A stretch of DNA of 64,000 bases from an uncultured Candidatus Saccharibacteria bacterium. GTDB taxonomy: Bacteria; Patescibacteriota; UBA1384; 2-12-FULL-50-11. Location: contig CAZRED010000001.1 of assembly GCA_964599405.1 (NCBI GenBank), positions 149,942-213,941 on the forward strand, read 5' to 3'. The notes under the pieces are model-generated. The model worked only from the letters and a program-made list of their open reading frames with translations. It was not told the origin of the DNA and did not search any database. Shown one piece after another: positions 1 to 64,000 of this stretch; within the stretch, counting starts at the first letter, position 1, and every line of letters starts with the position of its first letter. Made by a program: the position numbers and the translations under genes.

Positions 1-1291
1 CGTAAAATTCGATAATCACTTCCGACAGCGGCGCCTCGTAGCGACAAATTACTCGGTCGCCGACATACTCAACCGTTACAAAATTCATCCGATAGCGCGA
101 ACAGAGTTCGCTAATTGTGCCGTAGTAGCGATTAGGCCCAACAATCTCTAGATCCACCCACGGCTCTTCTTGCACATCACCGGTAAACTTGTAGGCCACG
201 GTGGGAGTAGTGACTAGAACCGAGACATCGAACTCGCGATTTAGGCGCTCTTTAACAATTTCCATATGTAATAGTCCTAAAAAGCCAATATTATAGCCTG
301 GCCCGAGTGCCTTCGAGTGGATTGGCTCGTAGGTAAGCGAAGCGTCGTTGAGCTGAAGCTTTTCCAGGGCTTGAGCTAATAACCGTTCCTCGCCCGGCTC
401 CGGAAAAAACGAGGCGTACAGCATTGGCTTGGGTGTTTGGTAGCCCTCCAGTGCCGTGGCCGTGCTGCCCGCTTCGACAATGGTATCGCCCACCCGACAG
501 TCGCGAACAGTTTTTAAACCGGTGGCAACGTAACCGATCCCGCCGTTTTCTAACACCTCTTGGGCAACGCGTTTGATTTGCATATACCCCGTTTGGACGC
601 AGTCGAACTGGGCGGTAGTAGCGCGCATCAATAGCCGCTGTTGCCTAGACAACTGGCCGTCGATGACTTTGACATATGCTACGGCACCAAGGTACTGATC
701 AAAAAACGAATCGAAAACCAACGCTCGTAGTGGCTTGTCAGAAGTTTGGATCGGGGCAGGAATTCGGCCGACAATGGCGTGTAATAGGTCATTAACCCCC
801 TCGCCGGTTTTGCCGGACACAAAGCAGACATCGTTCAAGCTACAGTCCAGCAAGTTCATCACTTGTGCGGCCGTGTCTTCCACTTGAGCTGTTGGTAGGT
901 CAATTTTGTTGACCACCGGAATTACAATAAGCCCCAGTTTTTGAACCAAATGGAGGTTGGTTAATGTCTGAGCTTGAATACCCTGGCTGGCGTCAACCAA
1001 CAAAACCACCCCCTCCACCGCTGCCAGCGAGCGAGAAACTTCGTAGCCAAAATCCACATGGCCGGGGGTGTCGATTAGGTTAAGCTGAAAATCCCGACCA
1101 TCGTGACGGTAGAACATTCGAGCGGGGTTGAGTTTGATAGTAATGCCCTTTTCTTTTTCCAGATCCATTGTGTCGAGCATTTGATCGCCGCTGCCAACTT
1201 TTACGGTTCCAGTTTTCTCTAGCAAACGATCGGCCAGTGTCGACTTGCCGTGATCAATATGAGCAATGATGGCGAAATTCCGGATTTGCAT
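1..1291 (-). CDS. lepA: Elongation factor 4 (LepA), 3'-truncated by the window edge
   Basis: Reverse-strand translation from ATG at 1289-1291 gives MQIRNFAIIAHIDHGKSTLADRLLE...NLIDTPGHVDFGYEVSRSL, the canonical translational GTPase G1-G3 motifs of LepA. The ORF runs off the window start. Confidence 0.9.
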   Translation of the reverse strand, partial: MQIRNFAIIAHIDHGKSTLADRLLEKTGTVKVGSGDQMLDTMDLEKEKGITIKLNPARMFYRHDGRDFQLNLIDTPGHVDFGYEVSRSLAAVEGVVLLVDASQGIQAQTLTNLHLVQKLGLIVIPVVNKIDLPTAQVEDTAAQVMNLLDCSLNDVCFVSGKTGEGVNDLLHAIVGRIPAPIQTSDKPLRALVFDSFFDQYLGAVAYVKVIDGQLSRQQRLLMRATTAQFDCVQTGYMQIKRVAQEVLENGGIGYVATGLKTVRDCRVGDTIVEAGSTATALEGYQTPKPMLYASFFPEPGEERLLAQALEKLQLNDASLTYEPIHSKALGPGYNIGFLGLLHMEIVKERLNREFDVSVLVTTPTVAYKFTGDVQEEPWVDLEIVGPNRYYGTISELCSRYRMNFVTVEYVGDRVICRYEAPLSEVIIEFY

Positions 1292-1428
1292 ACCTGTTAA
1301 TTCTACCTGAAAACCTATAAAAAATCCCTACCTGTACAGAAAGAAATAGGCCAGTGCGCCCAAAACAAGTAATCCAAAAATCGCCACAAAAATCATGCAC
1401 GAAAAACCGCGGCGGTGCCGAGATTTAT

Positions 1429-3042
1429 CTACGTCTCGATAGAATTCTTCTCTGGTTGAATGAGGCGCCATTGTTCAAGTTTTAAGACCTTACTCCAAGC
1501 GATATAGAAAACCATCCCGACAAGCAAGCCGAAAATGATTTCCACGAAGCGGCGGACCGACCCCCCGACACCGAGCTGGGCGCTAAAAGTCGGGGCAAAT
1601 TTTTCGGCGATAATAAAAACGGTTGTCGTGATGCCAACACCCAATAGCAGCGGCAAAAAGTTGAAACGTCGGTCGGCGTCAAACAGAATCTCCCGAATCG
1701 GCAGGCGGAGCGAGAAAAAGAGCAGTATAGCATTGAGCGCCGAACCAATCGAAAAGGCTAGTGATAGACCAGCAACACCCAGATTGGTAGATTGGGCAAA
1801 ATATTCGGCCAGCAGCCAGGCACTACCTAACGAAACTAAGCTAATGGTGGTGGGAATAATGGTGTTGTTTTGGGCAAAGAACGCTCGAGCCAGTAGTAAC
1901 ACCGTAGCCTGAAAGAAAAGTGAGATAACAAAATAGGTAAACGTCGTCACCGCTAGTTGAGTTTCGGCTGGATCAATGCTCTGCCCCAGCGATATATAGA
2001 GGCCAATAATTTGCTCGCGAAAAACCAAGAGAAACGCCATCGTCGGCAGGAATACGTAAAGAATGAATCTTAGAGCCTTCCCAACTAACGCCCGAAACTC
2101 GGTGAGCTGGGCTTTAGCAAAATGTCGGGCAAAGTCCGGCAAAATCGCCATGGCCAACGTATTGGCCAACAACAAAACCGGTGCGGTTTGAAGGTCGTCG
2201 GTTAAGCGGTAAATCGCAATCGAGCCGTCGGGAAAATTCGAGGCGATCCGGTAGAAAACAATTAGTAACAATTGGGTGCCGGTCAGCGCAATTGTCCGGG
2301 GGATCATCAGCCGCACTACCCGAGCAATATGCTGATTACCAAAACCCAGCTCGAATTGGAATCTCCACCCCAACCGCAACAGACTAGGTAGCTGGACTAA
2401 GAAGTGGGCGGCAGCACCTAATACCACGCCAAAAACCAGTACCGACAGGCCGTACTGGGGAATTAAGGTGGCCGCCGAGATGATCGCCAAGTTGTAGATA
2501 ATCGGCGACAAAGCTGGCGCAAAAAATAGCCGCTTGGCTTGCAGAGCCGAACTGGAAAGTTGGGAGACGGTGAAGAAAAGCGGCGAAAGTAATAATACTT
2601 GGGACAGGGTAGTGGTAAGACGCAGCTCCTCGCCGGTAAAGCCGGGGAAAAGACGCGGTGTCACTAATGGTAGTACAAAGTAGAGCACTACCAGCCCCAA
2701 CATCACCGCGATAATGCCAGTACTAATTAAGACGTTGAAAGTGTGCCAAAACTTTTTCTGATCACCTTCCGTATCAATCTGGACCAGTAGTGGCAGAATG
2801 GCCGAGGAAAGAGCGCCGACAATTAAAATACTGTAGAGCAAGTCCGGAAGGGCAAAAGCACTATAGTAGGTGTCGAGCGGGCCAATTGAGCCATAGGTTA
2901 ACCCGACGCGATTGGCGATAATAATATTGCGCGTCAAACCTAAAACGTTGCTGATTAGCACCGTCACAAAAAGAATGCCGGCGGCTTGCTTAAGATTGTT
3001 TGATTTGTGGAATAGTCCGGCCAACCGGCGCAGGGCAGTCAT
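1429..3042 (-). CDS. murJ: Lipid II flippase MurJ (MviN family)
   Basis: 537 aa polytopic membrane protein. N-terminus KQAAGILFVTVLISNVLGLTRNIIIANRVGLTY is typical of MurJ/MviN. Confidence 0.8.
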   Translation of the reverse strand: MTALRRLAGLFHKSNNLKQAAGILFVTVLISNVLGLTRNIIIANRVGLTYGSIGPLDTYYSAFALPDLLYSILIVGALSSAILPLLVQIDTEGDQKKFWHTFNVLISTGIIAVMLGLVVLYFVLPLVTPRLFPGFTGEELRLTTTLSQVLLLSPLFFTVSQLSSSALQAKRLFFAPALSPIIYNLAIISAATLIPQYGLSVLVFGVVLGAAAHFLVQLPSLLRLGWRFQFELGFGNQHIARVVRLMIPRTIALTGTQLLLIVFYRIASNFPDGSIAIYRLTDDLQTAPVLLLANTLAMAILPDFARHFAKAQLTEFRALVGKALRFILYVFLPTMAFLLVFREQIIGLYISLGQSIDPAETQLAVTTFTYFVISLFFQATVLLLARAFFAQNNTIIPTTISLVSLGSAWLLAEYFAQSTNLGVAGLSLAFSIGSALNAILLFFSLRLPIREILFDADRRFNFLPLLLGVGITTTVFIIAEKFAPTFSAQLGVGGSVRRFVEIIFGLLVGMVFYIAWSKVLKLEQWRLIQPEKNSIET

Positions 3043-3048
3043 TCGGTC

Positions 3049-4359
3049 TTAGTGTACCCGCAGCAGCCGCACCAGAACTAGCCCAGTCGTGAGCAGAATT
3101 ACTAACACTGCCAATACTATCAACTGGACACTGCGGGTAAACGGCAGCGTCTGGTTAATGGTTTGATCGGGCTCCGCCAGTTGCTCAACTGTTGGATCAA
3201 ATAGTAGGGAAGTTCGAGCGATAACCACTTCACCAGCCACCGCTTCCACTACCACTTTTTGTTTTTGGCTGGATAGTGTTTGAACTCGGACTCTTGGTAA
3301 TGTGTCGTCGGCTGCTGTGATAGTCGCTTCACCCGTGACAATGCGAAAGATGACGGAGTTGGTGTCCGCCGCGCCACCATCAACCGTGCGCAGCTTGCCG
3401 TAGACGTCGCTCTCCCGGCTGGTGACCGGCGCCACAGCCAGCAGCTGACTGGTTTCGGCACTGGCTGGTTGGGCCGAAGCTAATGGAGTGGTAAAAGTTT
3501 TTATCTGCGAAGCAGTACTGGTGTCTCCGGTAACAGTGAGGGTACTGACCCGGAAAAAATATTGCTCGCCAGGTAACAGACCGCTCAAACGAATAGCTTG
3601 GTTGGCGTCAGAGGTAGAACCAACAACTTTTTGCGACAGATTGTTGGCGGACACTCCGAAACGAACCTCTACCTGCCCCAGGTAGCGCAGTTGGGCTAAT
3701 ACCACCGCTTCGGTTGGGTACGGCACTACTTCCACTCGGGATATTTGCTGAATCGTCCCCAATTTTTCCCTGGGTTGTTCAACTATTTCTGGCGCTGTTA
3801 CCGCGTCGCTACTAGCTCCACTGCTAATTTGCCCGACGCTGCCTTGAGTAGAAACAACGGCATTGTAGAGGGCGGTGGCTCCTTCTGGGTCGATAGCCGA
3901 GATGATCGTCCGGCTCGGATCAATAGCAATTGTCGTGGCAGATTCAACTAATGCTTTGAAGCTAATCAACCCCACCGATATGTCGCCACGCAGTTGAGCA
4001 ACTAGTCCGTGGCTTGGCGCCGGGATAAACGCCCAGAGGGTTTCGCCGGCTTCGTTAACGGTTTTGCTGGTAGTAAAATCGCTGGCCGGTGTAATCCCCA
4101 CGTACTCCAGTTGGGTTTCGTCGTAAGTCACAGCCACTTGCCCAGCCACGATAAAGGCCGGTATGGAGAAATTGGAGCGCAGCGTCAGCTCCACCGTCCC
4201 GCTGGGCTGAACAGAAAAACTGGTAGGCGTAACGTAAAAACTCGATTGACTTTCAGCCGCTTTAAAGACAATTCGCTGCAAAAACACCGAACCCAGCAGT
4301 AGTACTAGTGTGACAAACGTGACAAAGACAAAGGCCAGCCGGGTGCTCTTCACAGCCAC
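3049..4359 (-). CDS. Membrane-anchored extracellular protein with a fibronectin-III-like domain
   Basis: N-terminal TM helix and C-terminal TM helix. Internal GLLPGEQYFFRVSTLTVTGDTS matches the FN3 signature. Confidence 0.5.
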   Translation of the reverse strand: MAVKSTRLAFVFVTFVTLVLLLGSVFLQRIVFKAAESQSSFYVTPTSFSVQPSGTVELTLRSNFSIPAFIVAGQVAVTYDETQLEYVGITPASDFTTSKTVNEAGETLWAFIPAPSHGLVAQLRGDISVGLISFKALVESATTIAIDPSRTIISAIDPEGATALYNAVVSTQGSVGQISSGASSDAVTAPEIVEQPREKLGTIQQISRVEVVPYPTEAVVLAQLRYLGQVEVRFGVSANNLSQKVVGSTSDANQAIRLSGLLPGEQYFFRVSTLTVTGDTSTASQIKTFTTPLASAQPASAETSQLLAVAPVTSRESDVYGKLRTVDGGAADTNSVIFRIVTGEATITAADDTLPRVRVQTLSSQKQKVVVEAVAGEVVIARTSLLFDPTVEQLAEPDQTINQTLPFTRSVQLIVLAVLVILLTTGLVLVRLLRVH

Positions 4360-4871
4360 TCCTTGCCATCAGGACGCTTTTCGCCAACACCATAATTTAG
4401 CCGCACCAGCGCTAAGTCTTCACTGGTAACAAAACTATCCAAATCGACATCACCAGTTAGCTGGTCGCTAAACAGGTTATTAATTACGATGGCTTCGTCG
4501 CGCTCGTCAATAACGTTGTCGGCATTAACGTCGCCGATCCGTGGCGTAACAACGTAACGTGCCACGCTTTTGCTGTAGGAAATAGACAACGGTAAGGCCT
4601 GGGGAAGGAGTAGGTAAACCGTGTCCCGCTCCCCGAGAGTGATATTGTCAAGGTTGATTGACCGACAGTTGGTAACCGGGGCATTAATCACCATTGTAAG
4701 ATTGCTGGCGTAGAGCAGCTTCGCCTGCTCCGGACAATAACGCTCCGGCAGGTTGGCTAAGGAAATTGTTTGCCCAACGCTTTGTTGGTTAGCCGCCTTC
4801 GGCCAAGTAACAATGGCATACGCCGCCAATCCCACCAAACCAGTCAAAACCAGGAGGTAAAAATACCGCAT
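4350..4871 (-). CDS. Secreted dockerin-like domain protein
   Basis: Signal peptide. C-terminus carries two Ca-binding F-hand-type loops, GDVNADNVIDERDEAIV and GDVDLDSFVTSEDLALV (D-x-N/D-x-D...D spacing as in dockerin type I). Confidence 0.5.
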   Translation of the reverse strand: MRYFYLLVLTGLVGLAAYAIVTWPKAANQQSVGQTISLANLPERYCPEQAKLLYASNLTMVINAPVTNCRSINLDNITLGERDTVYLLLPQALPLSISYSKSVARYVVTPRIGDVNADNVIDERDEAIVINNLFSDQLTGDVDLDSFVTSEDLALVRLNYGVGEKRPDGKEWL

Positions 4872-4895
4872 AATTGTAGCCTAACACACCTGTCA

Positions 4896-5159
4896 CTAAT
4901 ATTCCCTGGGAGCGTGTTGGCGGTAGACGTAACGAGACAGCCACCACAGCAGTACAAATAGTCCGACCAGCAGCCCATTAATCAGCAGCAGCGTTTCAGT
5001 AAGTGTCACGTCGGCCCTCACTGCCCCCTCGGACGCTTGCAGGAGAAACTGCTTGCCGTAGAGAAAAACTACTACCAGGTTGGCTAGTACGACACAGACA
5101 ATAAAAAGAGTGGCGTAGATTTTGACGAAGCGTTTCATTGGTTTATTAGTTTGATTCAA
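4896..5159 (-). CDS. Small 2-TM membrane protein
   Basis: 87 aa with two hydrophobic helices. No recognisable family. Confidence 0.3.
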   Translation of the reverse strand: MNQTNKPMKRFVKIYATLFIVCVVLANLVVVFLYGKQFLLQASEGAVRADVTLTETLLLINGLLVGLFVLLWWLSRYVYRQHAPREY

Positions 5160-5180
5160 GCATTGCGTTAAGATGTAGTC

Positions 5181-6776
5181 ATGGCCAAATTACATCGTAC
5201 GGTCTTGATGGGGTTGGGACAAGTAATTCTCGCCCTGTTCTTACTAACAACCGCTTCTCCTGTCAGAGCAGCCGCTCCCATCAATTCATTGGATGTATCT
5301 ATTAACTTGGAAAAGACCGGCCTAGTTACCATCACCCAAGCTATCCAATATGTAACTCCCCAGCAATTAAGCTGGACCCTCTCTTCGCCAGAACGTGGCT
5401 TGAATGTTACCGCCGACGGGAAATTTAGTGAGGTAAAAACCCGTGAACGGAGCGGCAGCACGTTGGTAACGGCCACGACTTTTGCCCGCAATTGGCAGCT
5501 GCAGTACCAGACACCGAGCAGCTTAATTCGCCACAATAACCGCGACCAATTATTTCTGAAAGTTTTCGACCAACCTGGATCGACGATTTATGCGGTTTCG
5601 ATAACGTTCAACCTACCGGGTGTTGTTACCGGTAGCCAACTCACCGGCAATGTCTATGCTATCGGCGGCGTCGAAAACCCCCAGACAACCACCAGCTCCC
5701 CCGACCAACTTCACTACTCCGCCGATTTCGCTGGACCGAGCTCACTTCTGACCGTCAACGCCAATTGGGCGAAAGATGTGCTCGTCCTATCGGCCGTTCA
5801 GGAAGCCCAACTGGCTTTCTACCAGCTTGATGCCGCCCCCTGGCTAGCATTGGGAGTACTGTTGCCACTAGCTAGCCTAATTGTTCTAGCCCGCCTACTT
5901 TTCGCCCAGCGCCGCAGCGAGAGGGTGGTTACAGCCACCAATCCAAAGTTGCCCTCCGCTGCCCCAGCCGTTATCGCTGGCGTACTGGTCCGGAAAAAAA
6001 TCTACCCAGAAGAAATCGCTGCCTTAATTATCGACCTCTGCCAGCGCGGCTACTTACTAATTGTGAAGCGATCGGGAGTGTACTACCTAGTAAGACGCAA
6101 ACCGGCCGACGAAGCCCTCCAAGATTGGGAGCGAAAAATTGTCGATGAATTACTGCCCGTCAACGATCAAACAGGCAGCGAACCAAATTTGCACCAACTG
6201 GGTAGCCAAGCCCTCTACAGCCCGAAAGTCCGCAGCGCCTTCAACAGTATCTACCAAATCGTCACTAACCAAGGCTACTTCACCGAAAACCCCCACCAAA
6301 CCCGAATTCAGTACAAGCTTTTCGCCCTTTTTCTCTATTTCGCTAGTGCTGCCGGGATGGTTTGGTTGGCCGTTTCCGCTGGCAGCCCGTACTTGATTTT
6401 ACCGCTGGCTGGAACGATTATCATTTCACAGCTGATTATTAGAACTTCGCCGCAGATTGCTCACTACAGCGCTAAGGGGATTGCGGAGCGGCAAAAGTGG
6501 CTGGAGTTTGCCAACTTTTTAGCTGAGACTAAACCGTTACCTTTTGAGATGGCTCGCAACCATACATTTGAAAAATACTTGCCGTACGCGGTCGCCCTAG
6601 AAAAAACCTTACCGTGGGCCAAGCGCTTTGACTACTCCAGCATCACCATTTTGAAACCGGACTGGTTTGTGGCCTACGAAGACAGCTCAACCGTTGAGTT
6701 CGCTAAAGAAATTACGGCTTTCGTCAACGAAATATCAACTGGTATTACGACGCTGCGGGGACCGTTAGTGGGCTGA
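5181..6776 (+). CDS. DUF2207-like membrane protein (signal peptide, extracellular domain, C-terminal TM bundle)
   Basis: 531 aa. N-terminal signal, a TM helix near residue 220 and two or three helices near residue 380 give a DUF2207-type topology. Confidence 0.45.
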   Translation: MAKLHRTVLMGLGQVILALFLLTTASPVRAAAPINSLDVSINLEKTGLVTITQAIQYVTPQQLSWTLSSPERGLNVTADGKFSEVKTRERSGSTLVTATTFARNWQLQYQTPSSLIRHNNRDQLFLKVFDQPGSTIYAVSITFNLPGVVTGSQLTGNVYAIGGVENPQTTTSSPDQLHYSADFAGPSSLLTVNANWAKDVLVLSAVQEAQLAFYQLDAAPWLALGVLLPLASLIVLARLLFAQRRSERVVTATNPKLPSAAPAVIAGVLVRKKIYPEEIAALIIDLCQRGYLLIVKRSGVYYLVRRKPADEALQDWERKIVDELLPVNDQTGSEPNLHQLGSQALYSPKVRSAFNSIYQIVTNQGYFTENPHQTRIQYKLFALFLYFASAAGMVWLAVSAGSPYLILPLAGTIIISQLIIRTSPQIAHYSAKGIAERQKWLEFANFLAETKPLPFEMARNHTFEKYLPYAVALEKTLPWAKRFDYSSITILKPDWFVAYEDSSTVEFAKEITAFVNEISTGITTLRGPLVG

Positions 6777-7310
6777 AGCCTCGTTGGCGCTGATTGAAAA
6801 AAGTCGCACTGATGCTTTACCGACAATATAACTCTCCGGTACTGGTCCCCAGGCTCGGGAGTCGGAGCTGTTGCTACGGTTGTCGCCAAGCACAAAGTAT
6901 TCGTCTTCAGTTAGTTGCCTAGTTAAATCCGGAGTTGTTGCTAAGTCTTTCGGTAAGTAAGCCTCCGGCACTGCCTGGCCGTTAACGGAAACCAGTCCGC
7001 CGGTAATTGTGACTGTTTCTCCGGGCAAGCCGATTACCCGCTTAATAAAACGTTTGTCGGTTTCGCCGGGAAAAAACATTGCCACCACGTCGCCGCGCTT
7101 CGGATTGCTAACTTGATATGTTATTTTACTAACTGCCAAGACTTCACCGTCGTGGTAATTTGGCTCCATACTAGCCCCGCGAACTACCAAGACCGAGTAG
7201 AAAAAGTAATGGGTAATTAACCCGACAACTAAAAGTATAGTCGCCAATTTCGAAAAATCGTAGAGCCAACCAGAAAACCAAAAAAGCCTGTCTGTTATCC
7301 CCTCGCGCAT
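6765..7310 (-). CDS. lepB: Signal peptidase I (S26)
   Basis: GASMEPNYHDGEVLAVSK, RGDVVAMFFPG, KRVIGLPGETV and VLGDNRSNSSDSR match S26 boxes B-E. The ORF opens at 7415, but the internal Met (MREGITD...) at 7310 avoids overlap with ftsH. Confidence 0.8.
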   Translation of the reverse strand: MREGITDRLFWFSGWLYDFSKLATILLVVGLITHYFFYSVLVVRGASMEPNYHDGEVLAVSKITYQVSNPKRGDVVAMFFPGETDKRFIKRVIGLPGETVTITGGLVSVNGQAVPEAYLPKDLATTPDLTRQLTEDEYFVLGDNRSNSSDSRAWGPVPESYIVGKASVRLFSISANEASAH

Positions 7311-7323
7311 TTGTTTTGTTTGT

Positions 7324-9138
7324 TTACCTAGCTGGCTTAAGTGTAGCAAAGATTGCCGAGAGCTCGCTGTCTTCCAGTGTTTCCTGCTCCAGCAAGGAGC
7401 TAGCCATCTGGTCAAGCACTTGGCGGTGTTTCTTTAAGAGGGCTAGCGCTTGTTTCCAGGCTCGATCAACCATGGTGAAAATCTCCCGGTCAATTTTAGC
7501 GGCTAGTTCTTCGGAATTGGTTTTATGCATGCCTAGCTCACGACCTAAGAAGACCATCTCTTCCCGTTCGCCCATTTTAATTGGCCCGAGCGGGCTCATC
7601 CCGAAAATCATTATCATGTTGCGGGCAATAGTGGTGGCTCGATCCAAATCGTTACTGGCACCGGTCGTGATGCTTTTGAATACTAATTCTTCAGCCGCGC
7701 GGCCACCCAGCAATTGAACAATTTCCTGCTCGAATTTGGCTTTGGAAATTAGTTTACGATCTTCGCTCGGCAAGCTCAAAGTGTAGCCCAGCGCCATTCC
7801 CCGCGAGACAATCGAAACTTTATGAACGTCGTCCAGCTCTGGCAGGAGGTGACCGATTATGGCGTGTCCGGCTTCGTGATAGGCGACAATTTTTCGCTCA
7901 TCTTCTTTCATTAAGTGGCTGGTTCGCTCCGGCCCCAGCAGGGTTTTTTCAATCGCCTGGCGCAAGTGTTTTTGGCTGATTTTTTTCTTGTTTTCCCGGG
8001 CGGCTAAAATCGCCGCTTCGTTAACAACATTGCGCAAATCCGCTCCCGACAAACCGGGGGTGGATTTAGCGGTTTCGGAAAAGTTAACAGTGCTGTCAAA
8101 TGGTTTGTTTTTGGAGTGGATCTTCAAAATCTCTTCGCGTTCTTGGCGATCTGGTAAATCCAGCACGACCTTGCGGTCAAACCGGCCCGGGCGCATCAGC
8201 GCTGGGTCCAACACATCTGGCCGGTTAGTAGCGGCCAAAACAATAACATTAACGTCGGTCTCGAAGCCGTCCATCTCCACCAGGATTTGGTTAAGGGTTT
8301 GTTCACGCTCATCGTGCGAGCCGCCCAGGCCAGCACCGCGCTGGCGACCAACGGCATCCAGCTCGTCGATGAAAATCACCGTCGGCGAAAGTTTCTTGGC
8401 TTTATTAAATAAGTCACGGACCCGGGAAGCCCCGACACCGACAAACATCTCGACAAACTCAGAGGCCGATAGCGACATGAACGGCACGGCGGCTTCACCG
8501 GCGACCGCTTTGGCCAGTAGGGTTTTACCGACACCGGCCGGACCGACCAGCAAGACACCGCGGGGGATTTCTGCGCCGAGAGCTTGGAACTTTTTCGGAT
8601 TTTTCAAAAATTCCACGATTTCCACCAGCTCCTGTTTGGCGTGTTTCAAGCCAGCGACATCGGCAAAAGTCACTTTATTAGCACCGGCATACGGCCGGGC
8701 ACTGGTTTTGCCAAACGACATCGCCTGGGAGTTGCCGCTACGAGCCTGACGGCTCAAGTACCAAAACAGCCCACCGAGCAGTAAGAACGGCAATATAATA
8801 GAAGCAAGCGTGCCCCAAATCGCCCCGGCATCAGGGTCTTTAATGTCAACAATCGTTTTTTCTTGGGTGATGCCATAGTCTTTCAGACCTTGGCTAGCCT
8901 CTTTGTAACCTAGTAGTTTTTTACCTTCGCGGGTTTCGGCGGTAATTTTATTGCCTTCCACCACAACTCGCTCAATATTGCCCTGCTCAACCTGTTTGGC
9001 GATATCGGAGATTGCTACTTCTTCAACAGCCGGATTGCCGCCGAGCGCAAAAAGGCTCCAGATCACCAGCCCTAGAAAAACTAGGGTGAGCACCGAAAAA
9101 GTTTGTCGCCAAAACCGGTTCCTGTTTGTCATTGCCAT
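7324..9138 (-). CDS. ftsH: ATP-dependent zinc metalloprotease FtsH
   Basis: 604 aa with two N-terminal TM helices. Walker A GPAGVGKT, AAA SRH region and zinc motif HEAGHAI are present. Confidence 0.95.
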   Translation of the reverse strand: MAMTNRNRFWRQTFSVLTLVFLGLVIWSLFALGGNPAVEEVAISDIAKQVEQGNIERVVVEGNKITAETREGKKLLGYKEASQGLKDYGITQEKTIVDIKDPDAGAIWGTLASIILPFLLLGGLFWYLSRQARSGNSQAMSFGKTSARPYAGANKVTFADVAGLKHAKQELVEIVEFLKNPKKFQALGAEIPRGVLLVGPAGVGKTLLAKAVAGEAAVPFMSLSASEFVEMFVGVGASRVRDLFNKAKKLSPTVIFIDELDAVGRQRGAGLGGSHDEREQTLNQILVEMDGFETDVNVIVLAATNRPDVLDPALMRPGRFDRKVVLDLPDRQEREEILKIHSKNKPFDSTVNFSETAKSTPGLSGADLRNVVNEAAILAARENKKKISQKHLRQAIEKTLLGPERTSHLMKEDERKIVAYHEAGHAIIGHLLPELDDVHKVSIVSRGMALGYTLSLPSEDRKLISKAKFEQEIVQLLGGRAAEELVFKSITTGASNDLDRATTIARNMIMIFGMSPLGPIKMGEREEMVFLGRELGMHKTNSEELAAKIDREIFTMVDRAWKQALALLKKHRQVLDQMASSLLEQETLEDSELSAIFATLKPAR

Positions 9139-9223
9139 AATTTTACACGCAACGGCGAAAAATTCAATCAGCCTAACTGGTTTGGCTGGATTTTTTCAAC
9201 CTAATACTGTAAAATTGTTAATT

Positions 9224-9294
9224 AGCGGGGTGGAGGAATGGCACCTCGGGTGGCTCATAACCACCAGTTGCACGTTCGAATCGTGCCCCCGCTA
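9224..9294 (+). tRNA. tRNA with CAU anticodon (Met, fMet or Ile2)
   Basis: Folded by hand. Acceptor AGCGGGG/CCCCGCT, D-arm GAGG-AATGGCA-CCTC, anticodon arm GGTGG-CTCATAA-CCACC, T-arm GCACG-TTCGAAT-CGTGC, discriminator A. Confidence 0.7.
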
Positions 9295-9394
9295 CAAAAA
9301 GAAAGGCCGCCCAACCGGGCGGTTTTTCTTGATAGGCCAACCAAAATGAACTAAAGTCGACTTTACTAGTCAGCGATATGAACGACTGTTACAT

Positions 9395-10114
9395 ATGAAC
9401 AATCCCATGAGTCACCAGGTAAAAATTCACGGCGCCCAAACCAGCATTTTGCGCGAGCTGTTGTTTAAGCCGGTGATGGGTTATGCCGAGCTACAGAAGC
9501 CCACTGGCCTAACCAGCGACCACTTCAACTTTCACATCAAAAGGCTTGTTGATGTTGGATTTGTAGAAAAATCCAAAAACGGTCAGTACAAATTAACGTC
9601 GCGTGGCAAAGAATACGCCAATAAGCTCGATACCGACCAAAACACCATCGAACAACAACCGAAAACTACGGTAATCTTAGCGATCACCCGTCAGCGCCAG
9701 GGCGAAACCGAATACCTTTTCCAAAAGCGGTTGAAGCATCCGTATTACGGCTATTGGGGCTTCCCCACCGGAAAAATCCGCTGGGGGGAAACGGTTTTAG
9801 AGACCGCGGCGCGCGAGCTAAAAGAAGAGACCGGACTGGAAGCCAAACACGCCTTCAAAGGAATCTACCACGAGCACGTCTACCAAGAAGAGTCGGGAGA
9901 GCTGCTGGAAGATAAATTATTCTTTATTGTCAGCTGCACCGATACAACGGGGGACTTGATCGAAGAGTTTGAGGGCGGCAAGAACGCCTGGGTTACCCTG
10001 AAAGAAATGGAGACAAAAAAAGTTTTTAACAGCTACCAGCTGGAGCTAGAAGTCGCCCAGGGCAAGCACCGCTTCGTTGAACAAATCCACAAATACTCCA
10101 AAGAGGAGTTTTAA
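9395..10114 (+). CDS. Winged-helix DNA-binding domain fused to a NUDIX hydrolase
   Basis: N-terminal HTH-like region. Nudix box GFPTGKIRWGETVLETAARELKEETGL is present. Confidence 0.7.
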   Translation: MNNPMSHQVKIHGAQTSILRELLFKPVMGYAELQKPTGLTSDHFNFHIKRLVDVGFVEKSKNGQYKLTSRGKEYANKLDTDQNTIEQQPKTTVILAITRQRQGETEYLFQKRLKHPYYGYWGFPTGKIRWGETVLETAARELKEETGLEAKHAFKGIYHEHVYQEESGELLEDKLFFIVSCTDTTGDLIEEFEGGKNAWVTLKEMETKKVFNSYQLELEVAQGKHRFVEQIHKYSKEEF

Positions 10115-10170
10115 TATTGCTCTTCGTTTCGTTTAAATTATCACCGTTTCTTGCTACAATTTACAGGTTC

Positions 10171-10243
10171 GCCGGTGTAGCTCAACGGTTAGAGCGAAGC
10201 ACTCATAACGCTTAGGCAGGTGGTTCAACTCCACCCATCGGCA
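10171..10243 (+). tRNA. tRNA with CAU anticodon (Met or Ile2)
   Basis: Acceptor GCCGGTG/CATCGGC, D-arm GCTC-AACGGTT-AGAGC, anticodon loop CTCATAA, T-arm GGTGG-TTCAACT-CCACC. Confidence 0.7.
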
Positions 10244-10246
10244 CGA

Positions 10247-10687
10247 TTAACCGTTTCGGCTTTGTCCGAGCAGGTACTTCCACCATTTTTGTAAGTTTGT
10301 TTCTTGGGGAGGCGCTTCCGGAGTGGGTTCGCGGTAAACAAAATCTTCTAGCGCCGAGGCTAAACTATTAGCTGGAATGCCGTTAACCAAAACTGCCGTT
10401 TCGTCGGGCCGCTTTAAGCCGAGCCGCCGCTTCGCTTCCACTTCTTGATATTCCGGAGTTTGGTAGAAGGTTAGTAACAATTTCAATTTTTCGTTACGAG
10501 CCGAAAGGTCGCTAACTTCTTGTCTGGTAAATTCAATTGTTTGGTTAATTTGATAGTTACGCACCCCCAGGCGGACGTTAGAGTAGGCCGCAAACAGAAA
10601 GACCGCCACCAACAACAAGTAGCCCAACCAGCGCTGCGTTAACTTTAGGCTCATCAAGGGCAGTCTAACAAACCAAGCCCAAAACAA
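10247..10687 (-). CDS. Septum-formation initiator (FtsB/DivIC-like)
   Basis: Single TM helix plus coiled-coil (SDLSARNEKLKLLL) plus YQEVEAKRRLGLKRPDE, the conserved FtsB C-motif. The true start is probably the internal Met at about 10654. Confidence 0.5.
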   Translation of the reverse strand: MFWAWFVRLPLMSLKLTQRWLGYLLLVAVFLFAAYSNVRLGVRNYQINQTIEFTRQEVSDLSARNEKLKLLLTFYQTPEYQEVEAKRRLGLKRPDETAVLVNGIPANSLASALEDFVYREPTPEAPPQETNLQKWWKYLLGQSRNG

Positions 10688-10722
10688 AAACGACTCCCTG
10701 TCCGGGGAGCCGCTTTTGTTTG

Positions 10723-12882
10723 TTAGCGGCGTGACTTACCGCGTTTCTTACCCTTTCTCTTCGCTGCCTTGCCAGCAGCAACCGGCAGTGCCGGAATATC
10801 CAGTGGACCGCTCTGCATGGAACGGGACAGCGAGTAGAACCCGCCGGCCACTATCAGCAGCAGTACCACCACGATGGCAATGCGCAACCAATCTTGCTGT
10901 CCGGCCACGTTGACCACCATGTCGTCGGCCGCTTGGGCGGTTGGGACGAGTTTAGCAGGCGTTGTTGGAGCCGGTGACTGGATTGTTTCCTTGCTACCTT
11001 CTAAAGCAGCAGTCGTTACCGCCAAATCGCCGTCAACCAGTTCGCCGCTTGTCACTACCCCGGCCACCAGACTGGCAAAAAAGCTGTTGCTCTTGCCGCT
11101 GATGTTGCCGAATTGATCAAGCGCGTAGACCACGAAACTGTTGTAACTGCCGTCGGCCGGCAAATCCAGAATTAGCGTCGTGTTGCTGATTGGGGCAGTG
11201 CGGATAACGTTGACGCCCGAGCCATATTCAACGATGTATGCTGTTGAATCCGCTGGAGCTGTCCAACTCAATTCCACTCGGCAGGACATGGTTTTGCAGG
11301 TCACTTTACCTTTGGTAATCGTCGGTGTTGCTGGTCCAACAATGTCGTTGGCCACACTAACGATGTTGCTGGCATTACCACCAGCATCCACTAACTGCAG
11401 CCAGACAGTTGGGTAGCGATTGTCGCCAATTGAGACGGCGTCAAAGCCAAAACCAACGTTAGTCTGGACCGAAGCCAGTACCACCGCCATTGGGTCGGTT
11501 GGAGCTCGGTCGAAGACTGTTACCGTTGCCAACTCACTGGAAGCGCCAGCTGCGCCGGAAACCGTGTCGTTGCTGCCCGGATTGTTCTGGGCAACTGTTA
11601 ACTTCGTTGCGTCCAAGATCGGAGCGAGGTTGTCTAGCGCCGAACCTTGAACAGTTGGATTAACCAACGATTCGCGGGAGCTGAAGTCAATTGCCACAAT
11701 GGCAAACTCGTAAACAACGGGGCCATTTTCCAGACCGTTAATCGTTGCTTCGAGCAAACTGCCGGCACTTTGACTAAGAACAGTGGCGTCACCAACTTTG
11801 TGGTAGTCGACGCGGTAGGTGATTTCATCTAACGAAGTCGAAGCATCCCACTGCACCAGTACGCTACCGCCATTATCGCTGGCGACGTCTGTTACCGTTG
11901 GGTTGCTGGCTGGTTCCGGGTTAGCCGTATCGACGGTAAAACCGTCGCTCGACAGTTCGCTGACCAATCCAACACCGTTGACTGCCTGAACCGTTGCGAA
12001 ATACGTCACGCCTTCCGTCAAATTCGCGCCTAGCACGAAGACGTGGGAAGTGGCCAGATCGACATCAGTAAATGCAACAACATCGTCAGATCCCGCGGAC
12101 AGACCAAGACCGACCATGTAATCAACAACGCCGCTCTCATCGTCGGCAAAACCGTCCCAGTTGGCACTGGCTACTGCCGGATTGTCGTTCCAGTCAACGT
12201 CGTCAGCCGATCCGTCGTTAACGATTGCCGCCGTTGTGTTGGCTGGTGTTTCGTCGTTGACGAATTTGGGCGTGGCGAAGTTGTTTGGTGCGGCACCAGC
12301 AACCAGGTTTTTGAACCCAATTGACGTGTGCCAATTACCCGGCTGAGTGCCATCTGCAACGATGAAGTTTCGCTCTAATGAGCGCTTTGTTGCTGTGTTT
12401 TCACCGCCAAAGTAACTTCCATCGCCGTTACAATCCATACCGTCGATTAACTCGTCGAGCTGATTTTTCAGCTCAATTATCCGACAGCTCGAAGGATTAC
12501 TAAGCGAGAAGCTTGTTACTTCAAGGTCTAGCGGTACTGCCCTTACGGTGGATAATAGACCAGCCTGACCGATCAGTAAGTACTCACCGGCATTTAGTTC
12601 AGTGTTGGCGGGAATGACAAAGTCGTTACCAGCTCCAACCGTTCTAACGTTTGTTAGCGTCCAGCTGGAAAGGTCGACAAATCCTTCGGTCGCAGTGTTG
12701 AACAATTCAACCCACTCATCTTCAGAACCACTAGCAGCAGTTGACCCCATCCACATCACTTCATTAATGACCACATCGGGCGCCGCGGAAGCGTGAGCGG
12801 GCTCAATCACAAGGAGTTGAGCAGCCACGAAACCCTGGAACGCCAAAAGGATCGTAAGGAAGCGTATCATTACGTTTTTCAT
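10723..12882 (-). CDS. Large surface protein with a lamin-tail (LTD) domain, signal peptide and C-terminal TM plus basic tail
   Basis: VVINEVMWMGS...DEWVELFNT...VDLSSWTL is the LTD signature. C-terminal hydrophobic helix is followed by KAAKRKGKKRGKSRR. Confidence 0.55.
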   Translation of the reverse strand: MKNVMIRFLTILLAFQGFVAAQLLVIEPAHASAAPDVVINEVMWMGSTAASGSEDEWVELFNTATEGFVDLSSWTLTNVRTVGAGNDFVIPANTELNAGEYLLIGQAGLLSTVRAVPLDLEVTSFSLSNPSSCRIIELKNQLDELIDGMDCNGDGSYFGGENTATKRSLERNFIVADGTQPGNWHTSIGFKNLVAGAAPNNFATPKFVNDETPANTTAAIVNDGSADDVDWNDNPAVASANWDGFADDESGVVDYMVGLGLSAGSDDVVAFTDVDLATSHVFVLGANLTEGVTYFATVQAVNGVGLVSELSSDGFTVDTANPEPASNPTVTDVASDNGGSVLVQWDASTSLDEITYRVDYHKVGDATVLSQSAGSLLEATINGLENGPVVYEFAIVAIDFSSRESLVNPTVQGSALDNLAPILDATKLTVAQNNPGSNDTVSGAAGASSELATVTVFDRAPTDPMAVVLASVQTNVGFGFDAVSIGDNRYPTVWLQLVDAGGNASNIVSVANDIVGPATPTITKGKVTCKTMSCRVELSWTAPADSTAYIVEYGSGVNVIRTAPISNTTLILDLPADGSYNSFVVYALDQFGNISGKSNSFFASLVAGVVTSGELVDGDLAVTTAALEGSKETIQSPAPTTPAKLVPTAQAADDMVVNVAGQQDWLRIAIVVVLLLIVAGGFYSLSRSMQSGPLDIPALPVAAGKAAKRKGKKRGKSRR

Positions 12883-13042
12883 GTGTTCTCCTTTTTATTA
12901 ACGAGCACAGAAACCGATTGCGGTCTCTAGCCCCTCTTTCTGTTTCCCCTCTACGCTCCCTAAGAACGGTCTGTCCGCCCCTAAAGTGCTGCTTCTCAAC
13001 GTTAATCATATGCGTCACCACCTGTCAAATCTGTTGAACTGG

Positions 13043-13071
13043 TTGAGAATTGGCCTCTAAAATCGTACAAT
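13043..13071 (+). promoter_or_regulatory. Sigma-70-type promoter for the tRNA cluster
   Basis: TTGAGA, 17-nt spacer, TACAAT, about 12 nt upstream of the first tRNA nucleotide. Confidence 0.45.
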
Positions 13072-13083
13072 ATACTTCCGTAA

Positions 13084-13266
13084 GGGTCCGTAGCTCAGTG
13101 GCAGTAGCAATCGGCTTAACAGTCAGGCCAGGTGGGAGTGTAGCTCAGCGGTTAGAGCGCCAAGCTTATACCTTGGTGGTCCATGGTTCGAATCCATGCA
13201 CTCCCACCTGGCAGGACTGTATGTAATATATCCGATCGGTCGGAGGTTCGATCCCTCCCGGACCCA
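13084..13266 (+). tRNA. Interrupted (split) class-I tRNA gene: 5' half 13084-13114 and 3' half 13232-13266, separated by a 117-nt insert in the anticodon loop
   Basis: Acceptor GGGTCCG (13084-90) pairs 7/7 with CGGACCC (13259-65). D-arm GCTC-AGTGGCAG-TAGC. Anticodon stem ATCGG (13110-14) pairs 5/5 with CCGAT (13232-36). Variable CGGTC. T-arm GGAGG-TTCGATC-CCTCC. The insert 13115-13231 contains a whole tRNA. Confidence 0.45.
13134..13206 (+). tRNA. tRNA-Ile with UAU anticodon, nested inside the split tRNA
   Basis: Acceptor GGGAGTG/CACTCCC, D-arm GCTC-AGCGGTT-AGAGC, anticodon arm CCAAG-CTTATAC-CTTGG (anticodon TAT), T-arm CATGG-TTCGAAT-CCATG, discriminator A. Confidence 0.75.
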
Positions 13267-13270
13267 CAGA

Positions 13271-15082
13271 ATGAAAAATATTTGGCGGCTTTTCGAGTTA
13301 GTCCCCAGCTACAAAAAGCGTCTAACCCGTGTGTTATTGGTTAATAGCGTCCTCGGCCTGGTTGGCCTAGCAACACCGTATCTCCTTAAAACTGTCCTCG
13401 ACCTGGTCATTGCCGCCGTTGGAACGGGGGTGACGCCAGAAAGTAGCGGGCAAATCACTACCGCACTCTCGGTTCTCATAAGCGTAAGTTTGCTTGGTGT
13501 CTTATTTGACTATATAGGTGAACGCCTTAGCGACTTACTATTCATCGACATTATGTGGGAGATCCGCAAAAAAACCTTCCAGCATCTTTCGAAACTGTCG
13601 ATCGACTACTACGAGAAGAACAGGGCAGGGGAAATTATGGAACGCATTAGTACGGGTACGATGGCTTTCTCCCGATGGGCATTTAGTATTGCCGATGGTT
13701 TTCTGGGAGTATCCATCACCATTATTCTTGCTATTATCCTGCTCTGGATACAAATCCCAGTGGTCGGGTTAATTGCCACCATTTCCGTACCGTTAAATTT
13801 CTATTTAGTAATTAACCGTAGTATTAAAACGAAACCAATCCGCGAGGAGTGGTCTAAGCATGCCGAACAGGGCATGGGCGAGATGGGCGAAACCCTGTCA
13901 CAAATTAGTACCGTACGGAGTTTCGCTCAGGAAGAAGAGCGCCTTAGTCGCTACACAAAACAAGTCGACGGCTACCGACATTTGCGTATCCGCCAATCGC
14001 AAATCGAGTGGCGGACGAACGCCCTTCGCGGGCTTCTCAACATGGTAACGTTCATCGGATCGATTGGTTATGTAGCTTGGGGCATTTTTCACGGTCAGCA
14101 CACCGTTGGTGACGTTCTAATGGTATCTCTATACCTCCAACAGATTCGCGGAAATATTGCCCCGTTGAGCAGAATTATGACCGATACGGGTGAGGTCGAA
14201 ACCGCCGCTACCCGACTAGCTACTATTCTTGACGCTGACTCTGCAGTCATCGACCAGGTCGGTGCTTCCGATCTCGATGAGCTGCGATCAATAGAGTTCC
14301 GTTCGGTTTCTTTCCAATACCCGGGAAAAACCAAAAAGGTCCTTCGCGACGTTTCGTTCAAGCTCGCGCGCAGCCAAACACTAGCTTTGGTCGGCCCCTC
14401 TGGCGTCGGTAAAAGCACGATTACCAAACTGCTATTACGTTTTTACGAACCAACCAGCGGTCAGATTCTGATAAACGACAAACCAATTGAAACGTTTACC
14501 CAAAGTTCTGTCCGGAAACTGCTCGGAATGGTTATGCAAGACGTTGCGTTATTTAACGACACCATTAAGGAGAATCTTCGTTTCGCGCGGCCAGACGCCA
14601 GCGATGCTGAAGTGATGCGCGCCGCGGCAATCGCCCACGCTGACGCGTTTATCGATAAATTCCCAGATAAATACGAAACGCTTGTTGGCGAACGGGGAGT
14701 ACGTTTGAGCGGTGGCGAGAAGCAGCGGGTTGCGATTGCCCGAGCCGTATTGAAAAATCCCCAGTTAATTATCCTTGACGAAGCTACATCAGCCCTCGAT
14801 TCCCAATCTGAACGCTATGTCCAAGACGGTCTTTACCAGCTCTTAAAGGATAAGACGGCTCTCATTATCGCGCACCGGCTCAGTACCGTGATGCGAGCAG
14901 ATAAAATCGTTGTACTCAGCGACGGTTCAGTCCTAGAGCAGGGTAACCATCAAGATCTGCTCGAGCAAAAAGGACTCTACGCCAAGCTCTTCTCCATGCA
15001 ATCCGACAGCCTCAAAGATTTCGACATTGCCCCAGAACTAATATCGAAACGGACCAAGAATGATACCGAACCCACACAATGA
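13271..15082 (+). CDS. ABC exporter, fused permease and ATPase (MsbA/lipid-exporter type)
   Basis: Six-TM N-terminal domain. Walker A GPSGVGKST, signature LSGGEKQR and Walker B LILDEATSALD. The track start at 13196 lies inside the tRNA, so MKNIWRLFELVP at 13271 is used. Confidence 0.9.
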   Translation: MKNIWRLFELVPSYKKRLTRVLLVNSVLGLVGLATPYLLKTVLDLVIAAVGTGVTPESSGQITTALSVLISVSLLGVLFDYIGERLSDLLFIDIMWEIRKKTFQHLSKLSIDYYEKNRAGEIMERISTGTMAFSRWAFSIADGFLGVSITIILAIILLWIQIPVVGLIATISVPLNFYLVINRSIKTKPIREEWSKHAEQGMGEMGETLSQISTVRSFAQEEERLSRYTKQVDGYRHLRIRQSQIEWRTNALRGLLNMVTFIGSIGYVAWGIFHGQHTVGDVLMVSLYLQQIRGNIAPLSRIMTDTGEVETAATRLATILDADSAVIDQVGASDLDELRSIEFRSVSFQYPGKTKKVLRDVSFKLARSQTLALVGPSGVGKSTITKLLLRFYEPTSGQILINDKPIETFTQSSVRKLLGMVMQDVALFNDTIKENLRFARPDASDAEVMRAAAIAHADAFIDKFPDKYETLVGERGVRLSGGEKQRVAIARAVLKNPQLIILDEATSALDSQSERYVQDGLYQLLKDKTALIIAHRLSTVMRADKIVVLSDGSVLEQGNHQDLLEQKGLYAKLFSMQSDSLKDFDIAPELISKRTKNDTEPTQ

Positions 15083-15951
15083 ATGAAGTAGGAATCCTCA
15101 CTGGAGGAGATTCATCAGAACGGGAAGTTTCGCTTAAAACTGCCGAAATAATAAAAAAATGTCTGAAAGAAAATGGAACTAGATTTAAAGTTATTGACGT
15201 ATCCGACAAAGATTGGCAAAAACAAGTTCCTAGCTCCGTAGTTATTATCGCCCTCCATGGTCGTTTTGGTGAAGATGGAACGCTACAGAATATTCTTGAA
15301 GGTCTCCAAATCCCTTTTACGGGTTCTGGCAGTCAGGCTTCAAAAATCGCCTTCGACAAAATCGCTACTAAAAAAATTGCTCAAGAACTTGGGATTAATT
15401 GCCCTGAGAACGTTAGCGCCGACAGTACGGGTTTTCCTGTCGTTGTTAAGCCAAACAGAGAGGGCTCAAGTTATGGGGTAACTATTGTTAAAGATAGCTC
15501 CAAGATGCCCGAAGCCATCGCCTTGGCAAAACAATACGGCAAAGACCTTGTCATAGAAAAGTATATCGAAGGCAAGGAATTAAGTTGCGCCATTACCCAA
15601 ATGATCGGTCACGCAAAAGCCCTGCCGGTAATTGAGATTGTTCCTAAGGGGGAGTACTTCGATTACAAATCAAAATATTCTACAGATGGCGCCAATGAGA
15701 TTGTTCCGGCCAATATAAGTCAAGAAATAAGCGAGAAAATCCAAAAGTTATCCGAAAAAATATTCGACACTCTTAAATTGCGTCAATACGCTCGTATTGA
15801 CTGGATATTGAACGGCGAAACGCCGTATTTTCTGGAGGTAAACACGCTACCAGGAATGACCAAAACTTCGCTAATAAATAAAGAATTGGCAGCCGCCGGT
15901 GTTTCTACTGCTGATTTCATACAATTTTTAGTTGATACCGCCTCCTCCTAG
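15079..15951 (+). CDS. ddl: D-alanine--D-alanine ligase
   Basis: ATP-grasp fold with the typical Ddl N-terminus (VGILTGGDSSEREVSLKTA, IALHGRFGEDGTLQ) and C-terminal EVNTLPGMT. Confidence 0.85.
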   Translation: MNEVGILTGGDSSEREVSLKTAEIIKKCLKENGTRFKVIDVSDKDWQKQVPSSVVIIALHGRFGEDGTLQNILEGLQIPFTGSGSQASKIAFDKIATKKIAQELGINCPENVSADSTGFPVVVKPNREGSSYGVTIVKDSSKMPEAIALAKQYGKDLVIEKYIEGKELSCAITQMIGHAKALPVIEIVPKGEYFDYKSKYSTDGANEIVPANISQEISEKIQKLSEKIFDTLKLRQYARIDWILNGETPYFLEVNTLPGMTKTSLINKELAAAGVSTADFIQFLVDTASS

Positions 15952-15984
15952 TAAAACCTCAATAATTTCGTAATATATACACAG

Positions 15985-17415
15985 ATGAAACACGGAACCC
16001 GCAAAGTATTTGCCTGGACGTTCGGCATTCTTTCGGGCGTGTCGTTGTTGCTGGCCGCCGCCGGGGGAGTGGCCACGGCATATCAGGGGCGGATCGCACC
16101 CAATACGATAGTGGCTGGGGTTTCCGTCGGCGGGCTAACCGTTAGAGACGCCTACCAAAAGATTAATGCCAAAAGTCAGTCGATTGCCGAAGCGGCGATT
16201 CCTGTTGTGGTCGATAGCGAGCAAAAAGAGCTAACCCTCCAACAGCTTGGTGTTAGCTTGCAAGCCAACCAAAGCGAGCTTTTTCTTTCCTCAAAAAATT
16301 CCTTTGCTTGGGTCACCCCGGGTTATTGGCAGAAGTTTTTTGCTAAAAAAGTGCTACCAGTAGAATACGACATTAACGAAGAACAGTTCCGCCAGGCTGT
16401 GGAAGACAGTTTCAACCTCCATAGCACCGCCAAAAATGCCGAAGTTACCATCCAAAACAAAGAGCTAACTGTTAGCCCGGCCATCACTGGCAAGCAGATT
16501 GACGTAACGGCCGCCCTCCAGAAGCTAAAAGACCAATTCCAAACCGGCATCTTATTAACTCTGCCGTTTACCTACGCCGAAACAGCCGCGGAAATTAGTA
16601 CCGACGAGGCCACCCAAACAAAAAACGAAATAACTACCGCTCTCCAGCCAGCTAAGCTCACCGGCGGGGGACGCAATTTTACTATTAGCGTCGAAGACCA
16701 GTACGGGCTGATTGATTACACTACCACCGGCAGCGATTTACAGTGGCGGGTTTCTGAAGAAAAATTGCGTAGCTACCTAACAACTACTGTTGCCAGCAAG
16801 CTGAATATTAAAATGATTGAACGGGTATTTCAGATTAAGCCGGAAGCGCTGCTCCAAGAGGGGAAAGATGGCCGAGCCGTGGTGATGCCAACGCTGTTAG
16901 CCAGTGTCTACCGTAGAATAACCGAACAAAAAGACACTGGCGTGATCGAAGTGCCGCTGCAAACAATTACCTTCACCGATAAGTGGGTGGAAGCCGATTA
17001 CATTCCGGGGCTTTTCCCGGGAATCTACGTGGACATTAACTTGGCCAAACAACGCCTCCATATCGTCAACGGCGAGACGTTGGTCAGCACTTTTCTCATT
17101 TCCAGCGGTAAGGCCGGCCTACCAACGCCGAAAGGAACTTTCTACATCAAGAATAAAATTGACCTGGCCCAGTCACGGCTCTACCCAGGAATTTGGATGC
17201 GCTACTGGAACGCCCTGGCCAAAAACCCTGACGGCTCGGGGTATGAGGGCTACGGCATCCACGACCTACCGTGTTTCAACTCTAGCTGTACCCTGATTGA
17301 AGGAGCCGGACACTTAGGCCGACCGGTGTCGCACGGCTGCGTTCGGTTAGGACACGATAACGCTGTCTGGTTCTACGAGAACATCCCGATCGCCACACCG
17401 GTTAATATCCACTAA
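15985..17415 (+). CDS. L,D-transpeptidase (YkuD domain) with N-terminal PG-binding/VanW-like region
   Basis: C-terminal catalytic motif SHGCVRL preceded by GLPTPKGTFYI. N-terminal TM/signal. Confidence 0.8.
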   Translation: MKHGTRKVFAWTFGILSGVSLLLAAAGGVATAYQGRIAPNTIVAGVSVGGLTVRDAYQKINAKSQSIAEAAIPVVVDSEQKELTLQQLGVSLQANQSELFLSSKNSFAWVTPGYWQKFFAKKVLPVEYDINEEQFRQAVEDSFNLHSTAKNAEVTIQNKELTVSPAITGKQIDVTAALQKLKDQFQTGILLTLPFTYAETAAEISTDEATQTKNEITTALQPAKLTGGGRNFTISVEDQYGLIDYTTTGSDLQWRVSEEKLRSYLTTTVASKLNIKMIERVFQIKPEALLQEGKDGRAVVMPTLLASVYRRITEQKDTGVIEVPLQTITFTDKWVEADYIPGLFPGIYVDINLAKQRLHIVNGETLVSTFLISSGKAGLPTPKGTFYIKNKIDLAQSRLYPGIWMRYWNALAKNPDGSGYEGYGIHDLPCFNSSCTLIEGAGHLGRPVSHGCVRLGHDNAVWFYENIPIATPVNIH

Positions 17416-18782
17416 ATCTGCACAGACTGGCCGACTCGGGCGGGCTGGACACTGACACCGGGAAACGCCGCAATCACATTTTTTCCAAATGTTTCCACCC
17501 GTTTCGGGTCGGCGTGAACGATAAAAATTTTGCCGTCTGCGGCTAATTTGATGGCTTTCAGCCAATCCAGTAGTTCCGAGTTATCGGCGTGGCCGGAAAA
17601 GGCATCAATTACCTGGATTTTGGCGTTAATCGGCACATCTTTTCGGTCAATCCGCACATGTTTAGCGCCGTTAATAATATCGCGCCCGAGTGTTCCTTCG
17701 GCCTGATAGCCAATTACCAACAGCAGGGTTTTCGAGTTTGGCAGGTAACGCTTCATATGGTGGACAATCCGGCCACCGACCATCATGCCACTGCCAGCAA
17801 TAATTACTTTCGGTGGCGGGATGTCGTTGATGGATTTGGACTGCTCAACGGACGGCGTTAAGGCCAGGCTCTTAAAAGAGAAAATTTCGTGATCAGTGTT
17901 GGAATCTTTCCGGACCTGCTCGGCGTACAGCTCCAAATGCCGGTCAAACACTTCCAGCGCCTCAATTCCCAGCGGTCCGTCCAGATAAATCGGCAGTTGC
18001 GGTAATTTTTGGTGGGTAAATAGTTGGTGGAACAAATAGAGCAGTTCCTGGGTGCGCTCAATAGAAAAGGCCGGGATCAGTAGCACGCCCTTATTTTGGA
18101 TTGTCCACTCAATCGCTTCCCGCAACACCGTCATTCGGTCTTGGCGGGGTTCGTGTTCAACGCCGCCGTAGGTGCCTTCGGTCACAATTACATCCGCTTC
18201 CGGTGGTGGCTGGGAATGGGGCAGTAGAGTATTCGGGTAGTGGCCCAAATCACCCGAGAAAACTATCCTCTTACCGCCAGCATCGAGCAAAACGCTGGAC
18301 GAGCCCAAAATATGCCCAGCGTCATATAGCGTTACCGAGTCATCGCCCTCGAGCGGCTGGGGTTTATGATAAGAAATCGACTTAAACAGCGTCAATGTTC
18401 GTTTTAAATCCGCCTCTTCGTACATTAACCCCTCGTTTCTTTGCATCTGATCGTGATGAGCCCGGCTTAGCATCACGTGGTAGGCATCTTTCAATACCAA
18501 GCTAGTTAGCTCCAAGGTCGCCTCGGTGGCATAGATCGGGCCGCGGTAGCCGTCTTTAACTAATTTGGGCAAACGCCCGATATGGTCCAAATGGGCGTGA
18601 GTCACTGTTACCGCCTTAATTTCAGCTGGGTCGAACTGAAATCCGGCCATATTCGAATCAAAGGCGTGCTCGCTGCCCTGGAATAAGCCACAATCTACTA
18701 AATATTTGGCTGAACCGGTGTTGATTAGAAAATTTGAGCCCGTTACTTCGCCGGCAGCGCCGTAAAAGCTAATTTCGGTCAT
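17412..18782 (-). CDS. MBL-fold beta-CASP ribonuclease (RNase J/CPSF73-like)
   Basis: HAHLDH metallo-beta-lactamase motif, beta-CASP motifs (D, H, H) and a C-terminal RNA-metabolising MBL domain. Confidence 0.7.
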   Translation of the reverse strand: MTEISFYGAAGEVTGSNFLINTGSAKYLVDCGLFQGSEHAFDSNMAGFQFDPAEIKAVTVTHAHLDHIGRLPKLVKDGYRGPIYATEATLELTSLVLKDAYHVMLSRAHHDQMQRNEGLMYEEADLKRTLTLFKSISYHKPQPLEGDDSVTLYDAGHILGSSSVLLDAGGKRIVFSGDLGHYPNTLLPHSQPPPEADVIVTEGTYGGVEHEPRQDRMTVLREAIEWTIQNKGVLLIPAFSIERTQELLYLFHQLFTHQKLPQLPIYLDGPLGIEALEVFDRHLELYAEQVRKDSNTDHEIFSFKSLALTPSVEQSKSINDIPPPKVIIAGSGMMVGGRIVHHMKRYLPNSKTLLLVIGYQAEGTLGRDIINGAKHVRIDRKDVPINAKIQVIDAFSGHADNSELLDWLKAIKLAADGKIFIVHADPKRVETFGKNVIAAFPGVSVQPARVGQSVQI

Positions 18783-19342
18783 TAGTCGCGCCGAGCACGG
18801 TCTTTTTTGACTTCTTTGAGTAGTCCGATTACTAATTTTTCCGGGTCGGATTCAAACACAATCCTGGCTCGACCGCGCTTGGCAACAGTTAAGATATGAT
18901 CAATTTCGTCGATCATTCCGCCGGAATCCAGCAAAATGCCGATCGGTTTTTTGTCTTCAAAGGCTACTGTAAACTCGTTCAAAGTCCCAATCCGGCCGCA
19001 GATAAAAATCACCGCGTCGGTCGAGCGAATAAACAGCAAATTGCGCCCGGAGTAGCCAAAGCCGGTGTACATGGTGAAGTCGGTGTACTGGTGGGGGAGC
19101 TTGTACTTGCGGACGTGCTCAAGATAGCTGGAAGCAGGGGAAATCCCCACCGTAAAGCCACCGGCTTTTTTGGCGCCCTTGGCCGCTTCCAGGGGAATAC
19201 CGGTAGTGTCACCGGTAACCACTACGATACCGCGTTTGGCTAGTTCCCGGCCAACTTTTTGGGCATTTTCTATCGCATCCGGTGTGCAGTTAAAAACCGC
19301 CGAACCAGAAACGCCAATCTTAATTGAATCGTTTGACCCCAT
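18782..19342 (-). CDS. TIGR00725/LOG-family Rossmann-fold protein
   Basis: GxSGS...VVTGDTTGIPLEAAKGAKKAGG...GGxGTLNE pattern of the LOG/TIGR00730 superfamily. Confidence 0.65.
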   Translation of the reverse strand: MGSNDSIKIGVSGSAVFNCTPDAIENAQKVGRELAKRGIVVVTGDTTGIPLEAAKGAKKAGGFTVGISPASSYLEHVRKYKLPHQYTDFTMYTGFGYSGRNLLFIRSTDAVIFICGRIGTLNEFTVAFEDKKPIGILLDSGGMIDEIDHILTVAKRGRARIVFESDPEKLVIGLLKEVKKDRARRD

Positions 19343-19437
19343 CCCTTTTAATCATCTTACTGGGAAACTGGCTAAATATCCAAACTACCCCCCACCGTTG
19401 CCCGAAAGGCCCAAAATAAGGTAAAATACACCCGTAT

Positions 19438-19509
19438 TCCGGAGTAGCTCAGCGGTAGAGCGACGCCCTGTTAAGGCGCTGGCCGTCGGTTCGAATCCGA
19501 CCTCCGGAG
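19438..19509 (+). tRNA. tRNA-Asn (GUU)
   Basis: Acceptor TCCGGAG/CTCCGGA, D-arm GCTC-AGCGGT-AGAGC, anticodon loop CTGTTAA, T-arm GTCGG-TTCGAAT-CCGAC. Confidence 0.9.
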
Positions 19510-19514
19510 CAAAA

Positions 19515-19550
19515 ACAAAAAATCCACCCTTGCGGTGGTCTTTTTGTTTT
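19515..19550 (+). terminator. Rho-independent terminator after tRNA-Asn
   Basis: Hairpin CCACC-cttgc-GGTGG followed by a T-rich run. Confidence 0.55.
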
Positions 19551-19687
19551 GTTTGGGAGGAGATTGAACCGACCAGCCGAAGGCTTGTCGGTGCGGTTCC
19601 GAGCGAGTACATTGCGAGCGAGGATCAAGGAGCGAAGCGACGCTTGGTCTCCGACCTCCGGAGCAGCATGGACGACGTTAGAACCTA

Positions 19688-19727
19688 ACTCGACATTTTA
19701 AGGTTGGGGGGTACAATCCTGAATATG
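19688..19727 (+). promoter_or_regulatory. Conserved promoter cassette copy P1 (CTCGACATT...TACAAT)
   Basis: TCGACA 19690-95, 16-nt spacer, TACAAT 19712-17. ATG of a 14-codon mini-ORF lies 7 nt downstream. The DUF305 gene follows, with its own SD. Confidence 0.55.
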
Positions 19728-19850
19728 AACCTTACAACACGCGGAGCGGAGGAAGTAAAAGGAGGTTAACTGTCGGCGAGCAAATGGCGACAAGGGAGAC
19801 CATAAAGAAACGATAAATTTCAGCCGTTTGGCTGATAAATAGGAGGTAAA

Positions 19851-20450
19851 ATGGAAAATAAGAGTAACTTATTCATCGCCGGTGTGTTCTTGGTAGGAAT
19901 AATTGCCGGGGTATTACTTGCTCCAGTCGTAAAAAATACTACGGGAATGATGAGCAGAGATGGTAGCACGCAACAGGAGCGAATGGACAAAATGTTCATT
20001 GAACAGATGGTCCCACATCACGAAGACGCGATTGCAATGGCTAAGATTGCCCAAGAAAAAGCTACACGACCGGAGATTAAACAGTTAGCAGCTGATATTA
20101 TTTCTAGTCAGTCGACGGAAATAGAACAAATGAAGAAGTGGTATAAAGATTGGTTTGGGAGTGATGTATCTAGCGTTGACCATACCGCAATGCATCACGG
20201 CGGTGGAATGATGCCAGGCAGTATGATGTCTGAAACTGATATTACCCGACTCACGACAGCCAATCCATTTGAGAAAGAATTTATTCGGCAGATGATACCC
20301 CATCATCAAATGGCAGTAATGATGGCCGAGATGCTAAAAACTACAACTGACCGAGCCGAAATGAAAAAACTGGCCGAAGATGTTATTACGGCCCAAACCG
20401 CTGAGATTGAAAAAATGAGAGCGTGGGATAAGGCTTGGTATGGGGCCTAA
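19851..20450 (+). CDS. DUF305 family four-helix-bundle metal-binding protein
   Basis: Two repeats of the DUF305 motif (QMVPHHEDAIAMAKIA and QMIPHHQMAVMMAEML). N-terminal TM/signal. Confidence 0.8.
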   Translation: MENKSNLFIAGVFLVGIIAGVLLAPVVKNTTGMMSRDGSTQQERMDKMFIEQMVPHHEDAIAMAKIAQEKATRPEIKQLAADIISSQSTEIEQMKKWYKDWFGSDVSSVDHTAMHHGGGMMPGSMMSETDITRLTTANPFEKEFIRQMIPHHQMAVMMAEMLKTTTDRAEMKKLAEDVITAQTAEIEKMRAWDKAWYGA

Positions 20451-20493
20451 TAACGAAAGGTTCTAGACCGGAGTAGCGAGCGAAATAATACCC

Positions 20494-20862
20494 ATGAAAC
20501 AGGACGATAAGACAAAACAACGGATTCACACAATGAGAGTCGGCGGCGTCTATCCTTTCTATGTTGCTAAAGCACAGAAAAAAGGACGCACAAAAGCAGA
20601 GGTTGATGAAGCCATCTGTTGGCTAACGGGCTATAGCCAGAAAGAGCTGGAAGCCGAGCTGGCCAAAGAAACCAACTTTGAAGCTTTCTTTAAGAAAGCG
20701 CCGAAGCTGAACCCAGCCCGAAAATTAATTACCGGCCTAATCTGCGGTGTGCGGGTGGAAGAGATCGAAGATCCAATAATACGGGCTGTTCGTCAGCTAG
20801 ATAAGCTGATCGACGAGTTAGCCAAAGGCAGAGCGATGGAGAATATTCTGCGTAAACAATAA
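20494..20862 (+). CDS. DUF2200 family protein
   Basis: [40 protein letters not shown] matches the DUF2200 consensus closely. Confidence 0.75.
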
Positions 20863-20875
20863 GCTCTCATCGAAT

Positions 20876-20912
20876 ACTCGACATTTCCAGGTTCGGCGGT
20901 ACAATTCGGATA
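20876..20912 (+). promoter_or_regulatory. Conserved promoter cassette copy P2 (leaderless)
   Basis: TCGACA 20878-83, 16-nt spacer, TACAAT 20900-05, ATG at 20913 (7 nt after the -10). Confidence 0.6.
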
Positions 20913-21470
20913 ATGAATTTAGAAAAAAGCTTTCGTGAGTTCATCGAAAGCGACGCACTTTATCAGGAAGCTTTTAGAATCGTTCAGCACAACTCATCGG
21001 GAAAAATCTGGCTAATTGGCGGGTACCTATCCCGTAACCTGGCAAACATCCTGTATGGCACCGGGGAACCAGACAAGGGCGATATTGATTTTATTGTTGA
21101 AAAGCTCAACCCGTATTTCTTTGCTTCCGACTGGGGGATACGGATAAACAGTTACGGTAATCCCAAGTTAAGAAAAGGTGCGGTGCGAATGGACGTAGTT
21201 CCGCTAGACAATGTCCTTTCCATTCGGCAGCGAAGCCTTGAGCCAACAATCGAAAACTACCTTACAGGCGTTCCCCTCACATTTCAGTCAATCGCTTATG
21301 ACACAACCAGTGGCAAAATAATTGGCGGGATTGGCAAACACTCACTGAAGACTAGAACTATCGGTATTAATAGCCCCGAGTTGATTGCCAGCACAGCCCG
21401 GAAAAAAGGCATGACTATAGACGAGTATGTAGACAAGTACTGTCGCAGCTTCGGTTTCCGAAAAGTTTAG
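20913..21470 (+). CDS. Minimal nucleotidyltransferase-fold protein (putative)
   Basis: IGGYLSRNL...GDIDFIV resembles the GS/GG...D-x-D motif of NTase-fold proteins. Confidence 0.45.
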   Translation: MNLEKSFREFIESDALYQEAFRIVQHNSSGKIWLIGGYLSRNLANILYGTGEPDKGDIDFIVEKLNPYFFASDWGIRINSYGNPKLRKGAVRMDVVPLDNVLSIRQRSLEPTIENYLTGVPLTFQSIAYDTTSGKIIGGIGKHSLKTRTIGINSPELIASTARKKGMTIDEYVDKYCRSFGFRKV

Positions 21471-21506
21471 CTCGACATTCCCAGGTTCGGGAGTAGAATC
21501 TAAGGA
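21471..21506 (+). promoter_or_regulatory. Conserved promoter cassette copy P3 (leaderless)
   Basis: TCGACA 21472-77, 16-nt spacer, TAGAAT 21494-99, ATG at 21507. Confidence 0.6.
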
Positions 21507-22154
21507 ATGAAGCGAAGCGAGCTACTTGTAGATATTGGTCTTGTGGTATTGGCTATAATCTCTACCGGTCTATTAGTCTTCGAGATTACCCACGATGTAA
21601 CCGCTTCAACAAGCACGCTAATAAGCCGGGTGGATATAGTTATTGCACTAATTTTCCTCGCAGATTTCATATACGGTTTCTCGCAAGCAAAGAATAAAAG
21701 TCAGTTTTTTAGTAAGCGTTGGTACGAATTACTTGCTTCTATACCGATTACGTCAACTACAACTCAGATTCTAAGAAGTTTGCGGTTGTTGAGGGTACTC
21801 CGAATCATCCGTTTGATGGCACGAATGAGGCGGGTAGCCGATTTTTACCTCGACGGTCCAAAGTTTCAGATTCTATCAATCGTGCTGACAGTATTTACTC
21901 TTGTATTTATGGGGGCAGTCGCCTTCCACAGTTATGAATTCGGAATAAATCAGAATGTTCACAACCTCTTCGACAGTTTCTGGTGGGCAATGGTTACGGT
22001 TACGACCATTGGTTATGGCGATATTTATCCGGTCACAACTGCGGGAAGGGTTGTTGCAATGATATTAATGGTTATCGGTATAGGAACTCTGGGAACGGTT
22101 ATCGGATCCGTGGCTACCCAATTCCTAAAAGCCGAAGAAGAATTCAAAAGGTAG
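21507..22154 (+). CDS. Voltage-gated potassium channel (Kv-like)
   Basis: Selectivity filter TTIGYGD. S4-type arginine repeat RSLRLLRVLRIIRLMARMRR. Confidence 0.75.
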   Translation: MKRSELLVDIGLVVLAIISTGLLVFEITHDVTASTSTLISRVDIVIALIFLADFIYGFSQAKNKSQFFSKRWYELLASIPITSTTTQILRSLRLLRVLRIIRLMARMRRVADFYLDGPKFQILSIVLTVFTLVFMGAVAFHSYEFGINQNVHNLFDSFWWAMVTVTTIGYGDIYPVTTAGRVVAMILMVIGIGTLGTVIGSVATQFLKAEEEFKR

Positions 22155-22157
22155 CAG

Positions 22158-22190
22158 GCTCGACATTCCCAGGTTCACACACCTGTCAAA
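22158..22190 (+). promoter_or_regulatory. Degenerate copy (P4) of the cassette -35 block, lacking a recognisable -10
   Basis: CTCGACATTCCCAGGTTC is present 5 nt after the K-channel stop codon, but no TAnAAT follows at 16-17 nt. A 10-bp-stem hairpin lies at 22213-22238. Confidence 0.3.
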
Positions 22191-22259
22191 CCTAATGACG
22201 CCTGGGAACAACCCAGCCGGGTGGGTTGTTCGTGATACAGGCGGGAACAGGAGGAACCA

Positions 22260-22586
22260 CTATGTGCGCGTGCTCTTTAAGCGTTTGTCGAGAATCCCCT
22301 GGATTGACGGACTAATCTTTTTGTCCGGGCGGTGGATACAACCTACCCAGCAACAAGGCCGGCGCTTGCCTTCGAGTAGTTCTTCGCCGGTTCTTTTAAT
22401 ACGGCGGCTCCGGGTTTCAATCTGTTTGGCATTCTCCACCCAGCAGATGAACTCGTTGCGAGCGAGCACAGTTATGTCTTCCCATAGCTTAAGAACTTTT
22501 GGGTCCGCAACCAGCGCTTTGCGCAGATCCGCTGGCATTTTATGTACTGTGCCGCCAGAAATTTCTTTTGCAACCATTGGATACAT
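22260..22586 (-). CDS. YdeI/OmpD-associated (DUF1801-related) family protein
   Basis: 108 aa with a coherent sequence (KMPADLRKALVADPKVLKLWEDITVLARNEFICWVENAKQIETRSRRI). The overlapping plus-strand ORF 22195-22596 is low-complexity. Confidence 0.5.
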   Translation of the reverse strand: MYPMVAKEISGGTVHKMPADLRKALVADPKVLKLWEDITVLARNEFICWVENAKQIETRSRRIKRTGEELLEGKRRPCCWVGCIHRPDKKISPSIQGILDKRLKSTRT

Positions 22587-22601
22587 TTTACATTAACATG
22601 C

Positions 22602-22636
22602 CTCGACATTTCTAGGTTCAACGGTAGAATTGAGCA
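22602..22636 (+). promoter_or_regulatory. Conserved promoter cassette copy P5 (leaderless)
   Basis: TCGACA 22603-08, 16-nt spacer, TAGAAT 22625-30, ATG at 22637. Confidence 0.6.
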
Positions 22637-22909
22637 ATGGATCTACAATTGCTGTTCAGTATTTTGGTTACAATCTTCTCGCTGGGCCTAACACTTATCG
22701 GCATCCCAGCACAAATTATGAAAAACTATCGGGAAAAGCGTTCTGGCCAACCATTAATCACTATTGTAATTGCTATGGGATTTTACGCGTCTTCAATCGT
22801 CCTTTTTGCCTTGACCAAAACATACCTCCCACTGGCCGCTTTCTGCATCGGTTTCGTGATGTGGGGGATAACCTTAGGACAGTACTTGACGTATAACCGG
22901 AAACGTTAG
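22637..22909 (+). CDS. 3-TM PQ-loop/SemiSWEET-like small membrane protein
   Basis: 90 aa with three helices. Helix 1 is followed by GIPAQIMKNYREKRSGQ, resembling the PQ-loop motif. Confidence 0.4.
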   Translation: MDLQLLFSILVTIFSLGLTLIGIPAQIMKNYREKRSGQPLITIVIAMGFYASSIVLFALTKTYLPLAAFCIGFVMWGITLGQYLTYNRKR

Positions 22910-22954
22910 CTCGACATTTTCAGATTCAAGATACGAGTTTTGGACTGCTATAAT
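22910..22954 (+). promoter_or_regulatory. Cassette -35 block (P6) followed by an extended -10 (TGcTATAAT)
   Basis: CTCGACATTTTCAGATTC starts 1 nt after the stop codon. TATAAT at 22949-54 is preceded by TGC. Confidence 0.4.
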
Positions 22955-22996
22955 ACGGGCGTTATGAACCTTATTCTTATCGGAGGTGACTAGAGT

Positions 22997-23188
22997 TTGG
23001 ACGAGAGTGATCGTTACTGCGTGAAGTGTGGCCGCCCCATTGAAGAATGCATGGGGTTTGTGAAAGCCGGCGATGTCCTGGAGTTGATTCTGGGGACGGG
23101 CACGAGACTTCGCGAACTTTGCGGAGTTTGCATAATCCTCTGGAGATGGACCAGAAAAGACACCCTCGTCATGCGAAAAGCTGCCTGA
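22997..23188 (+). CDS. Small zinc-ribbon-like protein (TTG start)
   Basis: SD GGAGGTGA lies 6 nt upstream. CVKCGRP...CGVC gives two CxxC pairs. Confidence 0.35.
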   Translation: MDESDRYCVKCGRPIEECMGFVKAGDVLELILGTGTRLRELCGVCIILWRWTRKDTLVMRKAA

Positions 23189-23195
23189 CCAAGCC

Positions 23196-23236
23196 AAAAG
23201 AGACTTACTACCAAAACAGTTGGTCTCTTTTTTTAT
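23196..23236 (+). terminator. Rho-independent terminator
   Basis: AAAGAGAC...GTCTCTTT stem followed by TTTTTTT. Confidence 0.55.
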
Positions 23237-23270
23237 ACTCGACATTATCGGGTTCGGAGGTATGATCAAG
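23237..23270 (+). promoter_or_regulatory. Conserved promoter cassette copy P7
   Basis: TCGACA 23239-44, 16-nt spacer, TATGAT 23261-66, then SD AAGGAG and ATG at 23284. Confidence 0.6.
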
Positions 23271-23283
23271 AAAAGGAGAGAGA

Positions 23284-23412
23284 ATGATGGATTGGACGTG
23301 GGGCCAAGGGATGATGAGTGGAATGGGTTTTTGGGGAGCGATCTTCGGTATTGTTATCCTGATTAACCTAGTTTTTCTCGCTGTCTGGCTCTGGAAACAA
23401 ATTAGTAAGTAG
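23284..23412 (+). CDS. 42-aa Met-rich single-TM micro-protein, co-transcribed with the P1B ATPase
   Basis: MMDWTWGQGMMSGMGFWGAIFGIVILINLVFLAVWLWKQISK. SD AAGGAG lies 6 nt upstream. Stop is 4 nt before the ATPase ATG. Not in the ORF track because it is short. Confidence 0.4.
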   Translation: MMDWTWGQGMMSGMGFWGAIFGIVILINLVFLAVWLWKQISK

Positions 23413-23416
23413 CTCA

Positions 23417-25384
23417 ATGGATCACCACGGTCATACTAGCGGCCATCATTCGATGGGCGCTGATGATGCTCAAATGTTTTTGCGGCGATTTTGGTACACA
23501 ACATTTCTGCTAGTTCCGCTCCTGTTGGTTAGCAACGTCGGGATAAAGTTTTTTGGTGTGCCGGACTTTGGCGGCCGTGAATTTGTTGGCTTTGCCATTT
23601 CCACGGTAATCTTTTACTTTTCTTGGATATTCTTTGAGCACGCTACCCACGAGATAAAGAGCCGAAGTTACGGGATGATGACACTGGTTTCGGTAGCGGT
23701 GGCCAGCGGCTTTTTGTTTTCAGTGGCTTCCACTTTTATTCCGTCGTTTGGCGGGGTGGAATTTTTCCTGGAAATCTCAACCTTAATCTGGGTACTGCTG
23801 TTTGGCCACTATTTGGAGGCGAAATCAACGGCGACCGCCGGTTCGGCCTTGCAAGAAGTGGCCAAATTACTGCCAAAAGTTGTCCACCTGCTCGACGGCG
23901 AGCAAACCACAGACGTGCCGGTGGAGCAGATTAAAGCTGGTGACATGATTGTGGTTAAGCCAGGCGAAAAGTTACCGGCCGACGGCACAATTTTGGAAGG
24001 GGCGGCCAATATGGACGAAGCGCTAGTAACTGGCGAGTCAAAACCAATCAGTAAAAAAACGGGGGACGCGGTGATTGCCGGATCAATTTGTTTGGACGGT
24101 TCGCTCAAAATCAGAATTGAAAAAACTGGCCTGGATTCGACGGTTGGTCATATTCAACAGCTAGTTGAGCAGGCCCAAACAACCAAGCCACAACTGCAAC
24201 ATATCGCCGACCGGGTGGCCTCGTTGTTGACCTTTGTGGCGCTGGGTACGGCAATTTTGACGGTGCTGATTTGGACGTTGGTGAGTGGCCAGACGTTTGC
24301 ATTTGCCCTGACGATGGCCGTGACGGTGCTGGTGATTGCTTGCCCGCACGCCCTGGGATTAGCAATTCCAACCGTTTCTACTACCGCCACTTCCTTGGCA
24401 CTAAAGCACGGCATTTTCTTAAAATCACTTAAAAAATTAGAGGCGGCCCGAAATATCAGCATCGTTGCCTTCGACAAAACCGGGACACTGACCGAAGGCC
24501 ATCCTGGGGTTACTGATGTGGTGGGCGAGAACCGTGAGGAGGCTTTGCGAGTTGCCGCGGCGTTAGAAGCGGGCTCCAGCCACCCGCTCGCCCAGGCAAT
24601 TATTGCCGAGGCTAAGGGAGCTAAGGCGAAAGTAACCGAATTTAAAAACCTGGCCGGGCGGGGCGTTAGCGGCACAGTTGAAGGCAATAAGTATTGGCTG
24701 GGCAACACAGAGATTCTGGAACAAGTTGATTTGAGCGAACAGAAAAATGATTTCGAGCGATTAAGCGCCGAGGGCAAAACAGTGGTGATACTACGCGATA
24801 AAACCCAGGTGCTTGGTCTAATCGCCGTTGCCGACAAAGTTCGTCCGGAGTCCAAAGAGGCGGTCAAACAACTGCACAACATTGGCGTGAAAGTGGCGAT
24901 GATTACCGGCGATAACGAAGGCGTGGCCAAAACCGTCGCCGGAGAATTGGGAATCGATACGTACTTTGCACAGGTTTTGCCAGAGGACAAATACAAAAAA
25001 ATTAAAGAACTTCAGGACAAGGGCGAGCAAGTGATGATGGTCGGGGACGGGGTCAATGATGCCCCGGCCTTGATTCAGGCAAACGTTGGGGTAGCAATCG
25101 GTGCCGGAACGGATGTGACGGTGGAAGCTGGCGATATTATTTTAACCAAGAACAACCCTGCTGATATCCCCAAGCTATTAATATTAAGTAAAAAAGTTTA
25201 CGGCAAAATGATTCAAAACTTGGTCTGGGCCGTTGGCTACAACGTTATAGCGATCCCCGCTGCCGCTGGGGCGTTTGCGAGCTTCGGTTTATTTTTGCGC
25301 CCGGATGTCGGAGCGTTTCTGATGGCGATGTCGTCGGTGGTGGTGGTAATTAACGCCCTGCAATTAAAGAGAGTGAAATTGTAG
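23417..25384 (+). CDS. copB: P1B-type heavy-metal ATPase, CopB-like (CPH motif, His-rich N-terminus, no HMA domain)
   Basis: N-terminal MDHHGHTSGHHSMG. TM6 CPH (IACPHALG). DKTGTLT phosphorylation site, GDGVNDAP, HP motif. Confidence 0.9.
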   Translation: MDHHGHTSGHHSMGADDAQMFLRRFWYTTFLLVPLLLVSNVGIKFFGVPDFGGREFVGFAISTVIFYFSWIFFEHATHEIKSRSYGMMTLVSVAVASGFLFSVASTFIPSFGGVEFFLEISTLIWVLLFGHYLEAKSTATAGSALQEVAKLLPKVVHLLDGEQTTDVPVEQIKAGDMIVVKPGEKLPADGTILEGAANMDEALVTGESKPISKKTGDAVIAGSICLDGSLKIRIEKTGLDSTVGHIQQLVEQAQTTKPQLQHIADRVASLLTFVALGTAILTVLIWTLVSGQTFAFALTMAVTVLVIACPHALGLAIPTVSTTATSLALKHGIFLKSLKKLEAARNISIVAFDKTGTLTEGHPGVTDVVGENREEALRVAAALEAGSSHPLAQAIIAEAKGAKAKVTEFKNLAGRGVSGTVEGNKYWLGNTEILEQVDLSEQKNDFERLSAEGKTVVILRDKTQVLGLIAVADKVRPESKEAVKQLHNIGVKVAMITGDNEGVAKTVAGELGIDTYFAQVLPEDKYKKIKELQDKGEQVMMVGDGVNDAPALIQANVGVAIGAGTDVTVEAGDIILTKNNPADIPKLLILSKKVYGKMIQNLVWAVGYNVIAIPAAAGAFASFGLFLRPDVGAFLMAMSSVVVVINALQLKRVKL

Positions 25385-25506
25385 GGTTGTTACTTCGTAA
25401 TCAACGCCCTGCAGCTACGTCGGGTAAAGTTATAGCTCTCGGCACGTTAACCAGAATTTAACAACTCCGTGCTATCCTTAATATAATTAAGGAGCCGAAG
25501 ATAACT

Positions 25507-26718
25507 ATGTACCGCCAGCACGAATCACCTAAAAAATTTGATTTTGGAAGGTTGGTAATTGTTGCCATCACGGCAGTCGTAATAATTACCGCCACCCTCA
25601 TTTATCTAACCCGCAAAGAAATTATAAAATTTGGCGAGCTTGGCCCTACCCCTCTAGCCTACAACTCCACCCTTTCCTTACTACCTGGTAGCGGGGTACT
25701 TAACTTGGGCGAGCCCCAACGCATTGCTATTCAGCTAACAACGGGTGGTGATGCGATAAACGCCGTCCAGACCACGGTTGTCTATGACCCCCAAAAAGTA
25801 ACGATTACCGAAATTCTGACAACCGATTCTTTCTGTCAGCTCTTTCCGGTTAAAACTATTAACGCCACAATCGGCGAAGCAACGATCGGCTGTGGCTTAC
25901 CAACCCCCGGGTTTAGCGAGGCTACCGGTACAGTTGCGGTGTTATCGCTGGGCCTGAACCAGGCCGGTACAGTCTCGTTGGGATTGAAAGACAGCTTAGT
26001 TTTAGCCAACGACGGGCTGGGAACAAACGTTTTGCGCTCAACCACTGGCGCTGAGTATCAAGTGACCGACAGCTTACAGACAACGACTGTTTTGGCGCAA
26101 GGATCGGGCATGCTGACTGTCGCACCGATTTTGAGCGTTACTTCGCCAACCCACCCAGATCCTGAACAGTGGTATAAAAGCCGGGACGTGCAGTTTGTCT
26201 GGACAGCCACTAGCGGCTACCAATATGTCTACCACTTTGATCAACTTCCAGCCTTGGTACCGGACAGTTCGTTTATAGCTGCCGTTAGCCCTTTAACTGT
26301 AACCGCCCCCGCTGATGGGGTTTTTTACTTCCATATGGCAACAAAAAAGGCCGGGGTCGTCCAATCAATCTACGACCGACCGGTTAGAGTTGATACCGCC
26401 CCACCGCAAACCGTTAATCTTAGTGCCAGTCAAACCGAGATTAAAGTAGGCGAGATTGTTCAGCTCGTGTCGTCAGGCCAAGACGATACCAGCGGCGTTC
26501 AGTCTGCTTTTTACCTGCGAGAGGGTAGCGGCTCCCCCCTGTTTATCGGTGCTAATCACAGCCATACATTTAGCGACCCGGGAGAACACATTTTAGTACT
26601 GCAAGCGTTCGATAACGCTGGTAATTATAGTGAGGATCAGATTGTGATTAGCGTCACTAGCCCCGGGTTCTTTGCCAAAGTCTGGTCTGGTCTGTTGTCA
26701 CTGGTTGGTCTGCGCTAA
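25507..26718 (+). CDS. Membrane-anchored cohesin-like domain protein
   Basis: N-terminal TM. Residues about 60-190 match the cohesin beta-sandwich pattern (INAVQTTVVYDPQKVTITEI compared with cohesin CDFVYSYDPNVLEIIEI). Confidence 0.5.
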   Translation: MYRQHESPKKFDFGRLVIVAITAVVIITATLIYLTRKEIIKFGELGPTPLAYNSTLSLLPGSGVLNLGEPQRIAIQLTTGGDAINAVQTTVVYDPQKVTITEILTTDSFCQLFPVKTINATIGEATIGCGLPTPGFSEATGTVAVLSLGLNQAGTVSLGLKDSLVLANDGLGTNVLRSTTGAEYQVTDSLQTTTVLAQGSGMLTVAPILSVTSPTHPDPEQWYKSRDVQFVWTATSGYQYVYHFDQLPALVPDSSFIAAVSPLTVTAPADGVFYFHMATKKAGVVQSIYDRPVRVDTAPPQTVNLSASQTEIKVGEIVQLVSSGQDDTSGVQSAFYLREGSGSPLFIGANHSHTFSDPGEHILVLQAFDNAGNYSEDQIVISVTSPGFFAKVWSGLLSLVGLR

Positions 26719-26784
26719 TTGTAATAATTCCTGACAATTACCGGACTTCAAAAGACTTGTAATTAACGTAACAAAATAGTTACT

Positions 26785-27516
26785 ATGGTTATGAACCAAC
26801 AAAAAATACTAATGAAAAACATCACATTTGTTGTACTACTCATCGTGACCGTCGTGGCTTTTGTGCTTATTGCGACAGTTAGTAATCTGGTAGCAACCAC
26901 TGTCCCGGGTTTTCCCAACACTAGCTCCACTTCTGATTTTACCCAGACGATTAACCCCGGCACGTTGACAGTGGATATCGTCGACGGCAGTTACGTGGCA
27001 GTTGGTAGCCCGGCCGTAGCGATGAGCGCGGCAACGTTCGGTTTTACCTGTCAGACCACCACTGGCACCTTCGGAACCGGCACCCAGCAAATTTATGTTA
27101 AAAACCCCGACGCTTCCGACACCGGCTGGTCAACTACATTGGCCGCTTCCGCCCCCACCGCTTTTTGGGACAGTGCCGGTACTGATATGGACTTTAACGA
27201 CCCAACAACTGCTGGCTGTACTGATGGTGCCGACGCCGATAGTTTGAAAGGCCAAATGACGGTTGATCCTTCGGTCGGTACATTGGCCGTTGGGCAGTGC
27301 TTAAGCTGTGTGGTCACCAACGTCACCAAAGGATCGCTGGCGGCATTTAACCAAGCCACTCTCGATAGCATCACTATCTTAAGCGGCGCTGCAGGGTCGG
27401 ATGATATCGGCGACTGGAAATTAACCGGTGTATCGATTAGCCAAAAGATCCCGGGCGAACAGCCAGCGGCCAGCGACTACACCATTCCTCTGACACTTTC
27501 GATTGTGGCCATCTAA
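26785..27516 (+). CDS. Small secreted protein with a C-terminal WxL-like module (paralog A)
   Basis: N-terminal TM/signal, then a roughly 170-aa module shared with 27503-28228 and with the C-terminus of the 1914-aa protein. Trp-x-Leu motifs GDWKLTGVS and GWSTTL. Confidence 0.6.
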   Translation: MVMNQQKILMKNITFVVLLIVTVVAFVLIATVSNLVATTVPGFPNTSSTSDFTQTINPGTLTVDIVDGSYVAVGSPAVAMSAATFGFTCQTTTGTFGTGTQQIYVKNPDASDTGWSTTLAASAPTAFWDSAGTDMDFNDPTTAGCTDGADADSLKGQMTVDPSVGTLAVGQCLSCVVTNVTKGSLAAFNQATLDSITILSGAAGSDDIGDWKLTGVSISQKIPGEQPAASDYTIPLTLSIVAI

Positions 27517-28210
27517 AGTTTGGGGGATTATCAAAAACAATACATTCCTCCTCGTCATCATCTCCATTGTCGTGCTGTCGATACCGTTTATTGTTAATGC
27601 CTTAATTACCAACGAAGCCCCACGATTACCAAACACCGCCGACGTTAACTTCACCCATACCATCAACCCCGGCACGTTGACGGTGGATGTTGTGGATGCT
27701 AGTTATGTCGTCGTCGGCAGTCCATCGGTGGCAATAAGCGCCTCAACCTTTGGTTTTACCTGTCAGAGTGCAACTGGGCTTTTTGGTACGGCCACCCAGC
27801 AAATCTACGTCAGAAATCCCGACGCGGCCGATAACGGTTGGGTAACGAGTTTGGCCGCTTCCGTCCCCACCGCTTTTTGGGACAGTGCCGGGACCGATTT
27901 AGACTTCAACGATCCGACGACTGCTGGCTGTACTGACGGCGCTGATACCGATACCTTGAAGGGTCAGATGTCGGTTAACCCAACCGTGGGGACATTGGCC
28001 ATCGGGCAGTGCGCCAGCTGTACTACTACCAACGTCACTAAGGGCTCCTCATCGGCCTACAACGAAGGGACGGTAGACAGCATTACCATTTTGAGCGGCG
28101 CCGCGGGGTCAGATGACATCGGCGACTGGAAATTAACCGGTGTGTCTGTTAGTCAAACTATTCCCGCCGAACAGCCAGCGGCCAGTGATTACAATATCAA
28201 CCTAACTCTT
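26940..28210 (+). repeat. Tandem gene duplication (two roughly 560-bp near-identical coding repeats)
   Basis: 26940-27500 and 27650-28210 encode near-identical modules (TINPGTLTVD...LTLSIVA). Confidence 0.7.
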
Positions 28211-28228
28211 AGTATTGTTGCCAGCTAA
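27503..28228 (+). CDS. Small secreted protein with a C-terminal WxL-like module (paralog B, tandem duplicate)
   Basis: About 80% identical to paralog A over the module. 14-nt overlap with the upstream gene. Confidence 0.6.
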   Translation: MWPSKVWGIIKNNTFLLVIISIVVLSIPFIVNALITNEAPRLPNTADVNFTHTINPGTLTVDVVDASYVVVGSPSVAISASTFGFTCQSATGLFGTATQQIYVRNPDAADNGWVTSLAASVPTAFWDSAGTDLDFNDPTTAGCTDGADTDTLKGQMSVNPTVGTLAIGQCASCTTTNVTKGSSSAYNEGTVDSITILSGAAGSDDIGDWKLTGVSVSQTIPAEQPAASDYNINLTLSIVAS

Positions 28229-28269
28229 CAATAATTAGAGAATAATAATTATATAAAACAGAGGGGATT

Positions 28270-29271
28270 ATGAAAAAACTACATCTAAAAAAACTCTTAT
28301 TGGCAACCAACCTAATGACTGTGCTGTCGTTATTGTCGCCCAACTTTGCCCAGGCAATTGAGTATGGTGGCGTTGGTGGAAAACCGGCCAATCCGATTGC
28401 CGGCAACTCTCGAACCGAGTCAATATTTATCCACACCCTTGAGCCGGGAGCAACCCAAGAAGACGGGGTGCTGGTGGTAAATAATAGCCCCGAGACTAAA
28501 ACCCTGTTGGTCTATGCAGCCGACTCCACTCCTTCCACCGATGGCGCTTTCGCCTGTAAGCAACTAACCGAAGAGAAGACCGACGTCGGTGCTTGGATTA
28601 CCTTAAAAAAGTCAGAGGTAACACTGGAATCCGGTACCAAAGAAACCGTTCCCTTCACCATTCGCACTCCTCTAACCGCCAGCGTTGGCGAACATAACGG
28701 CTGTATCCTGATTCAGGAAAAGAAAGCCGCCGTTGAAGGCCAAACCGGCGCGGCCATATCGATGCGGACCGGTCTGCGCGTCGCTATTACTATTCCTGGA
28801 GATATCCTTAGAAAACTGGAAATTGGCGCCCTGACAGTGGCACCAACAGACGCTGGATTTTCCCTTACCCCCACAGTTAAAAACATTGGTAACGTCTCAA
28901 TTGACGCAAACGTTCGGGTAATAACACGCAATTTCATTGGGATGACGCATTTCACGAACGGCGGAGAGTTTCCGATTCTCCGAGGCGATACCTCACAGTG
29001 GAATTTCGATTTGAAAAGACCGTTTTGGGGCGGTTTTTACCGTTCCACCCCCGGCGTTGAGTACGACGAAAATCCAGAAGCGGGCGTTGGACTAAAAAGC
29101 GGCAAGGCGCTGACTAATTTAACTGGAGCCACCGTTTGGTTCTTTAGTTTCCCAACGCTACCGGCCTTACTAATCGAAATCTTGGTACTACTGTTTATTT
29201 TCCTTGGCTTACCGTTGATCATTCGCCAGATCCGCAAAAATCGCTCAGTGCCTTCAGTGCCGCTAGCTTAG
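28270..29271 (+). CDS. Signal-peptide protein with a C-terminal TM anchor and short basic tail (DUF916/CscA-like architecture)
   Basis: 333 aa. Lipobox-less signal peptide. C-terminal helix FPTLPALLIEILVLLFIFLGLPLII is followed by RQIRKNR. Confidence 0.45.
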   Translation: MKKLHLKKLLLATNLMTVLSLLSPNFAQAIEYGGVGGKPANPIAGNSRTESIFIHTLEPGATQEDGVLVVNNSPETKTLLVYAADSTPSTDGAFACKQLTEEKTDVGAWITLKKSEVTLESGTKETVPFTIRTPLTASVGEHNGCILIQEKKAAVEGQTGAAISMRTGLRVAITIPGDILRKLEIGALTVAPTDAGFSLTPTVKNIGNVSIDANVRVITRNFIGMTHFTNGGEFPILRGDTSQWNFDLKRPFWGGFYRSTPGVEYDENPEAGVGLKSGKALTNLTGATVWFFSFPTLPALLIEILVLLFIFLGLPLIIRQIRKNRSVPSVPLA

Positions 29272-29308
29272 GCCAGCTTGTGCTGGTGGTGGGGCTTTTG
29301 GATAAAGG

Positions 29309-32300
29309 ATGACTAAGCTCCAAATACAACTCCTGCTTGTGATTGGTCTATTGGCGTTGATTGTCAGTGGTTCCTTGGCGTTACGTAAACCGCCCTCAGT
29401 AACTCCGCCCGAAGCTACCTACCGCTACCGCCCACTATCAGAGCTGAAGCTCAATACCACGAATCGGGACAAGTATTTCGTTGGCCAGCACGAAGTGGTT
29501 CCGACGACGGAGCCAATCACGGCGGCTGTGCCACCACTGGCGCACCAAGCTCGGCTCTCTTTGAACAGCGCTCACCCCGGTCTACCAAATACTGGTGCCG
29601 GCGATTTTGATACCTCGATTAAAGCCACTGGCACGGGTTCGATTGCCGAAGCGGTACCGAAAAGCTCCCAGGCCAAAGCGGGTCTGTATCAGCTGAAAGT
29701 AACCGACGGGGTCACTGGGCAGGTAGTTTCTGACCAGACCGTTGCCTGGGGCGTATTAGTTTTTAACTCCGATTACGCCGCCTATCCAATCAACACCAAA
29801 GCCAGACTAGCGATGGCGGTTTTGGACGACCGTGGCAAGATGATCTGTGACGCCGAGCTGACGCTGGCGATCACTGAGCCCAACGGCCGAACTATTACAT
29901 TAAGCACGGCTAATAACCAAATTCTCGTTAATGAGGCCTGTTTTGTCTACGGATTGACCGAAGAGCCAGACTACGTGGCCGAATATTTACCAACCCAAGC
30001 TGGTAACTATCAGGTTGCCTTAACCGCTCGGATCGGTAACGGCGTTAGAGTGCTACACGATCAATTCTCCGTGGTCGAAAACGCCCCGTTCTATCTGCAA
30101 AGGGTTGGTGCTTCCCGAACCTATCCGGCCGCTAGCTATCCCTACACCTTTAACTTTCAACCCACCCAAAGCGGTCGTTACCAATTAACCGAAAACGTGC
30201 CGGGCAGTTTCGAAATACTCGACCTGACGATTGACGGCAACCCCTGCCCGACGGAAAGCTTACTGAACGCCGGAGCTTGCAAGATTGAGGTCTCTGAGGA
30301 CGGCAATGAGAAGCAATTAATCTGGCGGGTCGACGCCCGAGCCAATCGTGATATAAAGATCGCCTATACATTTAAGGGGCCTAGTATTTCGCCGTATTTA
30401 TTCCGGCTTGGACCGGCCGAAATCACCTCACCCGACGACTCAATTTGGACGGAGACACGTTCTTGGCTAATTGCCTCCGATGCCGCTTGCCAATCGAACG
30501 GCACTGGCGGCGGCAACTCCAACGCATCTGGCTCTTGGCAGACCTGCGGTGGGACGACCCCGCAGGCCGCTGACTCAATTACCATTCTGAGCGGCGACAC
30601 CATTACTATGAACGCCGCCTTGAGCGTCACCAGCATTGTTATCAACAACGGCGGCATTTTTACCAACAACGCCAGCCCCTTCACCTTAACGCTCACCGGT
30701 ACCACTGGCACCCTCTTCACCTTGGGCGCAACCGGTACCTTCACGCCCGGCACTTCGATTAGCGTCACGATGAACCCAAATGCTTCAATTACCACTACCT
30801 CCGGTACCATTACTTTTTTTGACTTAAACTTTACGCCGACAATCTCTGCCAGCAACAAAACCTATACGATGGGTTCCGGCGCTCTGACCATTAACGGCAA
30901 CTGGGCTATTACCGGTACGGCCGCGAGTAACGCCTTAACCTTAACGGTTAATATGAGTGCCAACGTGACGGTGGCTTCGACAAAAACCACGACGATTGGC
31001 CCGGCGTCGTTAACTAACAGAGCCACTTTGGACGTACAGCCCTCACTGGCCAGCTACAACCTAACGACCGGTACCCTGGCTATCACCGCCCTAGGTACGC
31101 TAAACGCCGCCAATGCCACCTCGGCGATTACGGTTGCCAACAGCTACAGCAATAGCGGCATTTTCACCGCCGGTTCTAGCACGGTTAGCTTCACCGCTAC
31201 TGCCACTGGTAAAACTTTGAGCGGTACACTATCCGGCGCTAACGGTAAATTCTTCAACGTCATTTTCAACGGCGTCGGCGGTGCCTGGGCATTCGGTGCT
31301 GCCGTCGAAGTAGCTAACGACTTTACCGTTACAAATGGGGCCGTCACTGCTAGTAACAATAATCTCTCCGTCACTCGTGACTTTACACTGGCTTATACCG
31401 CCGGTGTTTCTTACGTGGCTGGATCGTCAACCGTTACCGTCGCCAGACACTTCAATGACCCTGGCGTCAAATACGTTTCTAACACTTCCGAGCTGGCTCT
31501 GGACGGCACGGGCACTTTAACCACCGCTACAACTGCTTCCCTTTACGATGTATCGCTTGGCCAATCCGGCAACACAACAACACTGGCAATGGCCGGAGCG
31601 ATCGACAACTTTAACTACTACGCTAGCGACACAGATCATTTCCGGGTCCTGCTCTTCGACGGGAGTGTTGTCAAATACAAAAGCGCCGAGATAACCCCGC
31701 CCGGCACCGGTGTCAGAAGCTATACTCCGCCATCCCCTGTCCCCTACAAAGCTGGCTGGAGTATCGGTATCTATACCGTCGGTAATGGCGTCATTCCCTA
31801 CACCGGTAGCGGCGGCACACACTACTACCAAGCCAATAACTCTGGCCAACCAAACGAGGAAGCTACGATTTCCTGGCAAGGAACAACAGTCCGAACCTAT
31901 TCGATTAACGGCGAGGTCAACGGCGTCCGGGTAATCGGCAATGACGCTATCAGCCGGCCTTCGCTCGACTCATTCACTAATACCTCCCTGAAAGACACCA
32001 ATAACAACGCTACGGGGGTGGCGGAAGGATTATTAACTGTGACCAACGGCGCTACCTTGAACGGCGGTACGGTTACCGGCACTGATACCGGACTATTTCT
32101 ACCGTGTAGCACAACTTGTTCCGGCCACCTGGTCTTTAACTCACCGACCACCTTGAGCGGCTCCGGCGACAACCGGGTAGTTTACTCAACCGGCAACTCA
32201 ATAACCTATACCGTTACTGGGGGAACCTACGGCAGTTGGAATATTGCAATGGAGACAACCACCCTGTCCGATACGCCGATAACGTTCGAGCTTGGGGGAA

Positions 32301-35053
32301 ATATTATCACCGACGGGTTTGTCGCCCTTCAAGGGTCGCCCCTGGGTGGGAGCAATAGCTTCAACACCGCCGGTTTCAATATGACCGCACTGCGTTTTGA
32401 CGCTGGCAGCGAAAACCAGACCGGTAGTTGGGTCGTTAATCTTGGCGCCTCAACAATTACCCTGGACTCGACTAGCGACTCCTTTGGCGTAGCCAGCAAC
32501 GGCGGCTCCCATACCTTCAACCTCTCTACTTCCTCTGTCTCCACGACTGGGGATATCCGGTTTATTAACGGTACCGGTACAGTCGCCGCGTCTGGCAGTA
32601 CTTCCACGATTACGATGACACCAGCCGCTTCGACCACCCGGACTTTCACCACTAACGCCCAAACGATTGATAACTTTGTCGTTAACGGCGGTAACGGTGC
32701 CGCCACTGTCAACCTGGACGGCAATTTAATTGCCTCTGACAACTTAACGATTACCGCTGGTACTTTGGACGTTACGGCAACGCCGTACAGCGTCACAATC
32801 GGCGGCAACTACTCTAACTCCGGCAGCTTTACTCCCCGGTTGGGTACTGTGACTTTTAATGCTACCGACGCGGGTAATACTCTGGCGGGCACGATGACCG
32901 GTGCGTCAGCCTTTTATAATCTCGTTTTCGACGGCGTTGCTGGCGGCTGGAGCTTTAGCGCCGCGGTGACGGCAACGAACGACTTTACCGTTACCAACGG
33001 GGACGTTACCGCCAATAACAATAACTTGACTGTTACCAGGGACTTTACGCTAACTAACGTGGTGGGCGTTTCCTACACGGCCGGCTCCTCCACCATCACC
33101 GTTAGCCGCGACTACAATAACCCCGGCGACCGGTTTGTTCGTGGCACATCATTAGTTATCCTTGACGGCACCGGCAACGTTAATACCACTGGCGGTAAAT
33201 TTAATAACCTTTCTCTGGCTTACACCTCACAAGTCTCAACCTTCAATACCACCAACTTCGCGGTTTACGGCGTTCTCACCTTTAACGGCGGTACCGCCAA
33301 CGGGAGTGTTGACGGTTACGTTTCGCTGGAGCGATCTGCTAGCGCTACCCCAATTGTGTTCGCATCAGCCACCACCCTCTCCGGCACTAGTAGGACGCTT
33401 TTTCATAACAACAACGCCAATAGCCTGACTACCACCATCGCTGGTGGTAACTACGGGACGTGGAATATTATTTTGTTTACTACCCTTGGGCCTGCCACCA
33501 GTAGTATCTACCAGTTAGCCGGTAATATTACTAACACTGGTTACGTTACCCTCCAGGCCGTTGGGGGATCGACGGGCAACGTTTTTAACACCCAAAACTT
33601 CAACATTACATCGCTACGGTTTGACCTCGGCACCCAGTCCCGAACCGGACCGTGGACTGTCAATTTTGGGTCTTCGACGCTGACCCTTTCTGATACTGCT
33701 GATTCGTTTGGCGTTGCTAGTAACGGCGGCTCTCATACCTTCAACCTTTCAACCGCCGCCATCAACACCGTTGGGAACGTGCTGTTTGCCAACGGCACCG
33801 GCACCGTGTCCGTGAGTCAGGGCACCTCGACCGTGACTTGGGCGCACCCAACTGGTACCAAAACTTACGCCCCCAACAGCCAATCTCTGCACAATCTCAC
33901 GCTCAACAGCGCCGCTGGTACCCTTCAACCCAATGGTGCCGTTATTGCTACCGGCAACTTTATTATCACCGCCGGCAGCTACGACACCGTTGCTGGCCAA
34001 GACTACGCCTTAACGATCGGCGGCAACTACACCAACTCCGGCACATTTAATGCGCAGGGTGGAACGGTTACCCTAAACGGCTCCGCTACCCAAACGCTTT
34101 CTGGCACGATGGTCGGCGGTAGCGCATTCAATAACTTAACGATTACCAATAATTCTGGCACATCGGCTAGCGACTGTGAGCGAACAAGTTTTGTCCCATC
34201 AGTGGACTTTAATGCCGCTGCTTGGACAAGCGGTAACTACACCATCACTACGGCCAATGTTCGGGTCGAGTACAACTCCGGCTCTACCTACGCCTTCACC
34301 AACATCAATTGGAACGGTCAGACGATTGGGACACAGATTTACTTCCGCAACTCGGTCGCCAGCGACACCTGGCTGTTGGATGTTTCGGGAACGCAGACAG
34401 CTGTCTCCTACGTTAACGTCTCCCGGTCTAACGCCGCTAGTGGCCTTCAGATTGTTGCTAGCGACGGTACCAACACTGACTGCAACAACAATAGTAACTG
34501 GCTTTTCGTTTCTGGTGCCTTATCGACCGATATCGTTAACGCTGGCGGCACTCCAATTGATTCACCATCTATCGCCATGGGTGCAGCCACATTCTCCCTT
34601 TTATATCAAACAGTTAGCGGTATCTTTGGCGCCACTGATGAAAAAGTCAGAGTTAGTAACACCACCGTTAACCCCCAATGGAGCTTGACGATTGCCGCCA
34701 GTAGCGGTCCGACTGGGCTCTGGTCGGCTGGGACACCGAAGTATGACTTTAACGACCCAACTGGGAGTGCAGGAGACGGCGGCGATGGCGACGCTTACGG
34801 GGGACAGCTGACAATGGATGTGACTGGTGGAACCCTTGGTGGAACCTGCTCGACGACCGGAATAACTAAAGGATCATCTGCTGGTTTTTCTGAAGGAGTG
34901 GTCAACTCAATCACCCTGCTCACGGCCAGTGGCACGGCCGACGTTAGTTGCTATTGGGATTTAACCGGCGTGGACGTACTTCAAACCCTACCTTCCGAGC
35001 AAGCAACTAGCAGCTACTCCATCAATATGACTCTCACTATTACCGCCAATTAA
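29309..35053 (+). CDS. Giant (1914 aa) repeat-rich surface protein ending in the WxL-like module
   Basis: Signal/TM at the N-terminus. Long Thr/Gly/Asn-rich beta-solenoid-like repeats with two roughly 400-aa internal duplications. The last roughly 170 aa are homologous to the two small paralogs (YWDLTGVDV, QWSLTIAAS). Confidence 0.7.
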   Translation: MTKLQIQLLLVIGLLALIVSGSLALRKPPSVTPPEATYRYRPLSELKLNTTNRDKYFVGQHEVVPTTEPITAAVPPLAHQARLSLNSAHPGLPNTGAGDFDTSIKATGTGSIAEAVPKSSQAKAGLYQLKVTDGVTGQVVSDQTVAWGVLVFNSDYAAYPINTKARLAMAVLDDRGKMICDAELTLAITEPNGRTITLSTANNQILVNEACFVYGLTEEPDYVAEYLPTQAGNYQVALTARIGNGVRVLHDQFSVVENAPFYLQRVGASRTYPAASYPYTFNFQPTQSGRYQLTENVPGSFEILDLTIDGNPCPTESLLNAGACKIEVSEDGNEKQLIWRVDARANRDIKIAYTFKGPSISPYLFRLGPAEITSPDDSIWTETRSWLIASDAACQSNGTGGGNSNASGSWQTCGGTTPQAADSITILSGDTITMNAALSVTSIVINNGGIFTNNASPFTLTLTGTTGTLFTLGATGTFTPGTSISVTMNPNASITTTSGTITFFDLNFTPTISASNKTYTMGSGALTINGNWAITGTAASNALTLTVNMSANVTVASTKTTTIGPASLTNRATLDVQPSLASYNLTTGTLAITALGTLNAANATSAITVANSYSNSGIFTAGSSTVSFTATATGKTLSGTLSGANGKFFNVIFNGVGGAWAFGAAVEVANDFTVTNGAVTASNNNLSVTRDFTLAYTAGVSYVAGSSTVTVARHFNDPGVKYVSNTSELALDGTGTLTTATTASLYDVSLGQSGNTTTLAMAGAIDNFNYYASDTDHFRVLLFDGSVVKYKSAEITPPGTGVRSYTPPSPVPYKAGWSIGIYTVGNGVIPYTGSGGTHYYQANNSGQPNEEATISWQGTTVRTYSINGEVNGVRVIGNDAISRPSLDSFTNTSLKDTNNNATGVAEGLLTVTNGATLNGGTVTGTDTGLFLPCSTTCSGHLVFNSPTTLSGSGDNRVVYSTGNSITYTVTGGTYGSWNIAMETTTLSDTPITFELGGNIITDGFVALQGSPLGGSNSFNTAGFNMTALRFDAGSENQTGSWVVNLGASTITLDSTSDSFGVASNGGSHTFNLSTSSVSTTGDIRFINGTGTVAASGSTSTITMTPAASTTRTFTTNAQTIDNFVVNGGNGAATVNLDGNLIASDNLTITAGTLDVTATPYSVTIGGNYSNSGSFTPRLGTVTFNATDAGNTLAGTMTGASAFYNLVFDGVAGGWSFSAAVTATNDFTVTNGDVTANNNNLTVTRDFTLTNVVGVSYTAGSSTITVSRDYNNPGDRFVRGTSLVILDGTGNVNTTGGKFNNLSLAYTSQVSTFNTTNFAVYGVLTFNGGTANGSVDGYVSLERSASATPIVFASATTLSGTSRTLFHNNNANSLTTTIAGGNYGTWNIILFTTLGPATSSIYQLAGNITNTGYVTLQAVGGSTGNVFNTQNFNITSLRFDLGTQSRTGPWTVNFGSSTLTLSDTADSFGVASNGGSHTFNLSTAAINTVGNVLFANGTGTVSVSQGTSTVTWAHPTGTKTYAPNSQSLHNLTLNSAAGTLQPNGAVIATGNFIITAGSYDTVAGQDYALTIGGNYTNSGTFNAQGGTVTLNGSATQTLSGTMVGGSAFNNLTITNNSGTSASDCERTSFVPSVDFNAAAWTSGNYTITTANVRVEYNSGSTYAFTNINWNGQTIGTQIYFRNSVASDTWLLDVSGTQTAVSYVNVSRSNAASGLQIVASDGTNTDCNNNSNWLFVSGALSTDIVNAGGTPIDSPSIAMGAATFSLLYQTVSGIFGATDEKVRVSNTTVNPQWSLTIAASSGPTGLWSAGTPKYDFNDPTGSAGDGGDGDAYGGQLTMDVTGGTLGGTCSTTGITKGSSAGFSEGVVNSITLLTASGTADVSCYWDLTGVDVLQTLPSEQATSSYSINMTLTITAN

Positions 35054-35081
35054 CAGACTTTCCTCTCCATTAATTTACGTA

Positions 35082-36089
35082 GTGAGTTTGTTTCGTTATC
35101 CTAATATTGGTAGGGGTGTAATCGATTCCATGAGAACTGGCCGTTTTAAACTGTTTGCTTTGATACTAGGTCTGACCATAGTAGCGTTTGGGAGTGGCAT
35201 AAAAACCGTCGCCGCCCAAGACAGTCCCAGCGTCTTATATGTCCCCTTAATCGGCCTAACATCGGTACCAGATCCGTTGGCACTACCGGATGGGGCGGGT
35301 GATGTAACGTATCATTACGCAGTTAAAAACTTTCTTAGCGAGGCGGCTTTAACTAACGTCCAAGTCGTCGACGACAACTGTGCCTCCGTTAAATTTATCG
35401 AAGGCGACGATAATAACGACTCCGAGCTTGATTACGACGAAACCTGGCGCTACACCTGTACCACTAAAGTTTCCGTCACCACTCAAAGTACGGCCACGGC
35501 CACCGGTACTGCCAATAATTTAACCGCGACTCACAAAGCCTACGTTACCGTTATTGTTGGTCTAAGTGACCCAGCCCCACTTGTTAGTATTGTTAACATC
35601 ACCAAAGTTGCCTATCCATTGTCCCTACCGGCCGAAGGAGGCGACATTACCTTTATCTATAAGGTTAACAATCCAGGCGTCGTGTCATTAAGTGATGTCA
35701 CTGTCGTTGATGATAGGTGTGGGGCGATGTCCGGCAAACTCGGGGACAGGAACGGCAACGGCCTGCTGGATACCAATGAGGTTTGGATTTACACCTGTAC
35801 AATGACTCTGAGAGAGACTACTACCAATACCGCCACCGTTACCGCTTTTGCTAATGGATTAATGGCCACGAATAACTTTTCCCTGACCGTCAAGGTTGAC
35901 ACCCTAGTCGATCAGGCGCTCATCAAACTTCCCGATACCGGCAAAGATGCGCTATTAAAAATTATGGTTTGGGAAATCTTATTAGGTATATTGGTAACTC
36001 TACTCACCATATCTATTGTTTTAAACCGAAAGAATCGACTGCGAAGCGTTGAAATTACACAAAATATCTTAGACGGGGGAAGAAAGTAA
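35082..36089 (+). CDS. LPXTG-anchored surface protein with two tandem roughly 110-aa repeats
   Basis: C-terminal LPDTG, hydrophobic helix, then NRKNRLRS. Repeats contain VVDDNC...WRYTCT and VVDDRC...WIYTCT. The likely start is the internal Met at 35130. Confidence 0.65.
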   Translation: MSLFRYPNIGRGVIDSMRTGRFKLFALILGLTIVAFGSGIKTVAAQDSPSVLYVPLIGLTSVPDPLALPDGAGDVTYHYAVKNFLSEAALTNVQVVDDNCASVKFIEGDDNNDSELDYDETWRYTCTTKVSVTTQSTATATGTANNLTATHKAYVTVIVGLSDPAPLVSIVNITKVAYPLSLPAEGGDITFIYKVNNPGVVSLSDVTVVDDRCGAMSGKLGDRNGNGLLDTNEVWIYTCTMTLRETTTNTATVTAFANGLMATNNFSLTVKVDTLVDQALIKLPDTGKDALLKIMVWEILLGILVTLLTISIVLNRKNRLRSVEITQNILDGGRK

Positions 36090-36132
36090 CCATGAATTGT
36101 TTAGAGGACTAAATGAATAGTTTGTTACACAA

Positions 36133-37044
36133 ATGAAAAGACCAAAATTAGTATTAATAATTATTGTGCTGGTTGTTGTAGCCGCGTTGGGGGCCGGAGT
36201 TTATTTCAAGCTGATTCCCCGTCTGTTCCAAAAACCCGTCGCCACAGTAGTCGATCAGCTATTCGGTTGGAAGTTTCCAATTACCAAATTCCCACTGGTT
36301 GGGCCGGATGGCCAACTGGCGTACTCCAACATCCGTGATCCTGGCGGTATACCACAAGGGCTACCAGTTCGCCTGAAAGTTCCCGTTATCGGCGTCGATT
36401 CAGCTATTGAAGACGCGCTGATTACCCCGGACGGAAGAATGGACGTGCCAATCGGCTCGGTTAATGTTGCCTGGTTTTCTCTTGGCCCTCATCCCGGCGA
36501 CGAAGGAAGCGCGGTGATCGGTGGGCATTTTGGGATTAGAGACGGGGTGCCGTTCGTCTTCTACAACTTAGACAAGCTAAAGGTTGGCGACAAGGTATAT
36601 GTGGTCGACGACAAAGACCAGACATTGGCTTTCCAGGTCAGGGAAATTAAATTATTCGATCGAAACGCTGATGCAACGACGGTTTTTACCTCCGATGACG
36701 GGTTGGCTCATCTTAACCTGATTACTTGCGAAGGCATTTGGAACCAAGTTGACGGTTCGTATCCCGAGCGGCGAGTAGTGTTTACCGATGCCATACCATC
36801 AGAAGGGGCAGTAACCGTTACTCCTAAGTCTCCAACGGCGGCGATTCCCACGCCAAACCCAACACCAACTCCGACACCAACTCCGACAACAGAAAATACA
36901 GTATCTACAGCTGCCTTGCTTCAGAGCGTGAATCGGGCAATAAAAAGTGCGGCCAGTACGCCAATCGACGCACTAATCACTTTCACCCTACTAGCTTCGA
37001 TAGCGTATATGGCCACCAAAATCGTCAGGCTCCGCAGAGCATAG
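36133..37044 (+). CDS. Sortase family transpeptidase
   Basis: N-terminal TM. Catalytic His in GGHFG, TLxTC-type motif LNLITCEG, Arg in RRVVFTD. Pro/Thr-rich linker and C-terminal TM. Confidence 0.75.
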   Translation: MKRPKLVLIIIVLVVVAALGAGVYFKLIPRLFQKPVATVVDQLFGWKFPITKFPLVGPDGQLAYSNIRDPGGIPQGLPVRLKVPVIGVDSAIEDALITPDGRMDVPIGSVNVAWFSLGPHPGDEGSAVIGGHFGIRDGVPFVFYNLDKLKVGDKVYVVDDKDQTLAFQVREIKLFDRNADATTVFTSDDGLAHLNLITCEGIWNQVDGSYPERRVVFTDAIPSEGAVTVTPKSPTAAIPTPNPTPTPTPTPTTENTVSTAALLQSVNRAIKSAASTPIDALITFTLLASIAYMATKIVRLRRA

Positions 37045-37060
37045 CGACAGTGTTACCGCA

Positions 37061-38032
37061 CTATTTAGTTGTTAAATTCCACAGAAACTCAATTGCTCGA
37101 TTCTCTGCCCAGTGATGGTCGGGGTCGCCGTTTTTGGACTGACTAATAAATCCACCGTGGCCACCGCCATTGGTGATGATTAACTGGACGTTCGGGTTGT
37201 TGTCTACCCCATCAAACGAGCGGGCGGGGATTACCACATCGTCAGCGCTCTGAATAATCAGGGTGGGAACGGCAATGTTTGGCAAAAACGGCCGGGCGCT
37301 GGCCTTGGCGTGATAGTCGCCGGCATCAATAAAACCGTTATGGGGAGCACAGAACCGATCGTAATCCCCCAGTGTTTTAATGTGCTTAATGGCCTGGATA
37401 TCGTACCTTCCCGGAAAAAGACGGCTCCGAGTGCGCAGCGACGACATCTGCCAATACAACATCAGCCAACGATAGATGGCCGGGGCCTTGTTATCGACAG
37501 AATCAACAGCGGCGGCTAGGTCAATTAGCGGTGAAATTCCGACTGCTCCAATTAGTTGCTTCGGAGCGTCCTGGCCCCATTCGCCAACCGCTTTTAGGCA
37601 GGCGTTGCCGCCGTAGGAAAAACCCATCAGCCCAATTTTCGGCAGTGAATCTTCCCTAATTAACTCTTCAATCACTATGCGCAGATCGGCACTCTGGCCG
37701 GCGTGAGAGAGGGTTTTACTGTATTTCTCACTGCCGCCGCCGTTGCGTAAATTAACCCTGACCACGTTGAAACCGCGGGTGTAGGCTTTGGCGGTGGTGC
37801 CTCGAACGTATGGGCTGATAGTCGAACCATTGAGCCCGGCAATGATAACTAAAGTGGGGGAGGTAGTTTTATCAGCCTGCCAAGAGCATTCCCCAACTAG
37901 TTGAGAGCCATCGGGCAGTTGAAAACGGCGATCTTTCGACGGAAAAAACCTAATTGGCCTGGGCATCAGCACGCTGCCGATTGTTTGGAGATGCGGGCTT
38001 TTTAACCATTTGGCTACGACAAAATTATTCAT
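37061..38032 (-). CDS. Alpha/beta-hydrolase (YheT/ABHD-type)
   Basis: Nucleophile elbow GFSYGGN. Asp and His positions are consistent with the fold. Confidence 0.65.
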   Translation of the reverse strand: MNNFVVAKWLKSPHLQTIGSVLMPRPIRFFPSKDRRFQLPDGSQLVGECSWQADKTTSPTLVIIAGLNGSTISPYVRGTTAKAYTRGFNVVRVNLRNGGGSEKYSKTLSHAGQSADLRIVIEELIREDSLPKIGLMGFSYGGNACLKAVGEWGQDAPKQLIGAVGISPLIDLAAAVDSVDNKAPAIYRWLMLYWQMSSLRTRSRLFPGRYDIQAIKHIKTLGDYDRFCAPHNGFIDAGDYHAKASARPFLPNIAVPTLIIQSADDVVIPARSFDGVDNNPNVQLIITNGGGHGGFISQSKNGDPDHHWAENRAIEFLWNLTTK

Positions 38033-38117
38033 TTAGTCCTCTAAACAGTTCATTTAGTCCCCTAAACAGTTCATTTAGTCCTCTAAACAATTCATTTAGT
38101 CCTCTAAACAATTCATT
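38029..38117. repeat. 21-bp tandem repeat, 4.2 copies (TCATTTAGTCCTCTAAACAGT)
   Basis: Copies at 38029, 38050, 38071 and 38092. The first copy contains the hydrolase start codon and SD on the minus strand. Confidence 0.85.
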
Positions 38118-38189
38118 ATATTTGGTGTAGTATACATCGTTAGCTCTAGGACTTACCGGTACTTGAATTCTACAGCTGCGGGCTGGAAA

Positions 38190-39470
38190 TTAGCGAGTAT
38201 AAACTTGAGCGGCGGCGGTGAAGGCAGATACTTCGCTGGCCATTTTGCCGGGGAATGTTTCTACCTTCAACTTGTCGGGCGCAGTCATTTGCAGCAACGC
38301 AACTCCCTTAACCTGATTGCCAGCCTGTAATTTCGGGTTCGCAATGACATGGTCGAGCATCCAGCTCGCACCACTGTCGCCATCGATGTAGCCGCCCTCG
38401 ACAAGCTCGTACTTAACGAGCCCTGTCTCCATGCTAACGACGGCGGGATCTGGGGCATTGCCCTTGACCATAAATTGACTGGCCCCGGTCTTCCAGTTGC
38501 CGACCGAAAATTTAATGGCGGTTGGGTCTAAATAGTCGTAGGCAATCGCCAAATGGCCATCCCAATAACGCGAAAGGGCCTGGCCTTGGATAGCTGGCGG
38601 TCCGTTAAATCCATTCGTTCCTTCTTGGAACCAGTTGCCAACGAGCTTGCCAGCAATATCGTAATTGATTTTTCCTGTCCGCGGTTCAACAACGCGCGCT
38701 GCTTTGGCCAAGAGCTGTGCCCGGAGCCCTACTTCAAAATATTTGAACATATCATCAAGGTAAAAACGGGATTCCTGGTCCTTATAGGAAGCGGTATTGG
38801 CGACAAAATCTGGTTCTTTTTCAAAATTCCAGACTGCAAAATCAACGGTCTGGCCGCCAATCCGACCGACTAACTGACCGGCCTTGATTGGAATGCGAAC
38901 GGACTTACTCTCGAAGCCTTCAAGTTTGCCGACAACCGCGGTCAGCTCTGGTGAGAGCGAGGTCAAAAGGTCGTAATAACTATAAAACGTGCACGTATGC
39001 TCAAACTGCATCTGATACTCGTCAGTGACGTGATTCGGGTCTTGATTGTCACCGACGGCCTGACCGCGATGGGAAATACTAACGATAAAGCCGTCGGCGA
39101 TAGCGTAAACAGGATATTTATCGCGCTCTGACCTAAAAATGATGGGAGAATAGTAGCCGTGATCGGTTGGCATCACGTGCGCACCGACCATAATACCGTA
39201 GGGCTGAATAATGCCGATATCGGCGACATCCATCGGGGCGTGCGTAAACACGACGGTACCGCTTCCCTGACATTTCCCTTGACTCATGTTCCGGCTAAAT
39301 GGATTATCTTTCGCGTCTCCGGTGGTGGTTGTCTCTTGGGTCGTGGGGTTGTTGGTTACCGTCAGTTTACGAGTACTCCTGTACACAAAATAGCCGGCCG
39401 TCAGAAGAATAACGCCACTCACGACCACCACAATCAGCCAACGCTTCATTTTGTGAGCGCTAGCGAACAA
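38190..39470 (-). CDS. N-terminally anchored extracellular protein, unknown function
   Basis: TM helix at residues 10-30. No recognisable motif. Confidence 0.4.
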   Translation of the reverse strand: MFASAHKMKRWLIVVVVSGVILLTAGYFVYRSTRKLTVTNNPTTQETTTTGDAKDNPFSRNMSQGKCQGSGTVVFTHAPMDVADIGIIQPYGIMVGAHVMPTDHGYYSPIIFRSERDKYPVYAIADGFIVSISHRGQAVGDNQDPNHVTDEYQMQFEHTCTFYSYYDLLTSLSPELTAVVGKLEGFESKSVRIPIKAGQLVGRIGGQTVDFAVWNFEKEPDFVANTASYKDQESRFYLDDMFKYFEVGLRAQLLAKAARVVEPRTGKINYDIAGKLVGNWFQEGTNGFNGPPAIQGQALSRYWDGHLAIAYDYLDPTAIKFSVGNWKTGASQFMVKGNAPDPAVVSMETGLVKYELVEGGYIDGDSGASWMLDHVIANPKLQAGNQVKGVALLQMTAPDKLKVETFPGKMASEVSAFTAAAQVYTR

Positions 39471-39583
39471 AAGAATAGAATATTCATTACTTTTAGTTTG
39501 ACCGGTTAGTAGTAAAGAACAAGTCGACAGCCCTTGCGCAAAATATTGAATTAATCCATGCTGGACAAAAGGAGCAACAAACT

Positions 39584-39850
39584 ATGGGATGGATTGTCAC
39601 TATTATAGTGGGAGCGTTAATTGGTTGGATAGCCAGTAAGATGATGAGTACGGACGAGCAACAGGGGGCGTTGGCCAATATTGGGATTGGAATTGCCGGC
39701 TCGTTGCTGGGTAGCTGGTTGTTTGGCAGTGTCCTGGGAATTGGTAGCGCCGGTGCCGCCGGAGCGTTTAGCTTCTGGGGAGTTGTTTGGGGAATCGTTG
39801 GCGCAGTGGTCTTAATTGCCATATTGAAGGCCTTTAAGGTGTTGAAGTAA
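39584..39850 (+). CDS. GlsB/YeaQ/YmgE family transglycosylase-associated membrane protein
   Basis: [20 protein letters not shown]...[13 protein letters not shown] glycine-zipper pattern of PF04226. Confidence 0.7.
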
Positions 39851-40266
39851 TGCCGGTGGAAGTGGAGAAAGAGGTAACGACCACCAGCGAAGGGCCAGTG
39901 GCCGACCAAGTCAGCCAAACTGCTACCGTTTCGCAAGTGCCAACGGGAGCAGAAGTTCAAGACGCCCGTTCGGATCGGGGCAATGCCTGGATTTGGTATA
40001 TCGTGGGAATTATCGATCTGATACTACTGCTACGATTGGTATTTTTGCTGTTGGGCGCTCGAGCTGTCGGCTTTGCCGATTTTCTCTACAGTATTTCTAG
40101 CCCGTTTGTAGCGCCGTTTCGGGGAATCTTTCCCAACCCGCAAGTAGAAGGGTCGTATTTTGATATGGCCTCGTTTGCTGCGATTATCGTCTACGCCCTG
40201 TTAGGCTGGGTTGTGGCTCGGCTAATTGATCTGGCCACTCGGCCAGGGAACAGCAGCAAAATCTAA
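39850..40266 (+). CDS. YggT family membrane protein
   Basis: FLYSISSPFVAPFRGIFP...DMASFAAIIVYALLG matches the YggT (PF02325) consensus. Confidence 0.6.
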   Translation: MPVEVEKEVTTTSEGPVADQVSQTATVSQVPTGAEVQDARSDRGNAWIWYIVGIIDLILLLRLVFLLLGARAVGFADFLYSISSPFVAPFRGIFPNPQVEGSYFDMASFAAIIVYALLGWVVARLIDLATRPGNSSKI

Positions 40267-40311
40267 CTTCCTCTTGACAGTACTATTTCTAATATACTAA
40301 CCTAACTACAT

Positions 40312-41253
40312 ATGAGGGTTCTGAACATGACTAAGCCTAGTAAGTATTCAACAATCAATGTATTGATCGCTTCCTTGGTGGTTGGACTCGCTGGTGTAGT
40401 TGTAGCATTCGCGGCCGGCCCCACAACCGTCAATCTTGGCACAGCCGAACCTTTTGCCATCCTAGCTGGGACTCCTGATATTACTGACTCTCCGACATCG
40501 ACTATTACTGGAAACGTTGGGTTGTACCCAGGCCCTGCTTCCGGTATCGGGCTACTTTGTTCACAAGTAACCGGGACAATCTATGGGCGCGATGGCACGG
40601 GTGACCCGTGTTTTACGGTCAACGATCCGTTACTCCTGGCGGCCAAGAACGACTTAACTGCCGCGTTTACCGATGCAGCCGGGCGAACACCGGTTATTAT
40701 TGTACCAACCGAGCTCGGCGGAACGACTAAATTTGCAGGTGTTTACGCCTCTGACGACACTACGTTTCAGATTTCGGCACCAATCCCCCTCATCCTCGAT
40801 GGACAAGGCGATCCCAATGCCGTTTTCATCTTCGAAATGAATGCGGAGGGAACCGGACTGACTGTCGGACCGGGTAGTGTGGTACAGCTCACGGGCCAGG
40901 CCCAGGCCTGCAACGTCTTTTGGCGAGTAGACACAGCTACTATCGACAGCACCGCGGTATTCAAGGGTACTATCCTGGCTCTGACCTCGATTACGGTGGC
41001 TAACGGCGCCAACATTGAAGGAAGACTATTGGCTCGTAACGGTAGCGTCACCTTAATTAACGACACCATCACCAAACCGACTTGTGTAGCAGCGGCTACA
41101 GTCACTCCGCCGGCAACTACGCCATCTCTCCCCGACACTGGTCTAACTCCCGATGGCAGCAACAGTGCCGTGTGGAGCGTTATTATCCCAGTTTGGGCCA
41201 TTGCCGGTCTGTTCTCGTTCTGGTTAGTTCGACGCAAACAGCGGACGATTTAG
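40312..41253 (+). CDS. LPXTG-anchored ice-binding-like (DUF3494) beta-helix protein
   Basis: AEPFAILAGTPDIT...GNVGLYPG and CNVFWRVDTATIDSTAVFKGTILALTSITVANGANIEGRLLARNGSVTL are DUF3494 hallmarks. C-terminal LPDTG, TM, then RRKQRTI. Confidence 0.7.
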   Translation: MRVLNMTKPSKYSTINVLIASLVVGLAGVVVAFAAGPTTVNLGTAEPFAILAGTPDITDSPTSTITGNVGLYPGPASGIGLLCSQVTGTIYGRDGTGDPCFTVNDPLLLAAKNDLTAAFTDAAGRTPVIIVPTELGGTTKFAGVYASDDTTFQISAPIPLILDGQGDPNAVFIFEMNAEGTGLTVGPGSVVQLTGQAQACNVFWRVDTATIDSTAVFKGTILALTSITVANGANIEGRLLARNGSVTLINDTITKPTCVAAATVTPPATTPSLPDTGLTPDGSNSAVWSVIIPVWAIAGLFSFWLVRRKQRTI

Positions 41254-41301
41254 TCTAGGCATTAAATAAGAGGCGCTAATATATTTACCTGGAGGGCCGG
41301 T

Positions 41302-41922
41302 ATGGGTCTATCACCAGCTCCATTAAAACGAGTGCTATTAGCTATCAAGCTGGTGGGGGTGTCAGCGGGAATTGTCGTCTCTTTGGCAATTTACTCTGCC
41401 AAAAATACCCCCGACTATGAAAACGTCTTAGTGCCCGTTGAGAAAATCGTCGTTCCTTCGGTGGTAGCGCCGGCTCTTTTGGCTTCTCCGTTGCGACTGA
41501 AGATTCCTAAGATTGAGGTTAACGCCGTCATCGAATACGTCGGTCTGAACACTGATGGAGCAATGGGAGTGCCGAAAGATCCCGCCGATGTTGCTTGGTT
41601 CAATCTCGGGGCACGACCCGGTGAGGTTGGTAGCGCGGTAATCGCCGGGCACTACGGGTGGAGAAATAATATTCCAGCGGTATTTGACGATCTCCATAAA
41701 TTGCGTCCTGGTGATACCTTAGTAATCGAGGACGACAGAGGAGCAAGCACCACCTTCGTGGTGCGGGAAAGCCGCCGGTACGACCCGACAGCGGACGCCT
41801 CGGAGATATTTTTGCAAAGCGACGGGATAGCTCACCTTAACCTAGTTACCTGCGAAGGGGTGTGGAACGTCGCTACTGATAGTTACTCTCGGCGGCTGGT
41901 GGTATTTACCGACAAACAGTAG
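41302..41922 (+). CDS. Sortase family transpeptidase (second copy)
   Basis: Paralog of 36133-37044 (IAGHYGW, NLVTCEG, RRLVVFTD). N-terminal TM. Confidence 0.75.
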   Translation: MGLSPAPLKRVLLAIKLVGVSAGIVVSLAIYSAKNTPDYENVLVPVEKIVVPSVVAPALLASPLRLKIPKIEVNAVIEYVGLNTDGAMGVPKDPADVAWFNLGARPGEVGSAVIAGHYGWRNNIPAVFDDLHKLRPGDTLVIEDDRGASTTFVVRESRRYDPTADASEIFLQSDGIAHLNLVTCEGVWNVATDSYSRRLVVFTDKQ

Positions 41923-41925
41923 CCA

Positions 41926-41964
41926 GCTCGACATTTGCGTGTCTGTAGGTAACATCTAGACAAT
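41926..41964 (+). promoter_or_regulatory. Conserved promoter cassette copy P8
   Basis: TCGACA 41928-33, 16-nt spacer, TAACAT 41950-55, ATG at 41965. The cassette starts 3 nt after the sortase stop codon. Confidence 0.5.
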
Positions 41965-42324
41965 ATGCAAAAAGCTCAATCAGTTGACGAATACATCGGC
42001 CGTGAGCCAAAAAATGTTCAAGAAAAACTGAAACAGTTTCGAGAGATTGTTAAGGAAGCCGCGCCAATGGCTGAAGAACGAATCAGCTATGGGATGCCGG
42101 GTTACTTCTACAACGGAGCGCTGGTATATTTCGGCGGATTTAAGAATCATGTAAGCCTGTTCGGAACAGCCTCCGGCGTGATGAAAAAATTCGCCAAAGA
42201 ACTGGATGATTACATTACGTCAAAAGGGACAATTCAGTTTCCGCTCGACCAACCCCTGCCGACTGTCCTCATAAAAAAATTAGTGCACGAACGGGTTGCT
42301 GAAAACGAATTGAAGAAGGGCTGA
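41965..42324 (+). CDS. DUF1801 (YdhG-like) domain protein
   Basis: SVDEYIG...KLKQFREIVKEAAP...ISYGMPGY...FKNHVSLFG matches the DUF1801 pattern. Confidence 0.6.
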   Translation: MQKAQSVDEYIGREPKNVQEKLKQFREIVKEAAPMAEERISYGMPGYFYNGALVYFGGFKNHVSLFGTASGVMKKFAKELDDYITSKGTIQFPLDQPLPTVLIKKLVHERVAENELKKG

Positions 42325-42373
42325 GAATGGACAGCTATTGCGCAAAGAGTACAATCACCTCAAAGGAGAATAG

Positions 42374-42610
42374 ATGAAAAAGGAAGAATTCAAAGTCAAC
42401 GGCGAAGAACTACTGAAAAAGGTTAAAGCCCTCATTAAAGAGGGTAATATCCGCTCGATTGCCATCACTGATAAATCTGGCAAAAAGTTAGCCAATTTCC
42501 CTCTGACGGCCGGAGTAGTTGGAGCAGTGTTACTGCCGACATTAGCCGCCATCGGCGCTATCGCCGCTTTAATTACTGAGTGTACAATCACCGTGGAGAG
42601 AGAGGACTAA
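42374..42610 (+). CDS. DUF4342 family protein
   Basis: KVNGEELLKKVKALIKEGNIRSIAI...PLTAGVVGAVLLPTLAAIGAIAAL matches DUF4342. Confidence 0.55.
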   Translation: MKKEEFKVNGEELLKKVKALIKEGNIRSIAITDKSGKKLANFPLTAGVVGAVLLPTLAAIGAIAALITECTITVERED

Positions 42611-42611
42611 T

Positions 42612-42833
42612 ATGGGTAACTGGGACTATTTCGGCGTTAACACCCATCCTGGATTCACGGTAATGTTTCCGTTTTTTCTGCTGTTAGCCTTGTGGGAGCT
42701 GGCGTGGAAGGGCTGGGCCATGTGGAAAGCGGCCGAGAGTAAGGAAACCGGCTGGTTTATCGCCCTACTAATCTTCAACACTATCGGTATTCTGCCGATT
42801 CTCTACATCTACGTTTTTTCTAAGAAAAAATAA
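42612..42833 (+). CDS. Small 2-TM membrane protein
   Basis: 73 aa, Trp-rich (WELAWKGWAMWK). Confidence 0.35.
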   Translation: MGNWDYFGVNTHPGFTVMFPFFLLLALWELAWKGWAMWKAAESKETGWFIALLIFNTIGILPILYIYVFSKKK

Positions 42834-42865
42834 GGCAAAAGTCCGGCTTCTTATTTTATAAAAAA

Positions 42866-42897
42866 CAAAAAGTCCGCCATCTGGCGGAATTTTTGTT
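42866..42897. terminator. Bidirectional rho-independent terminator
   Basis: TCCGCCA-tc-TGGCGGA stem flanked by an A-run upstream and a T-run downstream, between convergent genes. Confidence 0.6.
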
Positions 42898-42923
42898 AAC
42901 CAAACGTTCGGTTATAACACCTT

Positions 42924-43760
42924 TTACCTGCTATCTTGGCCAGTATTTACGAACCTAATACACTGACCTTGATTGCTGAAGCCGAAGTCCATCCAACCGC
43001 CTTGTTTGCAGTCGTCTTTAGTCTCGGGATCAACCAGTCCTGCGTGCCAATGCGCCGCGTAGCTGTCGTTACTTAGAGTTGGGAACTCATCCAAGCCATA
43101 GTTGTAGCTGTTTAGAAACAGCTCACGGATGAAGTTTTCGCCACCCCCTGCACTCGCTACGAAGTCACCGTTGAGGTAGTAGTTGTACAACTGCGTCGTG
43201 GTATCGAGCTCAATGCCCAGCGTTACCCATTCTCCGTAGGTAAACGGTGTATTTAGGTTGGTCCATAAGCCGGTTGCAGAACTCCAGAAACGCCAGCCTT
43301 CGTGGTTGCCTTGTGCCGAAGCGCCGGAAGTGCTCGGTTCTAGGTTCACGAACTCGAGAATCCCAAACCAGTTATCTCTAGCACCAGCACCATCATCTCC
43401 AACCACCCAGAACCCTGCTCGGACCGCCTTGTTTTCCCAATTGGGGTCGATATAAAGATCAACCTGTACTGAGTCGCCGTAGTTATCTACACCCGTGGTT
43501 TTAATTCCTTCGGTGCGCTGGAAGGTTCCAGCGGCTGTTTCGTCGCTATCGATACCTAAGCGCGCAACGTCATCCCTGCCAAAGGCCGAGACTGAAGTTA
43601 CTCCGTCAGTCGGAAATGCTCGATCTGCTTCCCAATTAGTGTCTAACTCAGCTTGAGTAAATGGGTTTAACAAGTGGCTACTTGCCGTTGCAGTTCCGAT
43701 TGAAGCCATTAGAGTAAGCACACCAGCCATTGAGAACATTAATACTTTTCTTATATTCAT
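42924..43760 (-). CDS. Secreted protein, unknown function
   Basis: Signal peptide. Asp/Gly/Trp-rich. No family recognised. Confidence 0.4.
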   Translation of the reverse strand: MNIRKVLMFSMAGVLTLMASIGTATASSHLLNPFTQAELDTNWEADRAFPTDGVTSVSAFGRDDVARLGIDSDETAAGTFQRTEGIKTTGVDNYGDSVQVDLYIDPNWENKAVRAGFWVVGDDGAGARDNWFGILEFVNLEPSTSGASAQGNHEGWRFWSSATGLWTNLNTPFTYGEWVTLGIELDTTTQLYNYYLNGDFVASAGGGENFIRELFLNSYNYGLDEFPTLSNDSYAAHWHAGLVDPETKDDCKQGGWMDFGFSNQGQCIRFVNTGQDSR

Positions 43761-43852
43761 TTATTTCACCACCTTCCCGACGTTTTTTATTACTACTGCG
43801 AACATAGTCCCCGACACCAGCACTGTCAAACAAAAATGTGTAATATTGATAT

Positions 43853-44611
43853 ATGAGTACTGCTCGTAAACTTTTTCTCTTCCTAGGCCTACCCCTGATA
43901 CTGGTCTTTGCCATTGTGGTGGCTTGGGCGTTTCAAGGGAAGAATACCACCGACACTGCCAACACCAGCCAAGTTACCACCGAAACAGCTTCTTGCGACC
44001 TACTGTCACCAGTTGACGTATCCAAAGCTACTAGTATCCTCTACCCCGGTCAAACCCGTGGCGGCGACTTCAAACCGCACGGCGGTTTCCGCTTTGACGG
44101 GTTGAAAAACGAAGACGTAACGGTAACAGTACCGCTTGCCGCCAAGGTTACTTCCGGCAGTCGTTATATTGAGCGGGGAGAGGTTCAGTATATGTTCGAT
44201 TTTGAGGGTGATTGCGGTATAAATTATCGCTTCGACCACCTGAAAACCCTGTCGGCCAAGTTTCAAGCAATTGCCGATAAATTACCGGCTGCCAAAGTAG
44301 ACGATTCTCGCACTACCGCGGTCAGCCCCGAAGTATCGGTAGCGACCGGGGAAGTTGTAGCAACAGCTGTCGGATTTGCGGTAGGCGACAACGGTCCAAA
44401 CGTCAGTGTTGACTTCGGCGTCTACGACAAGCGGCAGAAGAATGCATCTTCGAAAGATGCTGCATGGGTAGCTGCCCACAGCGAAGACGGCGACCAAGCC
44501 TATTACGGCGTTTGTTGGTTTGATTTGCTGCCGGCGGCCGACGCCGCTATCGTCAAAGCTCTACCGGCTGGCGATAGTGCTGCCGGCAAAACCAGTGATT
44601 ACTGTAACTAG
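43853..44611 (+). CDS. Secreted protein, unknown function
   Basis: N-terminal TM/signal. No family recognised. Confidence 0.4.
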   Translation: MSTARKLFLFLGLPLILVFAIVVAWAFQGKNTTDTANTSQVTTETASCDLLSPVDVSKATSILYPGQTRGGDFKPHGGFRFDGLKNEDVTVTVPLAAKVTSGSRYIERGEVQYMFDFEGDCGINYRFDHLKTLSAKFQAIADKLPAAKVDDSRTTAVSPEVSVATGEVVATAVGFAVGDNGPNVSVDFGVYDKRQKNASSKDAAWVAAHSEDGDQAYYGVCWFDLLPAADAAIVKALPAGDSAAGKTSDYCN

Positions 44612-44613
44612 CT

Positions 44614-45828
44614 ATGAGTAAACTTCCCGGCTGGCTCTTAGGAGTGATCGGCGCAGTAGTAGTTGTTGGCTCGGCAACAGCTTTTTACTTTTGGCAGAAG
44701 CAACCGGAGCCGCCAGCTCAATCAGAACAGGTAGAAACCACCGCCACTCCACCGCCCGCCACCACCAAGCTAGCATCAATATTGGTAGTAGACGGGCTGG
44801 AAGCGCCAACTGTCATAATGACCATTGCCGGTGACGATCGGCTGTTTGTGGCTGAACAAGGCGGCACCATCCGAACCGTCGCCAACAAAACGTTGTCAGC
44901 AACACCATTTATCGACATTTCCGACCGAGTGCGCTTCGACGGCGAAATGGGGCTGCTAGGTGCGTCCTTTCACCCGGACCTAGCCAATGACGGCCGGATT
45001 TTCCTGAACTACGTTGATAAAAACATGAATACCACTATCTCCAGTTTTCGGGTGACCGGCGAAAATTTCGCCACGGCCGATCCGGCCAGTGAGAAAGTGC
45101 TACTGCGCTTTAAGCAACCGTATGCCAACCATAACGGCGGTGATCTGCATTTTGGACCAGACGGCTACTTGTACATTGCCACCGGTGATGGCGGGAGCGG
45201 TGGCGATCCGCAAGACCGCGCCCAAAACTTAACTAATTTTTTCGGGAAAATTCTCCGAATTGATGTCAACAGCGGCGACCCCTACAAAGTTCCCACCGAC
45301 AATCCGTTCGTGGCCACGGCGGGCGCTACCACCGAAATTTGGGCCTACGGGTTGCGTAATCCCTGGCGCTTCAGTTTCGACAAAACCACCAAGGATATGT
45401 GGATTGCCGATGTCGGACAAGGGGACCAAGAGGAAGTTAACTTCATTGCAGTTGGTAGTAAGAGTGGTTTGAACTTTGGTTGGCGCTGCTACGAAGCGGC
45501 CAGCAATTATAATTTGAGCGGCTGTTTGGCCAAAGAAAATTACACTTTCCCCGTTACCAGCTACGACCATAGCGCCGGGCGCTGCTCGGTAACCGGCGGC
45601 CACGTTTACCGCGGCGAAAAGTACCCATCTTTGGTGGGACAGTATTTCTACGCCGATTACTGTGGTGGGCAGATCTACACCGGCTCAATTGCTAACGGAG
45701 TATGGACGGACGGCTTCAGTTTAGAAACAGAATTTGGGCCGACCGCCTTTGGCCAAGACAACGACGGCGAAATATATCTGGCCGACGCCAAATCCGGCAG
45801 CCTCTACCACCTCCAAGGCGCTAACTAA
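44614..45828 (+). CDS. PQQ-dependent sugar dehydrogenase family beta-propeller (sorbosone/glucose dehydrogenase-like), N-terminally anchored
   Basis: LFVAEQGGTIR, GLLGASFHPD, HNGGDLHFGPDGYLYIATGDGG and KILRIDV motifs of the soluble quinoprotein glucose dehydrogenase family. Confidence 0.7.
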   Translation: MSKLPGWLLGVIGAVVVVGSATAFYFWQKQPEPPAQSEQVETTATPPPATTKLASILVVDGLEAPTVIMTIAGDDRLFVAEQGGTIRTVANKTLSATPFIDISDRVRFDGEMGLLGASFHPDLANDGRIFLNYVDKNMNTTISSFRVTGENFATADPASEKVLLRFKQPYANHNGGDLHFGPDGYLYIATGDGGSGGDPQDRAQNLTNFFGKILRIDVNSGDPYKVPTDNPFVATAGATTEIWAYGLRNPWRFSFDKTTKDMWIADVGQGDQEEVNFIAVGSKSGLNFGWRCYEAASNYNLSGCLAKENYTFPVTSYDHSAGRCSVTGGHVYRGEKYPSLVGQYFYADYCGGQIYTGSIANGVWTDGFSLETEFGPTAFGQDNDGEIYLADAKSGSLYHLQGAN

Positions 45829-45962
45829 CTGGGGTTACGTTTGGCGGTGCACATCGGGCACTCGCAAGCGTTATCGCTGCATTTGCACTCGGCCATGCCG
45901 TCGTTATTGTTGGCGCCGCACACTGCACACGGTGCTCCACAAACACACATACTTTCTTCCAT
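45825..45962 (-). CDS. 45-aa Cys-rich metallothionein-like micro-protein
   Basis: MEESMCVCGAPCAVCGANNNDGMAECKCSDNACECPMCTAKRNPS has 10 Cys in 45 aa. SD GGAGG lies 5 nt upstream. The stop overlaps the convergent dehydrogenase stop. Absent from the ORF track because it is short. Confidence 0.45.
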   Translation of the reverse strand: MEESMCVCGAPCAVCGANNNDGMAECKCSDNACECPMCTAKRNPS

Positions 45963-46052
45963 CAAGCCTCCTTTTCAATACCTAACCACAAAATCACAAA
46001 AAGAAAAACCGCGCTCGAAGCGCGGTTTTCCGCCGAACATGTAATCCGTTGA

Positions 46053-46487
46053 CTACATTACCGGTTTTTGCGGTGGTGGCATGCTGCTGCCGCCACTTGA
46101 GGCCATCGAATCCATTGACGAGCCGCCTCCTGCGAAGCCGCCCCAAAGGAAAATCAGAGCCAAGACCACGTAGACCCAAGTGTGGGCCATATTGGTATCC
46201 ATAATTCCTAGAATCGTATCGGTTTGGAAGAAGCCGATAATCGCAAACAGCGCAAAAATAACTCCGAAAATCCGGAGATAAGTCTTGGCTGAATCGTTAC
46301 CCGCCATACCCATCCATAGACCCAAAGCACCAATGACGATATGAACAATGCTGTGAACGGTATCAACTTGGAAGATACCGAAGATCATTTTGTCGTCGTT
46401 AGTAATGCCAGGGATGAAACCAAGAACACCTAGCACGACTAGGATTAATCCGAACCATGTTGCTAATGACTTTGCCATAGGTTTCAC
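46053..46487 (-). CDS. DUF4383-like 4-TM membrane protein
   Basis: Two repeated LG(F)IPG...H.IVH.VIGALG units. Gly/Ser-rich tail. Confidence 0.4.
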   Translation of the reverse strand: MKPMAKSLATWFGLILVVLGVLGFIPGITNDDKMIFGIFQVDTVHSIVHIVIGALGLWMGMAGNDSAKTYLRIFGVIFALFAIIGFFQTDTILGIMDTNMAHTWVYVVLALIFLWGGFAGGGSSMDSMASSGGSSMPPPQKPVM

Positions 46488-46627
46488 CTCCTCCCCTAAT
46501 AGTTGTTCAACTTTACTCTTGTATTAAGAGTTATCTATTTAAAATAAAAAAGCAAGCAATTACCGCCGCCAGGCTGATTGACAGGGTTAGCGGGAGGCGT
46601 ATCGTAATATTAAAGAGGGGGTTAATA

Positions 46628-46852
46628 ATGTGGTTTGGAAAAAAACATCAGGATCGATCGTACGTAGCAGTCGCCATGACCGTGATTTTCATGGGAGCAG
46701 CGATTTTTGCCTTTGGAGTGAGCGGCTGGCTGATTAACTGGATGAACGAAGACCTTATCGTCGCGATTCCATCAATGAAAATCCTCGGCGGTATTGTGAT
46801 TATGAGTCTTGGCTACATTCAATTAGAGCTCGGTTTACTACGCAACAAGTAA
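46628..46852 (+). CDS. Small 2-TM membrane protein
   Basis: 74 aa, two helices. Confidence 0.35.
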   Translation: MWFGKKHQDRSYVAVAMTVIFMGAAIFAFGVSGWLINWMNEDLIVAIPSMKILGGIVIMSLGYIQLELGLLRNK

Positions 46853-46853
46853 A

Positions 46854-47348
46854 ATGCTGCGCGCGCTTTACGTAATTGCTATCGGCCTGCTTTTTGCGGG
46901 GGTGGTAGGTTTTGGTTTTTCAGCCTTTTATCCGGCGCCAGAGTATCCAGAAACACCGGCGTCGCTACGCTACCCACCGGTTTACAACGATCAGCCTACG
47001 GCTGAAGAGAAGGCAGCTCAAGAAAAATTCGACGCTGAACAGAAGGCCATCAACGACAGCTATACTGACGTCTCTGAAAACTACAACCGCAATCTGTCGA
47101 TTGGGCTGATTATTGTGGCCATGATTGTTCTGGCCGTTTCAATTATCGGGCTAGGAAAAATTGAGGTAATTGGCGACGGGCTAACCCTGGGTGGCGTGTT
47201 TACTTTGCTGTATGGATTGGGCCGAGCGATGGCTGCCGGTAACGAAAAAATTCAATTTTTAGCAGCACTGTTTGGCCTGGGAGTATTAATTTTCCTGGTT
47301 TACTGGAAATATATCCGGTTGGAAAAGAAAAGTGTTCCAATAACTTAG
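46854..47348 (+). CDS. 4-TM membrane protein, unknown function
   Basis: 164 aa. Start is 2 nt after the upstream stop, so the two are probably co-transcribed. Confidence 0.4.
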   Translation: MLRALYVIAIGLLFAGVVGFGFSAFYPAPEYPETPASLRYPPVYNDQPTAEEKAAQEKFDAEQKAINDSYTDVSENYNRNLSIGLIIVAMIVLAVSIIGLGKIEVIGDGLTLGGVFTLLYGLGRAMAAGNEKIQFLAALFGLGVLIFLVYWKYIRLEKKSVPIT

Positions 47349-47368
47349 TTAAAAATTTAGGTATAGAG

Positions 47369-47398
47369 AAAGGCCACAGTCTGAAGACTGTGGCCTTT
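47369..47398. terminator. Bidirectional terminator hairpin (13-bp perfect stem)
   Basis: AAAGGCCACAGTC-tgaa-GACTGTGGCCTTT between convergent genes. Confidence 0.6.
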
Positions 47399-47409
47399 AG
47401 TGTCCGCCG

Positions 47410-47718
47410 TTAGGACATTTGGGCTGGCTGTGATGCCCCCTGAGATTGCCCAGAGGTTATCTCCCCAATCTTCTGAAGGAAGCTCTCTCCTTCGTTTCTC
47501 GTGTCAACCGAGAGGAGTAAGTTTCCGTCGTGCCAAAGCTGTGGACCCTCAGCCCTCTTGCAAGAGAGTTCGTCTCCGGTCTGGACTGTAACCCCAATCG
47601 TAAGACCGGGGTAAGCTTCTTTGCATCTGCGCACAATCCTGTTGTTCTCGTTGTGCGATGGTGGGACTACAATGTGCAAATCGATATTCGTTACTTCCTG
47701 TCGCATAAAATTTCCCAT
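47410..47718 (-). CDS. Hypothetical protein
   Basis: 102 aa ORF with a coherent sequence. No family recognised. Confidence 0.3.
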   Translation of the reverse strand: MGNFMRQEVTNIDLHIVVPPSHNENNRIVRRCKEAYPGLTIGVTVQTGDELSCKRAEGPQLWHDGNLLLSVDTRNEGESFLQKIGEITSGQSQGASQPAQMS

Positions 47719-47870
47719 TTCCGCAGGTGGCGGTTATACAATTCTGCTCCCAATTTCTAGCAATTTCAACATTTTCAGTGACATTTTTACTCGGGCAATG
47801 TAGGATAGCAGGTTAGGACGCCCGCTTTGTAGCTGTAAAAAATATTATTCCCAGCTACAATGACCCAAGC

Positions 47871-48938
47871 ATGAATGACGTCTATTACCTAATCGGCGGA
47901 GTGATTTTGGGCGCGGGGATTGTCTACGCGGTAATGCGTCACCGTCAAACCGATTTCTCCAAAATTAGCGAACAATTCCTTGGTTTAGCCAAAGAACGAT
48001 TGGGCGCGGAAAAAGAGGTGATCAGAACCGATCTTGAAGGCAAAAAAGACGCGATTAAAACCCTGGTAGACGAAATCCGCAAACAGCTCAAAGACACCGA
48101 CGACAAATTGCGAGCCAGCGACAAAGAGCGGATTAATTCGTTTTCCACCCTGAAAGCCGAGCTTGAGAACCAACGTCAACTAACCCACGAACTACGGGGC
48201 AGTGCCGAAGATTTAAAGCGCGTGCTCTCCAATAATCAGATGCGCGGCGCTTTCGGCGAACGAGTGGCCGAAGACCTGCTAAAAATGGCCGGTTTTGTAA
48301 TTGGCCAGGACTACACCGTTCAAACCCAAGCTGGCTCCACTCGCCCGGATTTAACGCTGCTAATGCCGGACGGCACGAAAGTCCAAATTGACGTTAAGTT
48401 CCCTTACTCCAACCTCCAACGCTTTACCGAAGCTAAGACCGAAGAAGAAAAGCAAAAATACATCAAACTCTTCAAGGCCGACGTTAAAGAAAAAATTAAG
48501 CAAATCGCCAGCCGCGACTACATTAACCCGGACGAAAAAACGGTGGATTTTGCGATTGCTTTTATCCCCAACGAAATGATTTTCAGCTTCATCTACGACC
48601 AGATGAACGATATTTGGGAGGATGGCATGCATAAAAAAGTAGTATTGGCTGGACCGTTTAGCTTTACGGCCATGTTGCGCTTAATCCGCCAAACGCACTC
48701 GAATTTCCAGTTCCAGGAAAATATCCACCAGATTATTTCGTTAATCCAAAAATTCCGTGGCGAGTACGACAAATTTAGCGAGTCGGTGGATGTGCTTGGT
48801 GCCCGGTTGGAATCAGCCAGCAAACAGTTTGAAGTGGTTTCCTCCACTCGTTCCCGCCAGCTTGGCCGAGTGATGGACCAAATTGACAACCAGCAGCTTC
48901 CCGCCGCGCCAAAAAGCGACCGACTTCTGGAGGAGTAA
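47871..48938 (+). CDS. rmuC: DNA recombination protein RmuC
   Basis: N-terminal TM, coiled-coil, and the RmuC core (RPDLTLLMPDGTKVQIDVKFPYSN, FIPNEMIFSF). Confidence 0.8.
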   Translation: MNDVYYLIGGVILGAGIVYAVMRHRQTDFSKISEQFLGLAKERLGAEKEVIRTDLEGKKDAIKTLVDEIRKQLKDTDDKLRASDKERINSFSTLKAELENQRQLTHELRGSAEDLKRVLSNNQMRGAFGERVAEDLLKMAGFVIGQDYTVQTQAGSTRPDLTLLMPDGTKVQIDVKFPYSNLQRFTEAKTEEEKQKYIKLFKADVKEKIKQIASRDYINPDEKTVDFAIAFIPNEMIFSFIYDQMNDIWEDGMHKKVVLAGPFSFTAMLRLIRQTHSNFQFQENIHQIISLIQKFRGEYDKFSESVDVLGARLESASKQFEVVSSTRSRQLGRVMDQIDNQQLPAAPKSDRLLEE

Positions 48939-48960
48939 GGTTTAGGGTAAAATCTGGTAG

Positions 48961-50421
48961 ATGACACAGGCGCCAAAGCCGGAATCAGTTGTTCGGTTGG
49001 AAAAGTTAGCGGAGCTGAAGAAGCTCGGAATCAACCCGTTTCCGGCAACTACGCCGGCTTATATTACGATTGAAGAAGCCCGAACCAAGAAAAATAGCGC
49101 CAAGTTGGCCACGGTCGGACGAATTACTGGTGTCCGCGGCCACGGTGGTTCGGCGTTTTTGGATATTGAAGACGAAGGCCATAAGCTCCAGCTTTTCTTC
49201 AAAAAAGACGAAGTTGGCAAAGACTACGACTTACTAAAGCTACTCGACCACGGCGACTATATCTGGGTGGAAGGTGAGATTTTTACGACCAAGGCCGGGG
49301 AGTTGTCGCTAAAAGCCACTAAATTCCAGCTATTAGCCAAATCGCTACTGCCGGTACCAGATGGCTGGCATGGTTTGAGCGATGTCGAAACCCGCTATCG
49401 CCAGCGGACAGTTGACTTTAAAGCTAACGATAAAGCCCGGGAAATTATCGTCACCCGTTCAATGGTGGTGGAAGCCATCCGCGAGTTTTTCGTCCGCCAC
49501 GGCTTTATGGAGATCCACACCCCTGTTTTGCAGCCGATTCCCGGTGGAGCAATGGCCAAGCCGTTTATCACCCACCACAATGCCTTGGACGCCGATTTTT
49601 ACCTGCGAATCGCCCCGGAGCTCTACCTGAAGCGCCTGATAGCTGGCGGTTTTAACCGAGTTTTTGAGATTGGCCCGAACTTCCGTAATGAAGGTTTGAG
49701 CCATATGCACAACCCGGAATTTTACTCGGCCGAAGCCTATTGGGCGTATCAAGATTATGTTGGTTTTATGAAAGCCACCCAAGAACTAATCCAAGAATTG
49801 GTCAAGAAAGTCCATGGCTCACTGAAAATCACCTACCAGAACCAGAAAATCGACTTTTCTGGTGACTTTAATACCGTTAAATACGCCGATTTAATCAAGA
49901 AAGACACCGGCATCGACATCGCCAAAGAAAATGACTTCGATAAACTCAATGCGGCGGTGAAAAAAGCCAAAATCACCTTCGATAACCAAAATATTAAGGT
50001 TTGGAGCGAGATGGTGGATGAACTGTTTAAAAAAGTTAGCCGGCCAAAAATCGTCCAGCCAACTTTTGTCGTTGACTACCCGTTAGTAACTACCCCGTTA
50101 GCCAAGAAACACCGCGATAACCCCGAATTAGCCGAGAGATTCCAGCTGATTGTTGCCGGTGGTTTCGAACTAGTTAACGCCTATACCGAGTTGAATGACC
50201 CAGTTGACCAAGAAAATCGCTTCCGTGAGCAGCTGAAAATGAAACAACAGGGCTGGGAGGAAGCCCAAATGCTCGATGAGAACTTTGTGGAAGCCCTGAA
50301 GTTCGGCATGCCGCCCACTGCCGGCTGGGGCATGGGGATTGAGCGGTTAGTGATGGTTTTAACCAACCAGCACTCGATCAAAGAAGTGATCCCTTTTCCA
50401 ACATTGCGGCCAATAAAATAG
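48961..50421 (+). CDS. lysS: Lysine--tRNA ligase, class II
   Basis: Anticodon-binding OB fold plus class-II motifs (FMEIHTPVL, FRNEG, GGFELVNAYTELNDP, GMGIERLVM). TAAAAT lies 7 nt before the ATG (leaderless). Confidence 0.9.
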   Translation: MTQAPKPESVVRLEKLAELKKLGINPFPATTPAYITIEEARTKKNSAKLATVGRITGVRGHGGSAFLDIEDEGHKLQLFFKKDEVGKDYDLLKLLDHGDYIWVEGEIFTTKAGELSLKATKFQLLAKSLLPVPDGWHGLSDVETRYRQRTVDFKANDKAREIIVTRSMVVEAIREFFVRHGFMEIHTPVLQPIPGGAMAKPFITHHNALDADFYLRIAPELYLKRLIAGGFNRVFEIGPNFRNEGLSHMHNPEFYSAEAYWAYQDYVGFMKATQELIQELVKKVHGSLKITYQNQKIDFSGDFNTVKYADLIKKDTGIDIAKENDFDKLNAAVKKAKITFDNQNIKVWSEMVDELFKKVSRPKIVQPTFVVDYPLVTTPLAKKHRDNPELAERFQLIVAGGFELVNAYTELNDPVDQENRFREQLKMKQQGWEEAQMLDENFVEALKFGMPPTAGWGMGIERLVMVLTNQHSIKEVIPFPTLRPIK

Positions 50422-50448
50422 CTCCATCATAAATATCACTCTAACCCC

Positions 50449-50476
50449 TTGACTTTTCTCGAGAATCTGCTATAAT
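50449..50476 (+). promoter_or_regulatory. Strong sigma-70 promoter with extended -10
   Basis: TTGACT, 16-nt spacer, TGcTATAAT. Confidence 0.55.
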
Positions 50477-50532
50477 TCCGGCACAACGTTCGAGCAGCTT
50501 CAAGCTGCTTTGGGCGCGCAAGTAGGACAAAC

Positions 50533-51213
50533 ATGAAGGCAAATATTTTACTCGCAGTCTTTGTACTGGCTGCGCTTTCGAGCGCCCAGTACGTTCAGCG
50601 GCCTGAAGAAACGGAACCAATTCGGCAGCAGGAAACCACAACTGTGGAGACCGGCTCGCCGCAGACAACCGACCTAGAGCCGACCGACCAGGGTTACCAA
50701 CAGCCGACTAACACCGGGCAACAGTCCGGTGTGGACGAGCAAGGGCGTCTCCGTCAGGAGAAAGCGTTGCGCGAGCGCGATCGTGAATGGTTTCAGTCCG
50801 TATTGGACAGCCCCGGCATGGTTAAAGATCACGGTTCGGCAAGTAAGAAACTTGCTAAAACCAACAATCGTTTAGCCGTGCTTGAGAAAAAACTCAACGA
50901 TCTGGCCAACGAAACACGCCGCGGGCTAAACAAGCACCGACAGGAGATTGACGCACTCAACAAGAGGGTTGATGACATCTGGGGATCGGAAGAGGCTAAA
51001 GCACTCAAAAGCTCACTCAAGAAGGAGCTGCTTAGCGAGCTGGCCGCCCCACCCGAAGATGCCGGCCAAGAGGTTGCCGACACCCAAGAAAAAGGTAACA
51101 CCTTCTACTGGATTGTTGGAGTCTTTGTTTTGGCTTTGGTGGTGCTGGGGTACCTAATGTTTGGAAGAAAGCCCCAGAAAGAAACGCCCGAAGAAAAAAG
51201 CGAGACTCCCTAG
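50533..51213 (+). CDS. Secreted coiled-coil protein with a C-terminal TM anchor
   Basis: Signal peptide, Gln/Thr-rich region, coiled-coil, then C-terminal helix FYWIVGVFVLALVVLGYLMF. Confidence 0.45.
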   Translation: MKANILLAVFVLAALSSAQYVQRPEETEPIRQQETTTVETGSPQTTDLEPTDQGYQQPTNTGQQSGVDEQGRLRQEKALRERDREWFQSVLDSPGMVKDHGSASKKLAKTNNRLAVLEKKLNDLANETRRGLNKHRQEIDALNKRVDDIWGSEEAKALKSSLKKELLSELAAPPEDAGQEVADTQEKGNTFYWIVGVFVLALVVLGYLMFGRKPQKETPEEKSETP

Positions 51214-51225
51214 CTCTCGCACCCC

Positions 51226-51256
51226 GCCTGGTCGCACCCGCGACCAGGCTTTTTTA
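51226..51256 (+). terminator. Rho-independent terminator
   Basis: GCCTGGTCG-cacccg-CGACCAGGC followed by TTTTTTATT. Confidence 0.65.
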
Positions 51257-53197
51257 TTACTGTTTTTTGCGTTTCTTGTTGATACGTTCGGTCAACATAT
51301 CTAATTGCTGCTGGTTTAGTTCGGTGTGAGTTTCAATTTTATTGTTACGGTTGTCGAAAACATTAAGTGAGAAATGATCCCTCTTAATAGCATCTCGGTG
51401 ATTATTAACAGTGTGTGAATAGTAGTAGGTATGGCCATTTTTGTCTGAAAAGACAATCCGGCGCGTCTCTACACCGGGCTCTGGCTCTTTAATGTTCATA
51501 GTCTCGACGCCTTCCCACTCTTCTTTCGATTCGGGAGCGCTCACCCCCTGAAAAATGTTGTCAAACCGGTCAAAGTTAGTAGTAGCTTCTTCGTTACCGG
51601 CTGGTTTTTCTTCTGAAATACCGCCGTTTATTGGCACGCGAACTTCTTCGTCGTATTTCGGTCCGCTGCCGGGGACGCTCGGTTCTTGCTGGGCTGCAGC
51701 TGCGCCCGCTTCCCACTGTTCCCACGCCCGATCCGTCACCGAACCTTCGTCCGAAGGCGTTTTGGGCGGCTCGCCGCGGCCAGCAAACAGGTTGCGGACA
51801 AAGAAAGCCATATTGGCGGCGGCCACTGGTACCGCTTCCCGGAAAAACCCGGCAGTATTAAACACCGTCTGCGTCACAACCTCTGTGCTGATGCCAGGCA
51901 CTTTACCTAGTAACTCGGCAAACCGGCTATCGGTCATGCCGGAAAGGGTATGAACAACTTCACCACTATTCAGGGTTGCTGTTGTCATTTCGTAGCCGTA
52001 TTTGGCTGCTTCCGCCGTTTTAGCAGCCAGCTCGCCGGGGTTGTATTGGAAAACGTAGCCACCACTTTCGCGGAGAAGTTCGCTGAACCCTTCCTGGCTA
52101 GTAGAGGCAACCTGATTCGGGGTTATATGGCGGACAAAATGCTCAACAGTGTCTTTATCAAAATCGGCTGCAAACCCTTGAGCGGCTTCCTGAGTAGTAC
52201 GTTGGAATGTATCAACAACAAACGATCCGGCAAAACCACCGATAATCGATCCGCCAGCCGCGATCAAATCGGCGGTTTTTTCCCGCTTTCTTTCAAGAGT
52301 ATTTTTGGCTTTACCCAGCTCGAAAACCTTTTCCATGCCTCGGATTGTTGCCTTTTCGCCCTCGTCGCCTTCGCTATATATATTTTCTTCGGATTTGTAT
52401 TTTAGTTCGGCCACCAGCTGGATTTGCATATTCTTAATTTCCGCATCAATCTCTGCTTGACGCTCCGGAGTAGCGCTTCCCCGTTCGTCCAGCAAAACCC
52501 CCTCCTCTTGCTTTAGGCGAGCGGCGTAGGCAAAAACATCAGCTCGTGCCTCAATGGCTTTGAAGCGGGACTCCTGTTCGTTAAGATCAAACTGCCGTAA
52601 CAGTTCGTAGACGCCACGGAAAACTGCGCCGCCAGCCAAGGCCGCTAAGAAAGCTGGAGAGGCAACTGCGCCACCCAAGACCGCCGTAATCCCGGCACCG
52701 ACTCCACCGGTAACAGCAGTTTTAACGAGGTTTTTGCCAATGCGCCTGGCACTTTCCCGACTGAAAAAATTCAACGCTGTCTTAATCGCCTCTTCCCGTT
52801 GCTCTGGGTCCAGTTCAGCAACTTCCTTGGCGATATCGATGTCCCGACGTTCCCCGGCAAAAAAGACGGAGACGTTTTTAATAAACTTGGATATGGCGTT
52901 ACCGTCGTTTAGCTTGTAGCGTTCGGCCAGCTCTTTGTCGCTCGCCTCTTTAACAAGATCGATAGCACTCAACAGTACCGCTTCCCGCTCCTGTCGAGAT
53001 TCCGCAAGGCGGTCTGGGTCGGCTTCGTTAATCAGCGGCTCGGCATCAGCCGGGTCTTTTTCGGTCCCCTTATCAAAATCAGCCTCCGCCCGCCGGCTGT
53101 CGTCCTGCCACTGCTCGCCCGCTTCCGGACTGGCTGCGCCGATATTTTCTGGGCCAGCTGCTTCACCTGAACCTAGCCCGCCCCCTTCTACTGACAT
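51257..53197 (-). CDS. Large hypothetical protein with an acidic N-terminus and central Gly-rich TM hairpin
   Basis: 646 aa ORF. No recognisable family. Confidence 0.4.
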   Translation of the reverse strand: MSVEGGGLGSGEAAGPENIGAASPEAGEQWQDDSRRAEADFDKGTEKDPADAEPLINEADPDRLAESRQEREAVLLSAIDLVKEASDKELAERYKLNDGNAISKFIKNVSVFFAGERRDIDIAKEVAELDPEQREEAIKTALNFFSRESARRIGKNLVKTAVTGGVGAGITAVLGGAVASPAFLAALAGGAVFRGVYELLRQFDLNEQESRFKAIEARADVFAYAARLKQEEGVLLDERGSATPERQAEIDAEIKNMQIQLVAELKYKSEENIYSEGDEGEKATIRGMEKVFELGKAKNTLERKREKTADLIAAGGSIIGGFAGSFVVDTFQRTTQEAAQGFAADFDKDTVEHFVRHITPNQVASTSQEGFSELLRESGGYVFQYNPGELAAKTAEAAKYGYEMTTATLNSGEVVHTLSGMTDSRFAELLGKVPGISTEVVTQTVFNTAGFFREAVPVAAANMAFFVRNLFAGRGEPPKTPSDEGSVTDRAWEQWEAGAAAAQQEPSVPGSGPKYDEEVRVPINGGISEEKPAGNEEATTNFDRFDNIFQGVSAPESKEEWEGVETMNIKEPEPGVETRRIVFSDKNGHTYYYSHTVNNHRDAIKRDHFSLNVFDNRNNKIETHTELNQQQLDMLTERINKKRKKQ

Positions 53198-53198
53198 G

Positions 53199-53525
53199 TT
53201 ATTTCGAGTAGCTCTCGCTCTTGAGTGCTTCGGATAAGCTGGCTAGTTCAACCTTGTATTTCAATGTTTCAGTAGTAGCTAACTGCTCAATTTCGATGCC
53301 GTTGTCGGTAAAAAACTGGCTGACCGCCCCGCCGTCGCCTTTTTCAAATAATGCTTTTAATTCGTCTAGTTTGACTTCGTCGAGCCGGTCGGCAATCTGT
53401 AACATTATCCGGTTCATCACCGTATCGTAAGCCTGCTGAAAAATTTCGTCTTTCTTTTCTTGAGGTAGATGCTCAAGATCAAGCAGCTCGAAGATGTTTT
53501 GCTGGAGTACCCCCTCCAATTTCAT
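53199..53525 (-). CDS. Hypothetical acidic helical protein
   Basis: 108 aa. Its stop abuts the start of the 646-aa gene, so the two are probably co-transcribed. Confidence 0.35.
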   Translation of the reverse strand: MKLEGVLQQNIFELLDLEHLPQEKKDEIFQQAYDTVMNRIMLQIADRLDEVKLDELKALFEKGDGGAVSQFFTDNGIEIEQLATTETLKYKVELASLSEALKSESYSK

Positions 53526-53590
53526 AGCTTTAGCCTAGCAGAATTGCGGGCTGTTATCGACGTAAAGAAAAACCGGCATGTTACTGCCGG

Positions 53591-54475
53591 TTAAGAAACT
53601 AGGTGCTTAAAGTGGTCTTTCTGCAAGCGCAGCTTTCGAATTGCAGATGTCTCTGCATCAATGACCGTGTGACGACAGATGCTAAGTATCTCTCCAACTT
53701 CATCAAGTGTTCTAACAACGCCATCTTCTATGCCGAAGCGCAATACGATGACGTCTCTCTGTCGAGCTGTGAGTTCCCCCAGTACTGCTTTGAACAGTTC
53801 TTCTCGCACTAACTTATCTTCAACTTCGGACATTTGATTACTAGCTAGTAGTTCAACGATCGTATCATCGCCACTTTCTCCAACAGGTGTGTCAAGAGAA
53901 ATAATAGACTGCCCAGAAGACAACATATTGGCTACTTTTTCCGAACTGTAGCCTAGGTAGTTGGAGATATCGGCTTGCGTCACGGAATGCCGAAGTTTTT
54001 TCTCGAGTGCTTCCACCTCCTTTCGAAAACCGCTCAATGCGGTGGTAACGTGGATTGGAAGACGGATAGTTCTACCTTCATTGAGTAAACCGCGATTTAT
54101 CTTCTGGCGAATCCATAGAGTCGCGTAAGTAGAAAATCGACAGCCTCTGCTATAGTCGTAGCGCTTCGCCGCTTCCATCAGACCTATAAACCCCATCATG
54201 AAAAGGTCGTCCATATCCTGGGAGTAGGCTTTTCTTTCGGCGGCCTTTTTGGCGATCGACAAGACCAGACGAAGGTTGGCCTTGACCAGGTGTCTGTGCG
54301 CTTCAATACTTCCTTCTTCTTTAACCTTTCGGCCAAGATCTAACTCCTGTTCTTTGTTCAGAAGGTGATCTTGCGAAGTTACCCGGACAAGTGCCGAAAT
54401 TGATGACGAGCTTTCCAGCTCGCTCTCTTGTGTTAGTAACGAGTTGGTCGGCTTTTTTCTCATATCAAGTCTCAT
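53591..54475 (-). CDS. Sigma-70 family sigma factor (group 2/3-like, regions 2-4)
   Basis: Region 2 (YSQDMDDLFMMGFIGLMEAAKRYDYSRGCRFSTYATLWIRQ) and region 4 HTH (TLDEVGEILSICRHTV). Confidence 0.75.
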   Translation of the reverse strand: MRLDMRKKPTNSLLTQESELESSSSISALVRVTSQDHLLNKEQELDLGRKVKEEGSIEAHRHLVKANLRLVLSIAKKAAERKAYSQDMDDLFMMGFIGLMEAAKRYDYSRGCRFSTYATLWIRQKINRGLLNEGRTIRLPIHVTTALSGFRKEVEALEKKLRHSVTQADISNYLGYSSEKVANMLSSGQSIISLDTPVGESGDDTIVELLASNQMSEVEDKLVREELFKAVLGELTARQRDVIVLRFGIEDGVVRTLDEVGEILSICRHTVIDAETSAIRKLRLQKDHFKHLVS

Positions 54476-54540
54476 ATGTGAACGTTCACTGGGAAATTAT
54501 AGCTCTAAAATGGCACAAACTCAATTATCAAGCCGGCAGT

Positions 54541-55659
54541 TTACGTCAAGTAGTCTTTGAGACGCGAGGCTTCTTCGTGCTTTTTCAGCTTCTGCAGAGC
54601 TTTGGCTTCAATCTGGCGGATACGCTCGCGAGTAACGCCGAACTCTTTACCCACTTCTTCCAGGGTGTGGGTGCGGCCGACGCCCTCTTCTGGCTCCAAG
54701 CCAAAGCGCATTCGGAGAATCTTTTGCTCGCGCGGCGTTAGAATCGCTAGGGATTCCTCGACGTGGCCTTTCATCAACTGGTAAATCGCCTGCTCTTCTG
54801 GGGAGATGGCCGTTTTGTCTTCGATAAACTCGCCCAAACTGGAATCGCCTTCATCGCCGACAGGGGATTCCAGCGAAACGGTTTCTTGGGAAATCTTCAT
54901 GATGTGCTCGAGCTTCTCCAGGTCAACGCCAAGTTTTTTGGCCAGCTCTTCGTGGGTTGGTTCGCGGCCCAGCTCTTGCTGCAGTTCGCGCTGGGTGCGC
55001 ATGTAGCGATTGATGGTTTCCACCATGTGAACTGGGATACGAATCGTTCTGGCTTGGTCGGCAATCGCTCGGGTAATCGCTTGGCGAATCCACCAGGTAG
55101 CGTAAGTCGAGAACTTAAACCCCTTTTTGTAATCAAATTTTTCAACGGCTCGGTGCAAACCCAGGTTGCCTTCTTGAATTAAATCCAGCAGCGACAGACC
55201 CCGGCCGATGTATTTTTTGGCAATCGAAACAACAAGGCGCAGGTTAGCTTCAGCTAAACGGCGCTTAGCGGCTTTATCGCCGCGCTCAATCCGCTTGGCT
55301 AGCGCCACCTCTTCTGGGCCGGTTAGCAATGGGTATTGCCCAATTTCCCGCAGGTACATTCGAACAGAATCTTCGGAAATGCCGGTTAAATCGTCTTCTT
55401 TGATGTTTTTCTTTTTCTCATCAACGCCCGGGATATCCAGTAGGGCTTTTGGTTCGCGCAGCTCCACGCCAATAGCGCTAAGGTAGCGCATATATTCGTC
55501 AATCATCTCCAAATCCTGCTCCGGTTCGGGAAACGACTGGAGAATTTCTTTGTAGGTAACAAAGCCGTGCTGACGGCCTTTTTTAATCATGTACATTAGC
55601 TCATCGGGAAAATCTAACCCGACGTCTTGTTTAACTTTTTTGGGAACCGCTTTTGTCAT
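54541..55659 (-). CDS. rpoD: Primary sigma factor RpoD
   Basis: Region 1.2, region 2.x ([41 protein letters not shown]), region 3 and region 4 ([24 protein letters not shown]). Confidence 0.9.
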
Positions 55660-55660
55660 C

Positions 55661-57433
55661 TTAGGAAGTTACCTCTTTTGTTAGCTGGTTGAGCTCGTCC
55701 ATTAATTTTTTCACTCCGGCAATATCGCCGGTTTCCTGGGCGGCTCTGATGGCTTGAGCCAGGTCGGTTTTTTGGTTCTCCCGCGCTCGGGTAGAGAGTA
55801 GGGCCAATTTTTCGTCGATCAACTCTGTTGCTGTTTCATCGGTCAAATTTTCCCACTGACGGGAAAGCCAAAACATCCACGAATCGATCTTCTCTGCAGC
55901 CTGCGAGTCCAATGGGTTTTTAACCTTAGATAGGAATTGGGTCTGGTTACTAACCAAAGCTTTGTCAGTATAACACTTCTGAAGTTCTCGAGCAATCGTC
56001 TCGGCATCGACGCTTTTCCACGACACGTCAGCCAAAGTCTTGGCAACTTTGGTGATTAACTTCGGTCGGTTCAATAATATCGCCAATATCTGCTCTTCGT
56101 TCGTTAATGCTGCCGACACGGCAACGGGTGAGGAAGAGGATCCGGGACCAGACTTAGACTTGGCAACAGCTGCGTAGACGCTATCAACCGACAGTCCTAA
56201 ACGAGTGGATAGGCGTTGGACGGCATAATCTAGCCGAGTCGGATCCACCAGTAAGCGTAGCGACGGCAGAACCGCTTTGAGGATGGTTTTCTTGTTCTCG
56301 ATCTGTTTAATATCACCAGCTTCGCTAATCGCTTGATCAATCAGCCAGTCGACCGCTTCTTTGGCGGCTTTTTCCTGAATAGCCCAGCCGGTTGGGTCGT
56401 TCGCCAACAGCTCGTCGGCGTCTTTATGCATGCCAAAATCCACCACCCGCGCGTTCAAATCAGCCGCCAGCAGCATCTCTATTACCTTTTTAGTGGTGTT
56501 AATGCCGGCCGAATCGTTGTCGAAAGCCAGCAGAAAGTTCTGGGTGTACTTGGAAAGGATCTGCAGTTGACCTTCAGTAATGGCGGTGCCGGAGCTAGCG
56601 ACAGCGTTGGTGACGCCGTAGCGATGAAGGGTGACCACGTCGAACTGCCCCTCGACCAGAATTACCGAGTCTTTTTCTTTAATAGCCGCTTTGGCGAAGT
56701 TTAGGCCGTAGAGAATCCGACTTTTATTGAAGAGCGGCGTCTCGGGCGAATTAAGGTATTTTGGCTGGGCATCGCCCAAAGTTCGGCCGGTAAAGCCAAT
56801 CACATGCCCCATCACATCGAAAATCGGGAAAATTATCCGCTCGAAAAACTTGTCGGGCGAGCCGGCCTTTTCCAAATCGGCCGCTGGGACGCCTTTTTTG
56901 AGCATTAAATCTTTGACCGAAATGTTCCGGGCAGCAAAACCCAGGCGGAAGTCTTTGATAGTTTTGTCGTCCAGCCCCCGCTTTTTTAGATAATTTTGGG
57001 CGACTTGGCCATCTTTGGTATCCCAAAGGATTTTTTCAAATATTTTGCTGGCCAATTCGTTAATCCGGTAGAGCGAGTCTTTTCGGCCCTGGCTTTGGTG
57101 CTCGGCTTGGGTACGCGGCTTCAACGTAACGCCGGCTTTTTGAGCCAACAAGCGCAAAGCATCGCCGAACTCTAAGTGTTCGGTTTCCATAATGAAGGAG
57201 AAATGGTCACCGCCCTTACCGCAGCCAAAGCATTTCCAAATTTGTTTCTGCGGGCTAACCATCAGCGACGGGGTTTTTTCCTGGTGAAACGGGCAGACGC
57301 CTTTGTAGTTGGCGCCGGCTTTTTTGAGCGTAACGTACTGACTAATTAGGTCGACAATATCCAGCCGCTGGCGGACTTCTTCAACTTCGTTCATCGCCCC
57401 AATTCTAACAGGGAAATAACAGATTAAAAGCAC
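55661..57433 (-). CDS. dnaG: DNA primase DnaG
   Basis: Zinc-binding [10 protein letters not shown]...CFGCG. TOPRIM domain (EGQFDV, DNDSAG). Confidence 0.9.
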
Positions 57434-57444
57434 AAACGCCCCTC

Positions 57445-57473
57445 TTGACTTTTAGGTGTTTTTATGGTATGGT
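57445..57473 (+). promoter_or_regulatory. Sigma-70-type promoter
   Basis: TTGACT, 17-nt spacer, TATGGT. Confidence 0.4.
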
Positions 57474-57496
57474 ATCGAAACCACTATGCGGAGAAG

Positions 57497-57849
57497 TGGA
57501 ACACGGAGGAAATGCACTTTTGCAAACAAATACTAAGGCGCCGCTAAGCGTCCAGCTTGAGAAATGTTCTCGGGCTGCTAACTTTCGCTCTCTTACCCGC
57601 CAAGCCCTGTCAGAGGACTGGCGAAGGATCGAAAAGATCGTCGAGATCGCCGAACGATCCGCCAATCTCAACGGCGAAAAAGAAGCGCTGCTCAAAGAGC
57701 TTCGCGAAATGAAGGAAACTCTCCCAAAACTTCGAGATGGAGAATTGGGTGCGTTCCTGAAGGTCGCTTGCCGACGGAGCAGCCGGATCACCACCTTACG
57801 GCGATTCCAGGTCCTTCAGCAAAACAAACGCGGCGTCAAAGAGCGCTGA
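57497..57849 (+). CDS. Small hypothetical helical protein (possible GTG start)
   Basis: The ORF has a protein-like C-terminal half (EKIVEIAERSANLNGEKEALLKELREMKETLPKLRDGELGAFLKV). It is bracketed by a promoter and a terminator. The start is uncertain. Confidence 0.3.
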
Positions 57850-57859
57850 AACAAATCAA

Positions 57860-57892
57860 GCCCTCCCCATCGCGGGGAGGGCTAAACTTTTA
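57860..57892 (+). terminator. Rho-independent terminator
   Basis: GCCCTCCCC-atcgc-GGGGAGGGC then a T-rich tract. Confidence 0.5.
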
Positions 57893-57921
57893 CCCTGAAA
57901 AAAGGTACAATTTCAAGCATT

Positions 57922-58011
57922 GGAGAGGTCGCCTAGTGGACTATGGCGCCGCCTTGGAAAGGCGGTTTGCTCGCAAGAGTATCGAGGGTTCGAATCCCTC
58001 CCTCTCCGCCA
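57922..58011 (+). tRNA. tRNA-Ser (GGA), class II with long variable arm and encoded CCA
   Basis: Acceptor GGAGAGG/CCTCTCC, anticodon arm CGCC-TTGGAAA-GGCG, 17-nt variable arm, T-arm GAGGG-TTCGAAT-CCCTC, then G-CCA. Confidence 0.85.
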
Positions 58012-58187
58012 GATTAAAATGTGGAACTTTTTTATGGTTCCAAAAGACATAACAAAGGAAGGAAATCACCGAAAGATCGCTTTTGGGCTGACGTGATGCC
58101 CAAAAAGGCTTACTTTGGGCAAGACCCCACTAGGGACTCGAACTAAATTTTCTCCTGAACCCTCATGAAATTGTGGAACTTTTCTGA

Positions 58188-58568
58188 TTACTTGGCTACG
58201 TAACGATTACCGGCTTTTGAATAGGCCTCTTGTTCGTACTTGTTATTACGGTAACCGTGCCGTGCCGACTCCAACGAATAGAGAAAAAAGTGAACGAACG
58301 GCTCTCGCTCATACTGTTGAACGTGAATGAGCTCGTGAACAAGATCCTTTTCGTCAGCCAAAGGCCCGAGCTGGACAACATTACCGTTCGCGAGTGCCCG
58401 GGCGCCTCGGTAAGCTGGGATCCAATCGAGCCACCAAAAGCTTTTTACTCGGAAAATAAGGGCAAAAGGCTTCATAGAAATCTTAACGCCTGTCGGCATC
58501 GATAATACCGCCCCGATTAAGCCAATTAACGTCCATGGCAAGTTGAGGATCAGAGCCAGGAACTTCAT
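58188..58568 (-). CDS. DUF4157-type HExxH zinc-metallopeptidase-like small membrane protein
   Basis: N-terminal TM. RGARALANGNVVQLGPLADEKDLVHELIHVQQYE matches the DUF4157 core with HELIH. Confidence 0.55.
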   Translation of the reverse strand: MKFLALILNLPWTLIGLIGAVLSMPTGVKISMKPFALIFRVKSFWWLDWIPAYRGARALANGNVVQLGPLADEKDLVHELIHVQQYEREPFVHFFLYSLESARHGYRNNKYEQEAYSKAGNRYVAK

Positions 58569-59227
58569 TCTGGTAAACGGTCATATAGCGCATTGAGAGC
58601 GCTGGTTCGAAGAGCCCAGCCAGAGTCGCCATAGCTCCAGTGCCACCACTCGCCGACGTAATTTGTTAGGCCGACTGATTCCATGGCACCGGTTAGTAAT
58701 TGACGGTTCTTTCGCGTCTTTTCACTTAGCCCCTTGACGCTAGTTTCAGCACTTTCGGTGCTCCACGGTTCGTACGGCGAAGTCATATCCAACATCTTCC
58801 CAGTTTTATTGTCGATTAAATAAATATCAGCCGCTCCACCGGTTAAATGTGGGGGCGGACATCGGTCATCAGCGGGCGCTGAAAACTCATTAATTTTTCG
58901 CTGCAGTGCGGCTTTGGTCCAATTAGGGTACTTTTCGGTCATAATTTTTCGAACCCACTCGTTATTAGAACGTTGAACCTCGATCGGCCGAAAACCTTCA
59001 AAAATAACTAATTCAATTCCGGCTGGTAGTTTTTCCGCAGCCTCGGCAAGTTTTTTAGCGACCGTTTCGCGCAACAATATGCTGCGCTCAATGCCTGGCA
59101 TAACAGGATGTTCTTCAGCTTTGTGAACTCGCTTCGATAAGGATGTCGGATCAATCAACTTCTCGCCGTTATCCTCGATTGGTACGGCTCGCAGTTTCTT
59201 CAACGGCTCACCGAAGGACTTAGCCAT
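58565..59227 (-). CDS. D-Ala-D-Ala dipeptidase, M15 VanX/DdpX family
   Basis: xHxxGxAxD (PPHLTGGAADIY) and ExxH (GEWWHW) catalytic motifs. Confidence 0.65.
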   Translation of the reverse strand: MAKSFGEPLKKLRAVPIEDNGEKLIDPTSLSKRVHKAEEHPVMPGIERSILLRETVAKKLAEAAEKLPAGIELVIFEGFRPIEVQRSNNEWVRKIMTEKYPNWTKAALQRKINEFSAPADDRCPPPHLTGGAADIYLIDNKTGKMLDMTSPYEPWSTESAETSVKGLSEKTRKNRQLLTGAMESVGLTNYVGEWWHWSYGDSGWALRTSALNALYDRLPE

Positions 59228-59627
59228 TTAAATATTCTAGGTAGAGTCGACAGCAGTCACCCATAACCTTCATTGATCCCAACTGCTTCTTTGGCTCAAA
59301 CCAGCCTAGCTCGATATAATCGTCAGAAGCTATTCTCGGCTCACCACTCTCGATAATTGCTTCGTAGTCGTGCATAAATAAGATGAAATCATCACGCTCT
59401 GACTTACCTTCGTTTATCAGCTTGCCGGTAGCTAACTCAATCCCAAGTTTATCTTTGCCGATTCGGTTAATAGTTTCTTCGGGGCTCTCTTCACCATCCA
59501 CGAAATACGATGGTAGACTCCAGGCAAGTGGGTAAGAGCGTTTACGAGCTGAGCGCTTCGCAAACAACGTTTTGCCCTTACTGTCATTGATAACCACAGA
59601 AATTGCGTGACGAACCGGCTTGCTCAT
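59220..59627 (-). CDS. NUDIX-like hydrolase
   Basis: Approximate Nudix box GEESPEETINRIGKDKLGIEL. Confidence 0.45.
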   Translation of the reverse strand: MSKPVRHAISVVINDSKGKTLFAKRSARKRSYPLAWSLPSYFVDGEESPEETINRIGKDKLGIELATGKLINEGKSERDDFILFMHDYEAIIESGEPRIASDDYIELGWFEPKKQLGSMKVMGDCCRLYLEYLNG

Positions 59628-60361
59628 AAATGGTACGTATCCAAGAATCTGCCAATACTTTCGTTTATTTCTTTGATGGCTGTTGGGTGATAGCGGTAGT
59701 CGTGCTTGGACTTAATCTCATGGATTTCTTTTGGCTCAGCCGAGGATTCGTAAGCTTTCTGTACGTCTCCTGGTTCGGCCATCACATCCTCCGTGCCGTA
59801 AAAGAACAGCTTTGGTTTACTCCAGACTTTCAGTCCGGGCAGGGCGTTATACTTTTGACCATCTTCAAAATAGCTCAGAGGTAGTTTAAAAACCTTCTTT
59901 TTATCTGTCGGTGCAGTACCCGGCGGCAAGTCCCTAAAAGACTCGTCATAGCCCAGCGTTTTCGCGTTTTTTCCTGGAGGACTAGCCGGCCCGACGTTAG
60001 AAAATATGGCAACGATATGTGATACATGCGGATTGTTAGGTCCAGAGAGCATTGCCACGCTTCCACCCCTACTATGACCGGCCAGAACGGTTGGTTTGTT
60101 GCCAAAGTATTCGATTAACTCGTTTACTGCTTTGATGTAGTTGGTGGTGGTGTAAATATCAATTTCCCCGGCACTTTCCCAAGTTCCGGGCGGGTCAAAC
60201 GAGAGAGCTAAATATCCTTTTCCCGCCAAGTAATCTACAAGGCTCATGTTGTGAGCGTAGTCTTTGGTGTCTAAACGGCCGGGAATAACAATCGCGAGCT
60301 TGTCTGAATTTGGATCACCTTTGATGTATTCAGCCAGTTCAAAGCTTTTAGTTTTTATCAT
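59624..60361 (-). CDS. Alpha/beta-hydrolase (dienelactone-hydrolase-like)
   Basis: GHSRGGS nucleophile elbow. Later Asp and His. Confidence 0.6.
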   Translation of the reverse strand: MIKTKSFELAEYIKGDPNSDKLAIVIPGRLDTKDYAHNMSLVDYLAGKGYLALSFDPPGTWESAGEIDIYTTTNYIKAVNELIEYFGNKPTVLAGHSRGGSVAMLSGPNNPHVSHIVAIFSNVGPASPPGKNAKTLGYDESFRDLPPGTAPTDKKKVFKLPLSYFEDGQKYNALPGLKVWSKPKLFFYGTEDVMAEPGDVQKAYESSAEPKEIHEIKSKHDYRYHPTAIKEINESIGRFLDTYHL

Positions 60362-61013
60362 TGAAAACTATATGGTCGCCTTCACCGACAACTTCTAATT
60401 TGTCGCCTTCAATCTTGATCGCAGTGTTATCGTCAACTGCGTAAGTTGGAATATCTATTTCTTCTGCACATTTAGCGATCTTGTTCTCGCGCAAGTTAGT
60501 AAAGTATTCCGAGTTTAAGTGGGGCAAGAGACAGAAATCAACAATGCTAAGACCATCTTTGACGCCCATTTCGTTTGTTTCCCCTGGATAGAGAAAGTCG
60601 TTGTACGGAATATCGAGCCTTGGTCCCATCACCATACTGCCAGCGCTAATACCGACATAAATCTTTGATTCCAACAACCTCTGTAATATTTCAGCTAAGC
60701 CGGATTGGGTGATGTGCCACATTAGGTGAAAAGTGTTGCCGCCGCCCATAAAAATTATGTCGGCTTTTTCGAGTCGAGGCCTCCAGTTTTCCGGCTTCAC
60801 TGCGGCAATATCCACAATGTCGAGATATTTAAACCCACAGTCTCGTGTCTGAACCAAGTTCTCTATCAACCAAGTCTTTTCTTCGTTCACCGCACTGGCA
60901 GCTGTGGGGATAAAGACTGCTGAAAGCTCGGTTAATGGCTTTCCCGCTAATTGTTGCAGCACGTTTTTAAGTGTTGGGTTTGTGATACCCGAGGAAGTAA
61001 GAAGAGCCTTCAT
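60348..61013 (-). CDS. Peptidase S51 (dipeptidase E-like)
   Basis: GGGNTFHL and GISAGSMV motifs. Confidence 0.65.
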   Translation of the reverse strand: MKALLTSSGITNPTLKNVLQQLAGKPLTELSAVFIPTAASAVNEEKTWLIENLVQTRDCGFKYLDIVDIAAVKPENWRPRLEKADIIFMGGGNTFHLMWHITQSGLAEILQRLLESKIYVGISAGSMVMGPRLDIPYNDFLYPGETNEMGVKDGLSIVDFCLLPHLNSEYFTNLRENKIAKCAEEIDIPTYAVDDNTAIKIEGDKLEVVGEGDHIVFNDKN

Positions 61014-61016
61014 AAG

Positions 61017-61415
61017 CTACCCTAGCTTAACTGATCGCCACCAATAAGGCTGAACTTGTTTTAGCGATACCGATTGCCATTTAGTCGGATCGTTTTCTTG
61101 CGGAATTGCTACCTGCACTTCTCCACCAAACCAAAAGAAGCGTTCCTGGCAAATACCGCAAGGAGTATAAACGATTATCTGCCCAGTTTTATCGTTATTG
61201 GCGATACAAATTGAGGCGGCAATTTTCTTCTTTAATTTTTGGGCTTCACAAATTGGTCCAGCTTCAGCGCACAGACAAACTTGGTCGTGTGGACTTTCTG
61301 TTGAAACTCCGGTCAGAATTTGGCCATCTTCTGTATAACAAGCGCTCACAGCTTGATCGGGATGCTGTTCCAATAGTTCCTTTGCTGCACCGTACAATTT
61401 GTCATCAACTTTCAT
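61017..61415 (-). CDS. cdd: Cytidine deaminase
   Basis: CAEAGPICEA and PCGICQERF zinc-binding motifs of the CDA fold. Confidence 0.7.
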   Translation of the reverse strand: MKVDDKLYGAAKELLEQHPDQAVSACYTEDGQILTGVSTESPHDQVCLCAEAGPICEAQKLKKKIAASICIANNDKTGQIIVYTPCGICQERFFWFGGEVQVAIPQENDPTKWQSVSLKQVQPYWWRSVKLG

Positions 61416-61419
61416 ATTG

Positions 61420-61962
61420 CTAAAGTCTTTCTAGAAACTCTTTTAGTTTTTCAAATGGTTTGATTTGAATATAGGTTTTACGATCATCTTCCTCGCTTAA
61501 CGAAGCTCGAGTTACGGAATAGCCTTCGGGAATAAATATCCTGTCCCAACCAAAGCCGTTCTCGCCGGTCGGAGTTTCGGCAATCTCGCCGTTCATTGAA
61601 CCCTCAAATAGCTCTAGGCGCTCGCCGTCGTAATAACCAAATACGCATCGAGCGATCGCCTTTCGGTCTTTGCCGTCGAGCAATGAACAAATTGTTTCAA
61701 AAGGCATCTCGTCAACAAAGAAGCGGATGAAAGTGCCGGGTAACCGACCAAGGGCAGAGAATTCTAACGACACGTCCTCAACAATCACCGGCTTTTTAAT
61801 CTGCTCGTATGCCTGTTTAACTTTGTGTTCAACGATTTCTTTAAGATCTAACGATTGAAGCTCGTCCAGATCCAGCTTTTGATGTTCGACGGGAAACCCT
61901 AAAAATTTCGCTAAATAATCAGCTTTATTTTGATTGCCAGTAATAAATACGATTTCTTTCAT
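61420..61962 (-). CDS. rdgB: Non-canonical purine NTP pyrophosphatase (RdgB/Ham1)
   Basis: ITGNQNKADY N-terminal motif. FGYD/GFGWD motif. Confidence 0.75.
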   Translation of the reverse strand: MKEIVFITGNQNKADYLAKFLGFPVEHQKLDLDELQSLDLKEIVEHKVKQAYEQIKKPVIVEDVSLEFSALGRLPGTFIRFFVDEMPFETICSLLDGKDRKAIARCVFGYYDGERLELFEGSMNGEIAETPTGENGFGWDRIFIPEGYSVTRASLSEEDDRKTYIQIKPFEKLKEFLERL

Positions 61963-62003
61963 CTACTAAATTGTACTCCTGAACCTGGGGTCAGTCGAGG
62001 CGG

Positions 62004-63359
62004 CTAGGAATTTAATGTAATCAGTTTTCGATTTTCTATGTAGAGGACGGTGCTTAGGCAGCTAACTAGCTGTCGCTTCTCTTCTTTGGCGCCTTCTTCA
62101 AAGATATGTCTGATGAAATTCTTGTGAAGGGTTTGCTCAACGCCCTCTTCGTCCATTCCCATGACACTGAAGCGCTGGAAAATGGCGAACTTTTCTTTCA
62201 GCCCTGGATTAATTTTGATCTGCTCGAGAGCCGGGTCGTCAAACCTAGATACTAACTCCTCAATTAAGATCTCTTCTCTAATATACGGTTCTGGGCAGTG
62301 AAGATCCCGGGCTTTGGTACAGTGGTAGTAGATATATTTATGCAAGCCTTTCTTGGTTTGCTTAGACTTCTCTTGAGCTGTAATTCCTGATCCACACGTA
62401 GCGCATTTAAATATTTTACTGAAAGTGAACGTCTTAGTACCCGGCCTGGTTTTCGGGTGGATAGCTAACTTCAGCTGAACTTCTTTAAATAGCTCTTTTG
62501 AGATGATTGGTTCGTAGGAACCCTTGTACCATTTGCCGCTACCGACTGGGAACTCAAACGTGCCGCAGTAATACGGATTATTGAGCATCCGATAAATTGA
62601 GCTTAGAGTCAGCAGCTTGCCGGTTCTCGTACGGAAATTAGCCTCGTTTTTATGCCAGGCGAAGATATCTCGCCCTGAAGCGCCAGCCGCTACTTTCTCG
62701 AACATTTCCTTAATAAACGGGGCTATCTTCTGATCTACAAAGACTTTCTTCAGACCCTTACCGGAATAGTGATCATTTAAGTAGCCAAGTGGTGTTAAAT
62801 TCGGGCGAAAACCGAGCTGGCACTTGGTTTTCATGCCTCGTTTGACGTTGACCCCTCGATTATCGTTCTCCAGCTTGGCTTGGGAGCAAAGGATCATCAG
62901 CAAAAATTTGTCATTTGGCGAGTTGGTAAAACTTTGTCCGTGAGTCCGGATTTGGGTCAGGTAACCGTTGTCCATCAGGTCAACAATTGCGCCTAGGTCC
63001 CCGGCATTGCGACTTAATCTATCCGGTGCCCAGCTAAGAATGCCCTGGAACACTCCACATCGAATGTCAGCGATTAATTGGTTGAAAACCGGCCTCTGGC
63101 CAGTCGCCTTGGCCGAATGGCTCTCTTGGCGAATTTCGATCACACTTATCCCTTCTGATTGAGCCTGAACGGTCATTTCCCGGATCTGGGATTCAATTGA
63201 AAGAGCTTGCCGTTCGTCGTCTTCGCTGCTTTTACGGGCATATAAACAGTAGTTAACTCTAACTACGGGCTTATCGGCTACGTTAACAGGATGACCGTTC
63301 TCTTCTTGTGGCAGAGTAATTGGCGATGTGTTGGTTAGCTGAACCTGTTCTTCTTCCAT
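62004..63359 (-). CDS. Large serine recombinase
   Basis: N-terminal resolvase domain with catalytic Ser (YARKSSEDDE...SIESQ), recombinase domain, and C-terminal zinc ribbon (CATCGS...YYHCTKARDLHCPEPY). Confidence 0.8.
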   Translation of the reverse strand: MEEEQVQLTNTSPITLPQEENGHPVNVADKPVVRVNYCLYARKSSEDDERQALSIESQIREMTVQAQSEGISVIEIRQESHSAKATGQRPVFNQLIADIRCGVFQGILSWAPDRLSRNAGDLGAIVDLMDNGYLTQIRTHGQSFTNSPNDKFLLMILCSQAKLENDNRGVNVKRGMKTKCQLGFRPNLTPLGYLNDHYSGKGLKKVFVDQKIAPFIKEMFEKVAAGASGRDIFAWHKNEANFRTRTGKLLTLSSIYRMLNNPYYCGTFEFPVGSGKWYKGSYEPIISKELFKEVQLKLAIHPKTRPGTKTFTFSKIFKCATCGSGITAQEKSKQTKKGLHKYIYYHCTKARDLHCPEPYIREEILIEELVSRFDDPALEQIKINPGLKEKFAIFQRFSVMGMDEEGVEQTLHKNFIRHIFEEGAKEEKRQLVSCLSTVLYIENRKLITLNS

Positions 63360-63405
63360 TTACAGGAGGAAGGGTACCGCCACGGTCTAGCAAGTCAAGC
63401 GAAAT

Positions 63406-63918
63406 TTAGGAGTAATTCTTTCGTAAAACGTCGAGCCTCTTTTTCAGCTCGTACGGGTCGTCAATGTGGTCCATTTTCTTGTCTTTCTGCCCGACGTCAG
63501 CCGTATGAACACTTATACCACCAATCTTGAGTAGCTTTCTTTCGAGAAATCCCTGCTCGACGGTGATATCGGTAATCTTTTCGTAATCGAGGCTAGTAGT
63601 TTTATGGCTTAGCCAGCCGGTATGGATAACCACTCTTTTATTGGTTAACGCATAAGCTCGAGCGGCCTTTAGATAAAAGGCGAAGTAGAAGAAGATGCTG
63701 CCAAAGATGATCAAGCTGATCCAAGTTCTCCCGAAGAACCACATTGCCAAAAGACCAATAATTATTGATATAGCCATACCAAGCATCATGTAGTTGTCGC
63801 TTACGCCGAACTCATGGACAATCTTTTCATCCTCGCTCAGAACCTTGTTCCAAATATCTGGATGCTCGAGCCTCACTCCCGCCTCCTTTGGCTGATCTAA
63901 ATTAGGGGATTCTAACAT
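63406..63918 (-). CDS. Bacterial PH-domain (DUF304/YdbS-like) membrane protein
   Basis: Two N-terminal TM helices then KRVVIHTGWLSHKTTSLDYEKITDITVEQGFLERKL. Confidence 0.6.
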   Translation of the reverse strand: MLESPNLDQPKEAGVRLEHPDIWNKVLSEDEKIVHEFGVSDNYMMLGMAISIIIGLLAMWFFGRTWISLIIFGSIFFYFAFYLKAARAYALTNKRVVIHTGWLSHKTTSLDYEKITDITVEQGFLERKLLKIGGISVHTADVGQKDKKMDHIDDPYELKKRLDVLRKNYS

Positions 63919-64000
63919 TTCTTGGCGCCTTATTTGTAGTCTTCAACGGTCATGGTGTAGGTACCGAGCGAGTTCGAATCAATATAGTAGTCACCCTTCC

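Follow-up and report, generated by a model that had tools for sequence, protein, structure and literature searches.

Do the genes between 19.7 and 25.4 kb of this DNA form a metal-stress island, as the preliminary description suggested? We addressed this within a 64-kb stretch of the genome (hereafter, the window). Eight or nine small transcription units occupy the region, most of them opening with a copy of one junction module, and all of the genes previously named (those for DUF305, DUF2200, a K+ channel, and a CopB-like ATPase) are indeed present (Table 1). Only the two end units, DUF305 and the ATPase, are copper related. Because these genes are only the outermost of a variable row of single genes, next to a tRNA gene and sharing a 36-base promoter module, the stretch is a mosaic of unrelated single-gene units and not a dedicated metal island. 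Taken as a whole, it is probably a tRNA-Asn-proximal flexible gene array in a Berkelbacteria-like CPR genome; its ATPase shares 79% identity with proteins from Berkelbacteria, and its K+ channel clusters at 90% with others from that group. The copper genes themselves are ordinary, and the interest of the locus is the module-delimited array.

Table 1. Features of the array and of the tRNA gene that precedes it (positions in the window).
Feature	Position	Strand	Remarks
tRNA-Asn (GTT)	19438..19510	+	ARAGORN; Rfam 69 bits
Direct repeat, copy 1	19496..19511	+	tRNA 3' end, TCCGACCTCCGGAGCA
Direct repeat, copy 2	19650..19665	+	exact, 16 nt; 24 nt upstream of first module
Junction module 1	19688..19727	+	TCGACA-16-TACAAT-7-ATG
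csoR 3'-end remnant	19805..19842	+	12 codons; KETINFSRLADK-stop vs EEIIKVSRLADR-stop in L099
DUF305/CopM-like protein	19851..20450	+	PF03713 E=7e-44; NCBIfam CopM NF049983 110 bits
DUF2200 protein	20494..20862	+	E=2.7e-49; preceded only by degenerate right half-module, about 20459-20493
Junction module 2	20876..20915	+	ATG 7 nt past -10 box
185-aa nucleotidyltransferase	20913..21470	+	class II CCA-adding-enzyme head/neck fold, GG...DxD motif
Junction module 3	21468..21509	+	exact form, TAG + 36 nt + ATG
Kv-like K+ channel	21507..22154	+	Ion_trans/Ion_trans_2; TTIGYGD filter
Left half-module only	22158..22177	+	GCTCGACATTCCCAGGTTCA; homology to other K+ channel units stops here
YdeI/OmdA-family protein	22260..22586	-	sole minus-strand unit; no module copy
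Junction module 5	22601..22639	+	
90-aa small membrane protein	22637..22909	+	three hydrophobic segments, PAQ motif
Left half-module + decayed right half + separate TATAAT box	22907..22954	+	TATAAT at 22949-22954
63-aa protein, two CxxC pairs	22997..23188	+	TTG start; ribosome-binding site GGAGGTGA
Junction module 7	23237..23266	+	TCGACA-16-TATGAT, then AAGGAG ribosome-binding site
42-aa membrane peptide	23284..23412	+	ends 4 nt before ATPase start
CopB-lineage P1B copper ATPase	23417..25384	+	TIGR01511 571 bits
Vestige of another ATPase gene's 3' end	25385..25435	+	GCYFVINALQLRRVKL-stop, 51 nt

The features earlier ascribed to the ATPase, namely CPH in TM6, a His-rich N-terminus, no HMA domain, and a CopB-type affiliation, were all borne out. 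Like the CopB ATPases of Archaeoglobus fulgidus, Enterococcus hirae, and Sphaerobacter, whose P1B-3 motifs are listed in PMC5552934, the window pump combines CPH (ACPHALG) in TM6, GYN(X)4P (GYNVIAIP) in TM7, and a His-rich N-terminus (it starts MDHHGHTSGHHSMG, with five His within the first 12 residues) with DKTGT, TGES, and GDGVNDAP; it has no CxxC/HMA domain, a profile search giving no HMA match. Unlike them, it carries MAMSS in TM8 (the P1B-1 pattern MXXSS), common to its 12 closest Berkelbacteria homologues, rather than the P1B-3 signature MSXST, and its His-rich stretch spans about 12 residues rather than the usual 30-100. All 120 of its best homologues have both CPH and GYN, and 74 have MSLST; the nearest solved structures are CopA and CopB. 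Assignment to the CopB (P1B-3) lineage is thus supported, the pump grouping with copper pumps, and it is predicted to export cytoplasmic copper. CopB is specific for Cu+ according to Purohit 2018 as cited in PMC10233261. Homologues with 69-79% identity reside in CsoR-DUF1573-278aa-ATPase operons, the closest of them CsoR led. A decayed left half-module directly follows the 51-nt vestige of another ATPase gene, extending to about 25454.

At the other end of the array, the DUF305 protein passes the CopM model, scoring 110 bits where 90 is the cutoff. It has two HH motifs and, at its N-terminus, a hydrophobic anchor, and its gene has an AGGAGG ribosome-binding site of its own; it is probably an extracytoplasmic, membrane-anchored copper binder. 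The earlier association of DUF305 with copper contexts held, as the family recurs within a few kb of such pumps in several CPR loci. Synechocystis CopM, also a DUF305 protein, binds Cu(I) in the periplasm or outside the cell (PMC4335983); the window protein shares its two-repeat fold and N-terminal export/anchor segment, but its copper binding is putative, its gene has neither a CopRS two-component system nor an RND pump nearby, and its host is monoderm-like. A homologue with 77% identity belongs to a CsoR-DUF305-...-ATPase(CPD) operon that has T4SS and relaxase genes next to it. Judged from these homologous operons, the DUF305 and ATPase units are fragments of two different CsoR-controlled operons of other CPR genomes, where such operons would be CsoR repressed and carried by mobile elements. 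Only the 12-codon stub listed in Table 1 recalls csoR, of which no gene was found in the 64-kb window.

With csoR deleted, the copper genes would depend on the generic promoter of the array, their transcripts having ordinary leaders that contain ribosome-binding sites. The leader after junction module 1 is 126 nt long, with no leaderless gene there, and the ATPase unit is likewise not leaderless, because AAGGAG follows junction module 7. Given the loss of csoR and the generic promoter, in which no CsoR-type operator was found, expression of the copper genes probably involves no copper sensing, unless the genome carries a csoR gene elsewhere; another copper sensor, or a CsoR encoded outside the 64 kb, could still regulate both. 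The closest known arrangement is that of copXL and copBmco in Staphylococcus aureus, in which a P1B-3 CopB/CopX pump and an extracellular copper-binding protein are carried on mobile elements under CsoR (PMC10233261). The window similarly pairs a His-rich, HMA-less CPH pump with a predicted surface-exposed copper-binding protein in variable or mobile DNA, and relatives of both genes stand behind csoR. In contrast to the S. aureus loci, the partner is DUF305/CopM-like, neither CopL nor a multicopper oxidase; about 3 kb with five or six unrelated genes separates it from the pump gene; csoR has been deleted; and the promoters are generic array modules.

The intervening units are accessory genes unrelated to metals: domain and profile searches gave no metal-related match among them, although one of the DUF2200, small membrane, and 63-aa CxxC proteins may have a metal role. 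The 185-aa nucleotidyltransferase, which has no Pfam match, was recognized from its predicted structure (pLDDT 96.7; Foldseek E=3e-7 to a CCA-enzyme-like fold), and profile searches assigned no family to the 90-aa membrane protein. In L096, L094, and L101, the OmdA unit of the array is forward oriented. An inverted repeat (22206-22231) lies between convergent genes, after the left half-module that follows the K+ channel, and a hairpin with a T-run (about 23196-23236) lies 3' of the 63-aa gene. The 63-aa protein has three homologues (61-70% identity); the contigs of two were examined, and both carry arrays without the ATPase.

The junction module, (TAG)CTCGACATTTCCAGGTTCGGGAGTACAAT-N7-ATG, is a lineage-specific, 36-base element that runs from stop to start codon. 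The motif CTCGACATT occurs nine times in the window against a chance expectation of 0.38, and seven of these copies fall within 3.6 kb (19689-23246); the module is absent from the window's core genes. Five of the copies (19690, 20878, 21472, 22603, and 23239) form complete promoter-like sites, TCGACA-16-TAnAAT, each scoring 10/12 as a promoter, and two are left halves alone (22159 and 22910). The claim that all units share the cassette therefore stood in part, as the DUF2200 unit has only a degenerate right half and OmdA none. Of 31 copies in the window and six related loci together, 27 have ATG 6-7 nt past the right half. The module matches a sigma-70-type promoter that, judged by this spacing alone, is placed for transcription to start at the start codon and would yield leaderless mRNA. 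Mean column identity across 20 aligned copies is 82%, spacer included, with the spacer and post-10 bases conserved to the same degree as the hexamers. Conservation of the whole 16-nt spacer exceeds the need of a plain promoter, so the module probably does something more than promote transcription.

Synteny with the related genomes L096, L098, and L100 extends over the genes to the left of the array (ABC, Ddl, YkuD, beta-CASP, SLOG, and tRNA-Asn), whereas the arrays themselves differ in content. The arrays begin just downstream of this tRNA gene, which is arranged in L096 as in the window and interrupted by an intron in L098, L100, and L088. Copies of the K+ channel in other Berkelbacteria arrays are 94-95% identical in amino acids and have different neighbours, three neighbour sets in all; homology of the unit runs from GGTTCGGGAG to ...TTYCCAG, and third codon positions are 55-64% identical, compared with 31-46% in flanking core genes. 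Among related genomes, units would have been acquired, deleted, and relocated, with the module's midpoint, CCAG|GTTC, as their boundary.

That the stretch is instead a coherent metal-stress island, integrated as a block at tRNA-Asn and co-regulated by the shared cassette, is very improbable and largely refuted. The proximity of DUF305 to CopB-type pumps in several CPR loci, the position beside a tRNA gene whose 3' end recurs as a 16-nt repeat, and the near-identical promoter copies would fit such an island, but the copper genes come from different source operons, and the K+ channel, OmdA, and 63-aa units have other neighbours elsewhere. The cassette is no evidence of metal co-regulation, because related genomes carry it, at the same tRNA-Asn locus, ahead of genes for methyltransferases, hydrolases, NUDIX, and the like. 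The repeat of the tRNA-Asn 3' end is real and exact, and L096 has an equivalent pair in which a G-to-A change is matched in both copies; however, the pair does not flank an island, as it encloses just 138 nt, all of it upstream of the array, and no third copy of TCCGACCTCCGGAGCA exists anywhere in the window. Searches of the stretch revealed neither an integrase nor an attC-like hairpin nor a flanking att pair. The small units are slightly lower in GC (0.43-0.47 against about 0.50), but the composition of the ATPase matches the flanks and 36 of 94 control windows are at least as distant in tetranucleotide usage, so that the stretch deviates only weakly. The test proposed for refuting the island thus gave a mixed result: the ATPase resembles the flanks in composition, yet it groups with copper pumps. 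The region was acquired in the sense of being flexible, but not as a single metal block.

Least probable of all is an ordinary chromosomal neighbourhood, in which the cassette is simply the lineage's strong promoter consensus and units move by generic rearrangement or by RecA recombination between promoter copies. The module does fit a sigma-70 promoter, many other window genes also look leaderless, its 36-42 nt copies could serve as short homology for RecA, and the L100 junctions are ordinary, dissimilar promoters. The module's absence from core genes, its clustering, the conservation of spacer and post-10 bases, and the parting of half-sites at one position all speak against it. Somewhat better, yet still doubtful, is an integron-like platform in which a dedicated recombinase would use the module as its recombination site and cut it between CCAG and GTTC, single-gene cassettes rebuilding promoters as they are excised and inserted. 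Each unit retains its own 5' right half and 3' left half despite changing neighbours, solitary half-modules occur in the window and in L088 (9979 and 18240), and a homologous 22-23-nt insert sits exactly between CCAG and GGTTC at three L088 junctions; moreover, the full-length module is conserved across genomes with saturated synonymous sites, and the arrays are co-oriented and functionally mixed. One candidate is the large serine recombinase encoded next to the second module-led operon of the window, immediately upstream of module 61998, but it is missing from L088, L094, L096, and L098, and no tyrosine or IntI-type recombinase was found. The module also lacks dyad symmetry and single-stranded-DNA folding (z-scores -1.9 to +1.1), covariation was not found, 99.9-100% identical contigs from five samples showed no unit-level polymorphism, viral contigs lack the module, and in the more distant L100 only the first junction is canonical.

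The tRNA-proximal flexible array resembles known systems. Sedentary chromosomal integrons string small genes of mixed function into long arrays with a shared orientation, separated by a repeated element and variable in content between relatives, all of which holds for the window array; unlike integrons, it has no IntI, its repeat of about 36 nt is unstructured and promoter bearing, every unit is self-transcribed, and the anchor is a tRNA gene rather than attI. In tRNA-adjacent 'additive' flexible genomic islands and Acinetobacter pdif modules, accessory genes are bounded by short repeated sites. The window array likewise occupies a fixed tRNA-adjacent hotspot with differing accessory genes and short repeated boundary sites; it differs in having no integrase or Xer-type dyad site, and in that its boundaries double as promoter halves.

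The single-gene units just downstream of tRNA-Asn most probably constitute a flexible, tRNA-anchored array of self-transcribed units. Two copper-defence genes, captured independently, would have landed in this array and lost their copper sensor. The coordinates of the features are collected in the table.

Features of the window in and around the array
Feature	Coordinates	Strand	Remarks
Left flank			Core: MurJ, FtsH, DivIC, ABC exporter, Ddl, YkuD, beta-CASP nuclease, SLOG protein
tRNA-Ile	13134-13208		Anticodon TAT (UAU)
tRNA-Asn 3'-end repeat	19496-19511, 19650-19665		Last 16 nt, exact
DUF305	19851-20450		PF03713, E=7e-44, 150 bits (cutoff 27)
DUF2200	20494-20862		
K+ channel	21507-22154		Ion_trans, TTIGYGD filter
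OmdA/YdeI		minus	
P1B ATPase	23417-25384		TIGR01511 copper subfamily, 571 bits
Zone of mostly surface proteins	25507-47800		From ATPase to RmuC-LysS
GTTTAGAGGACTAAATGAA, single copy	36099-36117		Upstream of sortase-like gene at 36133
Alpha/beta hydrolase	37061-38032		
GTTTAGAGGACTAAATGAA, four copies	38028-38109		21-nt tandem
Solitary left half-module	41926-41967		GCTCGACATTTGCGT plus TAACAT -10-like box
DUF1801	41965-42324		
Sigma-70 family pair	53591-54475, 54541-55659	minus	DnaG primase upstream
tRNA-Ser	57922-58011		
Second module-led operon	61998 down to 58188	minus	Overlapping accessory genes: Ham1, cytidine-deaminase-like, peptidase S51, alpha/beta hydrolase, NUDIX, M15 dipeptidase, 126-aa protein
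Large serine recombinase	62004-63359		Resolvase, Recombinase, Zn_ribbon_recom

The units are headed by a promoter-like module of about 36 nt, whose left and right halves join at CCAG/GTTC. Nine copies of CTCGACATT occur in the window, seven of them within 19689-23246, against a chance expectation of 0.38. The preliminary description had all units share this element, which is slightly too strong: five copies are complete and two are left halves only, the right half at DUF2200 has decayed, and OmdA has no module. Alignment of twenty copies, taken from the window and from seven related loci, yields the consensus TAGCTCGACATTTCCAGGTTCGGGAGTACAATT-AGAAAATG, with a mean column identity of 82% and a spacer conserved as much as the hexamers; the module scores as a promoter of the form TCGACA-16-TAnAAT, and other genes of the window have promoters dissimilar to it. 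An ATG follows the right half after 6-7 nt in 27 of 31 copies, the distance one would expect for transcripts that begin with the A of the start codon. The two copper units depart from this, as module 1, before DUF305, is followed by a 126-nt leader with AGGAGG, and module 7, before the ATPase, by AAGGAG; these leaders and ribosome-binding sites fit captured foreign fragments. A search of IMG/VR with two module patterns gave no match, and a phage origin of the module was set aside. A left half-module also stands alone before the DUF1801 gene, which in two related loci (L096 and L100) is an array unit next to OmdA. The two adjacent sigma-70 family genes encode a full RpoD-like protein with regions 1.1 and 1.2 and a shorter, 294-aa paralogue, the latter a candidate for reading the module promoter.

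The exact repeat of the tRNA-Asn 3' end noted in the preliminary description is present, but it does not bracket the array: both copies are upstream of it, with 138 nt between them, and a third copy is absent from the window even when four mismatches or 10-mer sub-matches are allowed. L096 has the same arrangement (about 6553-6567 and 6490-6503) just upstream of its first module. Both of its copies carry the G-to-A change of its tRNA acceptor stem, where the copies in the window have G, and this concerted change may reflect recurrent recombination at an att core. No integrase was found in 19.5-25.5 kb, the sole recombinase of the window being the distant serine recombinase. Thus, although the array adjoins a tRNA gene and varies between relatives, as genomic islands do, it lacks two of the four features of a classic tRNA-integrated island (flanking repeats and an integrase inside). 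The compositional comparison with the flanks gave a mixed result: the small units are modestly AT-richer (GC 0.43-0.47, GC3 0.44-0.52; window mean 0.49 and 0.53), but the ATPase (GC 0.51, GC3 0.57) matches the core in GC, and the tetranucleotide distance of the array is unremarkable, ranking 37 of 95 (36 of the 94 control windows are just as distant or more so). In three relatives tRNA-Asn is seemingly split in the anticodon loop (L098, about 5160-5500; L100, about 6230-6560; L088, about 640-1120) by a group I intron-like insert of about 290-450 nt, and ARAGORN made no call for these split genes; the insert of another locus, L091, holds a GIY-YIG ORF. In L098 and L088 nothing separates the tRNA 3' end from the ATG of the first array gene.

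The same SLOG, tRNA-Asn and array locus is found in L096, L098 and L100, where the flanks are syntenic and the contents differ. In L088 the array also starts at the tRNA-Asn 3' end, and the same module sets apart its co-oriented units, at least 25 in number, which encode methyltransferases, HAD, NUDIX, GNAT, Vut_1, isochorismatase and thioredoxin/DsbD proteins, among others. The K+ channel unit occurs with three different sets of neighbours, its homology running from GGTTCGGGAG to ...TTYCCAG. Its third codon positions are 55-64% identical, whereas those of the flanking core genes are saturated at 31-46%, which points to exchange of the unit after the genomes diverged. Recent gain or loss of units was considered and rejected, contigs from five samples being 99.9-100% identical with zero indels. 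Half-modules also occur alone, and at three L088 junctions a related insert of 22-23 nt sits exactly between CCAG and GGTTC. The second module-led operon lies directly downstream of the serine recombinase and ends near tRNA-Ser; two of its genes are separate units after the K+ channel in L098.

The ATPase (ACPHALG, N-terminus MDHHGHTSGHHSMG, no HMA match) was confirmed as a P1B pump. Its assignment to the CopB, or P1B-3, type stands on three of four sequence features. P1B-3 pumps carry CPH in TM6 of 8, GYN(X)4P in TM7 and MSXST in TM8, and a His-rich N-terminal stretch of 30-100 aa (PMC5552934). The window's protein has CPH (ACPHALGLAIP) and GYN(X)4P (NLVWAVGYNVIAIP, in the form N-X5-GYN-X4-P), with CPH and GYN both present in all of the best 120 homologues, as well as DKTGT, TGES and GDGVNDAP. 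Its N-terminus is His-rich over a stretch shorter than in the published description (five His in residues 3-11); CxxC does not occur in the first 120 residues, and PF00403 gives no match. The fourth feature does not hold, as TM8 reads P-X6-MAMSS-X5-N, the P1B-1 pattern; MSLST occurs in 74 of the best 120 homologues, and MAMSS or MAISS in the 12 closest. Taken together, these motifs place the pump in the CopB lineage, with a clade-specific TM8 variant. It is 79% identical to Berkelbacteria proteins, and homologues at 69-79% identity lie in operons ordered CsoR, DUF1573, 278-aa protein, ATPase. Less closely related CPR homologues are found in genuine metal islands, L001 (DsbA, DUF3105, DUF305, a second ATPase, Nramp, DtxR and CsoR) and L002 (a CDF transporter). 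Because its homologues keep such company, copper export by the pump is predicted and well supported by context. In both metal islands a large serine recombinase, 46-48% identical to that of the window, lies a few kb from the CopB-like pump. The 51 nt right after the ATPase stop encode GCYFVINALQLRRVKL and a stop codon; this stub derives from the end of a different ATPase allele and is the scar of a replacement. That a 42-aa peptide might be what is left of the 278-aa protein encoded before related ATPases was considered and rejected, as the alignment scores fall inside the shuffle range. In eleven Bacteroidota loci reached through the ATPase (L036, L046, L048, L049, L051, L052, L061, L069, L070, L073 and L076), a homologue of the beta-CASP/MBL nuclease (35-37% identity) lies 3.5-6.5 kb from a CopB-like pump, upstream in ten and downstream in L036, which may be coincidence or a conserved association.

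The DUF305 protein, with an N-terminal hydrophobic segment (LFIAGVFLVGIIAGVLLAPVV), passes the NCBI CopM metallochaperone model NF049983 (110 bits, cutoff 90) over two stretches and is by this membership a putative CopM-type copper-binding protein. Its nearest relative (77% identity) belongs to an operon ordered CsoR, DUF305, 32 aa, 63 aa, ATPase, adjoining genes for a T4SS pilin, a coupling protein and a relaxase. The ATPase of that operon carries CPD and shares only 40% identity with the pump of the window, so the window's two copper genes did not come from one operon. DNA homology to the relative's locus reaches 46 nt upstream of the DUF305 start, where the window encodes KETINFSRLADK and a stop, corresponding to the C-terminus of CsoR (EEIIKVSRLADR and a stop). 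As this 12-codon remnant has nothing of csoR further upstream, csoR was deleted, module 1 taking its place. A tblastn search with a csoR query found no homologue in the 64-kb window, so the arrangement of a CsoR-regulated cop operon, with csoR and its operator upstream of the copper genes, is not present there.

All genes named in the preliminary description, DUF2200 and the K+ channel included, lie where it puts them. Nothing ties the genes between the copper genes to metals. The channel shares a 90% cluster with Berkelbacteria proteins and, like the 79% identity of the pump, places the source of the window among CPR bacteria close to Candidatus Berkelbacteria. A 185-aa protein has no Pfam match; its family counts 421 representatives, and its model (pLDDT 96.7) resembles the head and neck of class II CCA/A-adding enzymes (Foldseek E=3e-7). 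A 90-aa protein with three hydrophobic segments received no family assignment. That the 63-aa CxxC protein is genuine is shown by three homologues at 61-70% identity; it was rejected as a partner of the ATPase, since in the two contigs examined the arrays that hold its homologues have no ATPase, the neighbours being an APH kinase or other genes. PADLOC matched none of the in-between or other island proteins to a defence model, and gave only a weak PsyrA-like match to the flanking SLOG protein. A coherent, co-regulated metal island, as first proposed, is thus mostly refuted and quite improbable: its two copper genes are borne out individually, but they derive from different operons, and their neighbours lack any metal connection.

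How the units of the array are exchanged allows other readings. Co-oriented small cassettes with a repeated boundary element recall an integron, and an integron-like site-specific system would account for the fixed break point and the full-length conservation of the module; we nevertheless regard it as unlikely. Both defining features of integrons are missing, as no window protein matches Phage_integrase and no attC is apparent: seven junctions, in short and long forms, folded as single-stranded DNA no more stably than shuffles, and the one candidate helix (CATTTCC/GGAAATG) shows no covariation. Moreover, most arrays have no recombinase, their sites lack symmetry or a hairpin, and recent polymorphism is absent. 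Of known RNAs, Rfam returned only tRNAs, both for the whole window at the gathering score and for 19.4-25.6 kb at E<=1. That the module is a plain promoter, moved by generic rearrangement, is the least probable reading; it is also the least able to account for the conserved spacer and the half-sites. More speculatively, and with rather low probability, the module is more than a promoter and marks the boundaries of a previously undescribed gene-cassette system of Berkelbacteria-like CPR. Single genes would then move between tRNA-Asn-anchored arrays by breakage and joining at CCAG/GTTC, each insertion rebuilding a complete leaderless promoter for the incoming and the downstream gene. Such a system would be an analogue of integrons with self-expressing cassettes and a different mechanism, possibly involving the neighbouring large serine recombinase. 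A relation between the bPH_2 proteins next to this recombinase and next to the ATPase of L099, another related locus, was rejected, as no similarity was detectable.

The copper genes are further members of the CopB and CopM families, common in CPR genomes, and add little in themselves; as a pair they resemble in function S. aureus copXL/copBmco (PMC10233261) and CopM (PMC4335983). The module-delimited array is a variant on the theme of flexible islands and cassette arrays, and searches of the literature on integrons, leaderless promoters and genomic islands in CPR or Berkelbacteria returned no description of it. Its context illustrates how accessory functions are kept and rearranged in a CPR bacterium of reduced genome, at one fixed hotspot beside tRNA-Asn, where foreign operon fragments, cut from their own regulators (CsoR), would be inserted downstream of a standard promoter module whose transcripts begin at the start codon. 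Should the exchange of units be site-specific, it would represent a new gene-capture system in a major uncultivated lineage and a compact natural "promoter plus start" part; if not, leaderless expression and the recognition of promoters in CPR bacteria could still be studied with the module as a testable model.

The flexible zone may extend well past 25.4 kb, since homologues of the alpha/beta hydrolase or of RmuC-LysS come much closer behind the array in L096 and L100. In the window the intervening zone includes PKD and WxL-interacting proteins, two paralogous 241-243-aa proteins, a 1914-aa protein, DUF7507, two sortases and an ice-binding-like protein. The 19-nt motif that recurs within it (chance expectation 0) lies, in its tandem copies, upstream of the alpha/beta hydrolase gene, whose start codon the copies overlap. 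Finally, the UAU tRNA-Ile holds the same position in three genomes (L096, 13195-13268; L100, 1351-1424; and the window). Such a tRNA is unusual in bacteria, in which AUA is mostly decoded by a lysidine-modified CAU tRNA.

What the first reader, a model, noticed from the sequence alone, without database searches (positions are those of the whole stretch)
25507..37044. Cell-surface-complex gene cluster with Csc/WxL-like architecture plus cohesin, LPXTG protein and dedicated sortase
Seven consecutive same-strand genes encode, in order, a membrane-anchored cohesin-like protein, two tandem small secreted paralogs, a signal-peptide protein with a C-terminal TM anchor (DUF916/CscA-like layout), a 1914-aa repeat protein, an LPXTG-anchored protein and a sortase. 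The two small proteins and the giant protein end in the same roughly 170-aa module, which carries two Trp-x-Leu motifs (GWSTTL/QWSLTI and DWKLTGV/YWDLTGV). This recalls the WxL peptidoglycan-binding domain and the cscA-cscB-cscC-cscD organisation described in Lactobacillales. Here the cluster is also wired to a cohesin and a sortase. If the module is a genuinely divergent WxL, or a new non-covalent wall-binding domain, this would be an undescribed surface-assembly system.
Basis: partly seen in the sequence, partly recalled or inferred. Interest (0 to 1): 0.85.

Follow-up and report, generated by a model that had tools for sequence, protein, structure and literature searches.

The report
Divergent WxL-type surface cluster in Patescibacteria
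This operon from an ultrasmall Patescibacteria (CPR) bacterium looks like a very divergent, so far unannotated relative of the WxL/Csc cell-surface clusters of lactic acid bacteria, and the same core is conserved across this largely uncultivated group, where it probably anchors large adhesins to the cell surface.

Summary
Seven tightly spaced same-strand genes lie at 25507-37044. Two 71%-identical small proteins and the 1914-aa protein share a C-terminal ~185-aa module (41% identity, E 7e-30).

Gene 4 is a true WxLIP (DUF916-DUF3324-TM) homologue: Pfam PF06030 scores above its cut-off, and hhalign against six Firmicute WxLIPs gives 97% probability, E 2e-11, full length.

The order small protein, WxLIP, large protein with C-terminal module recurs in 73-79 of 79 related loci, almost all titled as Patescibacteria or other CPR lineages. 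The cohesin call also holds at family level: 11 of 20 homologues hit PF00963.

The LPXTG protein and sortase form a separately conserved pair, found next to module genes only here. However, in this clade all three module proteins carry [LF]PNT[GSA] exactly where relatives have the signal-peptidase site.

Verdict: a new, CPR-wide variant of a known kind. WxL-domain membership is probable, not proven.

The parts
25458..25487 (+). Best sigma-70-like promoter match (11/12), in the 122-bp gap upstream of gene 1. Possible operon promoter.
   Evidence: The total number of promoter-like sites in the region is not above the shuffled expectation, so this is only a positional hint.
25507..26718 (+). g1: 403-aa protein with an N-terminal TM anchor (residues 16-34), a cohesin-family domain (about 50-190) and a PKD domain (303-375).
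   Evidence: PKD hit E 8e-6. TM peak. 11 of 20 aligned homologues hit Pfam Cohesin PF00963, best E 1.8e-7. The family is present in 26 of 80 loci, usually downstream of the large gene.
26785..27516 (+). g2: small module-only protein (243 aa), consisting of an N-terminal TM/signal anchor, FPNT|S, and a ~195-aa module.
   Evidence: AF2 model pLDDT 88.4, all-beta after helix 7-37. 762 homologues, named ones all CPR.
26911..26925 (+). FPNTS in g2 (residues 43-47). A sortase-type motif in the exact register of the signal-peptidase site of its relatives.
27503..28228 (+). g3: second small module-only paralogue (241 aa, TTG start), 71% identical to g2.
27626..27640 (+). LPNTA in g3 (residues 42-46).
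28270..29271 (+). g4: WxLIP homologue with signal peptide (..AQA|IEYGG), DUF916-like and DUF3324-like Ig domains, and a C-terminal TM (300-318). It lacks the LysM tail of most CPR relatives.
   Evidence: PF06030 31.5 bits against cut-off 27.3. hhalign of 52 CPR homologues against 6 Firmicute WxLIPs: Prob 97.3%, E 2.2e-11, 310 columns. Adjacent to the small gene in 73/79 loci. LysM is present in 108 of 120 homologues but not in this one.
29309..35053 (+). g5: 1914-aa large module protein, consisting of an N-terminal TM, LPNTG at 92-96, a duplicated repeat-rich region and the C-terminal module.
   Evidence: Orthologue L114 keeps LPNTG at the same place. Large proteins in other loci have variable N-terminal domains, including a ConA-like lectin.
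29582..29596 (+). LPNTG in the N-terminal region of g5.
34514..35050 (+). C-terminal ~180-aa module of g5 (residues 1736-1914), containing QWSL and YWDL.
   Evidence: In the exhaustive search the module sits at the extreme C-terminus of the large hits listed.
35082..36089 (+). g6: secreted protein with two DUF7507 domains and a C-terminal LPDTG (nt 35928-35942), TM and RKNR sorting signal. The likely true start is the ATG at 35130.
   Evidence: Forms a conserved pair with g7 in 16 of 24 metagenome loci.
36133..37044 (+). g7: sortase. Its best NCBIfam match is class F, below that model's cut-off. It has an N-terminal TM, and FPITK-FPLVG at residues 48-57.
   Evidence: Pfam Sortase E 1.6e-17. 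NCBIfam class F 101 bits against cut-off 166. LITC, GGH and ERR motifs are visible in the sequence. Homologues carry FPxTG at about residues 46-80.

Best explanation
The core of the locus (g2, g3, g4, g5, with g1 as a frequent accessory) is the Patescibacterial counterpart of the Firmicute WxL/Csc surface cluster.

Shown:
- g4 is a homologue of the WxL-interacting protein (DUF916-DUF3324-TM).
- The two small proteins are little more than one ~185-aa beta-sandwich module.
- The giant protein ends in that same module.
- This triad is syntenic across the CPR loci examined.

Inferred:
- All of these proteins are exported by Sec.
- The membrane-anchored WxLIP captures the module non-covalently, probably by beta-strand complementation as AlphaFold2 predicts for Firmicute WxLIP-WxL pairs. 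The small modules help form the platform.
- The platform holds the giant, repeat-rich, lineage-variable adhesin on the cell surface of an episymbiotic bacterium.
- The TM-anchored cohesin protein g1 adds a second docking site. In other CPR loci it co-occurs with a dockerin protein that is absent here.
- g6 and g7 are a self-contained sortase/substrate pair that merely abuts the cluster. In this clade, however, a sortase probably also matures the three module proteins, because their signal-peptidase site is replaced by [LF]PNT|[GSA].
For: WxLIP homology:
- Pfam PF06030 above its gathering score.
- hhalign Prob 97.3%, E 2.2e-11, full length including the TM helix.
- Some CPR homologues are already named DUF916 by NCBI.

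Synteny and family shape:
- Small gene then WxLIP in 73/79 loci, module-bearing proteins in 79/79, and 192 module ORFs in 80 loci.
- The module is C-terminal in the large representatives listed.
- The large proteins have variable N-terminal domains, including a ConA-like lectin as in CscC (PMC1534035).

Module against WxL:
- Same size, same position, and the same small-plus-large architecture (PMC9772566).
- WxL is the best hhalign partner in both directions among 6-7 families (5-6 distinct control results, because the g6 control duplicated the g4 output): P 0.015 and 0.006 against 0.12 or more.
- The local hhalign score of 22.2 exceeds all 60 column permutations, which averaged 12.3 +/- 1.9.
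- AF2 models of g2 (pLDDT 88.4) and of genuine WxL P0121 (pLDDT 88.2) have collinear strand orders. By eye, conserved residues sit at matching places: G-x-L-x-[IV]-D, G-W, L-x-G, G-[TD]-W, [IV]-P and Y.

Cohesin: 11/20 g1 homologues hit PF00963. The dockerin family occurs in 33/80 loci.

N-terminal motif:
- 14/14 motif-bearing homologues place LPxT at positions -4 to -1 of the conserved mature N-terminus.
- 93/95 of the other homologues have Ala at -1, and 91/95 have V, A or I at -3.
- The motif is conserved in paralogues and orthologues.
Against: - Pfam WxL (PF13731) hits none of 78 small or 52 large-type CPR modules at E<=10.
- Exhaustive HMMER with the CPR profile finds only 681 representatives, too few to include the Firmicute WxL family; the listed 150 are all strong matches to the CPR module.
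- hhalign probabilities are 1-6%. Global alignment is not better than permuted controls.
- Two incompatible registers are obtained for the second motif.
- The D-x-R-G signature before motif 1 is replaced by N-P-D-A-x-D-x-G.
- No 3D superposition of the two models could be made, because the AFDB library was unavailable.
- Strand complementation, peptidoglycan binding and sortase cleavage are all inferred, not shown.
- g6 and g7 are not adjacent to module genes in any of the other loci examined.
Confidence: 0.7

Rival explanations
1. Pilus-like fibre. The very conserved small protein is the major subunit of a donor-strand-complemented surface fibre. Its conserved N-terminal peptide (S-x-T-S-N-F-T-Q-T-I-N) would insert into the next subunit. 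WxLIP would be the membrane-proximal anchor or terminator, and the large module proteins would be tip adhesins.
For: - A genuine WxL model gives a largely overlapping neighbour list.
- The N-terminal 15 residues of the mature protein are at least 90% conserved, yet are modelled as coil.
- There are 2-3 tandem copies of the small gene.
- Identity is 60-75% across distant CPR lineages.
- AF2 is reported to predict that a WxLIP hairpin fills a gap in the WxL sandwich (PMC10599100).
Against: - No chaperone or usher equivalent is present.
- No multimer prediction or image is available.
- Firmicute WxL proteins have been described as peptidoglycan-bound platforms, not fibres (PMC9772566).
Confidence: 0.15
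2. Integrated sortase system. All seven genes would form one machine in which g7 covalently processes or anchors the module proteins together with g6, which would act as a CscD equivalent.
For: - The genes are operon-like: same strand with 28-66 bp gaps.
- g2, g3 and g5 carry [LF]PNT[GSA], of the same type as the LPDTG of g6.
- The motif sits exactly at the processing register.
- The window's clade has also lost the LysM tail of WxLIP.
- A Firmicute WxL cluster with an adjacent class A sortase exists in E. gilvus pCR1A.
- Small LPXTG proteins are common in Firmicute clusters.
Against: - g6 homologues occur in 0/79 and g7 homologues in 1/79 module loci.
- The g6-g7 pair is conserved on its own in 16 of 24 sortase loci without module genes. 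This includes L090, which is otherwise similar to the window.
- g6 (335 aa, two DUF7507 domains) is unlike CscD, which is 90-140 aa.
- A second sortase in the window (41302-41922) could equally be the enzyme involved.
- Contigs of the motif-bearing relatives are too short to test co-occurrence.
Confidence: 0.2
3. The module is not a WxL homologue. It would be an unrelated beta-sandwich that was independently recruited as the partner of a DUF916-type protein, so the similarity in architecture would be convergence.
For: - No HMM-level similarity.
- hhalign probabilities of 1-6% with conflicting registers.
- The D-x-R-G signature is missing.
- The small and large CPR modules are the same length and 41% identical, whereas Firmicute WxL1 and WxL2 differ in length and topology (PMC9772566, PMC1534035).
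- There is a CPR-specific ~30-residue acidic, Cys-containing insertion.
Against: - Independent recruitment would have to reproduce the size, the C-terminal position, the small-plus-large duality, two conserved Trp strands, collinear strand order and the same partner gene.
- WxL is the best profile match among the control families tried.
- The structural neighbours overlap, 28 of 60.
Confidence: 0.2
4. Cellulosome-like polysaccharide-utilisation complex. The cohesin and dockerin proteins and the lectin-bearing large proteins would assemble enzymes for carbohydrate capture, as originally proposed for L. plantarum csc clusters.
For: - Cohesin family.
- Dockerin plus Big_6 family in 33/80 loci.
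- ConA-like lectin and SdiA-regulated/phytase-like domains in one large protein.
- The original Csc hypothesis (PMC1534035).
Against: - No glycoside hydrolase or other catalytic domain was found in the window's cluster or in the six large proteins scanned.
- The window lacks the dockerin partner.
Confidence: 0.08

Closest known systems
WxL / Csc cell-surface clusters of Lactobacillales and Bacillales (cscA-D: WxLIP plus small and large WxL proteins)
   Same: - One DUF916-DUF3324-TM protein, one or more ~240-aa proteins that are essentially one module, and a large protein with variable adhesin or lectin domains ending in the same module. All have export signals and sit in one operon.
- The module is 160-190 aa, C-terminal, has two conserved Trp-containing strands, and is all-beta.
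   Different: - Found here in Patescibacteria rather than Firmicutes, where 91% of known WxL sequences lie (PMC9772566).
- The module is invisible to PF13731 and lacks D-x-R-G.
- It carries a ~30-aa acidic, Cys-containing insertion.
- The small and large versions are the same subtype.
- WxLIP usually carries a LysM domain after the TM helix.
- Frequent cohesin and dockerin companions.
- No small CscD-type LPXTG protein in the 79 genome-derived CPR loci.
Enterococcus gilvus pCR1A WxL cluster with an adjacent class A sortase (locus L083)
   Same: A WxL cluster directly followed by a sortase gene.
   Different: The module proteins there have ordinary signal peptides. The sortase class differs. 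In CPR the adjacency was seen only in the window.
Donor-strand-complemented fibres (chaperone-usher pilins such as CsuA/B and FimG, archaeal cannulae CanA/CanX, TasA-like fibres)
   Different: No significant sequence similarity. There is no chaperone or usher. Polymerisation is not shown.
Cohesin-dockerin scaffolds (cellulosome-type)
   Same: The g1 family has a Pfam-detectable cohesin domain. A dockerin type I protein is a frequent neighbour in other CPR loci.
   Different: No enzymes are attached. The window has the cohesin but no dockerin protein.
Canonical C-terminal LPXTG sorting signals and their housekeeping or accessory sortases
   Same: g6 and the ice-binding-like protein have LPDTG, a TM segment and a basic tail, each next to a sortase gene.
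   Different: In g2, g3 and g5 the same motif type lies at the N-terminal end, after the TM helix. Cleavage there would release the mature protein rather than anchor it. A text search found no description of this arrangement.

Membership tests
WxLIP (DUF916/PF06030 + DUF3324/PF11797 + C-terminal TM) | Match to the DUF916 (PGBD) model | tested here: met
   PF06030 31.5 bits against cut-off 27.3, E 2e-7, residues 48-149.
WxLIP (DUF916/PF06030 + DUF3324/PF11797 + C-terminal TM) | Full-length architecture: signal peptide, two Ig-like domains, C-terminal TM helix | tested here: met
   hhalign of the CPR family against 6 annotated 'DUF916 and DUF3324' proteins: Prob 97.3%, E 2.2e-11, 310 aligned columns from the signal peptide to the TM helix. 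TM at 300-318. PF11797 itself was not hit directly.
WxL domain (PF13731) | Significant match to the family HMM | tested here: not met
   0 of 78 small and 0 of 52 large-type CPR modules at E<=10. As a positive control, all 120 Firmicute proteins retrieved carry PF13731.
WxL domain (PF13731) | Profile-profile similarity to genuine WxL domains | tested here: inconclusive
   hhalign P 0.0033-0.09 across runs, probability 1-6%. WxL is the best of 6-7 families in both directions. The score is above column permutations only in local mode. Two different registers are obtained.
WxL domain (PF13731) | 160-190 aa domain at the C-terminus with two conserved Trp-x-Leu motifs | tested here: met
   ~185 aa and C-terminal. 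W115 and W211 are invariant and L213 is at least 90% conserved. Motif 1 is W-x-L in large-type modules and W-x-V/T in small ones. Which CPR strand equals canonical motif 2 is unresolved.
WxL domain (PF13731) | Asp-x-Arg-Gly signature preceding motif 1 | tested here: not met
   CPR consensus is V-K-N-P-D-A-A-D-x-G-W. Firmicute consensus is V-T-D-x-R-G-T-x-x-G-W.
WxL domain (PF13731) | Same fold as WxL models | tested here: inconclusive
WxL domain (PF13731) | Binds peptidoglycan | not testable with these tools
   Needs a binding assay with purified module.
WxL cluster (Hassan, Chaudhuri & Williamson 2023 definition: at least 1 WxLIP and at least 2 WxL proteins within four genes) | Gene content and spacing | tested here: met
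   One WxLIP homologue flanked by three module-bearing genes with no intervening genes. This is conditional on accepting the module as WxL. The triad is conserved in 73/79 loci.
CscD (small LPXTG protein of csc clusters) | 90-140 aa secreted protein with a C-terminal LPXTG anchor, part of the cluster | tested here: not met
   g6 is 335 aa with two DUF7507 domains. Its homologues are absent from 79 CPR module loci, and no other LPXTG ORF sits in those clusters.
Sortase (PF04203) | Sortase domain with His, Cys (TLxTC-like) and Arg | tested here: met
   PF04203 E 1.6e-17. GGHFG, LITCEG and ERRVV are visible in the sequence.
Class F sortase (NF033748) | Score above the NCBIfam cut-off | tested here: not met
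   Best model, but 101 bits against cut-off 166.
Cohesin (PF00963) | Match to the cohesin HMM | tested here: inconclusive
   g1 itself has no hit at E<=1. 11 of 20 aligned homologues hit at E<=0.01, best E 1.8e-7. The two examples seen individually score 20.5-21.7 bits against cut-off 24.1.
Donor-strand-complemented pilins | Incomplete Ig fold completed by a strand from another subunit, with polymer formation | not testable with these tools
   Only weak fold resemblance.

The most novel reading that the evidence does not exclude
Two linked readings remain open.

(1) The CPR small module protein, and by extension WxL proteins generally, is a subunit of a donor-strand-complemented surface fibre or platform. 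It would be anchored by WxLIP and tipped by giant adhesins. That would be a pan-Patescibacteria host-attachment organelle hidden among 'hypothetical proteins'.

(2) In the window's clade a sortase has taken over from signal peptidase I as the maturation protease. It would cut [LF]P[NDE]T|[GSA] placed after an N-terminal TM anchor, or after a PG_binding_1 domain, and release the mature protein as the leaving group. That would be a natural 'reverse' use of a sortase signal.
Probability: 0.15. Interest if true: 0.85.

Novelty: new variant of a known kind. Interest (0 to 1): 0.6.

Why it matters
WxL clusters have been treated as a speciality of Lactobacillales and Bacillales and linked to gut colonisation and virulence. 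Finding the same WxLIP plus small and large module organisation conserved across Saccharibacteria, Microgenomates, Parcubacteria-type lineages, Peregrinibacteria and Gracilibacteria has three consequences:
- It pushes the system's range to a deeply separate, mostly uncultivated radiation.
- It gives names and a testable role (surface display of variable adhesins on episymbionts) to proteins currently labelled 'hypothetical'. These are 681 representative clusters at 50% identity.
- It offers very divergent sequences that can help define what is essential in the WxL fold.

The small subunit and WxLIP are unusually conserved, at 55-75% identity between CPR lineages. This suggests a constrained assembly that deserves structural work.

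The N-terminal sortase-type motif in exact register with the signal-peptidase site is a clean hypothesis about a new sortase function, and it can be tested by mass spectrometry.

Tried and rejected
- Looking up the window's own contig by exact protein failed.
- Rebuilding WxL sequences from the OCR text of Siezen et al. supplement 7 was abandoned, because the text is garbled.
- Accession NC_005707 (pBc10987) is not in the plasmid collection.
- A profile search of PDB sequences found nothing.
- A first permutation script timed out.
- Block-shuffle controls keep the motif intact, so they are not a valid null for the local score. The global hhalign score was not above the permuted controls.
- In one search the g6 control row duplicated the g4 output, which is a likely run failure, so that control is not counted.
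- hmmsearch with a 10-sequence WxL HMM ranked CPR modules near the top. Scores were 10 bits or less and partly came from the signal peptide, so this was not used as evidence.
- Contigs of the motif-bearing relatives are too short to test linkage with sortase.
- The exhaustive HMMER job lists only the best 150 hits, so the weak tail of 76 hits between E 1e-10 and 1e-3 could not be inspected for bridging sequences.
- Literature searches for WxL or DUF916 in CPR, and for N-terminal sortase motifs, found nothing relevant. This shows absence from that library only.

Full report
**1. What is in the sequence**

Seven ORFs lie on the + strand between 25507 and 37044. Gaps between them are 28-66 bp, and g2 and g3 overlap by 14 nt. 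The next gene, at 37061-38032, is on the other strand. The best promoter-like match of the region (11/12) sits in the 122-bp gap upstream of g1.

Hydropathy shows N-terminal hydrophobic segments in g1, g2, g3, g5 and g7, and C-terminal ones in g4 and g6.

The two small proteins are 71% identical. Residues 59-242 of g2 align with residues 1736-1913 of the 1914-aa protein at 41% identity, E 7e-30. The giant protein has a large internal duplication: 606-739 against 1161-1293 at 57% identity, and 916-1200 against 1324-1605 at 44-51%.

g6 ends in LPDTG, a TM segment and RKNR. g7 is a sortase: Pfam E 1.6e-17, with NCBIfam class F as the best model at 101 bits against a cut-off of 166.

**2. The DUF916-like gene is a true WxLIP homologue**

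g4 matches PF06030 (WxLIP_PGBD/DUF916) at 31.5 bits against a gathering score of 27.3.

To test this independently I retrieved genuine Firmicute clusters from plasmids: Listeria, B. tropicus, E. faecium, E. gilvus, E. faecalis and Melissococcus. I aligned six annotated 'DUF916 and DUF3324' proteins against 52 non-redundant CPR homologues of g4. hhalign gave Prob 97.3%, E 2.2e-11 over 310 columns, from the signal peptide through both Ig-like domains to the C-terminal TM helix.

NCBI already names some CPR homologues 'DUF916 domain-containing' and most of them 'LysM peptidoglycan-binding domain-containing'.

**3. The cluster is conserved, in Patescibacteria**

The small protein has 762 homologues at 60-90% identity. 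None has a Pfam domain apart from a few with PG_binding_1. Every hit that carries an organism name is labelled as a CPR lineage.

A scan of one genome per species returned 79 loci. Their titles name Saccharibacteria, Levybacteria, Peregrinibacteria, Gracilibacteria, Doudnabacteria, Kerfeldbacteria, Falkowbacteria, Dojkabacteria, Andersenbacteria, Colwellbacteria and others. A minority of the MAG records carry non-CPR titles, such as Gammaproteobacteria, which I take to be mislabelled bins.

In 73 of the 79 loci a g4 homologue follows the small gene. All 79 have module-bearing ORFs, typically one to three small ones and one large one of 340-2200 aa.

Exhaustive HMMER over 1.84 billion representatives finds 681 family members, and in the large ones listed the module is at the extreme C-terminus. 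The N-terminal parts of the large proteins vary. They include a ConA-like lectin, DUF2341, DUF7483 and an SdiA-regulated/phytase-like domain. This echoes the lectin domains of CscC (PMC1534035).

This is exactly the published definition of a WxL cluster: at least one WxLIP plus a small and a large WxL protein (PMC9772566, PMC10599100).

**4. Is the module a WxL domain?**

Evidence against, at the sequence level:
- PF13731 hits none of the 78 small and 52 large-type modules, even at E<=10. All 120 Firmicute proteins I retrieved carry it.
- The CPR profile does not reach WxL proteins in the exhaustive search.

Profile-profile comparison is weak but points the right way:
- WxL is the best partner among 6-7 families in both directions, P 0.015 and 0.006 against 0.12 or more. 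One control, g6, duplicated the g4 output and is not counted.
- The local score of 22.2 exceeds all 60 column permutations, which averaged 12.3 +/- 1.9. The global score does not.

Structure:
- The AF2 model of g2 (pLDDT 88.4) and the AF2 model of a genuine WxL protein (P0121, pLDDT 88.2) have collinear strand orders.
- Read by eye, conserved residues sit at equivalent places: GPLSIDY/GTLTVDI, NFVQVTD/QIYVKN, G-W-T-L-Q-V/G-W-S-T-T-L, L-x-G-A-E-V-T/L-K-G-Q-M-T-V, G-T-W(Y)/G-D-W, L-S-V-P/Q-K-I-P, and Y..TFTWVL/Y..PLTLSI.
- The CPR module has a ~30-residue insertion (DFNDP..GCTDGADAD) with invariant Cys residues.

The register of the second motif is unresolved. The D-x-R-G signature is absent.

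I could not superpose the two models. I conclude that the module is probably a divergent WxL, at about 0.75, but this is not proven.

**5. Accessory genes**

g1 hits only PKD by itself. Its family, however, is present in 26 of 80 loci, usually downstream of the large gene, and hits Pfam Cohesin in 11 of 20 members, best E 1.8e-7. A dockerin type I plus Big_6 protein is a neighbour in 33 of 80 loci but is absent from the window.

g6 and g7 behave differently. g6 homologues are in 0 of 79 module loci and g7 homologues in 1 of 79. In 24 metagenome loci anchored on g7 homologues, the g6-g7 pair recurs in 16 and is never accompanied by module genes. One of these is L090, which shares the window's ice-binding-like/second-sortase pair.

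So the pair is an independent sortase/substrate unit that happens to abut the cluster here. A sortase next to a WxL cluster is not unprecedented: E. gilvus pCR1A has one.

**6. An unexpected link to sortase**

In the whole window the pattern [LF]PxT[GSA] occurs in only six ORFs of at least 90 aa:
- g2 (FPNTS at 43), g3 (LPNTA at 42) and g5 (LPNTG at 92), all shortly after the N-terminal TM helix.
- g6 and the ice-binding-like protein, both as canonical C-terminal LPDTG.
- One other ORF.

Among 109 scorable homologues of the small protein, 95 have a textbook signal-peptidase I site: V, A or I at -3 in 91, and Ala at -1 in 93, directly before the conserved mature N-terminus S-x-T-S-N-F-T-Q-T-I-N. 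The other 14, which are the window's closest relatives, have [LF]P[NDE]T occupying exactly positions -4 to -1.

All paralogues in three such contigs carry the motif. So does the giant orthologue L114. The nearest giants outside the clade have ordinary signal peptides.

Two relatives have a signal peptide, a PG_binding_1 domain, FP[ED]T|[AG] and then the module. WxLIPs of this clade lack the LysM tail that 108 of 120 homologues carry.

The simplest reading is that a sortase, rather than signal peptidase, releases the mature module protein in this clade. This is inference only. Text searches found no description of such an arrangement.

**7. Mechanism**

What is shown: homology of g4 to WxLIP, the shared C-terminal module, conserved synteny, and export and anchor signals.

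What is inferred, by analogy with Firmicute clusters and the published AF2 prediction that a WxLIP hairpin completes the WxL sandwich (PMC10599100):
- The membrane-anchored WxLIP captures the modules of the small and large proteins.
- This displays a variable giant adhesin on the surface of an episymbiont.
- The cohesin protein provides a second docking point.

**8. Novelty and verdict**

I found no paper that links WxL or DUF916 with CPR. The published distribution is 91% Firmicutes (PMC9772566).

The finding is a new, very divergent and CPR-wide variant of a known kind of surface cluster. It is not a categorically new system. The 'wiring' to g6 and g7 is largely a juxtaposition.

Interest is moderate to high (0.6). 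It rests on the phylogenetic reach, the unusual conservation of the small subunit and WxLIP, and the testable N-terminal sortase-motif hypothesis.

Noticed in passing
window 40312-41922: A second sortase/substrate pair. An ice-binding-like (PF11999) secreted protein with C-terminal LPDTG, TM and RRKQR (40312-41253) is followed by a 206-aa sortase (41302-41922). The same pair occurs in the related metagenome locus L090 at 18797-20490.
   Followed up: partly
window 36274-36303 (g7 residues 48-57); L091-L113: Sortases of the g7 type carry a sortase-like motif, FP[SLVP]TG, at about residues 46-80 between their N-terminal TM helix and the catalytic domain. This is seen in 13 of the 24 loci. The window's copy reads FPITK-FPLVG. 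It may be a pseudo-substrate or a self-processing site.
   Followed up: partly
P0259, P0286, P0334 (homologues of window 28270-29271): 108 of the 120 best CPR WxLIP homologues have a LysM domain C-terminal to the TM helix and its KRKRW stop-transfer sequence. This predicts a cytoplasmic LysM, which is odd for a peptidoglycan-binding domain. The window's clade lacks it.
   Followed up: partly
P0008, P0012 (homologues of window 26785-27516): Variant small proteins with the layout signal peptide, PG_binding_1 (PF01471), G-[VI]-P-G-F-P-[ED]-T|[AG], module. Here the sortase-like motif separates a wall-binding domain from the module.
   Followed up: partly
L004:8715-10151, L005:5026-6111 and 31 other loci: A Big_6 plus dockerin type I protein is a conserved neighbour, 3-8 kb downstream of WxLIP, in 33 of 80 loci. 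It is usually followed by one or two cohesin-family genes. The window has the cohesin gene upstream instead and no dockerin gene.
   Followed up: partly
L010:11913-12896 and 14 other loci: A Beta-lactamase2 (PF13354) family gene sits between the WxLIP gene and the large module gene in 15 CPR loci.
   Followed up: no
L017, L025, L034, L061 (Kerfeldbacteria and relatives): A second, more divergent pair of small module protein and WxLIP (E about 1e-33 and 1e-40 to g2 and g4) lies directly upstream of the standard pair. This indicates duplication of the two-gene unit.
   Followed up: no
window 19851-25384: Upstream of the cluster are a DUF305 protein (19851-20450), an ion-transport channel (21507-22154) and a P-type (E1-E2) ATPase (23417-25384). 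This may be a metal or ion homeostasis group, unrelated to the finding.
   Followed up: no
window 10171-10243, 13134-13206, 19438-19509, 57922-58008: Four tRNA genes are the only Rfam matches in the window at gathering score.
   Followed up: no
window residues 122-153 of g2 (nt 27148-27243): The CPR-specific insertion FWDSAGTDxDFNDPTxxGCTDGADADS has invariant D136, F137, N138, D139, C145, D147 and D152. Together with invariant C89, C172 and C175, it looks like a Ca2+-binding, disulfide-stabilised loop.
   Followed up: no

Follow-up and report, generated by a model that had tools for sequence, protein, structure and literature searches.

A putative WxL/Csc-type surface-display cluster of Patescibacteria built on a divergent C-terminal module

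Gene content and layout of the locus

The window analysed here, a 64,000-nucleotide stretch of a contig from an uncultured Candidatus Saccharibacteria bacterium, holds a run of co-directional forward-strand genes in which every cluster component carries an N-terminal signal or membrane helix. The first of these genes (25507–26718) encodes a protein of 403 aa that has a membrane helix at its N-terminus and contains a PKD domain (PF00801, 26.2 bits against a cut-off of 23.5); weak relatives of this protein lie close to the operon in 18 other loci. It is preceded by the best promoter-like site (11/12, at 25458–25487), but promoter and terminator scans gave site counts not above shuffled expectation. 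Two small proteins follow, A (26785–27516, 243 aa) and B (27503–28228, 241 aa, TTG start), each made of an N-terminal membrane helix, a sortase-type motif (VPGFPNT/SST at aa 41–49 of A, with FPNTS at nt 26911–26925; APRLPNT/ADV in B, with LPNTA at nt 27626–27640; the slash marks the putative cut) and then only the module described below. Next come a 333-aa protein (28270–29271), hereafter WxLIP-like, with a signal peptide (AQA/I), a DUF916/WxLIP_PGBD domain, a second beta-rich region, a C-terminal membrane helix and a basic tail, and a giant protein of 1914 aa (29309–35053) with an N-terminal membrane helix, the sequence HPGLPNTG (aa 89–96; LPNTG at nt 29582–29596), a repetitive body and the module at its C-terminus (aa 1736–1914, nt 34514–35050). 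The three module-bearing ORFs lie where a first-pass annotation had placed them.

Beyond the giant gene, a 335-aa DUF7507/DUF11-like protein (35082–36089; PF24346, 33.6 bits against a cut-off of 27) has a signal peptide and, at its C-terminus, a classical sorting signal made of LPDTG, a hydrophobic stretch and RKNR; this protein supplies the cluster's LPxTG component. The cluster closes with a sortase of 303 aa (36133–37044; PF04203, E 1.6e-17) that shows the catalytic segment NLITCEG, a Pro/Thr linker and a C-terminal membrane helix and is closest to class F, although its 101 bits with the class F model fall short of the cut-off of 166; the gene that follows lies on the opposite strand. A 313-aa protein at 40312–41253 also ends in an LPXTG-type sorting signal.

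The shared C-terminal module

Comparing the three proteins revealed a single module common to A, B and the C-terminus of the giant. A and B are 71% identical by BLASTP (E 3e-122), and in composition-adjusted BLASTP A matches giant residues 1736–1913 with 41% identity over 185 aa (E 7e-30) and B matches the giant C-terminus with 41% identity (E 2e-32), all far beyond background, and the shared module noticed in a first reading is therefore real. Small and large modules are 41–56% identical along their whole length, and an alignment of 30 module sequences contains 25 invariant columns. The giant is rich in Thr, Gly, Ser and Asn, which could inflate such scores, and this is the only support we found for treating the similarity as a compositional or chance artefact, a negligible prospect given the composition-adjusted E values, the invariant columns and the occurrence of the same module on hundreds of unrelated large proteins. 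The module is about 180–195 aa long; the proposed whole-length alignment stands, but in the small proteins the module begins right behind the signal region, at about residue 57–59 rather than at 75, and it occupies about 179 rather than 165 residues of the giant.

The proposed identity of about 80% between A and B applies to the mature part (aa ~47–243 of A; 78% amino acid and 74% nucleotide identity) but not to the whole proteins (69–71%). Their 14-nt overlap is correct if B starts at TTG 27503; of the in-frame starts past the stop at 27491, this one alone leaves the signal peptide complete, and translation from the following one, GTG 27572, would lose it. The duplication had been called recent, a view that we abandon because synonymous sites in the mature region are near saturation (dS ≈ 1.6, dN ≈ 0.14, dN/dS ≈ 0.09); two to three tandem small-protein copies also occur in the related loci L004 and L089. 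As for the two cysteine pairs, C89, C145, C172 and C175 are all present in the small-protein type, but only C175 is invariant in both types; in large-type modules the second Cys is another one, placed two residues ahead of the downstream Trp. A predicted model is all-beta after the signal helix (pLDDT 64).

The body of the giant contains an internal duplication, aa ~590–1130 (nt 31076–32698) against aa ~1146–1537 (nt 32744–33919), 46–47% identical, which was found by comparing the two halves of the protein, a BLASTP self-comparison having listed no repeats; this body is probably beta-helical.

A HMMER search showed that the module, carried at the very C-terminus of proteins of 215–2069 aa, defines a family of 701 representative clusters with a sharp boundary (628 matches below 1e-10), labelled ‘hypothetical’ in the sources examined and without a Pfam or NCBIfam model. 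Among the 150 representatives listed (161–2069 aa), nearly all have the module ending one or two residues at most from the C-terminus. Nearly all of 79 genome loci have the small gene followed by the WxLIP-like gene and then the large gene with the module, and so do the longer ones among 31 metagenome loci; together they span Saccharibacteria, Microgenomates, Parcubacteria, Peregrinibacteria, Doudna-, Kerfeld-, Dojka- and Gracilibacteria, and few surface operons of the CPR radiation are better conserved. Conservation in CPR is strong for the small protein (unusually so), the WxLIP-like protein and the C-terminal module, and it is the cargo of the large protein that varies; a scan of 64 diverse family members found lectin- or adhesin-type domains in large module proteins (Laminin_G_3, H_lectin, PATR, Ig-like, G8).

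Relationship of the module and its partner to WxL systems

WxL domains are described as beta-sandwiches of 160–190 aa, always C-terminal, with two motifs on adjacent antiparallel strands and non-covalent binding to peptidoglycan, and the small proteins of these systems consist of a signal peptide and the domain only. The module agrees with this description in length and position, being C-terminal and, in the small proteins, preceded only by the signal region. The Pfam WxL model (PF13731) nonetheless matched neither A, B nor the giant at E ≤ 0.1 and none of the 64 diverse family members at E ≤ 1, with Paenibacillus and Streptomyces positive controls reaching 29–30 bits against a cut-off of 25. 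In profile comparison with hhalign the CPR module profile (144 diverse sequences) aligned with actinobacterial WxL domains at a probability of 87% (E 3.8e-6, score 45.7 over 144 columns), with the whole domain in register, the Trp residues of the first motif being paired and likewise the Tyr residues of the C-terminal strand, whereas a reversed profile scored 12.9 and 30 column shuffles at most 13.8. The seed of the actinobacterial set (L086:4786–6819), unlike the CPR module, still passes PF13731 (29.1 bits, cut-off 25), and it lies directly upstream of a DUF916 gene. The actinobacterial domains in turn align with 48 canonical Firmicutes WxL proteins (probability 94%, E 1e-7); neither the A1 nor the diverse CPR profile matched canonical Firmicutes WxL significantly in direct comparison (probability 1.7–1.8%). 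Because the CPR module links to the actinobacterial domains and these to canonical WxL, the profiles support the module as a remote homologue of Pfam-validated WxL domains, a likeness probably by homology and not just analogy. Searching 3,213 ORFs agreed with this: an actinobacterial-only WxL HMM placed CPR module ORFs at 45 of the top 50, where about 3 were expected (~17-fold enrichment), and a Firmicutes WxL HMM enriched them about 8-fold in its top 50. By sequence, no WxL structure was detectable in the PDB.

The first W-x-L motif typically has a hydrophobic residue at W-10, Asp at W-8, a turn and a hydrophobic residue at W+4, and this context is present in the module, in the same segment that hhalign pairs with the Firmicutes motif. 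The giant reads PQW-S-L and the large-type consensus is W-T-L, while the small type reads G-W-x-[VT]-S-L with V at W-10, an invariant N at W-8 and L at W+4; the Arg at W-6 of the WxL motif is not conserved, being Asp in the CPR module. At the strand homologous to the second motif (Y-x-x-x-[LIV]-T-W-x-L), the module reads Y-D-I-N-M-T-L-S-I without Trp, and the Pfam-validated actinobacterial domain lacks the Trp too (Y-A-G-T-L-T-L-T-L). Another W-x-L (DWKL or YWDL) lies some 25 residues upstream of this strand and aligns with the Firmicutes G-x-G-T-W segment. A TasA/SipW-type assignment of the module was dropped, the sole Pfam and NCBIfam matches (mtd_2nd, E 0.049; TapA/YqxM with SipW-type signal, E 0.12) falling far below cut-off.

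The partner gene also belongs to a WxL-associated family. The WxLIP-like protein matches PF06030 (31.5 bits against a cut-off of 27.3; aa 48–149, nt 28411–28716), as do 26 of 30 CPR orthologues, and tblastn related it to annotated DUF916 proteins at E values down to 6e-15. It is colinear with bona fide DUF916 proteins, including the second region of ~150 aa and the C-terminal membrane helix, a hydrophobic stretch at aa ~296–318 followed by RQIRKNR that aligns with the helices of those proteins. The HBD (PF11797/DUF3324) was found in 0 of 30 CPR members at E ≤ 0.01, a test of low power since even a bona fide Paenibacillus protein scores just 19.9 bits where the cut-off is 28.9. Most CPR WxLIPs carry a LysM domain after the membrane helix.

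Given these profiles, we weighed whether the module could instead be an independent CPR-specific C-terminal anchor recruited beside a DUF916 protein, its likeness to actinobacterial WxL arising from convergent beta-strand patterns and a Thr/Gly/Ser-rich composition. The missing Pfam match, the non-significant direct match to the Firmicutes profile, the unconserved second motif and the sharp HMMER boundary of the family would all fit such an origin, but composition-preserving controls score 11–14 against 45.7, the alignment spans the whole domain in register, module ORFs are enriched with both the actinobacterial and the Firmicutes HMM, and both the three-gene architecture and the family of the partner gene are shared with WxL systems, so that we consider it quite unlikely.

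A WxL cluster has been defined as one WxLIP and at least two WxL-domain proteins, one small and one large, encoded by adjacent genes, with all components secreted and an LPxTG protein frequently present (PMC9772566, PMC10599100). Provided that the module is WxL-type, the window matches this definition gene for gene: A, B, the WxLIP-like gene and the giant gene are contiguous, and the LPDTG protein and sortase follow. Firmicutes WxL/Csc clusters, such as cscA-D of L. plantarum, Swp/Lwp/Duf of E. faecium, elr of E. faecalis and those of Listeria (PMC1534035, PMC9772566, PMC10599100), have the same core: one small protein or two, made up of signal peptide and domain alone, a DUF916/WxLIP protein with a C-terminal membrane helix, and a large protein in which adhesin-like domains precede a copy of the domain at the very C-terminus. 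The CPR module also shares their first-motif segment (hydrophobic W-10, Asn/Asp W-8, turn, G-W-x-x-S-[LV]-A-A) and C-terminal strand pattern (Y-x-x-x-h-T-h-x-h). In contrast to the Firmicutes systems, the hosts are Patescibacteria rather than Lactobacillales or Bacillales, the module is invisible to PF13731 and to direct profile comparison, and the second-motif Trp is replaced (MTLSI), with DWKL or YWDL upstream. Small and large CPR modules are alike over their whole length rather than differing in topology, the small type has four Cys, the small protein is unusually conserved, the HBD of the WxLIP is not detected and LysM is added in most, and a sortase-type motif replaces the signal-peptidase site in the window's clade.

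Actinobacterial WxL-DUF916 pairs are the closest detectable relatives of both the module and the WxLIP-like protein, whose matches down to E 6e-15 are to their DUF916 proteins. They share T-[VI]-N-A-G-T-L-[SA]-[MV] at the domain start, V-K-[DN] ahead of G-W-[ST]-[LV], a mid-domain Cys pair and a Trp-less C-terminal P-x-x-x-P-x-x-Y-x-x-x-[LM]-T-L-[TS]-[LI]. Unlike the CPR proteins, they adjoin glycoside hydrolases, and a conserved small-protein partner is not evident beside them; a 208-aa ORF upstream of DUF916 in Clavibacter gave no detectable match to the module. In one example, a plasmid of Streptomyces sp. ADI95-16, a protein with GH43, ricin lectin and WxL domains lies upstream of the DUF916 protein, and further actinobacterial DUF916 genes occur in Clavibacter, Arthrobacter and Cellulosimicrobium.

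Proposed arrangement at the cell surface

Taken together, we interpret the locus as a WxL/Csc-type surface-display cluster of Patescibacteria, with the ~185-residue module as a highly divergent member of the WxL superfamily, and give this reading a probability of roughly three in four. The ‘WxL logic’ proposed from a first reading is in its central idea supported by the WxLIP-like gene, the matching architecture and the remote homology, but its S-layer-homology and choline-binding analogies find no support, as Pfam and NCBIfam found no such domain in the cluster proteins and none is among the families listed for the 64 members, and the adaptor role that it gave the small protein is a conjecture. 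The cluster would be a divergent form of a known system, new in being unannotated and, in the literature searched, undescribed for CPR.

Under this WxL/Csc-type interpretation, all components would be exported by Sec, and each small protein, once its N-terminal anchor is removed, would be a bare WxL-like domain, and the giant would present such a domain at its C-terminus, following a long repetitive body. The WxLIP-like protein would be kept in the membrane by its C-terminal helix while its DUF916 (PGBD) domain, by analogy with Firmicutes, where the PGBD is modelled as donating a beta-strand that completes the WxL sandwich, may bind the WxL-like domains beside the wall; the small and giant proteins would thus be held there non-covalently. 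The variable body of the giant would project outward as an adhesin or lectin, so that the cluster probably holds variable adhesins on the cell, and the cluster sortase would covalently attach the LPDTG protein encoded next to it. The module could alternatively serve in polymerisation rather than wall docking. A surface fibre or sheath would then consist mainly of the small protein, its subunits joined by strand complementation and possibly by sortase ligation, and large proteins would use the module to enter it as adhesins at the tip or as decoration; we rate this slightly lower again than an independent anchor.

The sortase has a second potential role. The cluster has a classical LPXTG substrate (C-terminal LPDTG, hydrophobic stretch, basic tail) alongside its sortase, and the module proteins likewise carry [LF]P[ND]T[GSA] next to a membrane helix on its outer face, but N-terminally and after the helix rather than before it, and A, B and the giant have no classical sorting signal at their C-termini. 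The motif, P-x-[LF]-P-[NDE]-T/[GSA], directly follows the helix exactly where relatives have a VLA/S signal-peptidase cut; in two relatives it stands behind an N-terminal PG_binding_1 domain. Among the 79 genome and 31 metagenome loci it occurs only in the window and in the short metagenome contigs L004 and L089, both of which end before the sortase position. An ‘LPDTS’ in L077 was set aside as a chance match in a fragment, the small protein of the same genome (L076) having a normal signal-peptidase site, and an N-glycosylation sequon was rejected as an explanation of PNT[S] because PNTA, PNTG and PDTS do not fit N-x-S/T. It is possible, if doubtful, that a sortase recognition motif has replaced the signal-peptidase site in the window's clade, with the sortase acting as maturation protease or ligase. 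Since the motif is N-terminal and after the helix, cleavage there would release, not attach, the mature protein, freeing the WxL-like domain with a defined Gly, Ser or Ala N-terminus, and this N-terminus could be the acceptor nucleophile for the LPDT-acyl intermediate of the LPDTG protein encoded next door. Such a reaction would amount to sortase-mediated ligation of proteins in nature, or the motif to a sorting signal at the N-terminus; to our knowledge neither has been described, and a functional motif would put sortase to a new use.

The WxL system has been regarded as essentially confined to Lactobacillales and Bacillales. Our reading would extend it to Actinobacteria-like and CPR branches, an extension that suggests an old monoderm wall-docking device, and, as far as sequence can tell, would show that the eponymous second motif is not essential to the superfamily. 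CPR bacteria are tiny and mostly episymbiotic, and little is known about the way they attach to host cells; the cluster would give an unannotated family a concrete function as a WxL-type non-covalent surface-display platform, and its variable large proteins, with their lectin and adhesin domains, would be candidate host-attachment factors.

Composition of the operon and its shared module

Seven co-directional genes with gaps of 28–66 nt run from 25507 to 37044 and encode, in order, a PKD-domain protein, two small proteins (small A, 26785–27516, 243 aa; small B, 27503–28228, 241 aa, with a TTG start), a 333-aa WxLIP-like protein (WxLIP333, 28270–29271), a giant protein (29309–35053, 1914 aa), a DUF7507 protein and a sortase. 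The first-pass annotation had placed these small and giant ORFs correctly and proposed that they share a C-terminal module, which our alignments bear out: small A and small B are 71% identical overall (BLASTP, E 3e-122), and each matches giant residues 1736–1914 with 41% identity over 185 residues (E 7e-30 for small A, 2e-32 for small B). The module proved to span ~185 rather than 165 residues, beginning at residue ~57–59 of the small proteins, right behind the signal region, instead of at ~75, while the ~80% identity reported for the pair applies to the mature part only (78% aa, 74% nt). Their 14-nt overlap stands, because the TTG at 27503 is the sole in-frame start that retains the signal peptide. 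A recent tandem duplication had also been suggested, and this we reject, as the mature region gives dS ≈ 1.6, dN ≈ 0.14 and dN/dS ≈ 0.09, values that point to an old duplication kept under purifying selection. Two or three tandem small-gene copies also occur at related loci.

The body of the giant is rich in Thr, Gly, Ser and Asn, with no Pfam domain detected in it, and contains an internal duplication of ~400–540 residues, in two blocks at 46–47% identity (31076–32698 versus 32744–33919; aa ~590–1130 versus 1146–1537), the first copy bearing a ~150-residue insertion. WxLIP333 possesses Pfam WxLIP_PGBD (DUF916; 31.5 bits against a cut-off of 27.3) and a C-terminal membrane helix, the DUF7507 protein a classical C-terminal LPDTG sorting signal, and the sortase (36133–37044) is nearest to class F. 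Some 3 kb downstream, an Ice_binding-like beta-helix protein (40312–41253; PF11999, E 3e-45) with its own C-terminal LPDTG sorting signal is followed by a 206-aa sortase (41302–41922; ..NLVTCEG..), so that the window holds two dedicated sortase–substrate pairs.

Relation of the module to WxL domains

In the Firmicutes WxL/Csc cluster, the small WxL protein consists of a signal peptide and the domain only, the large one carries the domain C-terminally behind adhesin-like domains, and a DUF916-DUF3324-TMH protein (WxLIP) and often an LPxTG protein complete the set (PMC9772566, PMC10599100). The window cluster corresponds gene for gene to this published definition. The Pfam WxL model (PF13731) misses the window proteins and all of 64 diverse family members. 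WxLIP333 does match annotated DUF916 proteins on Actinobacteria plasmids (tblastn, E down to 6e-15), and the ORF directly upstream of one such gene, in Streptomyces, encodes a GH43 + ricin + WxL protein recognized by PF13731 (29.1 bits versus 25). We built profiles from relatives of this protein (actinobacterial WxL), from 48 canonical WxL proteins (Firmicutes) and from 144 diverse sequences of the module in Patescibacteria (CPR). Comparing these with hhalign revealed that the CPR module aligns with actinobacterial WxL in register across the domain (144 columns; Prob 87%, E 3.8e-6, score 45.7, against 12.9 for the reversed profile and ≤13.8 for 30 column shuffles), and actinobacterial with Firmicutes WxL (Prob 94%, E 1e-7, score 56.8); the direct comparison of CPR module and Firmicutes WxL was not significant (Prob 1.7–1.8%, score 21.5–21.6), with pairing limited to the first-motif segment. 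Independent support for a relationship comes from HMM ranking, where CPR module ORFs took 45 of the top 50 ranks among 3,213 ORFs with an actinobacterial-WxL-only model (~3 expected) and 23 of 50 with a Firmicutes one. Through this actinobacterial bridge and the ranking, the WxL analogy drawn in the first-pass annotation can be upgraded to probable homology, and we regard the module as probably belonging to the WxL superfamily, as a distant member nearest the actinobacterial branch and beyond the current Pfam model.

At the motif level, the first WxL motif is kept (W-S-L in the giant, W-T-L in large-type and G-W-x-V-S-L in small-type proteins) in its expected context, where W-10 is hydrophobic and W-8 is Asn. 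The second-motif strand, Y-x-x-x-L-T-W-x-L in Firmicutes, reads Y-x-x-x-M-T-L-S-I in the module, and its Trp is likewise missing from actinobacterial Pfam-validated WxL domains. The downstream 'DWKL / YWDL' segment picked out at first reading pairs with another conserved Firmicutes segment, G-x-G-T-W.

The actinobacterial DUF916 genes adjoin glycoside hydrolases. On the Streptomyces plasmid (NZ_CP033582.1), the 677-aa GH43 + ricin + WxL ORF (L086:4786-6819) is missing from the plasmid database's gene table, and on a Clavibacter plasmid (NZ_CP040796.1) the 'small protein' position is occupied by a 208-aa hypothetical ORF (L085:6089-6715) without a detectable domain.

Distribution and conservation across Patescibacteria

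Candidates scored in a 5.8-billion-protein set yielded 762 relatives of small A at E ≤ 1e-3. Nearly all of the 120 listed are ~230 aa long and lack a name or are labelled 'hypothetical'; just two have any Pfam domain (PF01471, on P0008 and P0012). Those with a named source come from Peregrini-, Kerfeld-, Dojka- and Doudnabacteria and 'Patescibacteria group'. A module profile searched against 1.84 billion representatives matched 701 clusters (628 below 1e-10), and in nearly all matches listed the module forms the extreme C-terminus of proteins of about 215–2069 aa. Its alignment has 25 invariant positions, W115, W128, W211 and a D-F-N-D segment among them, and no Pfam or NCBIfam model (June 2026 releases) matches it. 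In large proteins it is preceded by varied lectin/adhesin-type domains (Laminin_G_3, H_lectin, PATR, Ig-like, G8) and by an SdiA-regulated propeller.

Nearly all of 79 genome loci, which span most major Patescibacteria lineages, and of the longer metagenome loci keep the gene order small, WxLIP-like, large-with-module, and 26 of 30 WxLIP-like orthologues pass PF06030. Judged by where close homologues occur, the window's organism is itself a probable member of the Patescibacteria. Across 80 loci (L001-L083), the small protein ranks first in the neighbourhood for conservation (median identity 60–62%, up to 75%), ahead of WxLIP (48%) and of other proteins shared with the window (24–56%). Conservation of this degree across CPR phyla implies that the protein is exceptionally constrained or else that the operon has spread laterally among members of the radiation.

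Behind the C-terminal helix and a basic stretch, 26 of 30 CPR WxLIP-like proteins (alignment A5; L001:10741-11883 and 25 others) bear a peptidoglycan-binding LysM domain, which a single-pass topology would place on the cytoplasmic side, a topological puzzle; WxLIP333 itself ends just past the helix, with no LysM domain. Beyond the operon at L001, a locus of the signal-peptidase type, come genes for two cohesin/PKD-like proteins and, after these, one for PilM/PilN, which belongs to type IV pilus assembly (L001:18955-20358). At Peribacteria/Gracilibacteria-labelled loci (L012, L015, L016, L021, L024, L029, L038, L040, L052), the module and WxLIP genes are split into several short ORFs under table 11. 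Gracilibacteria are reported to use an alternative genetic code in which UGA is a sense codon, and the short ORFs would fit such a code rather than pseudogenes.

An N-terminal sortase-type motif and the proposed surface display

In most relatives of small A, the signal-peptidase site is of the ordinary kind (..YVLA|S-[AS]-T-S-N-F-T-Q..). In small A (FPNTS, 26911–26925) and small B (LPNTA, 27626–27640), exactly this position is taken by P-x-[LF]-P-[NDE]-T|[GSA], as it is in ~20 of the best 120 of 762 relatives (among them P0002-P0005, P0007-P0009, P0011-P0013, P0015, P0019, P0026, P0029, P0050 and P0055), with examples such as VPGFPNT|SST, APRLPNT|ADV, APQFPNT|GAT and IIPKLPDT|SAT. In the giant, HPGLPNTG occupies residues 89–96 (LPNTG at 29582–29596), ~65 residues beyond the membrane helix. 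By sequence, the motif is a pentapeptide of the sortase type, placed on the 'wrong' side of a membrane helix within a cluster that encodes a sortase. In two relatives, P0008 (309 aa) and P0012 (317 aa), PG_binding_1 (PF01471) replaces the helix, and [VI]PGFP[ED]T links it to the module; the motif therefore behaves as a conserved junction and as more than part of a signal peptide. Its occurrence is limited to close kin of the window's organism, a narrow clade in which loci also have 2–3 tandem small genes. Only two further loci bear it (L004:7721-9988, L089:5473-6857), each on a contig that stops short of the sortase position; 4 of the 79 genome loci, all of the signal-peptidase type, have a sortase within 10 kb.

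The cluster combines a shared C-terminal module, a membrane-anchored WxLIP homologue and an LPDTG substrate with a sortase, all components carry export signals, and across loci the docking parts are conserved while the cargo varies. By analogy with Firmicutes, where AlphaFold models have WxLIP and WxL interacting by strand insertion, in E. faecium with a WxLIP hairpin strand completing the WxL sandwich, the DUF916 domain would bind and stabilize the WxL-like domain at the wall, and small and giant proteins would hence be displayed non-covalently, the giant's body presumably serving as an adhesin. The WxL literature treats the system as essentially one of Lactobacillales/Bacillales, and our literature search found no paper linking WxL or DUF916 to CPR/Patescibacteria. 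We interpret the window's system as a strongly divergent form of the known WxL-type system rather than a categorically new one.
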